Source: Curvularia clavata (taxonomy: Eukaryota). Taken from it: 64,000 nucleotides of DNA. Made by a program: the position numbers and the translations under genes. The stretch covers positions 372,001 through 436,000 of the forward strand of contig CP089281.1 of the NCBI GenBank assembly GCA_023920165.1, in the 5' to 3' direction. Below the pieces are notes generated by a model. The model was not told the DNA's origin and did no database searches. It worked only from the letters and a program-made list of their open reading frames with translations. Shown here piece after piece: positions 1 through 64,000 of this stretch (positions within the stretch are counted from its first letter, which is position 1; every line of letters begins with the position of its first letter).

Positions 1-1628
1 CACAAAAGATCAACGACCGCCTCGATGCAGTCGATGCACTGAACAAGAACTCGTCCATTACAGAGAACTTCAGTGGTTCATTGAGCAAGCTGCCAGACCT
101 TGAGCGTCTCATTTCTCGAGTCCATGCTGGACGGTGTAGGGCGCAAGACTTTCTCAAAGTCTTGGAAGGCTTCGAGCAGATCGAGTATACCATCAGTTTG
201 CTGAAGCAGTTCAGTGATGGAGAAGGTGTCATTGGCCAGCTCATTTCATCCATGCCGAATCTCGCAGCGTGTCTCGACAAGTGGAAGTCCGCCTTTGACC
301 GTGATGCCGCCAGAAAAGACGGCATTTTGATACCTGAAACCGGCGTCGAGGAGGATTACGATAACAGCCAGGCAGAGATTGATACTTGTGAGGCTAATCT
401 TGAGGCATTGCTCAAGAAGGTCCGCAAAGAGCTCGGCTCAAACGCAATCATCTACAACCATCTCGGAAAGGAGATTTATCAACTCGAAGTGCCGAAGAAG
501 GTCAAGGTGCCCAACAGCTGGGACCAAATGTCCTCCACAGCCAAGGTCACCCGCTACTACACCCCCGAACTGCGGAAGCTGGTGCGAGCGTTGCAAGAAG
601 CCCAAGAAACTCACGGCCAGATCACGCGCGAAGTTGCTACTCGCTTCTGCCAACGCTTTGACGAGGACTACAAGATCTGGCTTGCGGCTGTCAAGATTAT
701 CGCCCAGCTCGACTGCCTTATCAGTCTTGCCAAGGCGTCCGCCTCATTGGGAGAGCCTAGTTGCCGTCCCGTCTTTGTAGAGGGCGAACGTACTGTTGTC
801 GAGTTTGAGGAGCTTCGCCATCCCTGCATGCTCAACACTGTCGATGACTTTATACCCAACGATATCAAGCTGGGCGGTGACAGCTCCAACATCAGTTTGC
901 TCACCGGTGCAAACGCCGCTGGTAAATCAACCATTCTGCGCATGACATGTATAGCTGTCATCATGGCACAAGTCGGCTGCTATTTGCCCTGCATTTCAGC
1001 AAAGCTTACACCCGTCGACCGCATCATGTCTCGTCTCGGTGCGAACGACAACATCTTTGCTGCACAATCGACCTTTTTCGTTGAGCTCTCGGAAACGCAG
1101 AAGATCCTGTCTGAAGCCACGTCTCGCTCGCTAGTCATTTTGGACGAACTTGGTCGTGGCACCTCGTCGTACGATGGAGTTGCAGTTGCCCAAGCCGTCC
1201 TTCACGATATTGCGACAAGGGTGGGCTGCGTCGGCTTCTTCGCCACGCACTACCGCTCGCTCGCCAAAGAGTTTGAATTCCACCCAGAAGTGCAGAATAA
1301 GCGTATGCGTATCCATGTCGATGATGCCTCCAAATCGATTACCTTTCTCTACAAGCTTGAGGAAGGTGTTGCAGAGGGCAGCTTCGGTATGCACTGTGCT
1401 GCCATGTGCGGCATCCCGAGCAAGGTTATCGAAGATGCGGAGAAAGCAGCCAAGGCATGGGAGCACACGAGTAGATTGGGAGAGAGGATGGAAGTCAAGA
1501 AGGACGAGGGCGGGGTATATCTACCGCTGGGCCTACAAAGTGATATCTCATGGGCCCTTCGAGAGGGTCTAGAGGGAGTGGGAGAGCGGGCGATGGATGT
1601 GCTACTGGAGGCTATTTCTGCGCTGTGA
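1..1628 (+). CDS. MSH6: DNA mismatch repair protein MutS homolog 6, C-terminal part (5' end outside window)
   Basis: MutS ATPase motifs GANAAGKST, LVILDELGRGTS, FATHY; MSH6-type SFGMHCAAMCGIP. Confidence 0.93.
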   Translation, partial: QKINDRLDAVDALNKNSSITENFSGSLSKLPDLERLISRVHAGRCRAQDFLKVLEGFEQIEYTISLLKQFSDGEGVIGQLISSMPNLAACLDKWKSAFDRDAARKDGILIPETGVEEDYDNSQAEIDTCEANLEALLKKVRKELGSNAIIYNHLGKEIYQLEVPKKVKVPNSWDQMSSTAKVTRYYTPELRKLVRALQEAQETHGQITREVATRFCQRFDEDYKIWLAAVKIIAQLDCLISLAKASASLGEPSCRPVFVEGERTVVEFEELRHPCMLNTVDDFIPNDIKLGGDSSNISLLTGANAAGKSTILRMTCIAVIMAQVGCYLPCISAKLTPVDRIMSRLGANDNIFAAQSTFFVELSETQKILSEATSRSLVILDELGRGTSSYDGVAVAQAVLHDIATRVGCVGFFATHYRSLAKEFEFHPEVQNKRMRIHVDDASKSITFLYKLEEGVAEGSFGMHCAAMCGIPSKVIEDAEKAAKAWEHTSRLGERMEVKKDEGGVYLPLGLQSDISWALREGLEGVGERAMDVLLEAISAL

Positions 1629-2031
1629 GAAGGAGAGTGTCATATGTATGCTTGAGCTGGGTAAGAAGTATAATCGGTTTTTTTTAGCGATTCAGCGGGT
1701 TCTATATTCATAGGGTTTGGTAGTAAAGCACAATGAAAGAGTATCGACATGCATTTTGGTCTGCACGGCGCAAGATGTCTTCAACTGTTTAACTTGTAGA
1801 ATGAATCTAATTTTCTGATGGAACTAAAATCTCTCCATGGAGGCATGCCACAGTGCACCAGAAAGTACTGAGTGATGCCATGCTCGGTCTGATAGAAGAG
1901 GTACAAAAGAGCCCCAAGATCACGTCCATAGTTTTCACACTCCTACCAACTCCCATTTCCATTTTGCTCATCATCCTTTGGCCTCGCAAAACTCAGTATC
2001 TCACACCACTCTTGTGCCACGACAATCAACC

Positions 2032-2551
2032 CTAGATTCCAGAGAAAAAAGCAAAGTCGTTATCCTCGCCGAAGATATGATTTTTATCCTCCTCCTCCTT
2101 TGTGACAACAATCATATCAGGGAAAAGTTGTTCGTCGTTACCATCGTCCTGGATCTCGTCCTGTGCCGCCTTCTTAGACTTCTTGCTCGGCGTATCGGGC
2201 ATGGAACCATTGGAGATGGCGTTCCTTCGCTTGCGAGCGGTGCTGGACGGTGTGGCGGCTTTGTTGCTCTTTCTGGGCGTGCCAGGAACAGAGGGCGTGC
2301 CGGAGACGGAGTCAGCGAGGGTTCGAATCTTCTGCTTGATCTTGTTGAACGTGACGCCTGCGCTGCCTGGAGTGTAGCCCGTGAGAGCGGCTAGCTTGTT
2401 AACATCGATCTGGATTGGGTTTAGTCTGGGGGTTGAGGTGAGGAGGAAGAGGGTTGGTGCAGACCTTTGGTTGAGTCTCCATGCACTGCCAGGCTAAAGC
2501 GAGGACTTCCATCTCGCGTGGGGAAAAGGTAATGCTCTGGTTGGGCGCCAT
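2032..2551 (-). CDS. Small fungal Myb-like domain protein with basic/acidic tail (2 exons; missed by the ORF track)
   Basis: Exon1 2551-2465 MAPNQSITFFPREMEVLALAWQCMETQPK; GT..AG intron 2464-2410; exon2 IDVNKLAALTGYTPGSAGVTFNKIKQKIR...FSGI*. Confidence 0.75.
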
Positions 2552-2969
2552 AGCGGGCGATGTTGTCCTTGTTCTTGATGATGTTGTGTTGAAGTGCAGT
2601 AGTGTGTAGACAGGTTGTTGAGGAGTTGAGTGAACTGTAGAGGAGCAAGAGAAGAAGAATGTTGGGTGTGGCCTTTAAGTCATGCCGCACTTATGTCGAA
2701 AAGTCCTGAAGGTTGGTAGTGAAGTTTGATTTTAGTGTGATTAATGTTAAGAGTGAGGGCGCTCAGCACAAGCTTTAGAAGAAGTAAAGCTCGCTTTCAC
2801 TTCATGTGAAGGCATGATTTAGGAATTTATGAAGAGTCAGACGATGCAAGTGGTATGGGATGAAGGAAACTGAAGATAATGGCTAGGTTTCTGCTGAACA
2901 GTACTATGATTTGTTAACATTTGTGTTATTTATATTTACACTTTGTTTCAACACGGTATAATTGTGTTT

Positions 2970-4213
2970 TTATACACGGCGAACTTCTTTTCCTTGAAGC
3001 TCCGGCCTTTCTACGTCTAGCTCATCCCTTAAAGCCGCATACATGGAATCACCCAAGATGATGGAAAGGCCCAGACTCCAGACCAGGGTGATGGCGTAAA
3101 AGAAGTTGGCATTGCCCGAGCCTGCGTATACCCACAAATGGTAGAAAGCAGGACCCAAGAAGGAAGTGTAGAGAACGCTTGCTGATGCCAAGAATGTGTA
3201 ACGCATCACTGGGATTTAGTCAGCAGGGTGACTTCATTGGACGAAAATGTGGGGCACTCACGAGGAAACAGATGCCGAAACATGGGCACCAGGGACAGGT
3301 ACAAGGCGGCATCTGCTATGCTAGGGTATGGGGTGAAGATTGCGAAGACACCAGTCAATGCGCAAGCGACAAACAAGGGTTGCTTGTGCAGGCGTATGGT
3401 TAGGCCTGGCATGTACGAGGCGGCATGGAGCCAGAACACGCCCAAGAAGAACTCGCGGAAAGAGTCGAACATTTCGATGAAGAAATACCACCAGAGACCC
3501 ACATTGGGCGTCAGATCAGGCAACAAAAGACGCACGCCGTATGTAGCAGCGAGGAAGTCCCACGAGCCTGTCAAGAAGGCAGAGCCGAATAGCAAGGCCC
3601 CGATTGCAGCCGCGAAACCAAGGGTATGTGCGACAAGGAATGCCGGTACACTTGACGAAGACTTGGTTTTGAGCGCCTTTGCATCGTACAGCAGAATCAT
3701 AAGAGGCGGGAACAGCAGAAGGGGATGCATGGCAAAGTATGAGGCGAAGGCCGTAGCCAGGATGAAGGTAAAGCTGGCCCCACGGGAGGCCTTTGCCATT
3801 GCCGTGAGGATGAACAGGTTGGTCAGGGCCGAGGTCGAGCGGGCAATGCAAGTTGCAACGGTAAATGGATTGAACAGGAAGCTGGTCACTACGTCAGCGC
3901 ATGGTCAATCAAAGTGCAGCACTGTGTGTACCCAGCAGCAATGGCCGTGCTACTCCACCGCAAGTCTTTTCGGGGCGAAGTAAAGAGTCGCGTCACCGAG
4001 GCGAAGCCCGTGTCTGCAATCTGGGCCAATGCGCTTGCGCTCAACAGGTCGACGAGGGTGAAGAAGATATTGGTCGCAAGAGGGGCTGAAGCGGGATTTG
4101 GCAGCAAGGCAAAGAGCGGCAGCAGGAGTGGGGCCTGGTGGTAGACGCCACCATCGTAGGGAGAGACATTGTGCCTGTAGAGGAAAACGCCTTCTTGGAC
4201 TGTGCCGTATCAG

Positions 4214-4264
<51 letters not shown>

Positions 4265-4437
4265 GGGTGAGAGTGAGGATGGCAGTACATACGCCTCTTG
4301 AAGCTTGTGACGGGAGTTGAGACCTCGACACGGCCGGCGAGGAGGTCAGGCAGAGCGGGAAAGAGGGCGAAGAGCAGCAGACGGATAGCCGCAGCGGCCC
4401 CGAAGAGCAGCAGCTTGTGCTGTCTGTCAATGGCCAT
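2970..4437 (-). CDS. GAB1: GPI transamidase subunit PIG-U/Gab1/Cdc91 (4 exons)
   Basis: RVEVSTPVTSFKR, LTPNVGLWWYFFIEMFDSFR, GSGNANFFYAITLVW; introns about 4292-4200, 3931-3882, 3261-3209. Confidence 0.92.
4215..4259. repeat. (GT/CA)n microsatellite, about 22 units, in GAB1 intron 1
   Basis: Seen directly. Confidence 0.97.
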
Positions 4438-4662
4438 GTTGTGCGCTCTCTCGCTCGCGTTGGCTCGGCCGTCGTGTTGTTCTGGCAAGATGGAACGTTC
4501 ATGGCGGAGGCCCTGGTCGCCGCTAACTCCGGAATCCCGGTTGTTCGACAGGGGTCATCCCTGTGCGCTAGCCGGCGGCATCTCGAACTTTTTTGCGCCC
4601 GCCCAAAAGTTGCTCGACTGGCACCAACTTCTATCGCGACCACTTCCACCCCAGACTCTACA

Positions 4663-6743
4663 ATGGCAGGTCGCAGCAAGAAGAAGGGTGAGTACATGGC
4701 CACACGGAACAAATATTTTCGACAACAAAATCTCTGACATTTCTTATAGGCACCTCTGGTGCAGCCAAGAACTACATCACCCGCACGCGCGCCGTCAAGA
4801 AGCTCCAGATCTCTCTCCCAGATTTCCGCCGGCTATGTATCTTCAAGGGCATCTACCCCCGCGAGCCGCGCAACAAGAAGAAGGTGACCAAGGGCTCCAC
4901 GGCTGCTACCACCTTCTACTACACAAAGGACATCCAATACCTGCTCCATGAGCCGCTGCTTGCAAAGTTCCGTGAGCACAAGGCCGTCGCAAAGAAGATT
5001 GGCCGCGCCCTTGGTCGCGGCGAGGCTGGCGATGCCTCGCGCCTCGAGAAGAACCTCATGCCCAAGGTCAAGCTCGATCACATCATCAAGGAGCGCTACC
5101 CGACCTTTGTCGACGCTCTGCGCGATCTCGACGACGCCCTCTCCATGCTGTTCCTCTTCGCCAATCTGCCCTCGAGCGAGCACATCCCCGCAAAGACCAT
5201 TGCTCTCTGCCAGCGCCTCACCCGCGAATTCGAGCACTACGTAATCACCTCGCACTCGCTGCGCAAGTCGTTCCTCTCCATCAAGGGCATCTACTACCAG
5301 GCCACCATCCAGGGTCAGGACATTCTGTGGCTTGTCCCCTACAGATTCGTGCAGCGAACCGGTGGCGACATTGACTTCAGGATCATGGGCACATTCGTCG
5401 AGTTCTACACCACCCTCTTGGGTTTCGTCAACTACCGGCTCTATACCTCCCTCGGTCTCGTTTACCCTCCCAAGTTCAATGCCAAGAGCGACGAGCAAGG
5501 TGGCGAGCTCTCTGCATTCCAGCTTCAAGGCAAGGCCAATGCAACAAACGGCTCTGCAAATGGACATGGCGAGCACGCTGAGATCAACCCAGAGGCACAG
5601 GCGATTGCTGACAAGATCGCCGCCATGCCTGACGACGAAGATGCGCAGGAGTCGACTGCTCTGACGAAGCGCAGTGAAGACAACGAAGACGAGGCCAATG
5701 ACGAAATTGACAAGTTTGAGCCCACTGCTCCCGACGCTGACGTTCTGCCCCAACCCCAAGCAAGCAGTGCCGAGGTTGCTTCGCTCTTCGCCCCCTTTAC
5801 CTTTTATCTCTCGCGAGAAACACCCAGAGCACCACTCGAGTTCATTCTCAAGGCTTTTGGCTGCAAGCGCGTTGGCTGGGACGGCACCCTAGGCGACGGC
5901 GCCTTCACAACAAACGAATCCGATCCCAACATCACACATCAGATTGTCGACCGACCGGCACTGTCCAACGGAGCGCCCGCTGCTGGCGAACAAGAGTCCA
6001 AGGTCCAGTGGCCCTATTCCATGATGCCTGGCCGCACCTACGTCCAACCCCAATGGGTGTGGGATTGCATCAACCAGGGCAAGTTGCTGCGTCCTGACCA
6101 CTACGCGCCCGGTGCTGACCTACCCCCACATCTGAGCCCATGGGTCAAGCCCAAGAAGGGCGAGTACGATCCTAACCTGCCTCTTGCAGCTCAACAGCCC
6201 GAGGGAGAGGCCGAGGCATTTGAAGATGAAGCTGACGAAGAGGCGGCCGTCGACTCTGATGGCGATGAGAACATGGATGCCATTGTCGACCGCGAAGGGT
6301 CTGTTGAGATTGGAGAGGGCATGGATGTGGCTGATTCCGAAGATGACAGCGATGATGACGACGATGACGACTCAGAGGGCGCTGGTGGTGCTGGTGATGA
6401 CTTTGACGGCCTCGACTCAGACGCCGAGTCGGACATTTCCGAAGGCGAGGCTGCCCGTCTCCAGCACCAACGCGAGTTGGAGGCCGAGGCGCTGGGCAAG
6501 AAGGTCGAGGTCAAGAAACCAACCAAGAAGGAGCAAAACGCCGCTATCCGCAAGAAGGCTGAAAAGAAGAAACGCGAACAAGAGGAAGAACGTGAGAGGC
6601 AAAAGATGATGTTGTCCAACAAGAAGCGCAAACTGTTGAAGCGTATCGAGTACGGTGAGAACAAGCGGGACAATGAGTCGGAGAACCTGCGCAGGAAGCG
6701 GGCGAGGGTTGAGAAGGCCAAGGCTGCTGCAGAAGCACTCTAG
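4663..6743 (+). CDS. NOP7: Pescadillo homolog (60S biogenesis), BRCT domain, acidic tail
   Basis: MAGRSKKK + intron 4689-4749; [42 protein letters not shown]. Confidence 0.95.
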
Positions 6744-7852
6744 GCATATGCATATCCACATGACAGACAAAAGCAGGGCGGGTCGGCGTTGATGGGCACG
6801 GTGTTGCAGGCGCTTCACGTATTTCCAGATGCTCTATGTATTCGGTTTAAAACATGTATCATCGACTGTGATTCACGGCACCTATTCTCTGACACGATGA
6901 CTTGAAGAACGCCCTCGCTATGTTCGCGCACAGACATTACCTATTTCCTCCCTGCTGGGCGCAGTCGTCTCTGACCACACCATCTGCAGTCACTGGGCGC
7001 CCGATGAGTCAAACAATGTACAGCCATATCTATCGACGCATCGCATCTGCATGGCTGGTTTTGTGTCTGTTTTCCTCTTCAACTAAAATTCGTTTGTACT
7101 CTAGCCTCAGCCAGCAATATGTAATTGTTTTTTGGACCATCAGCTGTACCCAGTTGGTCGACTGAACCTGTCGCCTAACCTTAAATGCAATCACTCTGGA
7201 TGAGCAAACGCCTCCGCACAATAGTAACAATGCGACCTGTCCATCCAGCATGCGGAGCCCCTGCAGGATAAAACCAATGCCACCAACCCTTCATGAGCGC
7301 CCGTTGCACTCGACACTTCAGACAACGAAAGAGTCGCACACGGCTCGTCGTCACCATTTCCACCACTGCCGACCTCCTCATAGTAACGAGCCCCTGCGCT
7401 CGTCAACCGCGCGTAACGTCGAGCTCCACCATCGTCGCCGCTTCCTAAAACCGCAAGGTGCCGAGCCGCTGCCGGAGGGAACCACTTCGGAAAAATTGCT
7501 CAACAAGAATTTTTTTGGAATACTTTCGGAAGTTTCGCCATCATCTCTTAAGAGGTACTTGACCTTCTGCAAGCATGCTGAGCATGTCGCTGACATTTTG
7601 CAAGCTGTACGGCTTGTGCTCTTCACCCCAGGCAACAGGCAACTCCGCCACGTGATCTGGCCATCACCAAGTGCTATTGTTACACGGTCCGAGCAAGTCT
7701 TTTTGCTCAAACTCTGGAGGATTGATATTTCGCGATTGAAAACGGACGTAAATTCCCAACCGTTGGCGCGGAGAACAACTTGATTACCCGGGCTTCAAAT
7801 CGACCTTCAACAATCGCCTCGTTCTCCACGACATAACGAACAGCATATAAAC

Positions 7853-8794
7853 ATGGTTTCCCAACCAAACATTCTCTTTCCCGATCTTCCTCCGGAGCTC
7901 CGAAATGAAATATACACTTACCTCTCCACGCCTTGCTCCAACTCCAAACCCTTGAATTTACAACTCCCTCTGCAACTCAAGACATTTTCATGCAAGCACA
8001 CCACAGTACAGATCTGTCCCGTCCATTACGGCTCGACCGGTCTGCTTGCATTGCCTCGAGACCAATTTCTGGAAGCCGGCGAGTACCAATCCTGGTTACT
8101 CAACAATGCCCTGGAACTACAAGTCAGCGTGCATTTCAAAGGCCGCATTCACACGTTTACCCAGGCCCATTGGGACAAGAAGATGGAGACGCATCTGCGC
8201 AAGTTAGCCAAACTGCATCCTTGGCTGAAAAAAGTGTCAAGGTACAACATTCAGCTTCTATGGGACCCAGTGGACGGGGTACTCAAGAGCAAGAACAATA
8301 AAAGGATAGCAGGGCATGTGCCATTGGACATGGCAAAAACGTTAACCCAGCTCATGGATCTCGAAGTCAAGCGCAAACAGGGATGTGTCCAACTCGGACT
8401 CCATCTCAGCCACAAATTCGCAGTGGAGAATGTTATGGCACCATGTAAATTTGGTCTCGGTGCGTTTCTCGCGGATAAGGATAGGCTACAGGGATTTCGG
8501 GGATTGACAAAAGGCGTGTGGAAAGCCCCCTGTACGTTTACATCATTAGAGCCCGCTCTTCCTATTGTGCCTTCGTCGACATTGCGGGTGGTACCACTGG
8601 TGACACAAGAGGATAAGCCGTTGATGACAGTAGACGAAGGAGTGGTCAGGTGGTCGGCATGTACACAGGGACAGCTAGTAATGCGGAAGACAAACAGATC
8701 TGTCGCTGGTGGGGGAGACTCGTATGAATATTGGAGCGGAGAGATGGAGTTTCCCATGTGCCAGATATTTGCAGAATGTGTAGAGCGGCTGTAA
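7853..8794 (+). CDS. Hypothetical protein with N-terminal F-box-like motif
   Basis: 313-aa intronless ORF; FPDLPPELRNEIYTYL. Confidence 0.75.
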   Translation: MVSQPNILFPDLPPELRNEIYTYLSTPCSNSKPLNLQLPLQLKTFSCKHTTVQICPVHYGSTGLLALPRDQFLEAGEYQSWLLNNALELQVSVHFKGRIHTFTQAHWDKKMETHLRKLAKLHPWLKKVSRYNIQLLWDPVDGVLKSKNNKRIAGHVPLDMAKTLTQLMDLEVKRKQGCVQLGLHLSHKFAVENVMAPCKFGLGAFLADKDRLQGFRGLTKGVWKAPCTFTSLEPALPIVPSSTLRVVPLVTQEDKPLMTVDEGVVRWSACTQGQLVMRKTNRSVAGGGDSYEYWSGEMEFPMCQIFAECVERL

Positions 8795-9053
8795 TCATGA
8801 ATGCATCTAATAAGTGAACGAAGATGGATGTAGCCTCTGAATGCAAGCAAAACTGCAAATGACACTGATCTCGATGGCTGGAGGTTTTTCATGTTTGTAT
8901 TTGGTAACTCTAGAACGCTGTGATACCATCTCTTGCCATCTGCACTGCAGCTCCGCGACCTACTCCTCCCTCTCTACTACTTCCCCTCTCTATTACTCCC
9001 CCGTCTTTCTCTCCTTTTCTCTCTCCATCCACCATCAAAGGCCTACCCAAATT

Positions 9054-10960
9054 TCAAGCCCAAGCACCTACCAAACTCATCAAAAAGGCACCCAAAAGCA
9101 CCAATAAACAAGCATACACCCTGCGCCTACCCCTCAATACCTTCCAACTCTCGTCACTAAGAAAATCCTCCGACATGAGCTCAACTAAAGATGCAAAGAC
9201 AAGAAATCCGGCCGAGATGGCATTCATGATGCCAACCACGAGGAGACCAACTTCCGAATCGGGCGAGTAAAGCCTATGCGTTGCGATGCCAATGGCCATG
9301 CCGCCAGGTGTGCTGGAGTGTGTGTGAGTACAAATCGGATATTGGGACATGTGCACATATATACAAAAAGGGAAAGAAACTTACGTGCAACCATAGGCAA
9401 GAGCCATGAGCCACGGTTGAATGGCCTTGGGCTTCCATTTGACATCCGCAATGCGTACGCCGAGTGCAAGACCCTCAAATGTTTCTGATAAAAGTTAGCA
9501 GGGAGACGTTGATGTACACAATGGGTCGATTCAAAGACTGACGATGGAATACAATGGCAATGAGCAAAACGGTAAAGTCATTGCCGACCGACACAGCAAG
9601 CGACATGCCGATGAAGACGCTGTGAAACAAGATGCCCATCTCTAGAAGGAAGACCTGCATGATGGCTTTCTTGTGAACCTGTTCAGGTGACAGAATGTGT
9701 TTGTGCTCGCCACTTTCGCGGTCAGATTGGACATCATCGTTGTCGCTCTCAGCTGTGTTGTCTGCTACAGGGGTTTCATTGGCTTCCGAACCAGCGGCCA
9801 ATTCAATGGCATCTAGTTTCTGCCCATCCTCGCGATAGCGCGACAGTGTCCTGCTAATGCTACCGACCCTACCTTTCAAGACACCGAGGTCACGGACGCG
9901 CATGCTCGAATTGGAGTAGGTTCGCTCGAGTCCTGGTTTTGGTGAGACAGGCTGCTTTTCAGCCTCTGTCTTGGGCGCCTTGGGCTGGCGTGAGACTGCC
10001 GCCACACCCTCATTTCCACCACAAACATGCCGAGCAGGGGAAAAAGTCATTTCAATTAACGTGACAAAGAAAACGCTGGCAAGCATAATGGCACCGGGCA
10101 TGGCCTGATAATCTGTGGTCCAGAAACTCGACAAACAAGGGTCGCCCAGCGAATTGAAGGCTGTGGGAAGCAAGTGAACAAATGCAGTTGCGACGAGAAC
10201 ACCGGTGCCAAAGTGCTTAGCGCCAAAGAGAAAAGATGGCGGGATGCGCAGACGTGGAAATTTGAGCACGAGCATAGGAAAAGCACAGCCTGTTCCAGAT
10301 ACGAAGAGGATAATGAAGAGACCGCCGACATGGAGGGCAAGATCGTAATCTGGGTGAGCCTTGCCATTACCACAGGTACTTCGCTTTGCAGGTGGTTGGA
10401 ATGAGGGTTCTGCACGAAGTTAGTTTGAGAAGAACTGTTTTGTGTCGGTTCGACCACAACATACCCGGAGAAACAAAGAAACTGGGCGTAGACAGGTTGC
10501 CACTGGCATAAGAAATCAAAATTGAGGTACAAAGTACCGAAGCCAGCCATTTGACCCATCCGACGAGAGTGTCGGTGAGGCAAGCTTGAAGCTTGGCAAG
10601 ATGCATGGTTGATGTTGTTCGGGTGCAAGGTCCTGCAGTAACAGCAAAAAGAAGCAGCTTGTCAGCACGGTATTTTTGGTACACATGCAGGTTAGGAAGA
10701 ATACCTTTTTCGGACCCTTTGACACCCTCGCCCATGGCGACTACTCTGCCCTTGTCTATCTCTTGGCCGTTGACATTGTCGACTTGGCAAGGTCGTAAGT
10801 TTCGCGTGGTGCACAGCTGGTCAGCTTCGCCCAGCTCTCTTGCGTTGGCAATGCCATTCAGGTCAGCGCACGTTGTGAGGTCAGCTGCGAAACGTGGTGG
10901 ATTCTGGTTCCATCCGGGGTGCCAAAGGATGTCATCATCAGTCCTCGAAGGGCAGTTCAT
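9054..10960 (-). CDS. ZIP-family (Zrt/Irt) zinc/iron transporter with N-terminal extension (5 exons)
   Basis: KHFGTGVLVATAFVHLLP, LEMGILFHSVFIG, FHQTFEGLALG; introns about 10704-10633, 10464-10410, 9542-9485, 9384-9313. Confidence 0.9.
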
Positions 10961-11584
10961 GGTTGCAAGGGAAAAAAAGTATGTGCCTTCGCTGCTCTAT
11001 CCCTTATGGTTTGAGTCGAAAAGCACGAGGAAAAAAAAAATTGCCCAGGGTCAGAAACAAAGAGGTCCAGACGGACGGGCTAGAGAGGGGAAAATGTCGG
11101 GAGGTTTGCAGGGGTGATTTTGAGGAGTCGTATATACTGCGTACGTCGACGATGGGGGAAATCAGTCGGGCTATATGGGCACACGCGAGAGGCAGTGGAT
11201 TGACGGCTAGCGGCTATTGCGCATCGTCATGCTCCAACCACGACACACGACCCCGGCCGCCAAGACGAGCCAACCCCAGAGGTTGACTGCCAGCGCCACA
11301 TGGCAGCAGCCACAGCCGGGTGAATTTGGCGTCTTCATTATTTGTTAAAGACGGCATGCGGCGTCGACTATGCCTTTGCCTTTTCCCAACATTGGCAACC
11401 GTCGACGCTGCCACTGCCTTTGGGCCCGTTTCGAGCCGAAGCCGTGCTACCCGATGTAAGGCGTGGACAATGTCGATGGACAGATGATGGATGATGGGGA
11501 TGACGATGACGATATGGCCATGATGCTGATGATGATGAGTGGCCGGTTTGCAGAGGATGGAGCCCGATGTTTCCCGAGTACCAA

Positions 11585-11613
11585 GACGAGACGAGACGAG
11601 ACGAGACGAGACG
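11585..11613. repeat. (ACGAG)n pentanucleotide repeat, about 6 units; imperfect (GAT)n tract at about 11480-11537
   Basis: Seen directly. Confidence 0.9.
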
Positions 11614-11830
11614 AACCCTTGCTTACCTCATCTCATGCCATTTTGGCCAGTCCAGGCCATTGGCTGGCGCCCAGTGTCACGTGAAATTTGTGCAGAACAG
11701 ACATGGACATTCGATAAAGCATCCATTATTGCAGCAGACAAAATCTGCTGGCGTAAGAGCTTACGCATCCTCAAAGCGCATGTTGAAGCGCATCTCTATC
11801 GTTTCCTCGTCTATGGGTATCAAGCACCTC

Positions 11831-13537
11831 TCACTGTGCTGTCTCAGTTTCCAACACTTCAATCGCACCACCGACCAGATGCAAGCTGCCAGTCACCAAC
11901 ACCATGACCTCCACGTCTGTACCTGAGCTAGTTGCATAGTCGCGCGCCACGTTCCTCGCCGTGGCAATCGCCTCCTGGATGGTTCGTACCACATGCACTT
12001 TTGCCGTGTCATCAATTTCCGACCACGTTGCCGCAAGCGCCTTCTGTACTGCAAGTGTGTCAACATCTTGCTGGTTAGTGTTGATGGCGACAAGATCAGG
12101 CTTGTAGCCCTCGCTGAAAGTCTGGTTGGTCGTGAAAATGACATGGCTAAAAGGCGACGTAGAGCCCGCTGTCATGCCACTCTGCAGAGTCGCATACAAG
12201 GCCTTTGCCAAGGCACTTGCATCTCGAGTCTGCTGGTTGAAGATCAGTACGCGCGGAACCTTTGGCTCTGCGGTGGTTGCTGAGGAAGCACATTTCATCT
12301 GCTCCGAAAACCACTGACCAGTCACCTCGATGCTTTCCATGGTATGTCCTCCGTCAATATGCCATGCCACGTTGGGCTCCCGTCGTATCTCACAACGACC
12401 CGCCCAGCGCACTTGCTCTAGACCACGAACAAATTCGGCGGGCAGCTCAATGTGTGGGACAGCCGTCGGGTCTGGTATGGATGAATGGCCCAATGCACGC
12501 AGGTGAGCGGCTGCGGCCGCAATGGCTACCGACGCATTGATCTTTTGGAATGCCGCACCCAGTCCAAGTTTGACCTCATCGTTTGCCAATGCTGGGTGCA
12601 CGTCGACGACATGCAATTTCGCGCCCTTCTCCGCCGCTCGTGCGTGGAGAACCGTCATGGCCTCGTCCTTTTGGCGCGCCGTCATGGCGACGCTGCCGTC
12701 CTTGAAGATGCCAGCTTTATGCCATGCGATTTCGGGCAGTGTGGAGCCAAGCATGGCCGTATGGTCTATGCCCAGGCTTGTGACGGCCGTAACGGTGGGC
12801 CTGGTCAAGATATTGGTGCTATCAAACTCGCCGCCAATTCCACACTCTATAACGGCCGAATCCACGCCTTCCTTCAAGTATGCATGCAGTGCCATGAGTG
12901 TCAGATAGCGAAAGTACACGGGTCTAGTAGGCACGTCGGCTGGCGTCTCCTCGGTCTTCGCGGCGGCCTCGAGCTTGTCCCATATCTCAAAGAAATACTT
13001 GGCAAACTTTTGCTCAGAAATTGGCTCATTATCGATCTGGATGCGTTCGCGAACGAAGCGTAGGTGCGGCGACGTGTAAAGCCCAATCTTCGAGGGCGGC
13101 CGCGTCTGGGATGCGTATTGCGATAGGATGGACGAGATGAAGGCGCTGGTCGAGCCTTTGCCTTTGGTTCCGGCAATGTGTATAGGTCTCAGTCGGTCGA
13201 ATTCAGAGGGCTAGGACTCAAGTCAATCGTGGTCTCTGGTGCGGTTGGTGGGAGCCCGCACACCTCATATCCAGCTTTGCGACACCACTCAATCATTTCG
13301 GGTATCGCCTGCTTGTTCATGCCCCGGCCAGACTTGCGTATTGCATCGACAATGGAGAAGTTGGACTGCAGCGTATTCAACGCCGCGACGGCAGCCTGCG
13401 CCCGTCAGCTCATCGACACACGGCGGGCATGGAGGGCGTACCGCATAGTCGCGCTTCTCCATGGCAGCGATGCTGTGGTAGAGGCGGACGGCAGAAGGAT
13501 GGCGCACGCAACACAGGCGTCTCGGGACCGTCAACAT
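11831..13537 (-). CDS. MET7: Folylpolyglutamate synthase (3 exons; in-frame starts at 13537 and 13462)
   Basis: IHIAGTKGKGST, ECGIGGEFDSTN, LGIDHT, IAWHKAGIFK, VTGSLHLVGG; introns 13441-13396 and 13263-13211. Confidence 0.92.
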
Positions 13538-15390
13538 GGGGGCATCCTGCGACGGTGTTGGCGTGGGGGAAAAGAGACGAGGCGCCGCACTTTTGTTCCT
13601 GGCCAACCCCGCCAATACGTACGTACTTACGTACCGATGTCGCGCCGGACAAGCTATCGGCCACGACCTTTCTCGCATCCCTCTTACAGCCTTCCTGTCC
13701 TCAATGCTCTGCACAATGCGAAAAGTATCCTCGCCCCACGTATCTGCCATCTTATCTTCAGTTACAGCCGGACCACGAAACCTGTCTGATCGCCGGCTTT
13801 GATTCATCTCCACTCATCCTAGCCTGGCCAGGCAAAACGTACTGCGTTTTGGCGCTTCGGAGCACGCAACCCAGCGTGGAGCAACTGTCGCAATGCCTTC
13901 TCCACGCCTTACCTTCCCGCTAACGAAGTCATCTGTTATCGTCTTTCGAGGCCATCTCCGTTGAAATTGGATTGCAAGCTGGAGTCCTAGTACGACTCAT
14001 TGCTATCTTAACACCTCTGACCATGACGTCTGCACATGTCTCACGATACGGCCTTGACCCTGCTTCCCGTCCTCGAGTCCAAATACGGTTGTTTCCGACA
14101 GTTCGTTGGCAGTAACAAGCTTACCAAATTTTACACCATTACGCCTCTGCCACGTATATTGGTACTTGTAGCTTATAAGGAAACGCTAGCTCAAGTCGAA
14201 AAGAAGTCCGAGCAAGGCCTACCTATGGTCGGTAGGTCGCAAGTTTTAAGACTCACTATGGAAGAGATGGGATCGCTTTAGCTACCATCGGGCCGCAGAA
14301 CTAGATGAGCACGACGCTACCTGCTTTTCAATCTGTTAGCAATGCTCGAAGCTCAAAAACGGGCTGGCCTCTGCTATGACTAAAATCGACTTGCTAACAA
14401 TGACAGAATGAATGGGGTTTCGGTTTCGCACTGTGGTTTCCTCGAGTACGCGTACCACTAACCCGCAAAGATCATGACCTAGTGGAAAGCGTGCAATGCC
14501 TGAGCAGTTTATGGAAGAGCTAAATAAAGGATAGAACATTACTCGCACTGGAGGTACCCAGTAGCATCAGTCGCAGTCTGCTGTGAACGTCCGTCAGCCT
14601 TGTTCCTGAAAATCATATCATCGGATCCTTGTCATACCTGTCAGGCCAACTACCAACTCCCATTTGTAGCGACAGCTTGCCAGCAGCACAATGACAGCGC
14701 TAGTCACTTGTCCGTCGCTACGCAACCGAGACAAAGTGAAAGTGCAACATGAATCGGGAAGCAAGCTTGCGAGTACTGCGACCCTTTTGGTCGCATCCAT
14801 CGTTAGCCCCGCCGGATCTACGTTTCAAGCATTCAACCCCGACCCCCAGCCGCCCCCATCACAGCGGAACGCGCCCGGTTCATTAGAGCGCATATTACCC
14901 TCGCCCGTCTCCAACCTCTGACCGTTTGGCCACCCTCTTGTTTTTACTTCCTATGCATTTCCTCGACTTTCGCATGGCTTGTTGAGCCACCGTGGCGGAG
15001 ACTTCGCCATGGAGCTGATCACCGCATCTGTACACGCCATTGCTCATGTCGAATGGTGGCGACAAAAAGACGATATTTGATCATTGTGCTAGATGCACAG
15101 ACCGCGTGTTTACTCAAAGACACATGCACCTATTAGCATCCGAATGCTCTTTGTGTGCGACATTGCACAAAGGCTTCCTTCCCCAAAATTGGCCCACAAA
15201 GAATCACTCGACACACACGTTTAGCGGCCCTGAGGACCCATCATCTGTCATCAGCATATCCAAATCACACGCTCAGTGTCTCAAAAGCAGTGTACTCGCG
15301 TACTCGCCTTTCACGTACCAGCTCGTTCCAAGAAGACATCCTCGAAAGTAATTCCTAATAATCTTTGCCACTGTTCAGCAAGACCCCGAC

Positions 15391-15882
15391 ATGTACACCA
15401 CAGCCATTACGTTAATCGTCCTTTGCTCGGCGATCCATACAATCTCGGCTTTTTCGACATCGCGTCTCACTCGTCGTGGCCTCCCGGGTGCATACTACAC
15501 ATGCACAAATCCCAACTTCTCGGGGCAATGTAGCTGGACACAGCCTAATGGAGACTGTCATATCCAGGGCAGTCCTAATGGCATCACATCGCTTGGACCA
15601 GACGAAGGCACCCTTTGCATGCTGTATTCCCGAGCCGATTGCAAGGGAAGTCCTATCATGTCTATGCGTTTCCCAGGCGTTGCAACGGGTTTACCAAAAT
15701 TTGGAAGTTTCAATTGCACACTCATGACCAACGAGCAAAAGAAGGAGGCGGAGGCTATGACTTCCTTTGCTGGAGGAAAATTGTTGGACGACGGAGAGTT
15801 GCGGGATTTTGGGCTGAAGACTGTGGAGAGCAAGGGCAGGGAACAGGGCTTAATCGGACTGAAAAAGGGTATTTACTACTGA
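15391..15882 (+). CDS. Small secreted cysteine-rich protein (effector candidate)
   Basis: 163 aa; hydrophobic signal peptide, TRR dibasic site, 6 Cys in the mature part. Confidence 0.75.
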   Translation: MYTTAITLIVLCSAIHTISAFSTSRLTRRGLPGAYYTCTNPNFSGQCSWTQPNGDCHIQGSPNGITSLGPDEGTLCMLYSRADCKGSPIMSMRFPGVATGLPKFGSFNCTLMTNEQKKEAEAMTSFAGGKLLDDGELRDFGLKTVESKGREQGLIGLKKGIYY

Positions 15883-16481
15883 CGTGGTAGCGATACTGTT
15901 GCTATCAGTGCTACGCTGGACGAGCTACTTGGACCATCTATGGGCATGCCGCTAGGACTCTTACTTTCTTGTGTTTGTTTTCTTTTCTTTTTCTGCTCAA
16001 TGGGCGTTCAAATCGCTCAGATGCTTCTGGATAGGAGTGTTCTTTTCTGCTATAATGTAGCCACAACACAGTATCCCGCCGAGAAGTTCAATACGTCATT
16101 TGAACCAAAGTAGATGAACGACAGTCATGTCTTGTCAACGTGCCAAGCGTATCCATTGTAAACGTGCTCAACTGCGTGTAAGGTGTTTCAACCAAGACCA
16201 TCAGGTGTTGCGGTTCCTACAGAAGACGTGCATTGCGCAACCAGTTGTTGCAATTAGCCTAGTTATTTGGTGTTAATCAATTAGCGGATGAAGAAAGGGA
16301 GCTAGACATGCGGGGTCCAACAGCATCCCAGCGTCTACAGTAAGGGCCACATAGCTGCTTGGCATGCTTCCCCACATGGGCCACCGCCATCTTATCCCCC
16401 CGGAGCCATTGCAACGTCGCCTTGCTTTATACACTCTTTTCAATTTCAAAAAAGAAATCTACGCGTCTTCAAATCGCCAAT

Positions 16482-17004
16482 ATGAAGGTCACCCTACTCC
16501 TCGCGCTGGCTACCGCCGCTGTCGCTGACATTATCAACAACGAGGCAAGCAATCAACCCCGGTAGAGATACACACAGGTCGCAGACAGCATACTAACAAT
16601 GTCTACAGCACCTCAAGACCGAAGTCCTCACACCCGCAAAGTGCTCTCGCAAGACCCAGGCCGGCGACAAGATCCATGTCCATTACCGCGGTACTCTCAC
16701 AGACGGCACCGAATTCGACGCTTCATATGGACGTGGCTCACCCTTGGCCTTCACCGTCGGCCAGGGTCAAGTCATCAAGGGCTGGGACCAGGGATTGCTT
16801 GACATGTGCCCTGGCGAGAAGAGGAAGCTCACCATCCAGCCCGAATGGGCTTACGGCTCCCGCGGCGCTGGCCCAATTCCCCCTAACAGCGTTCTGAGTA
16901 AGTCTTGCCCAGACAACATATTGCAGATGCTTCTGAGCTAATTGGAGACAGTTTTTGAGTCAGAGCTCGTTTCTATCGATGGTGTTGACAAGGAGGAATT
17001 GTAA
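16482..17004 (+). CDS. FPR2: ER FKBP-type peptidyl-prolyl isomerase (3 exons)
   Basis: Signal [34 protein letters not shown]-terminal KEEL; introns 16545-16608 (GC-AG) and 16898-16951. Confidence 0.92.
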
Positions 17005-17585
17005 ATATGGCAAACAAGCTGATAGCAAATACCTTCACGTCTCCTCCGGTCAAGGATCAGGAGTGAGAAAGCCATGACGAAATATAAGCCTTACGATAAG
17101 TAGTTAGGTCCAATCTTACATGCCAAATTTCACATACCAAAAGCATACAAAAGTGTGTCAATACCAGCGTCTGCTCTGTAGGCGATCAACTTACCAGCTC
17201 TATTGTAAATATGGGGTGGTTATCACACCCAACACGATGCGCTGTTGTCTCTCTTCTTTATTCATTCTTCGTATTGTTTGTGCTAATGTCTCAGTCCTAT
17301 TCATGTGTGGCACACGATGCGAATCTCAACCAAGCAATATGTAAATGTTACCTCGCTTTCATTCCCGCTTTTACACCGACTGGCACAAGCTCATTGTATA
17401 GCCACACAATGTTTCTCACACAAGAGGAATAGTCCTCCACCTTTCTTCTATAAAACACTATTTAGGATCACAAAAGAGATTTAGCAATCAGAATCTAAAA
17501 AGCATACACCCAACAAGTACTACCCGCCAACATTATCAATCTTTTCTCCCTGCGACACCGATTAATTGTCTTCCTTTTGGACACT

Positions 17586-18640
17586 ATGCCCCTTGACCAG
17601 GAATCTAAACCCTCCGTAGCAGGAGCGGAGCCACCAACCAAAAAGGTCAAGGTCACCAACAAAGGATCGGAGATCGAACAGATGAGAGTCATCGCCGAGG
17701 AGGCTAGGAAGCCGGTGATACTGTCCTCACAGCCTCCTCAACCCTCAGCTTCTAGACAGGGGGTATCGGACAAGGCCAGTATACAACGCCATCCTTCAGC
17801 AGGCAAACCTATATTGCCTCGATCTAATATCGAAATTGCAAATGCTGTCACAACCAAACAACCACTTGCAGTAGATTATGTCACTCTTCAGCGCATGAGC
17901 GAGAATGCAATCAAAGCGATTCAAAAGCGTCGCCAAGCACTGGAGCTGGCCATTGACGCAATTTTACCGCTCATGAAGAAGAACCATGCGGTTGAGACCG
18001 CTGTTATTGCGTTACAGCAACAAGTTGAAGATTGTATCTCTGAAACCCGAAAGCTGAAACAGTTTATGCACGCTGCTCACACAGGTGGCGCAAAGAGTAG
18101 AGAATTGAAGGTAAGAATGTGTGCGTTCTTCTATTAGAGAAACTCTGTTAACTTTTACAGACATTTCTCACTTTGGCTTCGCTATGCACGAACCATACAA
18201 AGACGCTGAAAGCGGAAGAACGTGAAGCTCCCAAAGCCAAGACAACCAACAGCGATAAAAAAAGAGGTCGCGATGAAGAAAGTGTCCAGATTGCTCGGGC
18301 GAACAACAAGACTCCTGCTGGCATGTCCAGTCATGATGCGAAAGCAACAATAGATCATCCGCCCACCAAGAAACAAAAGACAAGTTCACCCAAGGAAGAG
18401 TCAAGTTCAGCCACCCCAAGAGAATCCACGCCGAGAACTCACACACTCCTCAACATACCTATTGCTCGCTCGCCACGAGTTGCCAGCACTGTCGAAGTAG
18501 ACAAGAATCTTCGTCAGGTTGCTCCTAAAGTGATAATAAGCACGGCTCAGCCTAGATCTGGCAGACATCCAAGGTCGGGCATGGGTGGCGGTATGAAGAA
18601 CTTCTTGAAGAAATACCGTCTCGGGCCCTACTCAGGCTGA
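17586..18640 (+). CDS. Hypothetical protein with NLS-like motifs and a coiled coil (2 exons)
   Basis: Two ORFs joined in frame by GTAAGA..TACAG intron 18111-18160; PPTKKVKV and PPTKKQK. Confidence 0.7.
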
Positions 18641-20907
18641 ACGCGCAAGCGCGGCGATCGAAGCGATGACATGTTTAGACGTGGGCATGGGCTGCTTTGC
18701 ATGTAGCTAAAATATACTACTAGGGCTGGCATTTGTCGCGATACAGACCTGTCGCATGCTCCAAGTCAGTAATTAGAGAGCTAAAAATGAAACCTTCTTC
18801 ACTAGGGAGTGAGATGAAGGTTTGGAAGTAGATGTGAGAGGCAAGGAGCATTGTATCGGTGTACAAGGTGAGGCTGCCTTCAGTAACAGTCTGGAGGCTA
18901 TGCTGAAAGCCAAATAGTACATCAGCAGACATGAAGTTATTTCTTGAGCGCAGCTTCTTTATTACTGTAATAGTGCCTTGAGGAACCAGCAGTACTTCCA
19001 GTCACGAAAATACAAGAGAAATTTCGCATGAGTTTTGTGTAGTTAAACTAGGTGATTTTATAAACTAAAGCATGGTGCAACGCAGGCTCACATGTTATAG
19101 GGGTAGAGCAGAGGCTTCTGTGCCTTCCGTATTGCGTACTCCCAAGACCGAACACTAGTCGCGTTTCTCGCATTTTGAAGCGTATGGGCTTGCTGCGCCT
19201 CGCACTGATCATTTAGAATACGTAGTCAGGTATGAGATGAGGTGCGATGACCGCTTGTAGCGACTCGGTCCAAGAAAGATTGACTTTGACGATGACGTCA
19301 CCTGGCGAATAGTGCTCTAGAAGCCGGCAGGTTTCAGAACCAATGGGCCAAGGTGATGGTGCAGCTCGTCTATGCATTGTTTAGCACCTACGATCCTGTT
19401 TCCCTATTACGAAGATTTACCGCTAGTGATGGCCTTGGAATGTGCGAAGCGGCAAATTACCAATGTCAGCCCGTATATGACCGAAAGGCTAGACCTCGGC
19501 AGATGTTCCAGCCGCAGGTATACGTGTGTATCCCCATGGCTAGTACTGTATGCTGCGGCGCAGAATGGTACCTCATCGTCATTGCGTGTCCAGGCTGTGA
19601 AGATGACCTTTGCTGCGCAAAACGCATTGTCAGAGTCACTCTTTGTCATGAGCGCGCCTGGCGTATGCACCGGGACCATGGTCAGCACACGGAAGGCTCG
19701 ACTCGACTAGGAGCGGAGCCCGAGACATGGAGTGCAGAGAATAAGGCCGGGCATCTCTGTACGCCAAGGCAAGGCAGACTAACGACAACCTCGAAAACCA
19801 TCCGGATACTCTAGTTTCCATGAGCACGCTGGCAAGCCGTCTTGGTCTCAATCCAGCCTGCAAACAAGACTGTTGCTCGAGCTGTTCCAGATCAAGGGAA
19901 ACGCATGTCAACTGCGGTGCATACAGAATGCAATTACGTCCTGCCTGAATGAAGCGCCTGGAACATGGCGAGGAGATGATGCCACACGCCAAAGTCACAC
20001 TCTGCTGGGCTGGAAGTGGCGATAGGCTCTAGGTAGCAATCTTGCGCCGACAAAAGCAGCTTTGTATGCGTAGACAAAGGGCAGTCTTCAGCTCGCCTGC
20101 CTACGGGGATGTATCTTTCAGCCAATCGCAGACAACTGAAGATGAGGCTAAGCACATGCGCCACGCAGCGCCACGCAGCTAAGCCTCAGCTACTGTCCAA
20201 TCAAAGCGCCTGGTGCCTGAAACTAGACGATCGATCTGCACATCGTCTCCAAGCCTGCTCCTCTATCCTAACTTCACGATTCTGCCCGTTTCGACTATGT
20301 TCAGATGCTGTCCATTGACCTGTTTGATGCCATAGAACCGTGTCGGAGCGGAACCTCGGAGGAGGCCTGTCCGGGCTCAAGAGCGCGGAGACGATTGCAC
20401 TGCCCCCTTCCAAGACCGCCGGACAGCTTGTCTTGTGCTCATCTCGCCTTCAACAGTTCTAGTCGCCAAAGCAACCATTTCTCGTCCCTCTTGGCACTCC
20501 ACGCCCCAGCTCAGTGTCCGGCAAGGCGATAGGACCTGCCCAGTATCTCGCAACGGCTATGACAGCCCTCCATGTCACTGCCCTGCACCCTAGTGATGGC
20601 GAAGAATGACCGACAGCTCACTGAAGCGGTTTACCGCCAAGCGCGAGCCTCTGGCAGAGCTTGTATCATCAGGCAGCTCAATATCGCGCACCAAGCGCCC
20701 AGCAGGCTTGGGTACGGGGCAAACTTATGTACACAGCCCACTTCGTTGTCCGTATATGGCGGCTCCAGATGCGCCCCCCAGGGCCTGTTAGCACCTGTCT
20801 GTCAACTCACCTTTTTATGCACTTGAAACTTTAAACAACTACTCTACCTTACATCTTTTGCATCTGCCTGTTGACAGTGTCTATCCTACTAAGCATCCTT
20901 TTTCATC

Positions 20908-23900
20908 ATGGAGACGGGCAAGCTAGCCCCCCCAACCCTCCAGATCAACACGCGGCAACGCGCGTTAAGTCAAGCCGACACCATCACCTCCCAAACATCA
21001 GATCCATTTCGAACCCCAATATCACCGAGCAATGCATCCACAGTCGTAGCAGAGTATGATGCAGCGGTGCAGCAAGAACTGCGAGCAGAAGCCACCTCTG
21101 ATACAGACAACCCATTTGCGTTCAGACCATCACAGCTCAGCAAACTGCTGAACCCAAAGTCTCTTGCTGTATACCATGCTCTTGGCGGTCTGTACGGAAT
21201 CGCAGCCGGCTTGCAATCAGATATCCATTCCGGACTGAGTGCAGACGAGTGCACAGTACCTCGACACATCTCATTCGACGAAGCAACAAACCTGCAGACA
21301 TCTCCCAAGGAGAAGGCGTCAGAAAGAGCGCCCACTGGCGGACAACCATTTGAAGATCGAATCCGCATCCACGGGCGAAACGCCCTACCACCGAAGAAAG
21401 CTACACCACTATGGAAATTAATATGGAACGCCTACAACGACACAGTTCTCATCGTCCTTACTGTAGCGGCCGCAATCTCACTGTCCCTCGGCCTCTATGA
21501 GACGTTTGGAGTGGATCACCCACCCGGCTCTCCACCACCCGTCGACTGGGTTGAGGGCTGTGCTGTTGTCATTGCCATTGTCATCGTTGTTCTTGTCACA
21601 GCAGTGAATGACTGGCAGAAAGAGCAAGCTTTTGCTAAACTTAATGCCAAGAAAGAACAGCGAGAAGTCAAAGTAACACGATCTGGAAAAACCGTCATGA
21701 TCAGCATCTACGATGTGCTGGCCGGCGACCTCATCCACCTAGAGCCAGGCGACATTGTCCCTGTGGATGGCATCTTTATCGACGGCTCAGATGTAAAGTG
21801 TGACGAATCATCAGCTACTGGAGAGTCGGATGCTATGCGGAAAACGCCTGGTGCCGCCGTCATGAAAGCCATGGAATCCGGCCAGTCGGCCAAGGACCTC
21901 GACCCTTTCATCATCTCGGGTGCAAAGGTCCTCGAGGGCGTGGGTACCTTTATGGCTACCTCTGTCGGAGAACATAGCAGTTTTGGCAGAATCATGATGT
22001 CCGTTCGCGTGGAGATTGAAGCTACACCTCTCCAAGAAAAGTTGGGTGGTCTTGCTATGGCGATAGCGAAACTCGGAACTACTGCCGCTGCCATTCTCTT
22101 CTTCGTTCTGTTATTCCGCTTTGTCGGCGGACTCGACACCGACAACCGTACGCCTAGCCAGAAAGGCTCCGCTTTCATGGACATCCTTATTGTCGCAGTA
22201 ACCATTATCGTCGTGGCCGTTCCAGAGGGACTTCCTTTGGCTGTTACCCTCGCCTTGGCATTTGCTACGACTAAGATGTTGAAGGAGAACAATCTTGTGC
22301 GAGTACTAAGAGCTTGCGAAACTATGGGTAACGCTACTGCTATCTGTTCAGACAAGACCGGAACTTTGGTAAGTATTCCACCTGTGTAAGCAATACAGCC
22401 AACTCTAACATACTATATAGACAACAAATAAGATGACTGTCGTTGCGGGTACATTCGGCAATACCAGATTCGTACATGCAGACCCTGTGTCAGAGAAAGA
22501 CGAGCCAATATCATCATGGGCATCCAAAGTCTCGTCAACTGCAAAGGACCTCCTTGTCCAATCTGTTGCGATCAACTCCACAGCCTTTGAGGGACAAGAG
22601 GAAGGCAAGCCAGTCTTCGTTGGATCCAAAACAGAAACCGCCCTCCTTCAGTTTGCCAAAGATCACCTTGGCCTTGTCTCGTTGTCTGAAACACGCAACA
22701 GCCAGCAAGTAGCGCACATGTTTCCATTCGACTCAGGCAAGAAGTGCATGGGCGCTGTGCTGAAGCTTCAGAATGGCACGTACCGACTTGTTGTCAAGGG
22801 AGCGTCAGAGATCCTGCTCGGGTTTACCTCCACCTCTGCCCATTTTGGCACTTTGGAGATTGAGCCTATGACAGACGGCCTGCGTCAAGGCCTTGTTGAC
22901 ACAATCAACGAGTATGCGAGCCGATCTCTTAGGACCATCGGGCTGGTATACCGTGACTTCGAGCAGTGGCCGCCTGTGTACGCTGAGATGACTGAAGGCG
23001 GCAGCGTTTCCTTCGCCTCCTTGTTACGTGATCTCACGTTCTTCGGTGTCGTCGGCATCCAGGACCCCATTCGCCCTGGTGTTCCTGACGCTGTTCGCAA
23101 AGCGCAAAAGGCAGGAGTCACAGTCCGCATGGTCACCGGCGACAACATGCAGACGGCTCGAGCTATCGCGACCGAATGTCTAATTTACACTGAGGGTGGC
23201 CTAGTCATGGAGGGCCCAGACTTCCGTCGACTGACTGCAGAGCAACTGGATGAAATTTTGCCACGACTCCAAGTTCTGGCTCGCTCCTCACCCGAAGATA
23301 AGCGAATTCTTGTCCAACGTCTCAAGGCACTTGGCGAAATCGTTGCAGTCACTGGTGACGGTACTAACGATGCACCGGCGCTCAAGGCTGCAAACATAGG
23401 ATTTTCAATGGTTTCTGGTACTGAAGTTGCAAAAGAAGCATCTTCCATTATTCTCATGGACGACAATTTCACATCCATCATCACAGCTCTGATGTGGGGC
23501 CGTGCTGTCAATGACGCCGTGCAGAAGTTCCTTCAGGTGAGTCACTCAGTACCCGAAGCTGCCCCCGACCCTCATCCTAACATTAGTAGTTCCAAATCAC
23601 CGTGAACATCACTGCCGTCGTCCTTGCTTTTGTTACAGCAGTGTATGATGACGAGATGAAACCTGCGCTCAAGGCCGTACAACTTCTATGGGTCAATTTG
23701 ATCATGGACACCTTTGCTGCCCTCGCCCTCGCCACCGATCCTCCAACCGAAAAGATTCTCGACCGCCCACCACAAGGCAAAGGCCCTCTCATCACCACCG
23801 TCATGTGGAAGCAAATAATGGGTCAAAACATCTATAAGATCACAGTTATCTTCGTCCTTTACTTTGCCGGAGGCGACATTCTCGGTTACGACCTTTCAGA

Positions 23901-24411
23901 TCCAAACAAACAACTTGAGCTTGATACCATCATCTTTAACAGTTTTGTTTGGATGCAGATCTTCAACATCTTCAACAACAGGCGGCTTGATAACAAGTTA
24001 AATGTGTTGGAAGGTGTTCTTCGGAACTTTTTCTTCATTGGAATTGTTGTCATGATCATTGCGCTTCAGATTCTCATCATCTTCATTGGCGGACGAGCCT
24101 TCCAGATCAAACCTGGAGGTATTGACGGCACTCAGTGGGCTATCAGTATCGTCACTGGCTTCCTCTGTATTCCATGGGCTGTACTCATCAGATTCTTTCC
24201 AGACGAGTGGTTTGCCGCCATTGCTAGGGTTGTTGGTAGACCTGTCGTTGCTGCCTACCGGTTTTGTTGCAAGGTGGCGAGTAAAGCAAAGGCTATGCTC
24301 ACATTCCGTCGCAAGAAGGATACCTCGAAGGAAAGTGCTGCGGAGGAGGCGGCTGCGCCAGCTATTGTCGTCGTGGGTGACGATTCTAGCACAGCGGAGA
24401 GCAGGCGGTAG
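20908..24411 (+). CDS. PMC1: P-type IIB Ca2+-ATPase, PMC1/PMCA type (3 exons)
   Basis: TGES, VPEGLPLAVT, DKTGT, KGASE, TGDN, GDGTNDAPAL, LWVNLIMDT; introns 22369-22420 and 23537-23589. Confidence 0.93.
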
Positions 24412-25283
24412 TTTCTGTAACACTAAACATTCCTATCTTCTCGAATGTAGCGAAATGACTTTATGAAATATTAGCATAATAGATAGTCTTGGTCTCCACT
24501 ATCATCATAGGATAAAAGTTCAATCCATACACTTCTACTGTATTGCTGTTCATATGATGGAGTTTTAGGACATACTTTCAACCTACGTATCTTACTTACT
24601 AAACAGTCCATTTATGTGATTTTGGGTTTTCGAGATTGAGTGGACTGAAAGACAGCCTGCAAGAAGCCGAGTGGCGTTCTAGCACGTGACTCTCAAGCCA
24701 TATGGATGCACGAGTTTTCAGCTGGAGCTCTTGGCCAATACTCTCCCCATAGCTTTATAAAGAAGAGTGTGGCCGCTCCCACCATTTGTACCAAACTTTG
24801 TAATTCTCTTTATATATCAACTTCTGGGCCGATCATCCCCTTGCCACTTCGTGAAGAACGATGCGGCGACGACCATCAAACTACCTCAATGTCTGCTCAT
24901 TCCTTTATGACTTTGCCGCTTTCCAGAAGTTAATATTGAGTGGTAGCTAAATGTGTTTTAACATTCGATGTCGTCGCCGCTAGTAGGGAGAGTGGTCTGT
25001 TATCAACCTTGTGATGTGCACCAAGCTCTACCCCGCATTTGTACCATTTCAGCCGTCCATTGCATCGTCGAATCAATCCCAAAGAACTAGACACACCGCT
25101 GAGTTTCAATATGTAATGTGGCTGCACTTAAGACTCAGCTGAATGGTCTGAGCTGGAGTCGGTCGTGATAATAAGTGAACCATTTGTAAATAAAAGCTGC
25201 CATCTCATCTTCAGGACCATTCAACGCACATCTCTACAGTCTTCATATTTCCCAAGTGAATCAAACCCTTGAAAGAAATCAAG

Positions 25284-25823
25284 ATGCCTTTCACAGGAAG
25301 TTGCTCTTGCGAAAACATCAAATTCACGGTCGACAGTGAGCCCCTCAAAATCGTTAGTCTACTGTTTCGCATAGTTACAAGATTTCATCCTAGCCAATTC
25401 CATCCCATATAATTCCATGCTCCTGAACACGTACCATCCCCCTCCTGCCTAAACTACATCTAACCCGGCCCCAAACAGGCCCTCTGCCACTGCCTCCAAT
25501 GCCGCCGCCTAACCGGCACAGCTTACACAACTAGCATCTTAATTCCGATCTCCACTCTAAACATAACTAGCGGTACGCCCCGGAAAAGAAGTTTTGTGCA
25601 GGAGTCGGGCATAACGTTTAACACGACATTCTGCGGAGACTGCGGCTGTGTCCTCGGCAAGACAAGCGAGGATGAGGCGTTTAAGGGCATGTTTATTCTC
25701 GCAGCGGGGTTGCTGGATGAGGATATCAACAAGTTCAAGCCAGATACAGAACTGTGGGTTAAGTACCGGGCAAGTTGGATTACTCCAATTGAGGGTGCGG
25801 TGCAGGCGCAGACTTTCTCTTAA
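25284..25823 (+). CDS. GFA/CENP-V (Mss4-like) zinc-binding protein (2 exons)
   Basis: GSCSC, ALCHCLQCRR, FCGDCG; intron 25353-25479. Confidence 0.85.
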
Positions 25824-25929
25824 CAATGATGGGGAAGGGATAAATTTGATTTTGATTGAGTTCTTTGTTAAAATAATGACTGCTGGAGAAAATAGTGGAC
25901 CATTTTAGTCAAATTGGAGTTTTGGGAGT

Positions 25930-26125
25930 AAAACGCGTCAGATGAAGACTTTATTGGGGAAAGACCAACACGACACGCTGACAAGCGTATACAAAGTGAC
26001 ATGGCTTTTCGTTTTCCATCAACAGCATCGGCATGAAGCTTCTTCAGCACTGTACCAAAGGGCAAGCAGCGGATACCAGTGTGTGCTTGATCTGGAGCGT
26101 CCTACTGTGGCATGCTTTAAGCTCC
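25930..26125 (+). pseudogene. Isolated degenerate TPR-repeat fragment (NLR-type TPR C-terminus)
   Basis: LLGKDQHDTLTSVY...HQQHRHEASSALYQRASSGYQCVL resembles LGxDHPDTLTS TPR repeats; no upstream gene body. Confidence 0.6.
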
Positions 26126-26953
26126 ATTGGTCTCTAACAACGGTGGAAATGCGGTATCGTTGATAAGCTATTCCTATTAACGTCCCTCTCCGCGTGCCGG
26201 AAAACCCACCGTGCAGGAAAATACGACGGGTAATTCGACTTCAAGCGACCATAGCTCTGCGCATATGTCAAACATCACTAAGATTATGTACGTAAGCCCC
26301 CAGCTAACTTACCACTTTTTTTTCGCCCGTTCCTCGCCCGTGACATCGGCTCGAGAAGGACCCGATTGCCGTTGTCACAGTACCGACCCATACACGATTG
26401 TTTTATTCATGACCTGACCCCTGCAAGTCGCTAATATGAAGTAGGAAACCCCCTTATTATAGGTAAAAATAGATCTGAGTACAAAACCGGAAATCATTTC
26501 TATTCGCGACGGTATAAGTGAAAACGCCAATGTAGTGCTTAAGGAAGCAAGTGTATCCAAGACAGACACCATTGTACAGATGGTTTTGCGATCTAGAGCC
26601 TGTTTGGTTCCTAGTTCCAGTTTTATAAGAACTTTAAAGGTAGTAGATAAAGTAACTTTCTTAACTAACTAGAAATAGATAGCTGAGCATTATGTACTAG
26701 ATATAGAATATCTAGTACATAGTCAAGATATAGATAATAAGTAGATGTAGCAGGTGTTACAGTGTTAGTGTCATAATAGTACAGCACGAGATAGATGGGA
26801 GAGAACTATGCTTCAACAGCCGTGTATTCACGACACGAATCGCTATCGAGCGTCTCTAGCGATTACTAGACTTTAATGACCCTAAAAGAGCCCCAGCTGA
26901 CTAATAGAGCCTGGGCTGGAAAAGTTTGGGCTGGACTGGTCCAAATTGGGCCA

Positions 26954-27224
26954 TGTAACGGCGCGAGCAAGACTAGTCGAATCGGTTCCGGTGGGAAGTG
27001 TCACTCAAATGCATATGGAAGTGCGTGGGACAACAGAAACACCTTGGATTCGGTAGACACTCATAGGCCTGGTACGAAAGGATATCAAAAATCTACCGAA
27101 CATCTATGGAAGGTACCTGGTACTTATACCTGGGTGCGGGTCTTCATCGGGTCTGACCCGGCTCTCAATCGGATCTTGATAAGCTGCCCTGGCTGGGGTA
27201 TGTTTTGGTCTATGCATGGTTACA
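26954..27224 (-). mobile_element. Solo LTR (271 bp) of the gypsy family found downstream, essentially not RIP-mutated
   Basis: TGTAAC...GTTACA ends; GGCCA duplicated at 26949-26953 and 27225-27229; aligns with the LTR at 32667-32937. Confidence 0.95.
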
Positions 27225-27254
27225 GGCCAGGTCCTGACAGCAGAGCTGGATAAC

Positions 27255-27375
27255 CGCAACGGCACGAACAAGACTAGTCGAATTGGTTCTGGTGGAAAGT
27301 GTTACTGGAATGTATATAGAAGTGCGTAGATTAATAGAAATATTCTAAATTTAGTAGATACCTATTGGTCTAGTA
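27255..27375 (-). mobile_element. Truncated, mutated fragment of the same LTR
   Basis: gcaacggcacgaacaagactagtcgaattggttctggtgg matches the first ~120 bp of the solo LTR. Confidence 0.85.
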
Positions 27376-28177
27376 TTTGGCTTTAGCCTTTTGTGCACCA
27401 TTTGATAAAATATTATGTAAATTATGTTATTTTTTAACTAATAGTAACAGCCTATCTAGCTCTATAAAGCTATATTAGAATATGATCAATTCTCTCTCTT
27501 ATATTAGTAAAAATAATATTTATATCTCTATCTTTATTACTTCTACTATTTCTAACTCTATCTATATAAAATATGTCAAAATCTCTATCTAATATTGACT
27601 CTTCTTGGACTAAAGTATAGCTTTAATGATTAGCTATTTTTGAGTAGGTATTAAAACTATAATAGCCTTTTTTAATCACTTATATTATCATAAAGCTAAC
27701 TATAAGTAGTTTAGTATCTCTTGGGAATTTGCTTGCTGGCTCACTATCTTGATAGTATGAGCCACGGTCATGGATTTAGTCTATTAAGCTGAAGGTGTTG
27801 TAGATCTAAGCTACTCAGCTAATCTACAGTATCTGGGTGCGTACTCCTATACCCAGAATCAACTTAGTCTATAGTCGATCTGTCAAGACTATAATCGATC
27901 TATAGACATCTGTCTATGACGCCAAAGATTACGCAAGCTACTACTAGATAGATTCTTCTAGAATCTACTCCAGCCAATATATATAGTAGTAGAATAGCTA
28001 GTAGATAGAAACCAGAGCAGTTTATACAAAGTCAATTGTATCTATTAACTCTCTCCCCTAGCATATACTACTTACTTGAGTCTTTGATCAAGCTACCTCT
28101 GAGTCTACTACTAGTAGAATAAGTAGCTACCCTATACTTTGACAGAAGGTACATACGTAACTCTACATCCATCCATA

Positions 28178-29821
28178 TCATTCATGCTTCCGCAATCTCT
28201 CCTCTCGCTGAGGCACCGCTGGCGTATTTGTTACCGCTAGTGTGTCTGTTACCGCCGCCCCTCTTTTCCTGGCACTGGCTAGAGTGGGTGTTTGAGCCGC
28301 TGTTTTTCTTGTCGCGGAAGAACGCGTGCTCGGTCCACTCTCCTTTCTTGGAAGTTCCCGCCCTGGCTCGGATTGGGTCTCTCTCTCCATTCTTGATGGA
28401 GTTCGCGCTGGGACGAGCCTTGTCCTCCTGCCTTGAGTCTCCTGTGCGGTAGGCTGAGCGGTAGGCGTTGCAGAATTTGGTGCTCCGCCCTTCGGTTTCT
28501 TGTTGCATACCGCCTGCGAAGGCAGTGACTCGGCGGAGCGTTTCATGTCTGTGCCCCTCAAACTGCATCGAGCTAATGGCGGGGGCTGATCCCGGTCTTG
28601 GGCACTGTCCAGCTTATCTTGCAGTCGGTGCTCGTGTTGATGCTGTGGCCTCTGTGTTGGAGGCTTGGTGATGTGACGTGGCTCCGGATTCTGCTCCAGC
28701 TCTTGTTGTAAGTCTTCATATTCTTCTACGATTACCTTACCCTCCTCCTCTTCTGGTGGTGGTGTCTTGCAAAATGGAGAGTGCTTCGGTACCGATCCTG
28801 GAGGTAGGTAGAGAGGATGACCTGGAGGAACGGGAGGCGGTTGGAAAGGTTCTCGAAGCTGTCCAGGAAAGGAGGGTTTCAAGAATGAGAGTTCCCGTGG
28901 TATGTACCAGAATCCCTTTGGTTGTTCGGAACTCGGACGCTCAATGGTCTCTAGAACATCTACCTCTGAGGGAGTGAAATCCATATCAGTAGTGTCCAGC
29001 GGGCTGTCTCTCATGTTCTTGATGGGTGCGAGATCCTCGGGCTCTGGGGAAGGAGACTCGTGCCGCCATTTCCAGGAAGTAACCAGGTCGTTCCTGTCAA
29101 ACTCCTCTCTCCAGTCTTCACGCTCCTTCCACCACTCAATGACTTGCTTCCGGCTCGAGTATGGAAATTGATTTTGTTCATCCAAAGAAAGGCGAAAGTA
29201 TCTTATCCTTTCTTCAGCTAGTTCAACCTGAAAGATGAACCACGGTCTAGAGATAAGGAATGACTCTGCTTGAGAAGTAGTTGCACCTTCGTCGAGTCGA
29301 GACCGTGGGAGTAATGGGGCCTTCTCGCCACGACGCAGATTCTGGCGTAGGCGTAGTGCTCGTTCAACGAGGTGCTGCATGTACTCACGCCTCGGGAAGC
29401 CAGCAGACGCGGAGCCATCGGCAAATTTTGGTTCCCACCTCCACTCCCACTCGTAAGCGTTGTCATTGGGCTGCACGTTACGCCCGGCAAAACCCCACTC
29501 AAGATTCCAGACACCGAGTTTTTCCCAGCGGCGCTTAACATTGTGACGAACGAAGACACCTCTTCGCCGGGAGCCCTCTAACCCTTGAAATATTTCGTTC
29601 GACCAGTATTTGTTCAGACGGCTTTCCTCTCTCTGCGCTTCCTTGAGATAGAAATAGTCTGGATATAAGATAGATGGCAAGTCATATAAGGATACAATAC
29701 TCTCCAGTTCATCATCACTGATTGGCTGCTCTAGCTTGGCTTTCAGCTTTTCTTGCAGCTCGCCATGTGGTGGCGCAAGGCGGGCATCGTAGAGTTCGGT
29801 TCGGTCAAAATATGGAGGCAT
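28178..29821 (-). CDS. Hypothetical protein, 547 aa (Trp/Arg/Glu-rich N-terminal domain, disordered Pro-rich C-terminus)
   Basis: Long intronless ORF with protein-like composition (RHNVKRRWEKLGVWN, FLISRPWFIF, WKWRHESPSPEPED). Confidence 0.8.
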   Translation of the reverse strand: MPPYFDRTELYDARLAPPHGELQEKLKAKLEQPISDDELESIVSLYDLPSILYPDYFYLKEAQREESRLNKYWSNEIFQGLEGSRRRGVFVRHNVKRRWEKLGVWNLEWGFAGRNVQPNDNAYEWEWRWEPKFADGSASAGFPRREYMQHLVERALRLRQNLRRGEKAPLLPRSRLDEGATTSQAESFLISRPWFIFQVELAEERIRYFRLSLDEQNQFPYSSRKQVIEWWKEREDWREEFDRNDLVTSWKWRHESPSPEPEDLAPIKNMRDSPLDTTDMDFTPSEVDVLETIERPSSEQPKGFWYIPRELSFLKPSFPGQLREPFQPPPVPPGHPLYLPPGSVPKHSPFCKTPPPEEEEGKVIVEEYEDLQQELEQNPEPRHITKPPTQRPQHQHEHRLQDKLDSAQDRDQPPPLARCSLRGTDMKRSAESLPSQAVCNKKPKGGAPNSATPTAQPTAQETQGRRTRLVPARTPSRMERETQSEPGRELPRKESGPSTRSSATRKTAAQTPTLASARKRGAAVTDTLAVTNTPAVPQREERLRKHE

Positions 29822-30656
29822 GGCTGGAACGATGCCGGAGGTGAATTTTGGGGGTGACTGTTTAGAAATAATGAAAATGAGACGGCTGAAATAGGAGGAG
29901 CGGGTTAGAGATGAAGATGTTGAGGATGGGAAAGAAGGCCAACGACGGGACGAAGGAGGAGAGGGGAGAGGGGAAGCCCTTTTCTACTTAATCGACTGCA
30001 TCGATTTCTTTGTCTACTATTGCGACAATCGTACCTGTAGCAGCTGCTACAAGCGTATATGCTTTGTCAATGCCTCGGCAAATAGAAGAGCTGAACAAAG
30101 GCTGGAATGTGGTATACTAGAAGAGATAGGGAATAGAGTGAGAATTAAGGATTACTAAGAGGGGTCTAGAAGCTACTTCCAGGCGTTAGATAGTAGACTC
30201 GGTTGCTGTTGCGCTAGAAAGTTGTGAAGTTGGAAACAGACAAAGGGATTCTTTGTGCAGTCCGGCCTAGGTCTAGTAGATATCTCACTAAGTACCCCCA
30301 CTGCCCCTGCTAAGGCCGGAGAGAGCACAGCTAACAAATTTCAAGATCGCTCCCTAGGTCTACCTCACTGCCAGCGAGCCAGGACAGTTGGCTAATTATC
30401 TGAAGTAGTAAGCCGCGACCTTTATCCTCGCACTGATCAGTCACAGTCCTGTTTTGACCTCTAGATACCTGCCTGAGTCTTGCCTGAGACTTTTCTGAGT
30501 CTTGTCTTGCCTATGTCTTGGCTGATTCTTCTAAAACAGTGCGTTGGCTATTCTAAAGCCCCAGTTTCCTGACGATGGGACACCTTATTCCTCATTTCTA
30601 CTACGAACTTGTTATCTGCTTGCCGTACTGATCCGTCTCACTGCGGCCCTCTCATC

Positions 30657-32181
30657 ATGTCTCTGGAAGTTCATCCAAAAACACTTTTCCACCTCGTACC
30701 GACTAACCAGGTCGCCCAAGATGCCCTCCTTCACCCGGATAACAAGCACCGCGTCTCGAGATCCGAGGGCCGCCCAGGCCTTGAGATCGGCTATCATGTC
30801 CCGTCTATGCCTCGAGGCCAAGTCATCACCAGACTCGGACGAAACGCCGACCTGATCCTCCGCGAAAGCACTGCCAGACAGCCTATGTCTGCGGTTCATG
30901 TCGCTTTCGAGCTCCATCCTGCAACACATGTCGTGCTTTTATCTGTTCGATCCAAGCTAGTTTCATCGGTCACGCTGGCAGTGCTCAAAGACTCAGATGA
31001 TGATAAGATCATTGGAAGGAACGTCACTGGTGAGAAAATCCCTGGAAAAGTAGTTATTGGAGACGGTGTCATCCTATATGGACAGAACTACAAGATCTGT
31101 ATCGCAGCTTACGAATTTGACTTGATCTGGCGAATCATCTCCAAGACCAACAACGACGAATTTCTCAGAGCCCTCACTATTCAAGGCTACGAAACATCTC
31201 AAAAGCTGTTGCAGGATGTGAGGTCGCGCGACCGACCAACAGAGAACGACTTTTTAGAGATACAGTCGTGGCATATAACTAGACTCAATACAAGAAAAAG
31301 CCCCAGGATCCAGGACATCAAGAATCTTCGTGAGAAGATAGGCCAGGGAGCCTATGGCACGACCTACTCAGCAGTCGATCAGACCTCCGGCCACAGCTTT
31401 GCTATCAAAGTGGTCGACCTCACCCGCCAGGGCGATATCGAGGCAGCTCGAGCTATATTGCATAGAGAGATCAAGGTTTTGCAGAGAATGAGACACGTTG
31501 GTCACTCCTAGCTGCTATTTATCTACTCTCTATATCTAACGATACACCTAGAAACACATTGTTGAATATCTGGGCCACCAACACATTCATACACTCTGTC
31601 CAGAGATCTTCATGCCCCTGCGCCTTGGGTCTCTGACTTCGCTCGCCAAATCACCACCACCTGATATCGGCTATGAACAAATCTGCTTCGAGGCAATGGG
31701 ACAGATGCTCAGCGCCCTCGATTACCTAGCAAGCGAGAACCTGATCCACCGGGACTTGAAACCCGACAACGTTCTCTATTCCATGTCAGGTGGTTGTTAT
31801 CTTTTCCAGCTAGCCGACTTTGGACTTGCGAATTACCGCTCGCTGGCTAGAACGATTTGTGGCACCGGCTACTACCAGGCTCCTGAGCTCTGGCCCCACG
31901 TCTCGGGAGTTAACGCCGGTCAGAGCCCCAAATTAGACATCTGGTCCCTCTTTGCCTGCATGGTTGCCGTTCTCACAAGATTGGAACAGTTTCCACCGTA
32001 CACTAGCGACTATGGTGTTGTTCTCAGCGTACTCATAGCCAGAGTTCCAACTGTACCCAAACTCGAGCCTATGGCAAGGTTACATCCAGATCGCCGGGCA
32101 TCAGCTGCGCAAATGCTTGTCCTTCTCTTCGAAGGCAAAGGCTTGACAACACCCAGATCGAAGGTCACTCCGATTACTTAA
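30657..32181 (+). CDS. FHA-like domain + Ser/Thr protein kinase (2 exons)
   Basis: FHA-like LGR..SAVH; GQGAYG, AIK, HRDLKPDN, DFG, APE, DIWS; in-frame intron 31497-31551. Confidence 0.88.
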
Positions 32182-32666
32182 TCCTGATGTTTCAGCCGTA
32201 GCTCCAAGCAGCTATTTACAGAAGGTGACCGATCACGATAAGACTCTGTAGTGGCTGACGATATCCGCCTACCTTTGCAACTTTTATGTGCCACGCCACC
32301 TTACTACTACTAATGACTATCGAACACGAGGTTTTCAAGTTTGTGATTACTACTAGGAATAACTCTAAATCAATATGAAAGGTTATCTAGCTGTTAACGT
32401 GCCTCACAGGTTCGCGCGCCATGCAGGTTTACAGCCCGCACTAGCTATTATCTTTTCTAGAACATCTCTTTCATCACATGGTCTTTATTCCTGTTGGTAT
32501 TACGTGAGTGAGGTCTAGACATAGCTATCAGTGTATGACATATAAAATGTAAAAGTGCAGTAGACCACGTCTTAGTCTATTCAGAATATAAAAATTTGAA
32601 AATGTAGTAAATTATAAAGACCCGACCCTATAGAGAATTGAATCTATCATCTCTCTAGATTATAAA

Positions 32667-35600
32667 TGTAACGGCGCGAGCAAGACTAGTCGAATCAGTT
32701 CCGGTGGGAAGTGTCACTTAAATGCATATAGAAGTGCATGGGACAGTAGAAACACCTTAGATTTAGTAGATACTCATAGGCCTAGTACAAAAGAATATCA
32801 AAAATCTACTAAATATCTATAGAAGGTATCTAGTACTTATACTTAGGTGCAGGTCTTTATTAGGTCTAACTTAGCTCTTAATTAGATCTTGATAAGCTAC
32901 TCTAGCTAAAGTATGTTTTGGTCTATATATAGTTATATTACCTCCCCTTCTAGTAGATAGCTAGTCCTATAGCTATCTATTCTAGTTATTATTCTTCTTC
33001 TCTACACTATAGGGTCTCTCGTTCCTAATTTTCTCTAGATTTTCCCTATACTGCGCTACTCTAGGTAATAGAATACTCTAGTTTTAGTATAACTTCTATA
33101 GCTGTGTATATCCTTTACTTAAGCCTCTATACCTAAGTCTTAGTAACTATTCTAGTACTCACGTAGCGCTGCTGCCTTGCTGCCTAGCCGCTAGGCCGTT
33201 TATCTTTATCTGCTAGACAGGCCTAGACGCTTCGATTAGAGCTCCAAGTCGCCGGCGATTCGTTTGTAGTTAGGGTCTAACAGCTATTTAGGTTATATAT
33301 ACTAAGACTATTTACTTCTCTAGTGTATATATTAATAATAATATAGTATTGCCGCCAAGTTTTCTCCTCTACGCTTCTTAATTAAAATAAGTTAGTTATA
33401 ATTTAACGCACTCGTTTTCGCTATATCTCTTTATTATCTGCTTAGTGCGCTGCTAGATACGTATCGCTTTATCTATCTGCGAGCTATCTACGCCTTAGCG
33501 CGCTATTAGTTCGATATTGCTTACGCCTATCTATCTAATTTCTCTAAGAAGTGTCTTTATTACATCTAATAGAAAGAGAAATACGATTCTATAAGTTTAC
33601 TTTTCTTTTTCTTTACTATTTGCAGCTTAGCTAATCTAGATAGATTTCTAAGTATATTTTTAAAAAGTTTTATAATTTAATTAATACTATTAAGTTATAT
33701 GCTATTACTTAGTATAGCCCTATAGTTAATACTAATATAGAGGTATTACTTAATTAAATTGCTACTACTGCTTTAGATATCGCCTATAAAGTCTAAGTTA
33801 TTAGATTCTAGAAGAAAAAGCTTTTAGTTAATTAGCTTTTTATCGTTTAGAACTAGATCCTAAGGGATATCTAAGATAGTATTTTAGAGTTAGTTAATAT
33901 AGTTAATAGTATAGAAAGGCGCCTTTTGCGTCTTAAAGCTAGGTCGGCTTAGGGTGGCGTCTAGGTCGGCCCTTAGATTAAGGAGTTAGAGGAATAGTCT
34001 AGTTTATTCTCCTCCTCTAAGGAGGATAAGAGTGCGGTTAGCTAGGAGATAGCTAATACTAAGTAGGAGCGCTCTAATATTAAACTTTAAGTAAGGTAAT
34101 ATTTTAGAGGTTTGTTAGTAGTTATAAAGTTTAGATCTAAATTTTTTTTATTACTAATACCTAATAAAGTTTCTATTTTTTCTTTTTTTTAAATTTTATT
34201 ATTTTGTAGTAAAGTTATATTCTCTACATCTTATTCCTATACTATAATCTACTTGCTAAAGAAATATAGGGGTTCTAGTTTAGTAGAATATTATTTATAG
34301 AAGAGTTTAAGCTTGTGTAGGGCTTCTATAAAGTTTAAGACTAAGTATTAGATAGAATTTAGATTATATCTAACCTACTATACTTAGTATTTTAGATTTA
34401 AGCAGTATAACTTACTTACTAGAATTTCTTCTATCTTCTATTCTTTTACGCTTTAGATAGGAGTTGCTAAAAGTCTTAGAAATTTTTATTTTAGAAGAGA
34501 GTTTTAAAGATTTTTATATAATAGATCTAGGGCGAAGATATTATAGATCTAGAACTTTTTTAGAAGGTCTAAGTAGTATAAATATTCTATTTTCTTAAGT
34601 ACTCTAAAGGGCTTCTCTTATTTAGAGAATAGCTTCCTACTTAGATAGTCTAATATAAGATTCTAGATATTTAGGAAGACTATATCTCTAATATTCTAAT
34701 TAATAGAATAGTAATAGTAGTTAACTATAGTTTATATCCTATTCTAGACTTTCTCTATTTATTCTTTAACCACCTTCTATATATTATATATATAGGTAGC
34801 TATTTCTAATACATCCTTATAGTTAAGTTTGTTAGTAAGAGTAAGAGAGCTAGTAGAATATTTCTAGTCCTAACTCTGCTGGGGTTTAGAACTATATAGA
34901 ATATAGTATAGAGATATACTAATAGAAGAATATAGTAGGGAAATTTAAGTACAATTAATTAAGAGTAGAAGTCTACTCTAGTTATCTTAGTAGTAGAATA
35001 TAAAGAGGCGCAATCTATGATTAATATATTTATTTATAATCTCTATCTAATTATCTATTTTTTTATAGTAGATAGTTAATAGCTTAACCTTAACATCTAG
35101 AATTTAGCAGAATTCCAACTAAAAGCTTAAAATAAACTGTAGTTCTTAGTCAGAGACTATAGTTTTAGGTATATAGCTAAATCAGTATATCTATTAAATA
35201 AATAGATTAGCTATTCCCCTTACATTAATAGTCTTATAGTAGAAGATAGAGATAGTCTACTTAGATAACTAGTTAATCATAACTATAATTATATTATAAC
35301 TAGATTAGTCTTAAGAAAATTTCTTAAAGTTAATATATAGATGCTATATTAGCTAGTTAGAAATTAGTAAAAGATAAATTATCTCTAGAATTTAGATCTA
35401 TCTAGAATAGGCCTTTCTATAGGCTATACAATTCTGCATATATCTTTTATAGATAGATTCTATACCCTTCTAGTAGTATTTCTAGAATAGTAGTTAGTAG
35501 ATCTTCTTCATATTAGAGTGCGCTAAAAATACCTAGTTATATATTTTCTAAATAAGACGAGTTATAAAAGTAGAGATAGAAGGAATATATAGATAGTTAG

Positions 35601-38600
35601 AATAGAGTAGAAGTCTATTTTTAATCTAGTATCTATCTAGAAGGGACTTTCGCCCTACCCTAAATAAGGCTTAGTTCTCTTATAGAATAGACTTAATTAG
35701 TTCTAGTAAATTAAGAGATATTAGCTCTAATATAGGCTTAACTATAAGTAAAAAGAAAGATTCTACTTAAAGTTAGGCTATATAGATCTTAGTAAGTTTA
35801 GAGTTAATTTAGTTATTAAATTAGTATAGTCTTAGAAGGACCCGCGAATAGTTATTAATTTAGGCTATTTTTAAATTTCTTATATTTTACTTCTATTAGG
35901 AGAGGATATTAGTATAAGTATTATTTTTTCTAGAGATATATTAGATATAGAAATTAAAAAATACTAATTCTTCTATCTATTATATCTAGCAGGTATTTAG
36001 AACTTTAGTAGATATAAAGTATTTAAAGGAATAGTGGTCTAAATACATATTGATATAAAAGTGTATTAATAGTAGTTTAGATTGCCACTTACTAAATACT
36101 ATTATAATAGTAAATAGTTCTTTATTATATATTTTCTAATTTAGCTTAGATCTAGATAGGACCTTACTAAAGAATACTATAGATTACTAATTTCTATTTA
36201 GCTATTTTTAGAAAAGAACGTCTACTATAACGCTATTAGATGCGTTAGTCTCTATTTTAGTATTATACTTTAGATGGTAGTAGTATAAGATAGGAATTGC
36301 TAGTAGTATAGATTTTAATCTTTTAAAGATTTAGTTGTACTTTAAATTCTATATAAATAGTTTTAAAAGGCTTTAGAAGATAAGAAAAGATTTTATAATT
36401 TATAAGTATTTAGAAATAAACTATCTATAAAATCTAGTAAACTTTAGAAATAATTTTATACTAGTAATAGTAGTAGGTTAGATCTAATTTTAAAAGGTTT
36501 CTACTTTATTAGAGTCTATCTCTAGATCTTAGTTAGTTAAAATATACTTTAGGTATTTAGTCTAAGTAATATAGAATTTGCTTTTTTTAATGTTAATTTG
36601 GAGACTGGCTTATCTAAGCCTTTCTAAGATCTATTATATGTGGTGGGGGTGGTCTAGTTCTAATTTGGAATAGATTAAAATATTATCTAGATAGACAGTA
36701 TAGAAGCTGTCTAGATAATTAATTAATATATTATTTATATAGCGTTAATATATTATAGGGCTATTATATAATCTAAAAGGTAATACTTTAGACTTATAGA
36801 TTTTATATCTAATGTAGAATATAGTATACTTCTCTAAGTTAGGGTGTATTTAGATCTTATTAAATGCTGTACGTATATTAAGCTTAGTAAAAACTTTTGT
36901 CTTATAGATACAGGCTAGAAGCTTATTAATACGTAGTATTAGATAGATATTTTTTCTAGTAATTATATTAAGTTGGCGGTAATCTATATAGATATAAATA
37001 TCTCTATTTAACTTCTAAATATAACTAGAGAGATAAAGGGGTAGTAGCTTAGATTAATATATCTTTTTCTAAGATTTTCTATTATAAATATCTTAGTAGT
37101 TTTAAGTTTTTTAGTACTCTATTTATATAGAGGACTAAATTAATTTAAAAGAAGTTTAGTTAGTATAATTTTATAATTGTATAGGCGATATTTAGATAGT
37201 AGCTCTATTACTATTTTATTAAAGATATTGTGGTATAAATAGTAAGTAGATAGAAGTTAGTTCTAAATAAGTTTAGTATTTTTAGAATTATTTAGCTTTA
37301 TATACTTTTCTAAAATATAATTAATTTTATAGATACTTATTATAAAGAACTTATTTTTTTTATATTTTATAAAATAATAGAAAGTATTTACTAAAATAAT
37401 AGTAATATAGAGTAAAGATGTTAGTTAGATAGGGTCTAGAGTAGGGTTAGGAATAAATAGTAGTAGATAAATTTTAGGAAGTTTGAGGTATTCTCTAATT
37501 CTTTATATAAAAGCTTTATAAGGATTATTTTATTTATAGTAGTTATTTTTTTCTTATAGTGCGTCTCGTCTCTATATATTCTATTCTATATTAGTATTAA
37601 TAGAAGGTTGTTTTAATTATATAAGAATAGATAGCGCGGGATTATATATTAGAGGGTACTTAGCTGGCTATATAATCTAGTTCTAGCTTATATTAAGCTT
37701 AAGCTAGAAATATCTTAACTATTTAATTCTAATTATATAGTTCTATATCTCTAAATTTATAATTATAAAGAGATAGTTATAAATCTTTGTTTTATTAATT
37801 TAAATATGTAACTAAATATATTTATCTACTCTAATTTAGATTTAGTTCTAAAATCTTTTAACTATAATTTTAAAAAGAAGTTTTTAGATAGAGATCTAAA
37901 GAGAGCTAGAGAAAGTATAAATAATAGTAGAATTTAAGAATAAAAAGCTTTAGACTCTAGTATTAACTAAAGAGTATAAGCTAATACTAAACTCTTTTAA
38001 ATAAAGAATGGTAGATATTAGAAAGTATTTTTCTCTAAATAAGTAGAATAAATTAATTTTAGCTAGATTATACTTATTTATATTTAGAGTAGAGAGTTTT
38101 TTTAGATCTGGTGGTTTTCTATCTAGTCCTTCTCTAATAAGTATTCGTATACTTTTTTGAATTCTTTCTTCTCTATTTTGATTTCTTAAATCTAAGGAAT
38201 GGGGCACTTATTTATATAATATCTAGATTTTCTATAGTTATAGTAATTACTAATAGTTAGTTTACTATCTAGTGTAGAGGTTTTTAAAAGAAATCTGGAA
38301 ATATTAGAATAAGTGCGAGATTAGGTTAGAGTTAGTTTAGATTAGACTCTATAAGTATTTAGGTAGTAGTTTTAGTATTAACTAATATAGGGCTTTATTA
38401 GTAAAGTATAAGAATTATTAGAAGTGGGTTCTAAACTATATCTAAAAGGAGTGTTTTTTCTTTTAGTATCAAAAATAGTAAAGTATTATATTATTTTATT
38501 AAAGGAGTTATTCTACTAGTATTTAAATTTTAAGTTTAGAATATATAAGGTGGAGGTAATTTTTTTCTATAAGTAGAAAAACTACTCTAATTTTAATATA

Positions 38601-39856
38601 GATTTTTTAATAGTAGTACTTATAAATTTTATTTTAAATTTAGTAAAAGTTTCTTTTTTATTTATAAGTAAGTAGTAGAAAATAGTATGGCTTTCTACTT
38701 ACTTATTGCTAAATATAAAATATAATTTTAGAGTAGTTATTATATTTTTAGCGTTTGAGAACTGGTCCTCTACTAAATTAGCTAGATACTATAGTTCTAG
38801 ATATTTTAGCGATATTTATAGTATATCTCTAGACTAGAGTTATATATACGTATTTACTTTAATAATAGTCTATATTAATTATTAAGTAGTCTTCTATTAA
38901 TATTTGCTATTAGCGGAATATAGATTCTATTCTATTACTAAAATTATTAATAAAAAAGATATATTCTATAAGTTTAATATATAGTAGATTTAGAGTTACT
39001 AACTAATATTTTCTAAATTAAGTTATAGTTAGTTTAGCGATAGTTAGTAGTAATTTAGTAGAAAAGAGAAATTAATTTAGGGCTATAGTATTTTAGCGGG
39101 ATAGCTATATAATTTATTTATTTAGTCTATTAATCTCTATTTAAAGGAGGCTAGTCTTATTCTCTTCTAAATTCTCTTTCTCTTTAATAGCTAGTAGTTT
39201 ACTAGGCATCTTCTCTCTTAACTTTAAATTTTAGAAGTATAGTAACTTTCTAGAAAGCTCTTCTAAGCTAGATAGAGTTAAATTAGCTATTAATAGTTAT
39301 TTTTATAGCTAATAGATTTTTAGTAGTTTCTAAGTCTCTATTCTAGTGTAATCTACGCGACTTTTCTAAAGTTAATTTAACTATAATTAGTATAGAAGGT
39401 CTAAATCTAAAAGCTTTAGTTAGTGGGAGATTAAAAGGATTCTATCTATATATAAACATAGAACGTAATAGTATAAAGTATCTAAAGTAGTTTTAGAGAG
39501 ACTTAGACTTAGATATAGTTTTAATAAATAAGCTATAATATTATTTTAAAGACTATTACTAGCTAGAATAAGATTTTTAATATAATATAATAGTATAAGT
39601 AAGACTAGTTAAATTAGTTTTAGTAGAAAGTATTACTTAAATATATATAGAAGTGCGTAGAATAGTAGAAATATTTAAGATTTAGTAGATACTTATAGAT
39701 CTAGTATAAAATGATATTAAAAATCTACTAAATATTTATAGAAGGTATCTGGTACTTATATCTAGGTGCAGGTCTTTATTAGGTCTGACCCGGCTCTCAA
39801 TTGGATCTTGATAAGCTGCCCTGGCTGGGGTATGTTTTGGTCTATGTATGGTTATA
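32667..39856 (-). mobile_element. Full-length Ty3/gypsy chromovirus, copy A (7190 bp), RIP-inactivated
   Basis: LTRs 32667-32937 and 39586-39856; TSD ATAAA on both sides; PPT complement ttacctcccct at 32938; RT YLD(D)IL relic near 36685; chromodomain relic about 34300-34440. Confidence 0.93.
33423..33997 (+). pseudogene. RIP-mutated antisense accessory ORF of the chromovirus (copy A); Cys-rich N-terminus, coiled-coil C-terminus
   Basis: Indel-free frame over two exons (intron 33591-33643); all internal stops are TAA/TAG, reversible to CAA/CAG. Confidence 0.6.
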
Positions 39857-39861
39857 ATAAA

Positions 39862-42011
39862 ATCTCTCTAGCTTCGGCCTTTTGTAAGACATTTTAAGGA
39901 ACACTTTAGGTATTATTTTTGATATTTAAATGAAACTTAATAAATATAGTTTAGATCTAGCCTCTATAATACTATATTAGTATATTATCTAACCTTTCTC
40001 TTACGTCTACAATTTTGATATCTTCTATCTTTATATTACTATCTCTATCTATATATTACGATCTAAGAAAAGAGGCACATATAAAATATATCGTAATAAT
40101 ACTAAATATAATTACGTCTAGCGATAGTTATTAGTTTAGAAGATCTAATCTAAAATACTATACTATAAATCTTCCTACTATACTATAGTTATATAACTAC
40201 TTAGTAATAAGTAAGTACTTACTACTAAGTAGAATCTATAATACTTGATACTAAATCTAGATAGCTAATTGTAATTAAAAAATAGACTAATTAGAGATAC
40301 TTAGTAATAAATAGTAAAGTATTTAATAATAAGTAAGCTATACTTTTTAGTATATAGTAATAGATGTTAAACTCTTATAGCTTAATATTTTTAATTTAAG
40401 TTATAAATATTAATATAATATATAAGTTATTTATAGAAATATTGATAATATGCTATCATTTTATTTATAAAAACTAATTTAACAAGATGTTAATACTAGA
40501 AGTTTTATATTATTTCTATTTAAAGTTCTACTCTTGATACTTTAAATATCTTTATGATAAGTAACATTACTATATATACTTTTGATATTTTCTAAACTAG
40601 AAAATCTACTATCTATAAATATAAATCTAATTTATACTATAGAAAATAGAAAAAGTTTAAAGCTTGTCCCTTCTAGATTGATTAGTATTTCTATCTTAGA
40701 AAAAATAAAAAATTAATAATACTAAAAAGTAAATTAACTCTATTATTAAATAATATATAGATAGTTCTATCTGAAATACTAATAATATAGCCTTAATTAA
40801 GAATTATAATACCTTTAAAACTAAAATATAATAAAACTTTTTACTATTCAAAAGATTTGTTATTAGAAGATAAAAGATTTAAGAATTTTACTAGATATAG
40901 TCTACTACTAAATATAGTATTTTATTTTAGTAGTATACTATAGTTATAGAATAAAATAAGAATACTCTTATATATATATATAAGTCAGATTTTAAATCTG
41001 TTATATATAAAAAATTTATATAAAATAGAGCTAATATTAATAAATAAGAAAAACATATTAAGAAATCTATTAAACTAGATAATAAACTTTATAAAATTTT
41101 ATTAGAGAAATGACTATTTAGTAAAAAGATATATAACTAGAACTATATAAATAAATAGCCTAAAAAGCATAGTTATTAACATACTTACTCTAATCAGAGA
41201 TACTAATAAAACTATATACTTAAAACTCTAAGAGTCTACTTTAAATATAGTATAGAACTAATATATCTTGATAATATGAATAAAAATAATAGAACTACAT
41301 AATGGATTTGGTAAAAAACTATTTGAAAGTAAGAAGAGATTTAACTATTATATCTATAGTAAAGAAGGCTGGATAGTTTAGGACTATAAAAGTAAAAATA
41401 CTAATAAAATTCAATAATGGCTTAGTAGACTATAAAAGAATCTAGAACTAAATAATAATAAGGGATGGAATATTATTATACTAGCTATAATCTAATACTA
41501 TTCAGACAACGATGGACTCATTAAAGAACTTAAAAATATTACTATCACTATATTAAAAGATAAAATTAAAGCTAAAAAAGTAATAAAGGATATGAAATAC
41601 TAAGAGAGAAGAAGAGATTTTTTACAAGTGAGTATAAAAAATAGCTAAATTTAAAAAGAAATACTAAATAGCTACTTTATACAATAATAACGTTTTACTA
41701 GATATTCTATATCTAACATATAACCTAGAAGACGTAGAACTATAGATAGATAGATTATTTATTTATTTCTGTTTTTATTTCTTATAACTGGCTCGACTAT
41801 AGCGATTGGATAATATTAAAAAGTAGTTTTAAAATAAAGGTAGGCCGCCCCTTAGTCTACTAAAATTCAAAAAAATAAAAGAAAACTGTATCTAAGAGGA
41901 GATTTAAATATAAGATTTTAAACTTCCATATTTTAAACTTTTATATTTTTAGCTATATATAATATATCTAATTTGCTTTGGCTTTTTATAGAATATTTTA
42001 TAAAATATCTT
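39862..42011. mobile_element. Unclassified, heavily RIP-mutated repeat
   Basis: RIP composition; start resembles 27376-27570; end resembles 63505-63710; no domain recognised. Confidence 0.5.
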
Positions 42012-43475
42012 ATAAATATAACCATATATAGACTAAAATTTACCCTAGCTAGAGCAGCTTATTAAAATCTAATAAAGAACCAGATTAGATCTAATAAAGA
42101 CCTATATCTAGATATAAGTACTAGATACTTTTTATAAATGTTTAGTAGATATTTAATATTCTTTTATACTAGATCTATAAATATCTACTAAATTTAAACT
42201 ATTTTTATTATCTTACGTACTTCTATATATATCTAAGTAATACTTTCTACTAAAACTAATTTAACTAGTCGTACTTATACTATTATATTGTATTAAAAAA
42301 TTTATTTTAGCTAGTAATAGTTTTTAAAATGATATTGTAGCTTATTTATCAAGACCATATTTAAGTCTAAGTCTATTTAAAACTACTCTAAATACTTTAT
42401 ACTATTATATTTCAAATTTATATATAAATAGAATTTTTTTAATTTTCTACTAACTAAGATTTTTAGATTTAGATCTTCTATACTAATTATAATTAGATTA
42501 ATTTTAGAAAGGGTATATAGATTACGCTAAAAAAGAGACTTAAAAACTACTAAAAATTCATTAGCTAGAAAGATAACTATTAATAGCTAACCAAACTCTA
42601 TCTAGCTTAAACAAGACTTCTAGAAAATTATTATGCTTTCAAAATTTAAAGTTAAGAAGGAAAATATCTAGTAAACTACTAGCTATTAAAGAAAAAGAAA
42701 ATATAAAAGAGAATAAGACTAGTATTTTTTAAGTAGAATTTAATAAACTAAATATATAAATTATATAGCTATTCTACTAAAATACTATAGCTTTAAATTA
42801 ATCTCTTTTTTCTACCAAATTACTACTAACTATTACTAAACTAAGTAAAACTAAATTTAAAAGATACTAGTTAGTAATTCTAAATCTGCTATATATTTAG
42901 TCTATAGAATATATCTCTTCTATTAATAACTTTAGTAATAGAATAGAATTAATATTCTATTAATAGTAAATATCAATAGAAAACTACTTAATAATTAATA
43001 TAAACTATTATCAGAATAAAAATATATATATAGATTTAGTCTAGATATATACTATAGATATTACTCAAGAATATCTAAAACTATAGTATCTAGCTAATTT
43101 AGTAGAGAACTAGTTCTAAAATACTAAAAATATAATAGCTACTTAAAAATTATACTTTATATCTAGTAATAAGTAAGTTAAAAGCTTTACTACTTTTTAC
43201 TATCTATTTATAAGTAAAAAAGAAACTTTTATTAAATTCAAAAAAAAAATATATAAGTACTACTATTAAAAAATCTATGTCAAAGTTAGAGTAGTTTTTG
43301 TATTTATGAGAAAAGAATTATCTTTATTTTATATATTCTAAATTTAGAATTAAAATATTAGTAGAATAATTCCGTTGATAAAGTAATATAATATCTTACT
43401 ATCTTTAATATCAAATAAAGAAATACTTTTTTTAGATATAATTTATAATCTACTTTTAATAATTCTTATACTCTA

Positions 43476-45584
43476 CAGTGGGGTGACACGAAAAAAGATC
43501 ACAAGGAAAAATAGCATTTTTCACTAGGCTATATCTTAGCTAATAAAATAGCTAAAAATATAACAGCTTAAGATTTGTATAGAGAATTACCAGCTCTTCT
43601 AGTCTATAATCTAAAAAAAAGTTTAGTAAGTAAATAGCTCTTATAAAACAAAGCTAAACTAGTGAGAAAAAAAATCGTCAACTTTACACGTATTTTTCGC
43701 GCTGAGATCTTGCAATTTATATAGCTATCTATATATAGATATATACTATTAGTATATATATATAATATATATTTTTTATAGCTATAGTTATTTATCTAAA
43801 TTAGAAGATATATATATAACTTATATTTTAGTAAATATATAAGATAATAATAGTAAATTACTATCTAATATTTTGTATACCAGCCCTTAGCTTCCACTAC
43901 TCTATTATAGCGTTTGGGCATAGATAAAATACAGCTATCTATGTCTTTTTGTGGTATTTTATGCCACTCTTGGTGAATAGCTGTAAAAAACGTATTTATA
44001 CTAGTCTCACTAGCGCCAGTGCCAAGACTAGAGCTTGGCAGCTTAGTAAGCCGATTTTTAAGTAAGCTCCATACGTTTTCTGTTGGATTTAGATCTGGGC
44101 TATACGCTGGATGGTCGAAAAGTGTAATCTTATCGCGCTTAAACCAGTCTAAAACGTTTCTAGCTTTGTGGATTGTTGCGTTATCTTGTTGGAATTTCCA
44201 GCCTAAATAGATATGGATTAGCTAACTATAACTGTATAGTTAGACTTATATATATATATTTATATATTTAGATATATATATATATATAAGTAAAAATATA
44301 TAGCAGAACTTACCGCGTTTTATATTCGGTTTTATATATGGTATTAGACATTTTCTAATATAGTGGTGATTTCGATGTTTTACTACGCTATTTGGCGTTT
44401 TAATAACCACTAGATCGGATCTGCCACCTATCCAAATAGCTCCCCAAACTTGGATAGTTATATCATGGGCTAAAAATTGGCTTAGTCAGCTAGATATATA
44501 AATTATAATATATATATATAGTTATAAATATATATAACTATATTTTGGCTTATTAGAAATATTTTTAAACGTACTTGTATTTTTAGTAGAGTATATTTTT
44601 GGATTTTGGTGGTATTTTGGCCTATTTCGAGAAAATTCGGCTCGAGAGCCATATCCACGCTGGATTCCAGACTCGTCAGAAAATATAATCTTGTTAAAGT
44701 TAATATTACTAAACTTTTTAAGCGTAGTTTAAGCGTACAATAGCCGTTTTTTAGCTTTTTTAGCGTTTAAAATTAGCTTTTTTTAACTAGTTGTTATAGT
44801 CCAACCCTCAGCTTTTAAAACTCTTTGAAGAGTTCTATTAGATATTTCTAGATTATTTTCGTTTAATAATCTATTTTTTTGCTTTTTTAGACTTCGCGTT
44901 ATATCTCTATTTAACGCTCTTATAGCTCTAGTAGTTGTCTTTGGTATTCTGCCTAAACTAGCTCTTTTTGGCTCACTAATAGTCTTATATTTTCGTTTTA
45001 TTCGAGCTATAGCGTTATATATAGACCGTGGATTTTTTTGAAAGTAATTAATTATATTTTTTATAGGTGTATTAGCGTCTAAAAACGCTTTGATTTGGCG
45101 TTCGAAATTCGACAGTTGTGGCTCCATTGTGTGGGGAATACAGTTTTAAGTTGCTAGAAATGAAAAGCTATAGTTATATACTAGTTGATTACTAATGGCT
45201 GACTAAGCTAGTGCTTATGTAAGCTAGTGCCAAAATTTCAAATCTCATATAGCTATTTAACTAGATAGACAACTATAGCTTAAAGCTATATATATTATAT
45301 ATAAATACTAATAGTATATATCTATATATAGATAGCTATATAAAATAACAAATATCAGCGCGAAAAATACGTGCAAAGTTGACGTTTTTTTTTCTCTCTA
45401 GTTCAGCATTTCTTTCTAAGAGCTATATACTTACTAAGCTTCTTTTTAGATTATAGACTGGAAGAGCTGGTAATTCTCTATACAAATCTTAAGCTTTTAT
45501 GTTTTTAGCTATTTTATTAGCTAAGATATAGCCTAGTGAAAAATGCTATTTTTCCTTGTGATCTTTTTTCGTGTCACCCCACTG
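43476..45584 (-). mobile_element. Tc1-like DD34E DNA transposon, copy 1 (2109 bp), long TIRs
   Basis: CAGTGGGGTGAC...GTCACCCCACTG ends; imperfect TIR about 325 bp; CTCTA on both flanks. Confidence 0.93.
43865..45127 (-). pseudogene. Tc1 transposase, 3 exons, 348 aa when spliced, with premature TAA stops
   Basis: FSDES, VWGAIW, FQQDNA-34aa-SPDLNPTENVW, GWYTKY*; introns 44574-44470 and 44313-44203. Confidence 0.88.
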
Positions 45585-48500
45585 CTCTATTAATAAATCT
45601 TTAAATTAGTTAATATTAAAACTACTATCTAAATACTTGTAGAGTCTAATTTAAACTAGTTTTAATCTAACTTTATATTTATTTTAATATTTCTAGATTT
45701 TTTTTAAAGATCTCTATACTAGATAGTAAATAGACTACTAGTGGTCACTATAACTATAGAAAATTTGAATATTATATACATAAGTACTCTATTCTTGAAA
45801 TTTAAAACATTAAAGTAGAAAAAGAAGAATTTAAAAAAGTATATAAATACTGATTAACAAAAGACTCAATAGAAAATTATTAAATTTAAGAAAACTTTCT
45901 ATTTTAGAAATAAATAAGTATAATTTAGCTAAAATTAATTACTAGTATTTATTTAAAGAATAATACTTTCCCGTCTCTAGTATTCTTTATTTAAATAGAT
46001 CCAATATTAGCTTTTACTTTTTAGTTAATACTAGAGTTTAAGATTTTCAATTTTTAAATTCTATTATTACTTATACTTTTTCTAGCTTTCTTTAGATTTC
46101 TATCTAAAGATTTTTCTTTAAAATTATAGTTAAAAGATTTTAAAACTAAGTTGAAATCAGAGTAGATAAATATATATAGTTATATATTTAAATTAATAGA
46201 AGAAGGATTTATAACTGTTTTTTTATGATTATAAGTCTAAAATGTAAAACTTTATAATTAGAATTGAATAGCTAAAATATTTCTAATTTGAACTTAATAT
46301 AAGCTAGAACTAAATCATATAGCTAGCTAAGTATTTTTTAATATATAATTTTACGCCTTCTATTCTTATATAGTTAAAATAATCTTTTATTAATACTAGT
46401 ATATAATAAAATATATAGAGATAAGATATGCTATAGGGAAAAAATAACTACTAGAAATAATTTATCCTTATAAAGCTCTTAAATAAGAATTTAGAGAATA
46501 CTTTCAACTTTCTAAAGCTTATCTACTACTATCTATTTCTAACTCTACTCTAGACTCTATTTGATTAATAATTCTACTCTACATTACTATTATCTTTGTA
46601 AAAACTTTCTATTATTCTTTAAAATAGAAAAAACATAAGTCTTTTATAATAAATATTTATAAAACTAACAATATTCTAGAAGAGTGTATATAGTTAGATA
46701 ATTTTCAAAATACTAAACTTATTTAGAACTAACTTCTATCTACTTACTATTTATACTATAATATTTTTAGTAAAATAGTAGTAAAGCTACTACTCAAATA
46801 TTACCTCGATAATTATAAAATTATACTAATTAAATTTTATCTAAATCAATTTAACCTTCTATATAAGTAGAGTACTAAAAAACTCAAAGTTACTAAAATA
46901 TTTATAATAAAAAACTTTAGAAAAGAATATATTGATTTGAGTAACTATTTCTTTGCTTTACAATTTTTTTATATTTAGAAACTAAATAGAAATATTTATA
47001 TTTATATAGATTATCGCTAACTTAATATAATTACTAGAAAGATTGCGTATCTAATACTATGTATTAATAATCTTTTAGTCTATACTTATAAAATAAAAAT
47101 CTATACTAAACTTAATATATGTATAGTATTTAATAGAATCTAAATATATTTATATTTAGAGAAGTATACTACGTTTTATACTGGATATAGAATCCATAAG
47201 TTTAAAAAATCTTCTTTCAAATTATATAATAGTTTTATAATATATTAATGCTATATAAATAATATATTAATTAATTATCTGGATAGCTTTTCTATAGTTT
47301 ATTGAGATGATATTTTAATCTATTTTAAATTAAAACAAGACTATCTCTACTATATATAATAGATTCTAGAGAGGCTTATATGAATAGATTTTTAAATTAA
47401 TATTAAGAAGAGCGCATTCTATATTATTTAGACTAAATATCTAAAGTATATTTTAATTAACTAAAATCTAGAAATAGACTCTAATAAAGTAGAAGCTCTT
47501 TAAAATTAGATCTGATGTACTACTATTACTAATATAAAGTTATTTCAGAATTTTTTTAATTTTATAAATAGTTTATTTCTAAATACTTATAAATTATAAA
47601 ATTTCTTTTTACTTTTTAAAGTCTTTTAAAATTATTTATATAGAATTCAGAATACAACTAAGCTTTTAAAAAACTAAAATCTATACTACTAGTAATTTCT
47701 ATTTTATACTACTACTATCTAGAGTATAATACTAAATTAAGATTAATATATCTATTAGTATTATAGTAGATATTTTTTATTAAAGTAGCTAGATAGAACT
47801 TAGTATTTTATAGTATTCTTTAGTAAGATTCTATTTGAATTAGAGCTAAACTAGAAAATATATGATAAAGAACTATTTATCATTATAATAGTATTTAGTA
47901 AATAGTAATCTAAACTACTATTAGTACGTTTTTATATTAATATATACTTAGACTACGGTTTTTGAAATATTTTATAATTACTAAAATTTTAAATATCTAT
48001 TAGATATAATAGATGGAAAATAAGTATTTTTTAATTTCTATATCTAATATGTTTATAGAAAAAATAATATTTATACTGATATTTTTTTCTAATAGAAGTA
48101 AGATATAGGAAATCGAGGGATAGTCAAAATTGATAATTATTTATTAGTCTATCTAGAACTATGATAACTTAATAACTAGATTACTTTTAAATTTACTAAG
48201 ATCTATATAGTCTTACTCTAAATGACATTTTTTTTATCTATATTTAAGTCTATATTAAAACTAATTTTTTTTAATTTATTAGAGCTAATTAAGTCTATTG
48301 TATAAATGAACTAAACTTTATTTAAAGTAGAGTGAAGACTCTTTTTAGATAGATACTAGAATAAAAATTAATTTCTACTCTATCCTAAGTATCTATATAT
48401 TTTTTCTATCTTTATTTTTATATATTGTTTTATTTAGAAAGTATATAACTAAGTTTTTTTAGTATACTTTGGTATAAAGAAGACCTACTAGCTACTATTC

Positions 48501-48933
48501 TAGAAGTACTACTAGAAGAATATAGAATCTATCTATAATAGGTATATATAGAATTATATTATCTATAAAAAGATATATCTTAAATGGATTCAAACTTTAA
48601 AAATAAAATATTTTCTACTAATTTCCTACTAGCTAATATAGTATATATATATTTAGTTTAAGAGTTTTTTCTAAAACTAATTTAGTTATAATATAATTAT
48701 AGTAATAATTAACTAGTTATCTAAGTAGACTATTTCTATTCTCTACTATAAAACTATTAATATAAGAGAAATAGCTAACCTATTTATTTGATATATATAC
48801 TAATTTAGCTATATACTTAAAATTATAGTCTCTAACTAAGAATTATAGTTTATTTTAAGCTTTTAGTTAGAATTCTATCAAATCTTAAATGTTAAAGTTA
48901 AGCTATTAACTATTTACTATAAAAAAATAAATA

Positions 48934-51042
48934 CAGAGGGGTGACAAAAAGAAAGACCAATCAAAAAGGTAGCAGTTTTAGAACGAGTATAACTCGGCCG
49001 ATAGGATAGCTAAAAATATAGAATATACTGTTTTATGTAGGGATTATTCAGCAGTTTAAGTCTAGGATTTTAAATATAGCTTAGTCAGCATAGAAGAAAT
49101 ATAGTAAACTTTTAAAATAGAGTAAAGAAAAAACGCAAAATAAAAGCTACTTTCTCGCGCTTAAATATTTGAGTATTCATTGTTTTTAGTAAATATATAT
49201 AATATAACCATATATATATATAATATATATTTTTTACACCAATAGCTATCTATCTAAATTGTTAGATATATATATAAGTTATATTTTAGTATTTATATTA
49301 GATAATAACTATAAAGTACTATCTAATATTTAGTATACCAGCCCTGAGCTTCGACTACCCTATTATAGCGTCTTGGCATAGATAAAATACAGTTATCTAT
49401 ATCTTTTTGTAGTATTTTATACCACTCTTGGTAAATAGCTGTAATAACCGTATTTATACTAGTCTCACTAGCGCCAGTGCCAAGACTAGAGCTTGGCAGC
49501 TTAGTAAGCCGATTTTTAAGTAAGCTCCATACGTTTTCTGTTGGATTTAGATCTGGGCTATACGCTGGATGGTCGAAAAGTGTAATCTTATCGCGCTTAA
49601 ACCAGTCTAAAACGTTTCTAGCTTTGTGGATTGTTGCGTTATCTTGTTGGAATTTCCAGCCTAAATAGATATGGATTAGCTAACTATAACTGTATAGTTA
49701 GACTTATATATATATATTTATATATTTAGATATATATATATATATAAGTAAAAATATATAGCAGAACTTACCGCGTTTTATATTCGGTTTTATATATGGT
49801 ATTAGACATTTTCTAATATAGTGGTGATTTCGATGTTTTACTACGCTATTTGGCGTTTTAATAACCACTAGATCGGATCTGCCACCTATCCAAATAGCTC
49901 CCCAAACTTGGATAGTTATATCATGGGCTAAAAATTGGCTTAGTCAGCTAGATATATTAAATACAAAATATATATATAGTTATATATATATATAACTATA
50001 ATTTGGCTTATTAGAAATATTTTTAAACGTACTTGTATTCTTTGTAGAGTATATTTTTGGATTTTGGTGATACTTTGGCCTATTTCGAGAAAATTCGGCT
50101 CGAGATCCATATCCACGCTGGATTCCAGACTCGTCTGAAAATATAATCTTTTTAAAATCTATATTAGTAAGCTTTTTAAGCTTATCTTTTGCGTAAAGTA
50201 GCCATTTTTTAGCTTTTTTCTCGTTTAAAATCGGCTTTTTTTGACTTGTTGTTATAGTCTAGCCTTCTGCTTTTAAAACTCTTTGAAGAGTTCTACTAGA
50301 TATTTCTAGATTATTTTCGTTTAATAATCTATTTTTTAGCTTTTTTGGACTTCGTGTTATATCTCTATTTAGAGCTCTTATAGCTCTAGAAGATGTCTTT
50401 GGAATTCTGCCTAGACTAGCTCTTTTTTGCTTACTAATATTAGATTTTTTCTTTTTAATCCGTTTAATAGCGTTATGTATTGACTGTGGCGGTTTTTAAA
50501 AATAGTTAATGATATTTTTTATAGAAGTATTTGCGTCTAGAAATGCGTTAACTTGACGTTCAAAATCTGAATATTTGGGCTCCATAATGTGGGAAATACA
50601 GTTTTAAGTTGCTAGAAATGGAAAGCTCTAGATATATACTAGTTGATTACTAATAGCTGACTAAGCGGCTGCTTATATAAGCTAGTGCTAAAATCTTAAA
50701 TTTTATATCGCTGTTTTATTAGATAGACAACTATAGCTATATAAGATATATATAAAATATATAGATGGATAGTCTCTATCCATGTATAGATAATCATAAA
50801 AACTACAAAACCTAAGCGCGAAAAATACGTGTAAAGTTGACGTTTTTTTTTCTCTCTACTTTAGTCTTTTTTTACGAAGACTTGATGCTGACTAAGCCAG
50901 ATTTTAAATCCTAGTCTCAAACTACTAACTAATCTCTATACAATATACTAGCTACTTAACTTTTAGCTATTTTATTAGCTGAGTTATATAAGTTTCAAAA
51001 TTGCTACTTTTTTGATTGGTCTTTCTTTTTGTCACCCCACTG
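48934..51042 (-). mobile_element. Tc1-like DD34E transposon, copy 2 (2109 bp), divergent TIRs
   Basis: CAGAGGGGTGAC...GTCACCCCACTG ends; same layout as copy 1 at offset +5458. Confidence 0.92.
49323..50585 (-). pseudogene. Tc1 transposase copy 2, 3 exons, with RIP-type stops
   Basis: Same motifs; introns 50032-49928 and 49771-49661; CAA>TAA and TGG>TAG stops at different sites from copy 1. Confidence 0.87.
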
Positions 51043-52900
51043 CAATATCGTTAACATAAGCAATAGAGTTAATAATACTCTGATCTAGTTTGATAAAGCT
51101 AGATATACTATAATTAACAGTTTAAATATCGAAATATAATATATAAAATATATTATAAAATATTCTATGAGAGGCTCAAGCAGATTATTTATTTATAGTT
51201 CTAGATATTAAAGAGTTCTTTTGAATAATATTTTAGCTTAGTTCCTAGTCTAGCTTATATAGAAGGCGTACTCTATTATTTATTTTGATTATATATAATA
51301 TTCTTAATGTTTTTCAAATTTTAATATAATAATTAGCGTATAGTTATAGATTTGGAAGTATTAAAGACTAGTTATACTATTCATAGTAGTTCTATTTAGT
51401 TATCTTATAGCTTAGTTATATACATCTATAGATATTATCTTAAAGTTCAATTTATTCTTTATATTTAGCTGTCTGTTTTTAAATAGCAGCTACTTAAAAG
51501 TTTTTACTAAATACTTAATTTTACTAAAAATATAGTTTAGTATAGAATTATAAATAATTTATCTTTATCTTTACTAGATTTTTTATACTCTATTTTTGGC
51601 TAAAAGTACTTTAGTAACTTTACATACATATTTTTTTACAGTAATAATTTTTTCTATATATATATATTTTATAATGTTAATCAATTAATTAATAATTACT
51701 AGTATACTATTATAAGAACGTATAGATCTAGGTTTTAATAACTTCAGAAGTTTTATTATAAAATCTATTATTATACTACTCTATAGTCTAGTAAGTAGTA
51801 TTAGAAATTATAATAAACTATAGAGTTTGTATCTCTTAGACTTATTCTAGTAATATACTTGATAGTTATTTAGAATATTTTATATCTATACTTTGAAGTA
51901 TAGTATCATAAAAGTTTTAGCTAGTTGTCTAACTATTCTTTTAGTTTCTCTATATCTATATTCAGAAGACTTATATAGTTCTTAAATAAGATTTTTTTAA
52001 TACTTAGTAATATACACATTTATTTATTCTATATTATATTTTGATATTTCTACTTATTATCTAGTAGATTATAAAAGTTATCTTTATTAGAGTTAAACTA
52101 CTAGTTTAGTACTCTCTTTTATTATCATTACTGTAGTATTAAGACTCAATAGACAACTATCTGAATTTTTATCAAATTAGATTAGATATATCTTAGACCT
52201 TTATTAGCGATATAGTTGAAAATTATATTATATTGTTTCTTATATTCTTCTATCTTTAGACAAGAGTATTAGCTTAGATTATTAGCTACTCTATTCAATG
52301 ATTTTATATAATATATTATTTTAAAATTAAACTTAATAACTATTTATTTTGCTAAATTTATTATTAGTAAAGTTTTTTATTTATCATAAAGCTTATTAGA
52401 TTCTAGTAATTGACAAAGATTTTATTTATATCTAGAAGTTCTAATAAGTAGATTTTATATTATCTAAAAGTATCAACTATTCTAAATAGCTTTTTATTCA
52501 AAATATTTTATTTGAGTTCTATTCTAAAGAAATTTATTAAATAGTAGAATATTAGTCTCTATTTCTTTTTTAGATACTACTATAAAAACCTAATTTTTGA
52601 TATACAGTTAAATATATTAATTTTAACTTAAGTTTTTTATTTCAAATCATACATTTTAAATATAGATACTTTAAAGAATATCTACTTTAGTTTTTTTAAA
52701 GCTTTTTAGTAATCTTTAGTCTAGTAAAATGTTATTTCTTTCTTAGTGATTTTAGTAAGTAGTACTATAATTTAGAAAAAGTTTTTTAATGAATTTTTAG
52801 TAGAAACATATAAACTCTAGAAAAACCATGTATCTTTAATTAATTTAGAGATTAACTATTTCTATATAGTTTAGACTTTTGTTAGATTTATTGTAATACT
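51043..52900. mobile_element. Unclassified RIP-mutated sequence; continues at 61944 after removing copy C
   Basis: RIP composition; split by the copy C insertion (TSD ATACT). Confidence 0.5.
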
Positions 52901-53310
52901 CGTAACCATACATAGACTAAAATATACCCCAGCCAGGATAGCTTATTAAGATCCGATTGAGGGCCAGGTCAGATCTAATAAAGACCCGCCTCCAGATATA
53001 AGTACTAGCTACCTTATATAGATATTTAGTAGATTTTTAATATCTTTTTATACTAGGCCTATAAATATCTACTAAATTTGAAATATTTCTATTATCTTAC
53101 GCACTTCTATATATATTTAAATAATACTTCCTACTAGAACTAATTTAACTAGTCTTACTTGCGCTATTATATTATATTGAAAATTTTATTCTAGCTATTA
53201 ATAGCTTTTAAAATAATATTATAGCTTATTTATTAAGACTGCGTTTAAGCCTAAGTCTCTCTAGAACTATTTTAAATACTTTATACTATTACATTCTATA
53301 TTTATATATA

Positions 53311-55157
53311 ACGTGGTTCACAAGCGAGCGGCTCACCCAACCGAGCGGCTCACGCCCCACCAGCGCGCCGACGTCGACACGTTATTACGGTCTTTTATCA
53401 CAGTCAATAAACTATTACGATATACCAATTTAATTATCAGAATCGCCGCTATCACTTACACTATCTATCTCAACTGCACAGGTACGAGCGTTGTGTCCAG
53501 TCTGCTTGCAACGCCCGCACCGCCTCTCTCCTCGCACCCTCTTCGACGCACTCTCACCGTCGCCACGACTGCTACCCGCCTGTTTAGCTAACACTTCTTG
53601 TACTTCGCCTACAGTAAGAGTCTCTTCTGTCCATACGTATCGCCGCTTGCGGCTCTTACGCTTATTTGACTCGTCAAGAGCCGCTTGAAGAGTAGTAATT
53701 TTCTCTATCAGAAGCACCATCTTATGTGCCATTTGCTGAGCCCCTTTACTCAACTGCGCGATCTGCTCGGTAAGTGAATTGGCAGAAGACCCACAGCGAT
53801 TTCTCACGCTCTGTTGAATAAGACCAATTTGAGCCTCAACCTCGCGCGCGTTGCGTGGTGTCTGCGCCTCCCAGGCGGCTGCCCGTCGCGGTGATTAATG
53901 TGGTGTCTGCACCACCACATCAAGCTTTGATAGCACAGCCTGTGGGTCGTGTAGGACTAGACCAGCACCTCTAAAGCCAGCTTGAATATTCTCCTTCGTG
54001 ATAGACTACTCAAAAGCCGCCTTAAAGGCTAGCAGGAAAGTCTCCTTGCTAATATAGTTAGTACGGTTGCGTGCCAAGCCTGAAACAGCGTCGCCATACT
54101 TGCGCTTCAACGGCGAGAAGCAGGCGACGTCAAGAGGCTGCAATAGGTAAGACGAGTGCGCAGACATACAGAGAAGAACAATATTCTTCTCCTTATAAAG
54201 ATCTTAAAATTCGACGGAGCAGTGGCTCTCATAGCTGTCGATAATCAGCAGTCGATACCCACCTACAGTATGCCTCTTTATATAGATATCAAAGTACTCT
54301 AGCTAGACAATACTAAGCTAATTATTCGTCTAGCTATTAGGACTAACTTCAAGAACCTAGTCGGCAGGCAAATTTTCAAACTAGACGTTAATAAGCACCT
54401 TGCCCGCAAAGACAACAAAGAGTGGTATCCAGCAACCCAACACGCCCACGCCTTAGATCGTAGTAACCCACTTACAGTTGCCTAGCTATACCCGCTTCTT
54501 TTTGCCATATTCTTCTAAGCCTATAATAACTAACTATAATAAAATCTTGCCTATTATAAAGCTAGTCTCGTCAAAGTTGTAGATATCGTCGTCTATAATA
54601 CCCTACTTCTGCTTCATCGCCTAGACTAAGTCAAACTAGCGTTAGATAGCTACTAGATCCTCGCAGGCGGCTCGCTAGTAATCATAGGGACGGCTCCAGC
54701 GCGTACAGATTTTAGGAGTTCGCTTAACAAAGTTATCAACCCAGTTCTTGCCAGTAAGATTGCTCTCCCGCTCATACAATAGTTTATCAGCCATTGCTCG
54801 AACGTTAGCCTTTGTAGGCGCAAATCCTCGCGCAGACTCTTCAAGAATACGCTCAACTATAGCCTCCTCTTCTAGCTTATTTAGGCGCTTTAAATTCGGT
54901 TTGCAGTCGCGTCAAGAGCGTCTTCCAGCGCGTTGGTAAGACAAAGTTCTTTAAGGCACATTATAGATAGAGGCAGCACGTCTTTAGCTTTAAACACGTT
55001 ACGATTAGATATTAAAAAGAGCAAATTAAAGATCTAATTCAGGATAAGTTGATTAATTATCGCGTTGCTGAGACATAACGCGTTGTAGTGTCGACGTCGG
55101 CGCGCTGGTGGGGCGTGAGCCGCTCGCTTGGGTGAGCGGCTCGCTTGTGAACCACGT
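53311..55157 (-). mobile_element. pogo/Fot1-type DNA transposon (1847 bp), moderately RIP-mutated
   Basis: About 70-bp TIRs ACGTGGTTCACAAGCGAG...; TA TSD; transposase about 55076-53430 with NFDET, LQPLDV relics and C-terminal CGRCKQTGHNARTC. Confidence 0.93.
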
Positions 55158-58100
55158 TAGATAGAATCCTTTTATTCTCCTACTAATTAAAGCTTTTAGA
55201 TTTAGACCTTCTATACTAATTATAATTAGATTAATTTTAGAGAAGTCGCGTAGATTACGCTAGAGTAGAGACTTAAAAATTACTAAAAATCTATTAGCTA
55301 TAAAAATAACTATTAATAGCTAACTAAACTTAATCTAGTTTAGAAAAGCTTTCTAGAAAGTCGCCGCGCTTCTAAGATTTAAAATTAAAAGAGAAGATGT
55401 CTAGTAAACTACTAGCTATTAAAAAAGAAGAGAATTTAGAAGAGGATAAGACTAGCCTCTTTTAGATAGAAATTAATAGACTAAATTAATAAATTATATA
55501 GCTATTCTGCTAAAATACTATAGTCTTAGATTAATCTCTTCTCTCTACTAAATTACTACTAACTATTATTAAACTAACTAAAACTCAATTTAGAAAGTAT
55601 TAGTTAATAATTTTAGATTTACTATATATTAAAATTATAGAATATATCTTTTCTATTAATAATTTTAGTAATAGAATAGAATCTATATTCTACTAATAGT
55701 AAGTGTTAATAGAGAACTACTTAATAATTAATATAGACTATTATTAGAGTAAATGTGTATATATAGCTTTAGTCTAGAGATATACTATAGATATTGCTAA
55801 AAGATATCTAGAACTATAGTATCTAGCTAATTTAGTAGAGGACTAGTTCTAAAATACTAAAAATATAATAGTTACTTTAAAATTATACTTTATATCTAGT
55901 AATAAGTAAGTAGAAAGCTATTCTACTTTCTACTATTTGCTTATAGATAAAAAGAAAACTTTTACTAAATTTAAGATAAAATTTATAGATGCTACTATTA
56001 AAAGATTTATATTAAAGTTAGAGTAGTTTTTCTATATATAGGAAAAAATTACTTCTATTTTAAATATTCTAAACTTAGAATTTAAATACTAGTAGAATAA
56101 CTTCTTTAATAAGATAATATAATGTTTTACTATTTTTAATACTAAAAGAAAGAATAGTTTTTTTAGATATAGTTTATAACCTATTTTTAATAATTATTAT
56201 ACTTTACTAATAAAGCCCTACGTTAGTTAATACTAGAACTACTATTTAAATACTTATAAAATTTAATCTAAACTAGTTCTAATCTAATTTTATATCTATT
56301 CTAATACCTCTAGGTTTTTTTTAAAGATCTCTATACTAGATAGTGAACTAACTACTAGTAATTACTATAACTATAGAAAATCTAGATATTATATAAATAA
56401 ATGCTCTATTTCTTAGATTTAAGAAATTAAAATAGAGAAGAAAGAATTTAAAAAGGTATACAAATATTTATTAGAAGAGGACTAGATAGAAAACTATTAG
56501 ATTCAGAAAAACTCTCTACTTTAGATATAAATAAGTTTAATCTAGCTAAAATTAATCTATTTTACTTATTTAGAGGAAAATACTTTCTAGTCTCTACTAT
56601 TTTTTATTTAAAAGGCTTCAGCGTTAGCTTATATTTTTTAGTTAATACTAAAGTTTAAGATTTTTTATTTTTAAATTCTACTTTTACTTATACTCTTTTT
56701 AGCTCTCTTTAGATTTCTATCTAAAGACTTTCTTTTAAAATTATAGTTAAAGGATTTAAGAACTAAGTCTAAACTAGAGTAGATAAATATATTTAGTTAT
56801 ATATCTAAATTAATAGAAGAAAAATTTATAACTATTTCTTTATAATTATAGATTTAGGGATATAAGACTATATAATTAGAATTAAGTAGTTAAGACGTTT
56901 CTAACTTAGGGTTAATATAAGCTAGAACTAAGTTATACAGCTAATTAAGTATCTTCTAATATATAATTTTGCGCTCTCTAATCTTATATAGTTAAAACAA
57001 TTTTCTATTAATACTAATATAGAATAGGATATATAGGGATAAGACGTACTATAGGAAAAGGATAACTATAAGAAATAAAATAGTTCTTATAAAACTCTTA
57101 TACGAAGAATTAGAGGATATCTTAAACTTTCTAAAATTTGTCTACTACTGTCTATTTCTAACTTTACTCTAGACTTTATCTAACTAATATTTTCACTCTA
57201 TATTACTATTATTTTAAAAATACTTTCTATTATCCTATAAAGCGTAAGGAAAATAAGTTTTTTATAATAAGTATCTATAAGATTAATTATATTTTAGAAG
57301 AGTATATAAAGCTAGACGATTTTGAAAATGCTAAATTTATTTAGAACTGATTTCTATCTTCTTACTATTTGTACTATAATATTTTTAGTAAGATAGTAGT
57401 AGAGCTACTATCTGAATATTGTCTATATAATTATAAAATTATGCTAACTAAATCTCTTTTAAATTAATTTAGTTCTCTATATAAGTAGAGTACTAAAGAA
57501 CTTAAAGCTATCAAAATATTTGTAATAGAAAATCTAAGGAAAGAATATATTGATCTAAGCTACTATCTCTTTATCTTTTTAGTCTTTTATATTTAGAAGC
57601 TAAATAGAGATATTTATATCTATATAGAATACTACTAATCTAATATAATTACTAGAAAAAATACGTATTTAATACTATATATTAATAAGCTTCTAGTCTA
57701 TATCTATAAAGTAAAATTTTTTACTAAGCTTAATATACGTATAGTATTTAATAAAATCTAAATATACCCTAACTTAGAGGAGTATACTATATTCTATACA
57801 AGATATAGAATCTATAAGTCTAAAGTATTATCTTTTAGATTATATAATAGCTCTATAATATATTAATGCTATATAAATAATATATTAATTATTTATTTAG
57901 ATAGCTTCTATATAGTCTATTTAGATGATATTTTAATCTACTCTAAATTAGAACTAGACTATCTCTACTACGTATAATAGGTTTTAGAAAGACTTAGGTA
58001 ACCTAGTCTCTAAGTTAATATTAAGAAAAGCGAATTCTATATTATTTAGACTAAATACCTAGAGTATATTTTAATTAACTAAGGTTTTGAGATAGACTCT

Positions 58101-60609
58101 GATAAAATAGAAGCTTTTTAAGACTAGATCTAATCTACTATTATGACTAGTATAAAATTATTTCTAAGGTTTACTAGATTCTATAGATAGTTTGTTTCTA
58201 AATACTTGCGAATTGTAAAATCTCTTCTTATCTTCTAGAGTCTTTTAAAACTATTTATATAGAATTTAGAGTATAACTAAATCTTTAAAAGATTAAAATC
58301 TCTACTATTAGTAATTTTTATTTTATACTACTACTATCTAGAGTATAATACTAAGATAGAGACTAATATGTCTAATGGCGTTATAGTAGGCGTTCTTTCT
58401 TAAAAGTAGCTAAATAGAAATTAGTATTCTATAATATTCTTTAGTAAGGTTCTATCTAGGTCTAAGCTAAACTAGAAAATATATAATAAGAAACTATTTA
58501 CTATTATTATAGCGTTTAGTAAATAGTGACTAGAGCTACTATTAATACGCTCTTATATTAATATATACTTAGACTACTATTTTTTTAAATATTTTATAAC
58601 TACTAAAGTTCTAAATATCTACTAAGTATGATAAGTAGAAGAATTAGTATTTTTTAATTTTTATATCTAATATATCTCTAGAAAGAATAATACTTATACT
58701 AATATTCTCTTCTAATAAGAGTAAGATATAGAGAATCTAAAAATAGTCTAAATTAATAACTATTCGCGGGTTTTTTTAGGACTATACTAACTTAATAACT
58801 AAATTAACTCTAAACTTACTAAGATCTATATAGTCTAACTCTAAGTAGAATCTTTCTTTTTACTTATAGTTAAGTCTATATTAGAGCTAATATCTTTTAA
58901 TTTGCTGGAGCTAATTAAGTCTATTCTATAAAAGAACTAAGTCTTATTTAGGGTAGAGTATAAGTCTTTTCTAGATAGATACTGGATTAAAAATAGATTT
59001 CTACTCTATTCTAACTATCTATATATTTCTTCTATTTCTATTTTTATAACTCGCTTTATTTAGGAAGTATATAATTAGATATTTTTAGTGTACTTTAGTA
59101 TAAAGAAGATCTACTAACTACTATTCTAGAGGTACTACTAGAAGGGTATAGAATCTATCTATAAAAGGTATATATAGAATTATATAGCCTATAGGAAGAT
59201 CTATTCTAAATAGATCTAAATTCTAGAGATAATTTATCTTTTACTAATTTCTAACTAGCTAATATAGTATTTATATATTAACTTTAAAGAATTTCTCTAA
59301 GACTAATCTAGTTATAACATAATTATAGTTGTGATTGACTAGTTATCTAAATAGACTATCTCTATCCCCTACTATAAGACTATCAATATAAAAGAAATAG
59401 CTAATCTATTTATATAATAGATATACTCATTTAGCTATATATCTAAAACTATAGTTTTTAACTAAAAACTATAGTTTATTTTAAGCTTCTAGTTAGAATT
59501 CTGCTAAATTCTAGACGTTAAGGTTAAGCTATTGATTGCCTACTATAAAGAAATAGATAGTTAGATAGAGATTATAAATAAGTATATTGATTAGAGATTA
59601 TATCAATTTATATTCTACTACTAAAATAACTAGAGTAGATTTCTATCTTTAATTAATTATACTTAAATTTTTTTACTATATTCTTCTATTAGTATATCTC
59701 TATACTACGTCCTATATAGTTCCAAACTCTAGTAAAGTTAGAACTAGAAATATTCTACTAGTCTTTCTATCTCTACTAATAAACTTAACTATAAGAATAT
59801 ATTAGAAATAGCTATCTATATACATAATATATAGAAAATAGCTAAAACTAAATAGAAAAAGTCTAGAATAGGATATAAACTATAGTTAACCACTATTATT
59901 ATTCTATTAACTAGAATATAGAAGATAAAGTCTTTCTAAGTATCTAAAATCTTATATTAGACTATCTAAATAGAAAGCTATCTTCTAAATAGAAAGGACC
60001 CTTTAAAATACTTAAGAAAATAGAATATTTATACTATTTAAACCTTCTAAAAAGATTTTAGATCTATAATATCTTTACTCTAGATTTATTATATAAAGAT
60101 TTTTAAAACCCCTTTCTAAAATAAGAATCTCTAAAGTCTCTAGCTACTTCTATCTAAGATATAGAAAAATAGAAAGTAGAAGAAATTCTAGTAAGTAAGT
60201 TATACTACTCAAACCTAAAATACTAAGTATAGTAGATTAGATATAATCTAGATTCTATTTAGTATTTAGTCTTAAACTTTATAAAAACTCTATATAAGCT
60301 TAAGCTCTTCTATAAATAATATTCTACTAAACTAGAATTTCTATATTCTATTAGTAAGTAGATTATAATATAAAAATAAAATATAGAGAATATAATTTTA
60401 CTATAAAATAATAAAATTTAAAAAAAAAAAATAGAAACTTTATTGAATATTAGTAATAAAGAAAATTTAGACCTAAACCCTATAACTACTAGTAAATCTC
60501 CTAAATATTATCTTACTTAAAGCTCAATATTAGAGCGCTCTAGCTTAGTATTAGCCATCTTCTAGTCAACTACACTCTTATCCTCCTCTAAAAAGGAGGA
60601 TAAACTAGA

Positions 60610-61183
60610 CTATTCCTTTAACTTCTTAACCTAAGGACTAACCTAGATACTACTCTAAACTAATCTTACCTTAAAATATAAAAGACGCCTTACTATATAT
60701 TAACTATATTAACTAAATCTAGGATACTATTTTAAATATCTCTTAAGACCTAGTTCTAGATAATAAGAAACTAATTAACTAAAAGCTTTTTCTTCTAAGA
60801 CTTAACAACTTAGACTTTATAGATAATATCTAAAGCAGTAATAGTAATTTAATTAAGTAATATCTCTATATTAGTATTAGTCTTAAAGCTATACTAAGCA
60901 ATAGTATATAGCTTAATAGTATTAACTAAATTATAAAACTCTTTCAAAATATACTTAAAAATCTATCTAGATTAGCCAAGCTATAAATAGTAAAAAAAAA
61001 GAAAAGCGAACTTATAGAATTATACTTCTTTTTCTGATAGATATAATAAAGATACTTCTTAAAGAAATTAGATAGATAAACGTAAGCAATATTAAACTAA
61101 TAGCGTACTAAAGTATAGATAGCTTATAGATAGATAAAGCGATATATATCTAGTAGCGCACTAGATAGATAATAAAGAGATAT
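60610..61183 (-). pseudogene. Antisense accessory ORF relic in chromovirus copy C
   Basis: Homologous to 33423-33997 with complementary RIP changes. Confidence 0.55.
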
Positions 61184-61943
61184 AGTAAAGATAAGTACAT
61201 TAAATTATAACTAACTTATTTTAATTAAGAAGTATAGAAGAGAAGACTTAATAGCAATATTATATTATTATTAATATACCTACTAGAAAAGTAAATAGTC
61301 TTAGCATATATAATTTAGATAGCTATTAGACCCTAACTATAAACGAATCGCCGGCGATTTAAAGCTCTAATTAAAGCATCCAGGTCTATCTAGCAGGTAA
61401 AAGCAAATAGTCTAGCAGCTAGATAGTAAAATAGCAGCGCTACGTAAGTACTAAAGTAGCTACTAAGACTTAGGTATAAAGACTTAAGTAAAAGATACAT
61501 ATAGCTATAAGAGCTATACTAGAACTAAAATATCTTATTAGCTAGAGTGGCGTAGTATAGAGAAAATCTAGAAAAATTAGAAACGAGAGATCTAATAGTA
61601 TAGGGAAGAAAAATAACTACTAAAACTAATAGCTAAAAGATTAGCTATCTATTAGGAGAGGAGGTAATATAACTATATATAAACTAAAATATACTCTAGC
61701 TAGAATAGCTTATCAAGATCTAATTAAGGGCTAGATTAGATCTAATAAAGACCTACCTCTAAATATAAGTACTAGCTACTTTCTATAGATATTTAGTAGA
61801 TTTTTGATATTCTTTGATACTAGGCCTATAAGTATCTACCAAATCCAAGATATTTCTATTATCCCACGCACTTCCATATACATTTGAGTGACACTTCCCA
61901 CCAGAACCGATTCGATTAGTCTTGCTCGCGCCGTTACAATACT

Positions 61944-64000
61944 ATCTATTAAGATAATAAAGCTTAGAAACTTAGTTTTCTATATTCAAAATTCATATTT
62001 CTTGAATCTAAAAGTTGAGTTTATATTTTTAAAGCTTTCATTAATTTTTCAACATCTCTAATATAGTTTTTAAATAGTTTTTTTAGAATGTCCTAGTATA
62101 TTATCTGGTTATACTATTTTAAATATTCTAATGTATTTATAAACAGTATGATTAATAGCTAATTAAAAGATTACTAGTATATTTATAAGTCTAAATAGTA
62201 TAACTATATATTTATATATTTTATATTCTATTTTAAATATCATTTTCTATTTATTACTTTTTTTAATGTAGATTTAGTAAAATCCTTTTTTGAAAATTAA
62301 CCTTTATAAACTATTTAGTTTTTTACAGTTAATCTATAAGTTCTATCATAGATAGTAATAAATATCTATTCTACTAAATAACTATATTAAATCTTCTATA
62401 ACTAATATATAGCTACTATTCATTTTTAGCTTTTTTTATCAATAGTATTAGTAAGACTATTAGTTTATAGTCTAGTTATACAGATTCTTTTATCAGATTT
62501 TTAAGAAACTTTTTTAAATTTAGCGTTAAATTTAAATAATATTAATTATATTTTTTCTAAAATTAGTTTAATACGCTCTTCTAATATGATTTTTTAATTC
62601 TATTTCTAGTATTTAGCTAGATCTATAACTTTATTTTTTTATAGAGTCATTTAAACTTACTTATCTAATACTCTTTGAATATCTTCAATAGTAAAAGTTT
62701 ACCTTTCTTAAATATAATTTTTCTTATCTATATAACTTTTACTTACTAAAAACTTTTTATATAGATTTTCGCGATTTATATAGTAAGATTTTACTCAATC
62801 TCTTCTTCTAAGATCAGCTTAGATTTATTAGGTACATCTTGTATTATACTCTAGTAACTTGATATATAAATTTATAACTAGATATATTTTTTTTTTACTA
62901 ATTAATAGTAGTGTCATAAATATTCATCTAATTATACTCTATTAGTATATAAGTATCTTTTACATGTATAATACTAATATTGATATAGCTTTCTATAACT
63001 ATTATGTTAAGTAGTACCAGTTCAATTTTAAATATAATTATACTATTTCTATAAACTATAAATCTAGTTTTAGCTATTACTATTTATAATAGAATTTATT
63101 CATTCTAGTATAATATCTTATATTATTTATTAGCTTATAGTAAAATTACTATTCATACACCTCTACTATCTATAGATATTATTATATTATAACTTTACAC
63201 TGATATAATTATTTTTAATTTTATTTATTAATATTTAATGTCTTATACTTTGCTAAAAGTCATTTCAAAACTACTTTTACTAGCGTAATCTAGTCTTTAG
63301 TAGTATTCTAGTTTTTCTACTTAGCTTTAAGCTTCTTTTTTTTTCTAAAAAAAGTAACTATCACTTTAGTATATATTTAAACAAGTTTTATAATTATTAT
63401 CTATATAAAAGACTAAGTATATATTTAATTCTAGATTCATTCTACTTAGCAGTTTTAGTAAATTAATTTTCTTTATTCTATATATTATATATTTGATTTT
63501 GAAGCATTTATTTATGATTTATTTCTATTTTTATTTCTCATAACTGGCTCGTCTATAGCGATTGGCCAACATTAAAAAGAAGTCTTAAAATAAAGGTAGA
63601 CCACCCCTCAGCCTACTAAAATTTAAAAGTTTCAAAAAGGACTATATCTAAAAAGAAATTCGAACGCGAGGCCTTAAGTTTCTATACTTTTGGCTTTAGT
63701 ACTTTTAGCTTTATATATTAAATCTAAAATATAGAATAGATCTAAATTAGAATAATAATAATAACTCTAATAGATAGAAGTCTATTAGGCGGCTAATAAT
63801 AGATAGAGAAAATTCTAAAGTTATCGAACTATAGTTATAATAAGAATATATAGTATTAGAGTAGTGTATACTACCTATAAATATCTACTCTTCTACTTTT
63901 ATAAATTTAATCTCTAGTTTAACAAAATCTATTAATAGCATCGCATATTTAGCTTATTCTATCTTTTTTTTTTTAGTTTTCTTTAAATTTAGATTAACTA
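61944..64000. mobile_element. Unclassified RIP-mutated repeat
   Basis: RIP composition; 63505-63710 is a direct repeat of 41750-41960. Confidence 0.5.

What the first reader, a model, noticed from the sequence alone, without database searches (positions are those of the whole stretch)
33423..33997. Hidden antisense, intron-containing accessory gene in the chromovirus 3' region
Seen: about 1.3 kb lies between the chromodomain and PPT in copies A and C. On the strand opposite gag-pol there is an indel-free frame with a 53-nt intron-like segment (ataagt..gctaat..atag) whose stops are all TAA/TAG. Inference: reversing RIP gives ~173 aa, roughly MSL..VCLRA.HALAR..FDIAC.....SKKCLYC..QKEKCD./I....EEF..L...QIAAAALDIA...QNQILRDIQD.ILELV..V..VERRLLRL.ARS..QIEELEE*, i.e. 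a putative zinc-binding Cys cluster plus coiled coil. The ATG, GT donor and most Cys codons are reconstructed. An antisense intron survives retrotransposition because it is not spliced from genomic RNA. A regulatory or anti-silencing role is speculation.
Basis: inference. Interest (0 to 1): 0.78.

Follow-up and report, generated by a model that had tools for sequence, protein, structure and literature searches.

The report
Dead antisense gene inside fungal retrotransposon
A mutation-riddled fungal jumping gene carries, on the strand opposite its own genes, the wreck of a real intron-containing extra gene; intact copies in the same species encode a small cysteine-rich helical protein of unknown role.

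Summary
Copy A (32667-39856, 271-bp LTRs, 5-bp target duplication ATAAA) is a RIP-degraded Ty3/gypsy element with pol on the minus strand. On the plus strand, between the 3' LTR and the pol end, lie exon 1 (33423-33590), a 53-nt intron (33591-33643) and exon 2 (33644-34090).

Spliced this way, the frame aligns without gaps to a 204-aa annotated "uncharacterized protein" of Curvularia clavata. Of 204 codons, 112 are identical, 91 are explained by reversing C>T/G>A, and 1 is neither (shuffled control 36 +/- 5).

The window's Pescadillo protein is 100% identical to that of C. clavata, which has at least 7 annotated near-identical copies. Bipolaris species hold 47-50% identical, multi-copy relatives. 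A 43% identical relative sits among ordinary genes in a metagenome fungus, with a 51-nt intron at the same codon boundary.

Corrections:
- "All stops TAA/TAG" and the intron motif are not discriminating on their own.
- The cysteine pattern is CX2CX6C plus two upstream Cys, not a full Zn2Cys6 signature.

Function is unknown, and no RNA evidence was obtained. The layout has a published precedent (brtn of Boty elements), so this is a new member of a known kind.

The parts
32662..32666 (.). Target-site duplication ATAAA (left)
   Evidence: Read directly; the same 5 bases lie at 39857-39861.
32667..32937 (-). 3' LTR of copy A in element orientation (271 bp, TGTAAC...GTTATA)
   Evidence: Self-BLAST; ends read.
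32941..32951 (-). Polypurine tract (AGAAGGGGAGG on the minus strand)
   Evidence: Read directly.
32952..33422 (+). Spacer upstream of the antisense gene, presumed to hold its promoter and 5' UTR. The last 78 nt match the N-terminal extension of gene model P0133.
   Evidence: 26 of 27 upstream codons are identical or RIP-reversible to P0133 residues 1-27; an un-mutated version of 33274-33303 is present in X1 contigs. The promoter role is inferred.
33423..33590 (+). Exon 1 of the antisense accessory gene, 56 codons. Start codon ATA (from ATG), 3 RIP stops. Holds conserved Cys5, Cys18 and CX2CX6C (44-54).
33591..33643 (+). 53-nt spliceosomal intron, phase 0. Donor ATAAGT (from GTAAGT), branch GCTAAT (CTAAC in an un-mutated X1 contig), acceptor ATAG.
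   Evidence: loose end behind 33634; gene models; same-position 51-nt intron in L002.
33644..34090 (+). Exon 2, 148 codons plus stop TAA at 34088-34090, with 14 RIP stops.
34280..34440 (-). Chromodomain-like motif at the C-terminus of pol (by eye only)
   Evidence: translation. Pfam found no family in 34204-34479, so this is not confirmed.
34513..36987 (-). pol domains in one frame: RVT_1 (36550-36987), RT_RNaseH_2 (36055-36330), Integrase_H2C2 (35413-35565), SH3_Tf2-1 (34513-34686)
   Evidence: stops read as X; coordinates converted from residue numbers.
39586..39856 (-). 5' LTR of copy A (271 bp)
39857..39861 (.). Target-site duplication ATAAA (right)
60517..61183 (-). The same dead gene in copy C: exon 1 61183-61016, intron 61015-60963, exon 2 60962-60517. 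It has 15 stops and one 1-nt deletion.
   Evidence: Against P0003: 89 identical, 105 RIP-reversible, 9 other of 203 scored codons.

Best explanation
**What it is (about 0.9).** 33423-34090 (+) is a RIP-inactivated copy of a genuine two-exon gene that belongs to this Ty3/gypsy element family. The gene sits between the pol end and the 3' LTR and is read antisense to gag-pol. It encodes a 204-aa protein with three parts:
- a basic N-terminal module (pI 9.2) with five conserved cysteines;
- about 100 residues of long helices;
- an acidic, Ser-rich tail.

The window's species has several intact, annotated copies.

**Why the intron persists (logic from how retrotransposition works).** The element's genomic RNA carries the intron as its reverse complement, so it cannot be spliced out. 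The intron is therefore copied at every retrotransposition.

**Origin (inferred, about 0.5).** The gene was captured from a host gene of the kind seen as a stand-alone gene in locus L002.

**How it works (inferred, about 0.35).** A separate antisense mRNA starts in the 470-nt spacer or the 3' LTR, is spliced and is translated. The product is a small, possibly metal-binding helical factor that acts in trans on the element's own expression, replication or silencing.

In this window the gene does nothing: 17 stops in copy A, 15 in copy C, and both start codon and donor destroyed.
For: **Shown**
- Position and orientation inside a complete element with a target-site duplication.
- Both window copies that include this region carry it.
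- 203 of 204 codons are identical or RIP-reversible to P0003, against 36 +/- 5 for shuffles.
- phmmer with the raw X-masked exon 2 found exactly one protein among 1.84 billion representatives, at E=2e-24.
- Table 3 lists RIP-reversing letters from other genomic copies at 14 codons. Ten give the P0003 residue, four stay compatible, none conflicts.
- 124 contig pieces of run X1 at 80% or more likeness lie on 33300-34150, with up to 21 distinct contigs at one position.
- C. clavata has P0132 (4 accessions on 3 contigs), P0003, P0133 and P0002.
- P0133's upstream extension matches the element's spacer at 26 of 27 codons.
- The window's Pescadillo is 100% identical to that of C. clavata.
- Bipolaris maydis, victoriae and sorokiniana have 47-50% identical relatives. 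They are multi-copy in B. sorokiniana, and one copy shows RIP-like changes (P0138).
- The intron lies at the same codon boundary in Curvularia models, in Bipolaris (spliced versus unspliced calls) and in L002.
- Five Cys and the VQVxRSQEKE motif are conserved in all intact full-length members.

**Precedent for the layout**
- brtn of Boty, and plant antisense aORFs (passages of PMC7264820 and PMC8365987).
Against: - The DNA around the intact C. clavata and Bipolaris genes could not be fetched. That they lie inside elements is inferred from copy number, shared upstream flank and RIP-like variants.
- Splicing rests on gene models and conserved splice signals, not on RNA reads.
- No family, fold or solved relative tells what the protein does.
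- The Zn2Cys6 signature is incomplete.
- The L002 relative shows the protein can exist as an ordinary host gene, so carriage by the element could be incidental.
- The chromodomain of the carrier is not confirmed.
Confidence: 0.85

Rival explanations
1. Passenger. The element picked up a host gene, which survived in antisense because its intron and signals are not processed on the genomic RNA. The gene is simply carried along and has no role in the element's life cycle.
For: - A 43%-identical stand-alone relative lies among Xrn1, DUF2293 and amidase genes, with no LTR-like repeats nearby.
- The review PMC7264820 (passages) notes that gene transduction by retroelements occurs.
Against: - PMC7264820 says transduced genes are usually found in one or a few copies. 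Here both window copies, many X1 contigs and at least 7 annotated genes carry it.
- Relatives in Bipolaris are also multi-copy, yet keep the Cys pattern, the motif, the intron and the length at only 47-50% identity. That suggests long retention under constraint.
Confidence: 0.2
2. The working product is the antisense RNA, not the protein. Transcription through the 3' region gives dsRNA with the genomic RNA and tunes silencing, and the ORF is secondary.
For: PMC7264820 (passages) raises this possibility for antisense aORFs in general.
Against: The protein sequence, the reading frame, a frame-breaking intron and five Cys are conserved between genera and in a non-element locus. An RNA-only role does not explain this.
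Confidence: 0.1
3. The direction is reversed. The gene arose in the element, and the stand-alone L002/P0008-type genes are domesticated copies.
For: Only two stand-alone-type sequences are known here: the L001-L004 locus and P0008. They lack the acidic tail.
Against: - An intron-bearing gene with canonical host signals is more simply explained as host-born.
- No element remains are seen near L002.
- No rooted tree was possible with so few sequences.
Confidence: 0.15
4. Chance. Heavy RIP lets almost any frame be 'repaired' into an ORF, and the intron motif is common in AT-rich DNA.
For: - All six frames lack TGA.
- 44 intron-like matches occur in 31.3 kb.
- The two-copy consensus stays closed.
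Against: - 203 of 204 codons fit P0003, against a maximum of 50 in 1000 shuffles and 23-41 in the other frames.
- The single phmmer hit has E=2e-24.
Confidence: 0.01

Closest known systems
brtn, the additional antisense gene of Boty-like (BcGypsy1) Ty3/gypsy elements of Botrytis cinerea and Sclerotinia (Zhao et al. 2011, Virology 417:248). The paper is not held and is known here only through citing passages in PMC8365987, PMC7264820, PMC4227169 and PMC5987419.
   Same: A fungal Ty3/gypsy element with a chromodomain-type pol, and an extra gene between pol and the 3' LTR on the opposite strand. The encoded protein has no known family.
   Different: - Different fungal class: Leotiomycetes versus Pleosporales.
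- None of the searches with this family returned a Botrytis or Sclerotinia protein. The BRTN sequence itself was not compared.
- Whether brtn has an intron or a stand-alone host relative I could not read.
[quoted passage not shown]
   Same: - Same place and orientation, present in most copies of a family, and no clear database similarity.
- gene23 is transcribed from its own promoter and its product is nuclear.
   Different: These are plant elements. The passages read mention no intron in these genes, and there is no sequence relation.
HBZ of HTLV-1, an antisense, spliced gene of a retrovirus. The gene is recalled from general knowledge; the antisense promoter in the HTLV 3' LTR is mentioned in PMC7264820.
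   Same: Antisense to gag-pol, at the 3' end of the provirus, spliced, and encoding a small helical regulator.
   Different: HBZ is a bZIP protein of a human retrovirus. No bZIP or other family was detected here.
Gal4-type Zn2Cys6 binuclear cluster
   Same: CX2CX6C with K-x-K-C-[DSE]-P, as in the first half of the cluster, followed by long helices.
   Different: The second CX2CX6-8C half is absent in 8 of 8 members checked. Pfam gave no Zn_clus match at E up to 10. Two further conserved Cys lie upstream instead.
Uncharacterized or hypothetical proteins of Curvularia clavata (USP77989.1, USP72776.1 and others) and Bipolaris (KAH7554699.1, XP_014550003.1, EMD58056.1)
   Same: The same protein family. 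The C. clavata entries are the intact form of the very gene that is wrecked in the window.
   Different: The source names seen here say only 'hypothetical' or 'uncharacterized'. They carry no link to a retrotransposon.

Membership tests
Antisense additional ORF of LTR retrotransposons (aORF-3R: brtn, gene23 and others) | Lies between the end of pol and the 3' LTR | tested here: met
   Gene at 33423-34090, 3' LTR at 32667-32937, last pol domain at 34513-34686.
Antisense additional ORF of LTR retrotransposons (aORF-3R: brtn, gene23 and others) | Read on the strand opposite gag-pol | tested here: met
   pol domains are on the minus strand. The gene frame on the plus strand matches P0003.
Antisense additional ORF of LTR retrotransposons (aORF-3R: brtn, gene23 and others) | Present in all or most copies of the element family | tested here: met
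   2 of 2 window copies that include this region (copy B lacks the region). 124 contig pieces of run X1 lie on it. At least 7 annotated genes in the species. Whether every genomic copy is inside an element was not seen.
Antisense additional ORF of LTR retrotransposons (aORF-3R: brtn, gene23 and others) | Own antisense transcript | not testable with these tools
   No RNA reads were obtained. Needs stranded RNA-seq or RACE.
brtn protein family | Sequence similarity to BRTN | not tested
Searches listed no Botrytis or Sclerotinia protein, which is inconclusive.
Zn2Cys6 (Gal4-type) zinc cluster, Pfam PF00172 | Signature CX2CX6CX5-12CX2CX6-8C | tested here: not met
   0 of 8 members match. All 8 have only CX2CX6C.
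Zn2Cys6 (Gal4-type) zinc cluster, Pfam PF00172 | Match to the Pfam profile | tested here: not met
   No Zn_clus row for P0003, P0004 or P0005 at E up to 10. HMMER filters drop most weak matches, so a very distant relation is not excluded.
Ty3/gypsy chromovirus (the carrier element) | pol order RT - RNase H - integrase, LTRs, PPT, target-site duplication | tested here: met
Ty3/gypsy chromovirus (the carrier element) | Chromodomain at the C-terminus of integrase | tested here: inconclusive
   Pfam found nothing in the RIP-mutated segment 34204-34479. A chromodomain-like motif is seen by eye in copies A and C.

The most novel reading that the evidence does not exclude
A lineage of Ty3/gypsy elements in Pleosporaceae (Curvularia, Bipolaris) captured a host gene for a small cysteine-rich helical factor in antisense orientation. 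The retained spliceosomal intron is the signature of that orientation. The elements have kept the gene under selection as their own trans-acting regulator, for example of element transcription or of host silencing. Together with similar antisense Cys-rich genes noted in other fungal elements in this scan (unchecked AI notes), this would mean that element-encoded regulators are a general and overlooked feature of fungal chromoviruses.
Probability: 0.2. Interest if true: 0.72.

Novelty: new member of a known kind. Interest (0 to 1): 0.55.

Why it matters
- **Method.** A gene can be read out of RIP-wrecked DNA correctly, and the reading can be checked with a simple codon-by-codon RIP-reversal test.
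- **Annotation.** It links a set of 'hypothetical proteins' of Curvularia and Bipolaris to a retrotransposon, which their database names do not say.
- **Biology.** It gives a second, unrelated example beside brtn of a fungal Ty3/gypsy element with an antisense accessory gene. This one has a conserved intron and a stand-alone relative, so both the origin (capture versus domestication) and the role of such genes become testable in a culturable fungus that still has intact copies.

Tried and rejected
- **Whole genome:** none is held for this window.
- **Two-copy RIP-reversal consensus of A and C:** too few copies. 13 of 14 internal stops, the ATA start and the ATAAGT donor remain, so it cannot decide either way.
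- **Stop-codon type and intron motif as evidence:** not discriminating.
- **RNA evidence:** no RNA holder listed. The one presumed RNA run laid (X6, contigs) put nothing on the stretch. This is no evidence on expression.
- **Read-laying output:** only 40 of 378 differing places were shown, so the start codon, the donor and most stops could not be read from other copies.
- **Pfam on P0003, P0004, P0005:** only sub-threshold helical noise.
- **PDB by sequence:** only helical or designed proteins; the best hit, E=0.00026, is to a streptococcal haem receptor over a helical stretch.
- **AlphaFold2 model:** pLDDT 71.6.
- **Fold searches:** Foldseek against PDB gave no match at E<=0.001. VIA-align wide gave a best Z of 7.9 with generic helical hairpins, within the tool's stated noise for helical models. 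No fold assignment was made.
- **Homodimer test:** no verdict (score 0.03, mark 0.32).
- **ESM Atlas:** only unnamed Ascomycota clusters, top score 0.90.
- **Viral-contig scan:** none.
- **tblastx of the element against the metagenome loci:** gave no output, and I do not know whether the program ran, so it is not counted.
- **Literature:**
  - Searches turned up no paper describing this gene or an antisense gene in Curvularia or Bipolaris elements.
  - Passages of PMC4112212 (TE survey of Cochliobolus heterostrophus) and PMC3248453 mention none. Their supplements were not read.
  - PMC11963269 and PMC5408684 contain no 'intron'.
  - Zhao et al. 2011 is not held.
Full report
**Setting**

The window has a GC-normal gene-rich half (1-32000, GC 0.40-0.58) and an AT-rich half (GC 0.18-0.37). 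The gene-rich half encodes ordinary eukaryotic proteins: Pescadillo, a P-type ATPase, a ZIP transporter and a kinase. The Pescadillo ORF is 100% identical over 97% of its length to the Curvularia clavata protein. The next best match, at 93%, is Bipolaris sorokiniana. The window is therefore from C. clavata or something indistinguishable from it.

**The carrier element**

Self-BLAST shows three copies of one LTR element.
- Copy A runs from 32667 to 39856.
- Copy C runs from 61938 to 52903 in reverse. It is 86% identical to A and is interrupted by 53311-55157.
- Copy B (42015-51043) is broken and lacks the 3' part.
- A solo LTR lies at 26953-27222.

Copy A has 271-bp LTRs, ends TGTAAC..GTTATA, a polypurine tract next to the LTR at 32937, and a 5-bp duplication ATAAA on both sides.

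With stops read as X, one minus-strand frame gives RVT_1 (E=5e-19), RT_RNaseH_2, Integrase_H2C2 and the Tf2-type SH3 domain. It is a Ty3/gypsy element with gag-pol on the minus strand.

A chromodomain-like motif at about 34280-34440 is visible by eye, but Pfam does not find it in the mutated sequence. About 1.3 kb lies between it and the polypurine tract.

**The observation**

- a frame from 33423;
- the segment ATAAGT..GCTAAT..ATAG at 33591-33643 (53 nt);
- a second frame from 33644;
- only TAA and TAG stops.

A and C differ at 266 aligned places in 32936-34500, and 244 of these are transitions, as expected of RIP.

These features alone prove nothing.
- All six frames of the spacer have 0 or 1 TGA.
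- The frame's stop density (0.073) is only slightly below the others (0.089-0.147).
- A mutation-tolerant intron pattern occurs 44 times in the 31.3 kb of AT-rich DNA.
- A consensus that reverses C>T and G>A using A and C alone still has 13 of 14 internal stops, ATA for the start and ATAAGT for the donor.

**The decisive result**

The raw translation of exon 2 with X at stops (P0001, 117 aa) was scored by phmmer against 1.84 billion representative proteins. It hit exactly one, P0002, at E=2.2e-24.

P0002 and its relatives are 'uncharacterized' or 'hypothetical' proteins of C. clavata:
- P0132: 204 aa, four accessions on three contigs.
- P0003: 204 aa, one residue different from P0132.
- P0133: the same protein with a 27-aa upstream extension.
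- P0002: 178 aa, with a longer intron in the gene model.

Of 204 codons, 112 encode the same residue, 91 can be turned into a codon for the P0003 residue by T>C and A>G changes only, and 1 cannot. The stop falls at the same place (TAA at 34088-34090).

Controls:

| Comparison | Compatible codons |
|---|---|
| Spliced frame, copy A | 203 of 204 |
| 1000 shuffles of P0003 | 35.9 +/- 5.1 (max 50) |
| The other five frames | 23-41 |
| Exon 2 with the intron left in | 20 of 148 |
| Copy C | 194 of 203 (one 1-nt deletion) |

Run X1, whose contigs carry the same species label as the best holder, gives independent support. Table 3 lists letters that reverse RIP at 14 codons of the gene. Ten of them give the P0003 residue, four stay compatible and none conflicts.

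**The intron**

- One X1 contig continues behind 33634 with un-mutated sequence. It turns GCTAAT into the branch consensus CTAAC, keeps ATAG, and then reads codons for VPEYVFE.
- ORF calls on unspliced DNA of relatives (P0006, P0009, P0134) read V-S after ..C[DS]P and then run out of frame. A GTAAGT donor and an intron length not divisible by three would give this.
- A metagenome fungus was sampled four times at 99.8-99.9% identity (L001-L004). It has a 43%-identical 159-aa relative with a 51-nt intron, GTCAGT..CTGAC..TAG, at the same codon boundary.

**Is the gene part of the element?**

- In the window it lies inside the LTRs and target duplication of copy A, and at the same place in copy C.
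- 124 contig pieces of X1 at 80% or more likeness lie on 33300-34150, with up to 21 different contigs at one position.
- Un-mutated versions extend into the spacer upstream of the gene (33274-33303).
- P0133's extra 27 residues fit the spacer just upstream of the start at 26 of 27 codons.
- Bipolaris relatives are multi-copy, and one (P0138) carries RIP-like substitutions.

I could not fetch the DNA around the intact genes. Their place inside intact elements is therefore inferred, not seen.

In L002 the relative lies among Xrn1, DUF2293 and amidase genes, with no long pol ORF and no direct repeats of 40 nt or more within 13 kb. This points to capture of a host gene by the element, or less likely the reverse.

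**The protein**

- Residues 1-56 are basic (pI 9.2). They hold Cys5, Cys18 and CX2CX6C (44-54), conserved in all intact full-length members.
- The motif VQVxRSQEKE is nearly invariant.
- AlphaFold2 with 9 sequences (pLDDT 71.6) predicts helices at 59-80, 88-113 and 118-159, and a disordered acidic tail.
- The full Zn2Cys6 signature is absent in 8 of 8 members.
- Neither the family scans nor the fold searches gave an assignment (see Tried and rejected).

Function is therefore open. My best guess, at about 0.35, is a small trans-acting factor for the element's own expression or silencing. It rests on analogy with nuclear gene23 of maize Grande (PMC7264820, passages) and on retention across genera.

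**Comparison with what is known**

Antisense extra genes between pol and the 3' LTR are described for plant elements and for Boty of Botrytis and Sclerotinia (brtn). See the passages of PMC7264820, PMC8365987, PMC4227169 and PMC5987419. The original paper is not held.

My four literature searches and the passages read in the Cochliobolus TE survey show no description of this gene or of such a gene in Curvularia or Bipolaris elements.

Earlier notes of this scan report similar antisense, intron-bearing Cys-rich genes in other fungal elements. They are unchecked AI notes. I used them only as a lead to test the Zn2Cys6 signature, which this family does not meet.

**Verdict**

- In this window the gene is a fossil.
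- Its interest lies in the intact copies elsewhere in the same genome.
- It is a new member of a known kind.

Noticed in passing
window 43474-45585 and 48932-51043: A 2.1-kb sequence is present twice (84.7% identical). It has about 323-bp inverted ends (43476-43798 versus 45584-45262, 91%). One copy interrupts chromovirus copy B at the equivalent of A-position ~38403, and the other abuts its truncation at A-position 35052. It looks like a TIR-bearing, probably non-autonomous DNA transposon.
   Followed up: no
window 53311-55157: A 1.85-kb insertion splits copy C between its internal part and the 408 bp that end in its 5' LTR. It is somewhat less AT-rich (GC 0.32-0.35) than its surroundings.
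   Followed up: no
window 26953-27222: A solo LTR of the same element family (84.8% to the LTR at 32666-32935) lies inside the GC-normal, gene-bearing part of the window.
   Followed up: no
L002 10001-10531 (metagenome contig): A stand-alone 159-aa relative of the accessory protein lies in an ordinary gene neighbourhood (Xrn1, DUF2293, amidase). It has a 51-nt intron at the same codon boundary and lacks the acidic tail.
   Followed up: partly
protein P0138 (Bipolaris sorokiniana, 104 aa) versus P0137: P0138 differs from P0137 mainly by P>L, R>C, C>Y and R>W changes, the pattern C>T/G>A mutation gives. This suggests the Bipolaris copies are also repeated DNA exposed to RIP.
   Followed up: no
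window 33489-33490, 33504-33505, 33532-33533: At three places the window has TA where most other genomic copies have CG. Both strands of a CpG were mutated there, so RIP in this genome is not confined to CpA.
   Followed up: no
protein P0002 (C. clavata, 178 aa): This gene model skips 26 residues that P0003 and P0132 keep (a longer intron). It also has Cys18>Tyr and a few other changes, mostly of the G>A type. It is probably a lightly mutated copy with a forced gene model.
   Followed up: partly

Follow-up and report, generated by a model that had tools for sequence, protein, structure and literature searches.

A degenerate Tc1-type (DD34E) transposon of Curvularia clavata flanked by a five-base, TA-containing target duplication

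A Tc1-type (DD34E) transposon in the 64,000-nt stretch of Curvularia clavata DNA analysed here (the window) is flanked by a direct repeat of five bases that contains TA, rather than by TA alone. We consider it probable, at roughly 70%, that this degenerate element (copy 1) belongs to a separate Tc1 lineage of fungi whose integration duplicates five bases, TANNN. Its transposase gene has two introns and a DD34E catalytic triad, and is a pseudogene with two premature stops in exon A, at residues 115 and 133. The parts of the element, in window coordinates, are as follows.

43476..45584, minus strand: Tc1-type (DD34E) transposon copy 1, 2109 bp, pseudogene, termini CAGTGGGG...CCCCACTG
43471..43475, unstranded: target pentamer CTCTA, left copy (TAGAG in the transposase sense), from sequence and sister-copy alignment
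45585..45589, unstranded: target pentamer CTCTA, right copy, from sequence and sister-copy alignment
43476..43813, unstranded: terminal inverted repeat, gene-downstream end, TA abutting; 338 nt, 90% complementary to 45247-45584
45247..45584, unstranded: terminal inverted repeat, gene-upstream end, TA 3 nt outside; from pairing with 43476-43813
44575..45127, minus strand: transposase exon A, with start codon, weak HTH and first catalytic D (residue 151)
44470..44574, minus strand: intron 1, GTACGT...TAG, 105 nt, at a position common to the metagenome relatives L001-L004
44314..44469, minus strand: transposase exon B
44203..44313, minus strand: intron 2, GTAAGT...TAG, 111 nt, at a position common to L001-L004
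43865..44202, minus strand: transposase exon C, with D243 and E278 (34 residues between) and C-terminus ...GWYTKY

With a slash marking each edge of the element, the junctions read ...TTATA CTCTA/CAGTGGGGTGACAC ... GTGTCACCCCACTG/CTCTA TTAATAAA, which confirms at 43471-75 and 45585-89 the CTCTA that the initial annotation had reported on either side. The terminal 27-mer occurs at the two ends of copy 1 only, with 0 mismatches (0 expected from 100 shuffles). Copy 1 interrupts a retroelement, copy B, whose sister copies A and C are empty at the corresponding site, and 1000 nt of left and of right flank were each aligned to copies C and A. The left- and right-flank alignments overlap by exactly 5 nt in both (56202-56206 in C, 38402-38406 in A), and both sisters read, by eye, TTATA-CTTTA-CTAATAAAGCCC.

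56202..56206, plus strand: empty target site, single CTTTA, sister retroelement copy C, from flank alignments
38402..38406, minus strand: empty target site in sister retroelement copy A, single CTTTA read on that strand, from flank alignments
53311..55157, unstranded: internal control, an unrelated TIR element inside retroelement C, duplicating TA alone (2 bp) by the sister-copy method

Because the sisters hold a single CTTTA where copy 1 is flanked by CTCTA twice, exactly five bases were duplicated, as had been proposed from these same empty sites. The C at position 3 is present in both pentamers of copy B and absent from the sisters, so that the pentamers must have been copied from one another, and a shift of the boundary by +1 or -1 destroys the repeat, fixing the length of the duplication at exactly 5. 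Applied to the control element of the same window, the sister-copy method yields 2 bp (TA), as against 5 bp for copy 1. Further empty copies of the retroelement are found in public runs, with joints 43476->45606 (one contig in X1, two contigs in X2), and the element itself is multi-copy in such runs (contigs: X1, 1181; X2, 219; X17, 50; X18, 373).

Metagenomes yielded a single complete relative, L002, and it too is bounded by a five-base repeat. Its element (175-2277) is about 69% identical to copy 1 in nucleotides and 68% in protein, and its flanks, TAGTA/CAGAGGGG...CCCCTCTG/TAGTA, match at 5/5 positions, the repeat being read from the flanks within a 2.3-kb metagenome contig. If insertion duplicated TA alone, 5/5 identity would be expected by chance at 0.96% of TA sites in the AT-rich half of the window (57 of 5935) and at 1.3% of those in L001-L004 (23 of 1744). 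This independent test supports the duplication as a trait of the family. The L002 flanks also fit a duplication of TA alone within (TAG)3. Copy 1 and L002 are the two insertions in which both flanks come from one locus, and the length and content of the duplication are observed at both of these independent events. Four other metagenome elements (L005, L006, L008 and L015) have TA abutting both ends; L015, a candidate for closest relative on its best segment (83%), proved on reading to be one of these, a distant Tc1. A degenerate 26-letter pattern for the TIR tip had 0 matches in genome contigs and 0 in viral contigs; protein scans gave only distant bacterial IS630-like matches in genome contigs (the best 36-65% over short segments) and no match in viral contigs.

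The window holds a second copy of the element, and the initial annotation had taken it to display the same asymmetry as the first.

48934..51042, minus strand: copy 2, of a different subfamily in its TIRs, AAATA/.../CAATA, flanks from two repeats, pseudogene

Copy 2 is 84.7% identical to copy 1 overall and carries stops in exon A at residues 30 and 109. Its letters are as had been reported (aaaTA/CAG...CTG/caaTA), and each end taken separately fits NNNTA. Retroelement B, however, ends exactly at copy 2: the right flank has no homology to the continuation of the retroelement (scores 29-30; shuffle means 26-30) and is instead related to a repeat near 27330-27507 (score 108 versus 46 +/- 6). The flanks of copy 2 thus derive from two different repeats, and the copy is weaker evidence than had been held; it provides no test of duplication, and was set aside for that use. 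A single A>G change would suffice to account for the abutting TA that copy 2 lacks.

Oriented by the transposase gene, the five duplicated bases read TANNN, with TA retained as the first two. The position of TA could be read at seven ends, for comparison with a TA dinucleotide frequency of 0.186. At gene-downstream ends TA abuts the element in four of four cases (copy 1, copy 2, L002 and L004). At gene-upstream ends TA lies at -5/-4 in all three (TAGAG in copy 1, TATTG in copy 2, TAGTA in L002) and is found abutting in just one. These positions only suggest a fixed orientation, which the initial annotation had proposed relative to the TA: the four informative ends (that of copy 1, both ends of copy 2 and that of L004) all agree, a number that falls short of statistical significance, and copy 1 has the same outer 27 nt at both ends, so that no terminal asymmetry is visible.

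Could these elements nonetheless be ordinary TA-duplicating Tc1 transposons, copy 1 being a rare off-register integration at one end and the 5/5 repeat of L002 a coincidence of TAG repeats? Sleeping Beauty offers a precedent, as about 1.4% of its insertions are at non-TA sites and two of four such sites checked by PCR were aberrant, with TA on one side only (PMC5801840). In the available portions of PMC2836289, PMC4188875, PMC4112212 and PMC3599309, all other fungal Tc1/mariner elements are reported with TA. The flanks of L002 are consistent with plain TA in (TAG)3, and copy 1 was singled out by the initial annotation for its oddness, so that the sample is not unbiased. Against this account, the empirical probability of the coincidence at L002 is about 1%, and copy 2 independently has TA at -5/-4 of its upstream end, with none directly beside the element. 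The account would require two rare events in only two complete elements, drawn from two diverged sublineages, and we regard it as unlikely, though not negligible.

An origin other than transposase action, whether end-joining capture at a staggered break or later rearrangement, gene conversion or an assembly artefact, appears highly improbable. The region is clearly rearranged, as the chimeric flanks of copy 2 attest, and the two copies are 98-100% identical over their central 500 bp and 60-68% identical at their ends. Both ends of the element are nevertheless complete to the last base (CAG...CTG), whereas end-joining of excision products with 3' overhangs is not expected to preserve complete ends, given the chemistry of Tc1 and Sleeping Beauty excision. 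Moreover, TA occupies the same place at every end, and an unrelated metagenome contig has the same geometry. Finally, that the three bases beside the gene-upstream end are element sequence (asymmetric ends NNNCAG...CTG) and the duplication just TA would place TA on either side of all copies (TA/GAGCAG...CTG/TA), but can be dismissed almost entirely, since the trinucleotide varies from copy to copy (GAG, TTG, GTA), repeats, in copy 1 and L002, the target trinucleotide that follows TA at the downstream end, belongs in copy 1 to the retroelement according to the sister copies, and lies outside the homology among copy 1, copy 2 and L002, which begins exactly at CAG.

The lineage to which we assign the TANNN-duplicating element is Tc1 by its protein. 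Exon C matches Pfam DDE_3 (E 1.7e-12, 47.8 bits, cut-off 28.6); exons A and B match no Pfam family at E<=0.01. The catalytic residues D151, D243 and E278 are spaced D(91)D(34)E, and the best solved relative of the protein is Sleeping Beauty (SB100X catalytic domain, 5cr4; E 3.5e-12). Matches to HTH_Tnp_Tc3_2 fall in the right place, below threshold (L003, E 0.0087, 16.8 bits; copy 1, E 0.083; cut-off 31.5), and full-length homologues bearing PF01498/PF13936 align, over residues 19-359 of their own sequences, to copy 1 (tblastn, E 1e-35 to 1e-39). The inverted repeats at the termini have tips of the CAGTG type. In place of the 2-bp TA duplication of the Tc1 family, with TA abutting both ends, copy 1 has five duplicated bases and GAG beside its upstream end, and L002 has a 5/5 repeat. 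In IR/DR-type elements with ends like those of Sleeping Beauty, inverted repeats of about 200-250 bp each contain an outer and an inner repeat bound by the transposase. An 11-nt match to the outer region about 190 nt inside the element, in both copy 1 and L002, is a weak candidate for an inner repeat, being short and A-rich.

The transposase has 65 homologues with PF01498+PF13358 architectures, those bearing names being Tc1-like. A phylogeny, a check that the initial annotation had called for, unites copy 1, copy 2 and L001-L004 in one clade with support of 100/100 on an alignment of only 130 columns, in which AT-biased composition may lengthen the clade's stem. The clade nests among the Tc1-like homologues, as sister to P0001-P0004 and P0013, with L005 and L006 outside it; L008 and L015 were left out because their HSPs are too short.

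The likeness of the termini to those of impala, also noted at the outset, extends to a heptamer, CAGTGGG, that copy 1 has in common with impala and mimp of Fusarium oxysporum, likewise of a fungal Tc1 lineage, in the available text of PMC3599309. There, the 3' end of mimp is given as TT[TA]TTGCNNCCCACTG, 150 of 158 ends in ...CCCACTG have TA directly after them, TA is called the required target, and the TIRs of impala and mimp are about 27 bp long (PMC3599309, as far as its available text goes). Copy 1 differs in that TA abuts the gene-downstream end only, the duplication is of five bases, the TIRs span 338 nt and the gene has two introns; at the upstream ends of copies 1 and 2, no TA directly follows. 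A Fusarium oxysporum protein named 'Transposable element Tc1 transposase', which may or may not be that of impala, is 37% identical to exon C and has the same ...GWYTKY ending.

With Sleeping Beauty and salmonid-type Tc1 elements copy 1 shares, in addition to the structural match, DD34E spacing and long inverted ends. Sleeping Beauty duplicates TA, however, and inserts elsewhere than at TA in a side reaction of about 1.4%, with two of four PCR-checked sites lacking a duplication (PMC5801840), whereas the off-register geometry is found here at every upstream end examined. Among the papers listed in literature searches, none describes five duplicated bases for a member of Tc1/mariner.

Changes of duplication length do have precedents within or near the IS630-Tc1-mariner superfamily. 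The ciliate element TBE1, which duplicates 3-bp ANT, and Tc4/Tc5 of Caenorhabditis elegans, which duplicate TNA, are members or neighbours of it; their targets, however, are 3 bp and centrally symmetric, their lineages are very distant, and none is a 5-bp TANNN in a DD34E Tc1 element. Five-base staggers are made by other DDE elements, namely Transib/RAG, phage Mu and several retroviral integrases, and the five-base duplication of copy 1 would imply that its two joining events are spaced as theirs are. These belong to unrelated transposase families: the protein encoded by copy 1 is DDE_3/Tc1 rather than a Transib/RAG1-core transposase, and its termini are Tc1-like. For Transib, the 5-bp duplication is given in the available part of PMC1131882.

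How a Tc1 transposase might generate TANNN can be outlined. The transposase would excise the element at CAG...CTG, as other Tc1 elements do, and capture a TA-containing target. At the gene-downstream end the 3'-OH would join 5' of the T in TA, the canonical position; at the gene-upstream end it would join the opposite strand at a distance of 5 nt rather than 2 nt, a shift of 3 nt outward. Once both 5-nt gaps had been repaired, the TANNN direct repeat would remain. The initial annotation had put forward a family integrating with a 5-nt stagger; of this, the five-base duplication containing TA holds at copy 1 and L002, and from it we infer the stagger itself, its extension to a rule of the lineage and the orientation with respect to the gene. 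We offer as a tentative possibility, somewhat short of an even chance, that this Tc1 lineage has reset the spacing of strand transfer from 2 to 5 bp, TA being read by one active site only, always that of the gene-downstream end. Reading of TA by a single active site would make the synaptic complex functionally asymmetric despite near-identical termini. The identity of the copy 1 termini over 27 nt runs counter to such asymmetry, giving no obvious basis for an orientation-specific complex.

A 2-bp TA duplication is treated as the defining mark of the whole IS630-Tc1-mariner superfamily, and TA-only integration has long been accepted for all Tc1/mariner transposons (PMC5801840). In the available text of PMC4188875 and PMC4112212, fungal surveys call elements complete by their TA flanks, and in that of PMC2836289 the target of the TremH family could not be defined. 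The practical weight of the present finding is modest until many insertions have been tabulated. If it is correct, annotation that requires TA at both ends would overlook a TANNN-duplicating lineage or misplace its boundaries. An intact member would offer a tool of Tc1 type whose target footprint differs, and what sets the stagger length within the Tc1/mariner fold would become testable against impala and Sleeping Beauty. The lineage would then constitute a natural experiment on the stagger, bearing on target bending, dimer geometry and the recognition of TA by one or both protomers.

Copy 1, a Tc1-type (DD34E) transposon of 2109 bp (43476-45584), lies nested in retroelement B, one of three sister LTR-type copies that share 81-86% identity and make up the bulk of the AT-rich half of the window. 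Composition changes sharply at ~32000, from gene-rich DNA in bases 1-32000, where open frames are long and G+C is ~50% (by eye, the translations include pescadillo-like, folylpolyglutamate synthase-like and P-type Ca-ATPase-like frames) to repeat DNA of 18-35% G+C (bases 32000-64000). The AT-rich half has a TpA/ApT ratio of 1.45 versus 0.74 in the GC-rich half, and a (CpA+TpG)/(ApC+GpT) ratio of 0.44 versus 1.28, which, by the usual index thresholds, is the signature commonly attributed to fungal repeat-induced point mutation (RIP). A ~408-bp terminal retroelement segment is repeated at 39447-39854, 42019-42427 and 52903-53310.

Retroelement copies (from alignment among the copies), the nested control element and copy 2; a slash marks an element boundary
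32667-39854, minus strand, LTR-type retroelement copy A
42019-48933, LTR-type retroelement copy B
52903-61938, LTR-type retroelement copy C
53311-55157, control element with terminal inverted repeats (TIRs), nested in C: TA/ACGTGGTTCAC...GTGAACCACGT/TA
48934-51042, copy 2, 84.7% identical overall to copy 1

The ends of copy 1 are defined by terminal inverted repeats of 338 nt (90% complementary), and its terminal 27-mer occurs at its two ends only (chance expectation 0). Its junctions read TTATA-CTCTA/CAGTGGGG...CCCCACTG/CTCTA-TTAATAAA, and the empty sites in sisters A and C both read TTATA-CTTTA-CTAATAAAGCCC. Alignment of the 1000 nt to the left ends at 56206 in C and at 38402 in A, and that of the 1000 nt to the right starts at 56202 in C and at 38406 in A; the two flanks therefore overlap by exactly five bases, as the initial annotation had claimed. 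At position 3, both B pentamers have C against T in the sisters, indicating that the pentamers are copies of each other, and shifting the boundary by one base either way breaks the CTCTA repeat. Empty retroelement copies also occur among contigs of public sequencing runs (joints 43476->45606; one contig in run X1, two in run X2). The five-base duplication at copy 1 is thus seen directly. As a control on the method, the unrelated 1847-bp element in copy C, when compared with sisters A and B, proved to have duplicated TA alone (2 bp); this element carries ACGTGGTTCACAAGCGAGCGGCTCACCC... at both ends and is far richer in G+C than its surroundings.

Copy 1 transposase gene
45127-44575, 44469-44314 and 44202-43865, minus strand, three exons

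The two introns are bounded by GTACGT...TAG and GTAAGT...TAG, and splicing by script yields 348 codons with catalytic residues D151, D243 and E278, or D(91)D(34)E, interrupted prematurely by stop codons at residues 115 and 133. Exon C matches the Pfam family DDE_3 (E 1.7e-12) and, among solved structures, best the Sleeping Beauty catalytic domain (5cr4, E 3.5e-12), followed by Mos1 (E 0.03); an N-terminal HTH is detected weakly, and full-length Tc1-like homologues align across almost the entire length. The closest database proteins, from metagenomes or, where named, Penicillium, Hirsutella and Fusarium, reach no more than 49% identity over exon C and have the same ...GWYTKY C-terminus. Scanned with exon C, JGI metagenome contigs yielded 266 relatives, 80 loci of which were kept; four of these, L001, L002 and L003 (64-68% identity) and L004 (53%), are family members sharing both intron positions with copy 1. 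The transposase phylogeny proposed as a check in the initial annotation united copies 1 and 2 with L001-L004 in one clade (support 100/100, from 130 columns, with a stem possibly exaggerated by AT-rich composition). The suggested resemblance to impala held as well: the CAGTGGG tip of copy 1 is the same as the impala/mimp end, ...CCCACTG in PMC3599309. By protein, termini and tree, the element is a Tc1 (DD34E) transposon near the impala-type fungal lineage.

The source organism clearly carries multiple copies of the element: in run X1, 1181 contigs match it at 80-100% identity, with a depth ~10x that of the flanks, a ratio that is not a copy number. A contig of run X17, which is labelled as a different organism (coded I), differs at 2 positions in 367 nt from the mutated left TIR (window 43474-43840), and words of the element are common to runs of 11 coded organisms; these organisms would be very closely related, or else many share the element.

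Copy 2, whose exon A carries stops at residues 30 and 109, is a mosaic. A core of ~500 bp (43976-44475 versus 49434-49933, in copies 5.4 kb apart) is 98-100% identical to copy 1, but identity falls to 60-68% in the TIR regions, where transversions are numerous; transitions account for 147 of 342 differences. The two copies therefore belong to different subfamilies sharing a converted or recombined core, which suggests that the two subfamilies have recombined or undergone gene conversion, or that the assembly collapsed here. On the left, retroelement B runs to ...AAATA/, exactly to the tip (48933/48934), where the sisters read ...AGATA/ and continue for 2.4 kb missing from B. The right flank (CTG/CAATATCG..., 51042/51043) showed no homology to that 2.4-kb continuation; instead, 51052-51226 is related to a repeat at ~27330-27507 (minus; score 108 versus 46 +/- 6 for shuffles), located in the half with the higher G+C. 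Since its flanks derive from different repeats, copy 2 joins two insertion sites, and seems to have arisen through recombination of two copies or a deletion adjacent to the transposon. We therefore rejected copy 2 as a duplication test; the asymmetry once ascribed to it survives as a TA position that fits at each end separately.

Among the other family members, L001 and L003 offer no ends, L004 only the gene-downstream end, and L002 both.

Whole element L002
175-2277: ...CTAA-TAGTA/CAGAGGGGTGACAT...ATGTCACCCCTCTG/TAGTA-GTAATAAC

L002 is flanked by TAGTA on both sides (5/5 identity). Plain TA insertion into TAGTAGTAGTA would yield the same flanks, and we therefore measured how often TA sites have that property by chance: 57 of 5935 (0.96%) in the AT-rich half and 23 of 1744 (1.3%) in L001-L004. 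The 18 nt outside each end (157-174, 2278-2295) are ~67% complementary to each other, the inverted repeat extending through them, and the pentamer may have lain within a partly palindromic target. Four more distant relatives (L005, L006, L008, L015) have ends that can be read, and in each of them TA adjoins both; the two with comparable outer flanks (L005, L015) showed no 5-bp identity between sides. In the tree, L005 and L006 lie outside the clade, and L008 and L015 were left out of it (alignable stretch <80 residues). A distant, probably bacterial IS630-like locus (L012:1034-2371, 32% identity) has TCCGGA, not TA, outside both of its 20-nt perfect inverted repeats, possibly a 6-bp duplication.

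Family ends, in gene sense
Copy 1: upstream TAGAG/, downstream /TAGAG
Copy 2: upstream TATTG/, downstream /TATTT
L002: upstream TAGTA/, downstream /TAGTA
L004: downstream /TATAA only

Across these seven ends, which include two complete insertions, TA adjoins the element at all four downstream ends and lies at -5/-4 at all three upstream ends, directly adjoining only one of them; the TA frequency in the surrounding DNA is 0.186. We consider a five-base duplication to be a trait of the family, with a probability of roughly 0.72. The main rival, an ordinary TA family in which copy 1 records one aberrant event and L002 one coincidence, is improbable. Copy 1 was picked initially for its oddness, and in PMC5801840 non-TA insertions make up ~1.4% for Sleeping Beauty, with two of four PCR-checked sites showing no duplication and TA retained on one side only; yet the unbiased test, L002, matched at all five positions against ~1% by chance, and the upstream end of copy 2 obeys the TA-position rule too. 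A non-transposase origin or an artefact is very unlikely. That the upstream three bases are element sequence is scarcely credible, since they vary (GAG, TTG, GTA) and match the target, and so are not part of the element. A full-text literature search, confined to the text of articles, listed no paper describing a duplication of 5 bp for a Tc1/mariner element; fungal surveys, in the excerpts retrieved, give TA throughout (PMC2836289, PMC4188875, PMC4112212), with the TremH target undefined (PMC2836289).

The simplest reading would be strand transfer with a 5-nt stagger. The gene-downstream end would join 5' of the T of TA, as, to our knowledge, in every Tc1/mariner element, and the gene-upstream end would join the opposite strand, 3 nt beyond the usual position. 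Of the geometry initially proposed, the orientation is concordant at all four informative ends, a number that does not reach significance; what we infer is the stagger, that it is general, and that its orientation is fixed. The outer 27 nt of both copy 1 tips are identical, so any asymmetry would have to come from subterminal sequence, a source proposed in PMC5801840 for the left-only half-repeat of Sleeping Beauty. Copy 1 and L002 each have a short, weak inner match ~190 nt inside the tip, a hint of IR/DR-type ends. Copy 1 departs from the 2-bp TA duplication that is the superfamily hallmark, and we therefore regard it as a Tc1 variant rather than a plain member.

Follow-up and report, generated by a model that had tools for sequence, protein, structure and literature searches.

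A two-intron Tc1-like transposon family of Curvularia clavata with a RIP signature under selection in its coding sequence

Curvularia clavata is a fungus of the Pleosporales, and the persistence of transposons under RIP is usually ascribed to asexual bursts, small size, divergence or horizontal transfer. In C. elegans, the Tc1 copies reportedly exchange sequence and hop locally, a finding attributed to Fischer et al. 2003; as far as that account goes, the family described here is alike in having copies that swap sequence, but RIP is absent there, whereas here the exchange is proposed to filter RIP damage. Tc1-like elements are defined, in the available part of the source, by an HTH and a DD34E transposase of ~340-350 aa (PMC4054914). 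The present family shares with Tc1, Sleeping Beauty and the fungal impala the CAGT...ACTG ends, the TA target and the HTH plus DD34E transposase, and it differs from the typical element in terminal inverted repeats of ~338 bp instead of 12-28 nt, in two introns that are conserved in a 51%-identical relative, and in a low-GC coding sequence (~0.35) with depletion of RIP contexts. Its identity to the GC-balanced Tc1 without introns in the same genome is only 30%.

Among RIP-competent fungi, Podospora has two centromere-enriched TE families, crapaud and discoglosse, according to the accessible text (10.64898/2025.12.02.690432); discoglosse is described there as having taken over centromeres after RIP loss, unlike the family studied here. 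A route of the kind 'RIPed but still functional, then new burst' has been named as a possible escape (PMC10787394), and the phylogenetic pattern predicted by this route is stated in the part available not to have been observed for crapaud, for which that part holds no synonymous-site test, unlike the present study. Concerted evolution has been proposed to remove RIP damage from the Podospora NWD/NLR repeats (10.1101/2025.09.29.679196), which in the accessible portion are tandem repeats in host genes, whereas here the copies are those of a dispersed transposon. The Starship paper, in the passages available, deals with vulnerability to RIP and not with adaptation. In literature titles and abstracts, a scope outside which most subscription journals fall, no description was found of a fungal transposon that is active and also depleted of RIP targets at its synonymous sites. 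New in the present family are the pervasive recombination between copies, the residence in AT-rich blocks and the low share of heavily RIPed copies.

The element, its gene and its copies

The window, i.e. the whole stretch of 64,000 nucleotides that was analysed (contig CP089281.1, positions 372,001 to 436,000), passes at ~32.6 kb from gene-rich DNA (GC ~0.5) into an AT-rich block (Table 1). Ordinary host genes occupy 4692-32181 and encode a pescadillo, a ZIP transporter, a Mur-ligase-domain protein, a P-type ATPase and a protein kinase, the last of which adjoins the AT block; a 601-aa ORF at 28178-29983 was without Pfam match. The sequence-only reading had drawn attention to 43865..45127, which covers the coding part only, and the whole element spans 43476-45584. 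That reading had described the gypsy ORFs around it as destroyed, and no ORF of >=100 aa was found in the LTR element that surrounds copy A. The target duplication of copy A is 5 bp long and ends in TA, as checked against two empty paralogous sites. A 5-bp duplication as a family-wide trait was rejected. Nearly all other copies have TA, and TA ends 40 of the 43 distinct half-site flanks. Copies A and B are 84% alike overall. To the right of copy B, the DNA at 51043-52900 does not continue the host LTR element; it is a distinct degenerate repeat of 1.85 kb that has 67-71% matches in other AT blocks, and the junction is a rearrangement at the element end.

Table 1. Positions of the element, its gene and its surroundings in the window
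Feature	Position	Strand
Copy A, Tc1-type element, 2,109 bp, ends CAGT...ACTG	43476..45584	-
Copy B, diverged mosaic copy of the Tc1-type element	48934..51042	-
5' terminal inverted repeat of copy A, ~338 bp, 90% complementary to the 3' repeat	45247..45584	-
3' terminal inverted repeat of copy A, ~338 bp	43476..43813	-
Target site of copy A, 5-bp duplication	43471..43475, repeated 45585-45589	n/a
Exon 1, HTH region, first catalytic Asp D151 (44675-44677), both copy A stops	44575..45127	-
Intron 1, 105 nt, GT..AG, rich in TA microsatellite; skipped in contigs of X16 and X19	44470..44574	-
Exon 2	44314..44469	-
Intron 2, 111 nt, GT..AG, rich in TA microsatellite; skipped in contigs of X16 and X19	44203..44313	-
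Exon 3, D243 (44183-44185), E278 (44078-44080), PF13358 DDE_3	43865..44202	-
509-bp tract identical between copies A and B, conversion tract	43991..44499 (A), 49449-49957 (B)	
Chromodomain Ty3/gypsy element, heavily RIPed; hosts copy A, abuts copy B	42017..48933 (approximate limits)	+
AT-rich repeat block, GC ~0.24, onward to ~C8:448 kb; putative centromere (inferred)	32600..64000	

Once two GT..AG introns are removed, the transposase frame runs from an ATG at 45127 to a terminator ending at 43865 and comprises 348 codons, with the catalytic triad D151/D243/E278 and 34 residues between the second D and the E, i.e. DD34E. The best match among solved structures (PDB) was Sleeping Beauty (E 9e-12), and PF01498 scored above the cut-off in exon 1 of the sister copy L005; when copy A was taken by itself, its first 111 aa gave no PF01498/HTH match. 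All the Tc1 features that could be tested were found, and the lineage is a Tc1-like element. The GC of the coding sequence is ~0.34-0.35; in copy A, GC3 is 0.27, TpA/ApT is 1.33, ATA is the commonest Ile codon, and 8 TGG, 11 CAA and 5 CAC codons are kept, so that the AT- and TpA-rich composition, the clean 348-aa spliced frame and the retained codons and triad were all correctly described from the letters. As a rule of thumb, a TpA/ApT of 1.3 reads as RIPed. About two RIP-type stops per copy at differing sites had also been claimed. There are two in each copy and the sites do differ, codons 115 (44783-44785) and 133 (44729-44731) in copy A and codons 30 and 109 in copy B, but the RIP origin fails for one of them: codon 115 changed from CAA to TAA, whereas codon 133 is AAA in 9 of the 12 copies compared and its TAA in copy A is an A-to-T transversion. 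Besides its two RIP-type stops, copy B has a cluster of four CpA>TpA changes in exon 3.

In public contigs of two of four runs (X16 and X19, belonging to two studies), both introns are missing, as CT..AC skips of exactly 105 and 111 nt; beyond the missing introns, the RNA status of these two runs is conjectural. A single contig of 1,130 nt covers the entire spliced frame, and both stop positions of copy A read as open codons in contigs of three runs; contig depth is uninformative on the level of expression. Runs X15 and X20 cover the element partially and without intron joints. Record 13 of run X19, over 43936-44448, represents a family member that has diverged further and whose intron-2 joint differs, and its contig depth is far above that of the close match.

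The genome search returned at least 159 matches, from the 40 of 50 candidates that were scored. Nineteen near-full copies are 69-99% alike, with an open frame in five, in-frame stops only in seven and frameshifts in seven, and stop-free copies as well as spliced contigs thus exist, as an active lineage would have them. In L003, which has an open frame, the terminator reads CAG and the protein would run on. Copies that are 97-99% identical lie at unrelated TA sites on different chromosomes, which points indirectly to cut-and-paste transposition. Copy A and L002 carry the same two stops at unrelated sites, and we therefore infer that defective copies have been mobilised in trans. A GC-balanced, CpA-rich master copy was not found: 30 loci from the DNA search have an element GC of 0.20-0.32, and in the protein search the 29 matches at >=65% identity were all family copies, with the next matches at <=41%, both searches being lower bounds. 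A RIP-inactivated relic would have differences that are almost all C>T/G>A, closed frames and a GC-rich source, but the copies differ by many transversions, 5 of 19 frames are open and no such source was found; the relic description fits L020, L025 and L022 only.

RIP signature in the coding sequence

The controls came mainly from the same genome. The window itself holds, at 53311-55158, a RIPed element used as control, which we take from its end motif and size to be pogo/Fot1-like; several pogo copies are without private transversion and have lost 26-62% of CpA/TpG. L086 and L087 (G000 C1:1717-1724 kb and C1:147-154 kb) are young un-RIPed chromodomain Ty3/gypsy elements with GC 0.51, identical over 7,196 bp, and at least seven young copies score alike. 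L067, L066, L068 and L069 represent two GC-balanced intronless Tc1 families (1,356 bp / 361 aa and ~1,637 bp / 433 aa), and their open-frame pairs lie in gene-rich DNA.

We scored the positions at which a C/T or G/A change is synonymous. In the open frame of L005, C or G is kept in 13 of 101 RIP contexts as compared to 78 of 233 others (OR 0.29, p 9e-5), and the OR is 0.25 in L014 and 0.31 in the 76% subfamily L023. Two other Tc1 families reach an OR of 1.05 and 1.16, and the six host ORFs lie at 1.7-2.8; gag and pol of the young LTR element have 0.86 and 1.52. One pogo ORF has 0.48, though it is not depleted in a codon-shuffle test, in which synonymous codons are swapped among like residues while protein and codon usage are held fixed. 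By that test 19 codon-junction CpA/TpG were seen against 40.0 +/- 4.5 expected, none of 2000 shuffles was as low, and none of six controls was depleted. Depletion at non-synonymous sites is weaker (OR 0.63; z ~2.1 for the difference, from counts), and the view that dispensable CpA/TpG had already been lost is borne out. Between subfamilies, dN/dS lies at 0.23-0.34, and at 0.40 for the pair that includes copy A; this purifying selection agrees with the selection supposed at first, and damaging changes are enriched among private variants (damaging to synonymous 110:46 private vs 151:122 shared, p 0.002). The RIP context of this genome is CpA: in a copy from one of the other Tc1 families, 62 of 182 CpA are gone vs 18 of 472 other C, with one transversion. 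Methyltransferase genes with open frames are present that, by domain layout, are presumably RID-like and DIM-2-like.

Our results show that the coding sequence reflects RIP-type mutation filtered by selection on the transposase, i.e. a RIP scar under selection, and they do not demonstrate resistance to RIP. It is likely that the family is an autonomous cut-and-paste Tc1 (DD34E) lineage that has long been under CpA-directed RIP. The sequence-only reading was right about survival of RIP under selection, but its word 'pre-adapted' overstates the case because losing synonymous targets by itself protects nothing; 20 stop-creating targets are left, or 5.7 per 100 codons, within the control range of 4.1-8.3. 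Those non-synonymous targets that were kept do not fall on better-conserved residues (23/56 vs 127/234, p 0.10).

An ordinary recent burst of an AT-rich Tc1, through horizontal transfer or expansion since the last cross, combined with generic AT bias and with clustering by mere tolerance of gene-free regions, would account for the young copies. Other families also have young un-RIPed copies, so that open frames alone prove nothing, and their use as proof of resistance was rejected on the same ground; pogo, moreover, is likewise enriched in AT-rich blocks (10/16 vs 29/36, p 0.18). Such a burst does not account for the composition, which already contradicts this part of the explanation: the codon-shuffle test controls AT bias and codon usage, the equally AT-rich Tc1 frame L132 (GC3 0.24) has an OR of 2.1, and subfamilies 75-88% alike within one genome all carry the signature. 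We consider the burst very improbable.

Among recent private changes 5 of 133 are CpA>TpA, which is no RIP excess, and T>C outnumbers C>T in the polarised variants (83 vs 41); the shaping is therefore not caught in the act. T>C reversion is not in excess at TpA (37/432 vs 46/553), and thus there is no evidence of biased repair of RIP changes. Loss of CpA might instead come from mitotic Dim2-linked C-to-T in heterochromatin, not from premeiotic RIP, with the AT-richness due to location; the available part of the source on Zymoseptoria states that Dim2 promotes C-to-T at CpA during mitosis (PMC8016269). The majority of copies lie in AT-rich blocks, as this route would have it, and a DIM-2-like gene with open frames is present. 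However, the resident copies have almost no private CpA>TpA, the two young LTR copies have stayed identical, and other families are damaged all-or-none and with hardly any transversions, as bursts predict, which makes the mitotic route unlikely, though it may have acted in the past.

Recombination among copies and residence in AT-rich blocks

The nearest-neighbour copy switches along every copy examined. Four-gamete conflict among 16 copies rises with distance from 0.06 (<50 bp) to 0.67 (>600 bp; permutation p<0.001), on transversions only, which RIP cannot cause, and with L020, L021 and L023 left aside as heavily RIPed or too distant; the rise persists once six near-duplicates are dropped. 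In the pogo control, 16 copies gave no four-gamete conflict over 27 sites, with few informative transversions that mostly split two subfamilies. Identical tracts of >=500 bp join 4 of 11 pairs within a block vs 7 of 142 others (p 0.004), the codon-115 stop is common to otherwise different copies, and copies A, B and L009 have short patches of CpA>TpA on one strand. These mosaics were seen in one assembly, in which assembly chimerism is possible. We infer that gap repair or ectopic conversion makes the family behave as a recombining population, and recombination between copies is the likeliest reason why the signature can arise, a causal link to composition that is drawn from two families only.

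In the mechanism that we propose, RIP would strike copies episodically, often as short patches. Repair of excision gaps or ectopic conversion, favoured between neighbours, would then shuffle segments of a few hundred bp, so that harmless RIP changes could part from lethal ones and spread family-wide, and working haplotypes could be put together again. A non-recombining family would survive or perish as a whole, and its survivors would remain GC-rich; untouched GC-rich masters were seen in pogo, in the other Tc1s and in the LTR element. The resulting AT-rich, target-poor sequence would take somewhat less damage in each round of RIP, and it may also trigger less RIP.

About 29 of 36 independent insertions, counted from the genome search, lie in AT-rich blocks, which total ~455 kb or 1.4% of the genome within rough limits, as compared to 3 of 23 matches of other Tc1s, of which RIPed copies are harder to detect there. 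Local hopping makes insertions non-independent, and the block limits in this test are rough. Local target preference alone was rejected as the cause of enrichment, the expected share being 0.05-0.30 against 29/36. The TA target is CA, TG or CG in the un-RIPed young LTR element at five of six mappable sites, both window copies included (CA for copy A), while 35 of 41 flanks did not map. These insertions therefore postdate the RIP of the host and used sites that RIP made, in keeping with the early claim of insertion into RIP wreckage.

The blocks are ~35-65 kb long, one or two per contig, and the accessible part of PMC13068351 gives a mean of 44 kb and a GC of 22-28% for putative Alternaria centromeres; by this resemblance the AT-rich blocks are probably putative centromeres as well. 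The genome consists of 8 contigs, and the four contigs with listed matches have telomere repeats at both ends and none internal. Two blocks each lie in C1 (1724-1773 kb and 3866-3916 kb) and C3 (2492-2516+ kb and 4276-4315 kb), both with telomeres at both ends, where a fusion, an inactive centromere or a plain repeat island is possible.

Relatives, resistance and meaning

The sole close relative with DNA is the metagenome locus L115, which has 51% aa identity, both introns at matching positions and 303 codons stop-free to the contig end. At its synonymous sites C or G is kept in 5 of 101 RIP contexts vs 74 of 208 others (OR 0.09), and its NCA:NCT codons stand at 6:34 vs 267:238 in controls (p 2e-6). 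Four of six prolines common to both are CCA in the present family and CCT in L115. Since the third base agrees in only 9 of 20 common NCN codons, the pattern has probably been maintained separately in both lines. The exon-1 relatives are 15 proteins at 45-70% from ENA, Logan and JGI metagenome or read assemblies, with none from annotated genomes; for exon 3, metagenomes again supply relatives, at 73% and 57%, Bipolaris fragments reach 54%, and an exon-3 search of longer proteins gave just three matches, at 41%. Of the distant metagenome Tc1 frames of testable length, 2 of 11 have significant, milder depletion (OR 0.28 and 0.45). The clade has fewer M, C, V, H and W, a suggestive shift, which is not independent of phylogeny or AT bias. 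Among four metagenome exon-1 proteins (P0179, P0180, P0181, P0183), each of two N-terminal types occurs with each of two C-terminal types, which hints at mosaics in another host or at assembly chimeras.

True resistance would mean that the sequence was selected to trigger or suffer less RIP and, with the AT-rich heterochromatin niche, left copies largely untouched through sexual cycles. Heavy RIP (>25% of CpA/TpG lost) affects 3 of 29 copies here vs 11 of 15 pogo copies (p 5e-5), and the pogo copies look no older, with private transversions mostly 0-1.1 per kb vs 0.5-7 here; but recombination can import private transversions and so inflate apparent age, two un-RIPed copies from another Tc1 family have 4 transversions between them in 1,637 bp, and copy L020 has lost 104 of 130 targets. 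Non-synonymous targets are reduced to ~20 per 100 codons (11 in L115) vs 24-33 in controls, and the NCA avoidance of L115 means safe codons gained by transversion, which RIP cannot make. In the present family, however, NCA:NCT is 26:34, which is no departure from the controls (p 0.17), and the vulnerable CCA still encodes 15 of 18 prolines. AT-rich repeats trigger about fivefold less RIP, as stated in the available part of PMC10787394, which would favour resistance; the gain in survival per round is modest, since a hit rate of 15% leaves the frame open in 4% of cases vs 0.8% for a control Tc1, and the recent variants are without RIP excess. We regard resistance as possible but doubtful, and the scar of RIP kept under selection as shown.

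Transposon persistence in RIP fungi is an open question: survival through RIP with function has been proposed, and its demonstration was not found in the literature searched. The present family is a case that can be measured against controls from its own genome, and the mechanism proposed for it, in which recombination between copies separates harmless from harmful changes, can be tested. RIP indices can mislabel live, expressed elements as dead, and the clade may be widely missed, its relatives being found only in metagenome and read assemblies. Tentatively, and with less than even confidence, we suggest a widespread, unannotated two-intron Tc1 clade that lives in RIP-made centromeric heterochromatin, lands on TA sites created by RIP, purges RIP damage as a recombining population and has RIP-safe codons selected, most clearly in L115; such a clade would be adapted to genome defence and not merely escaping it.
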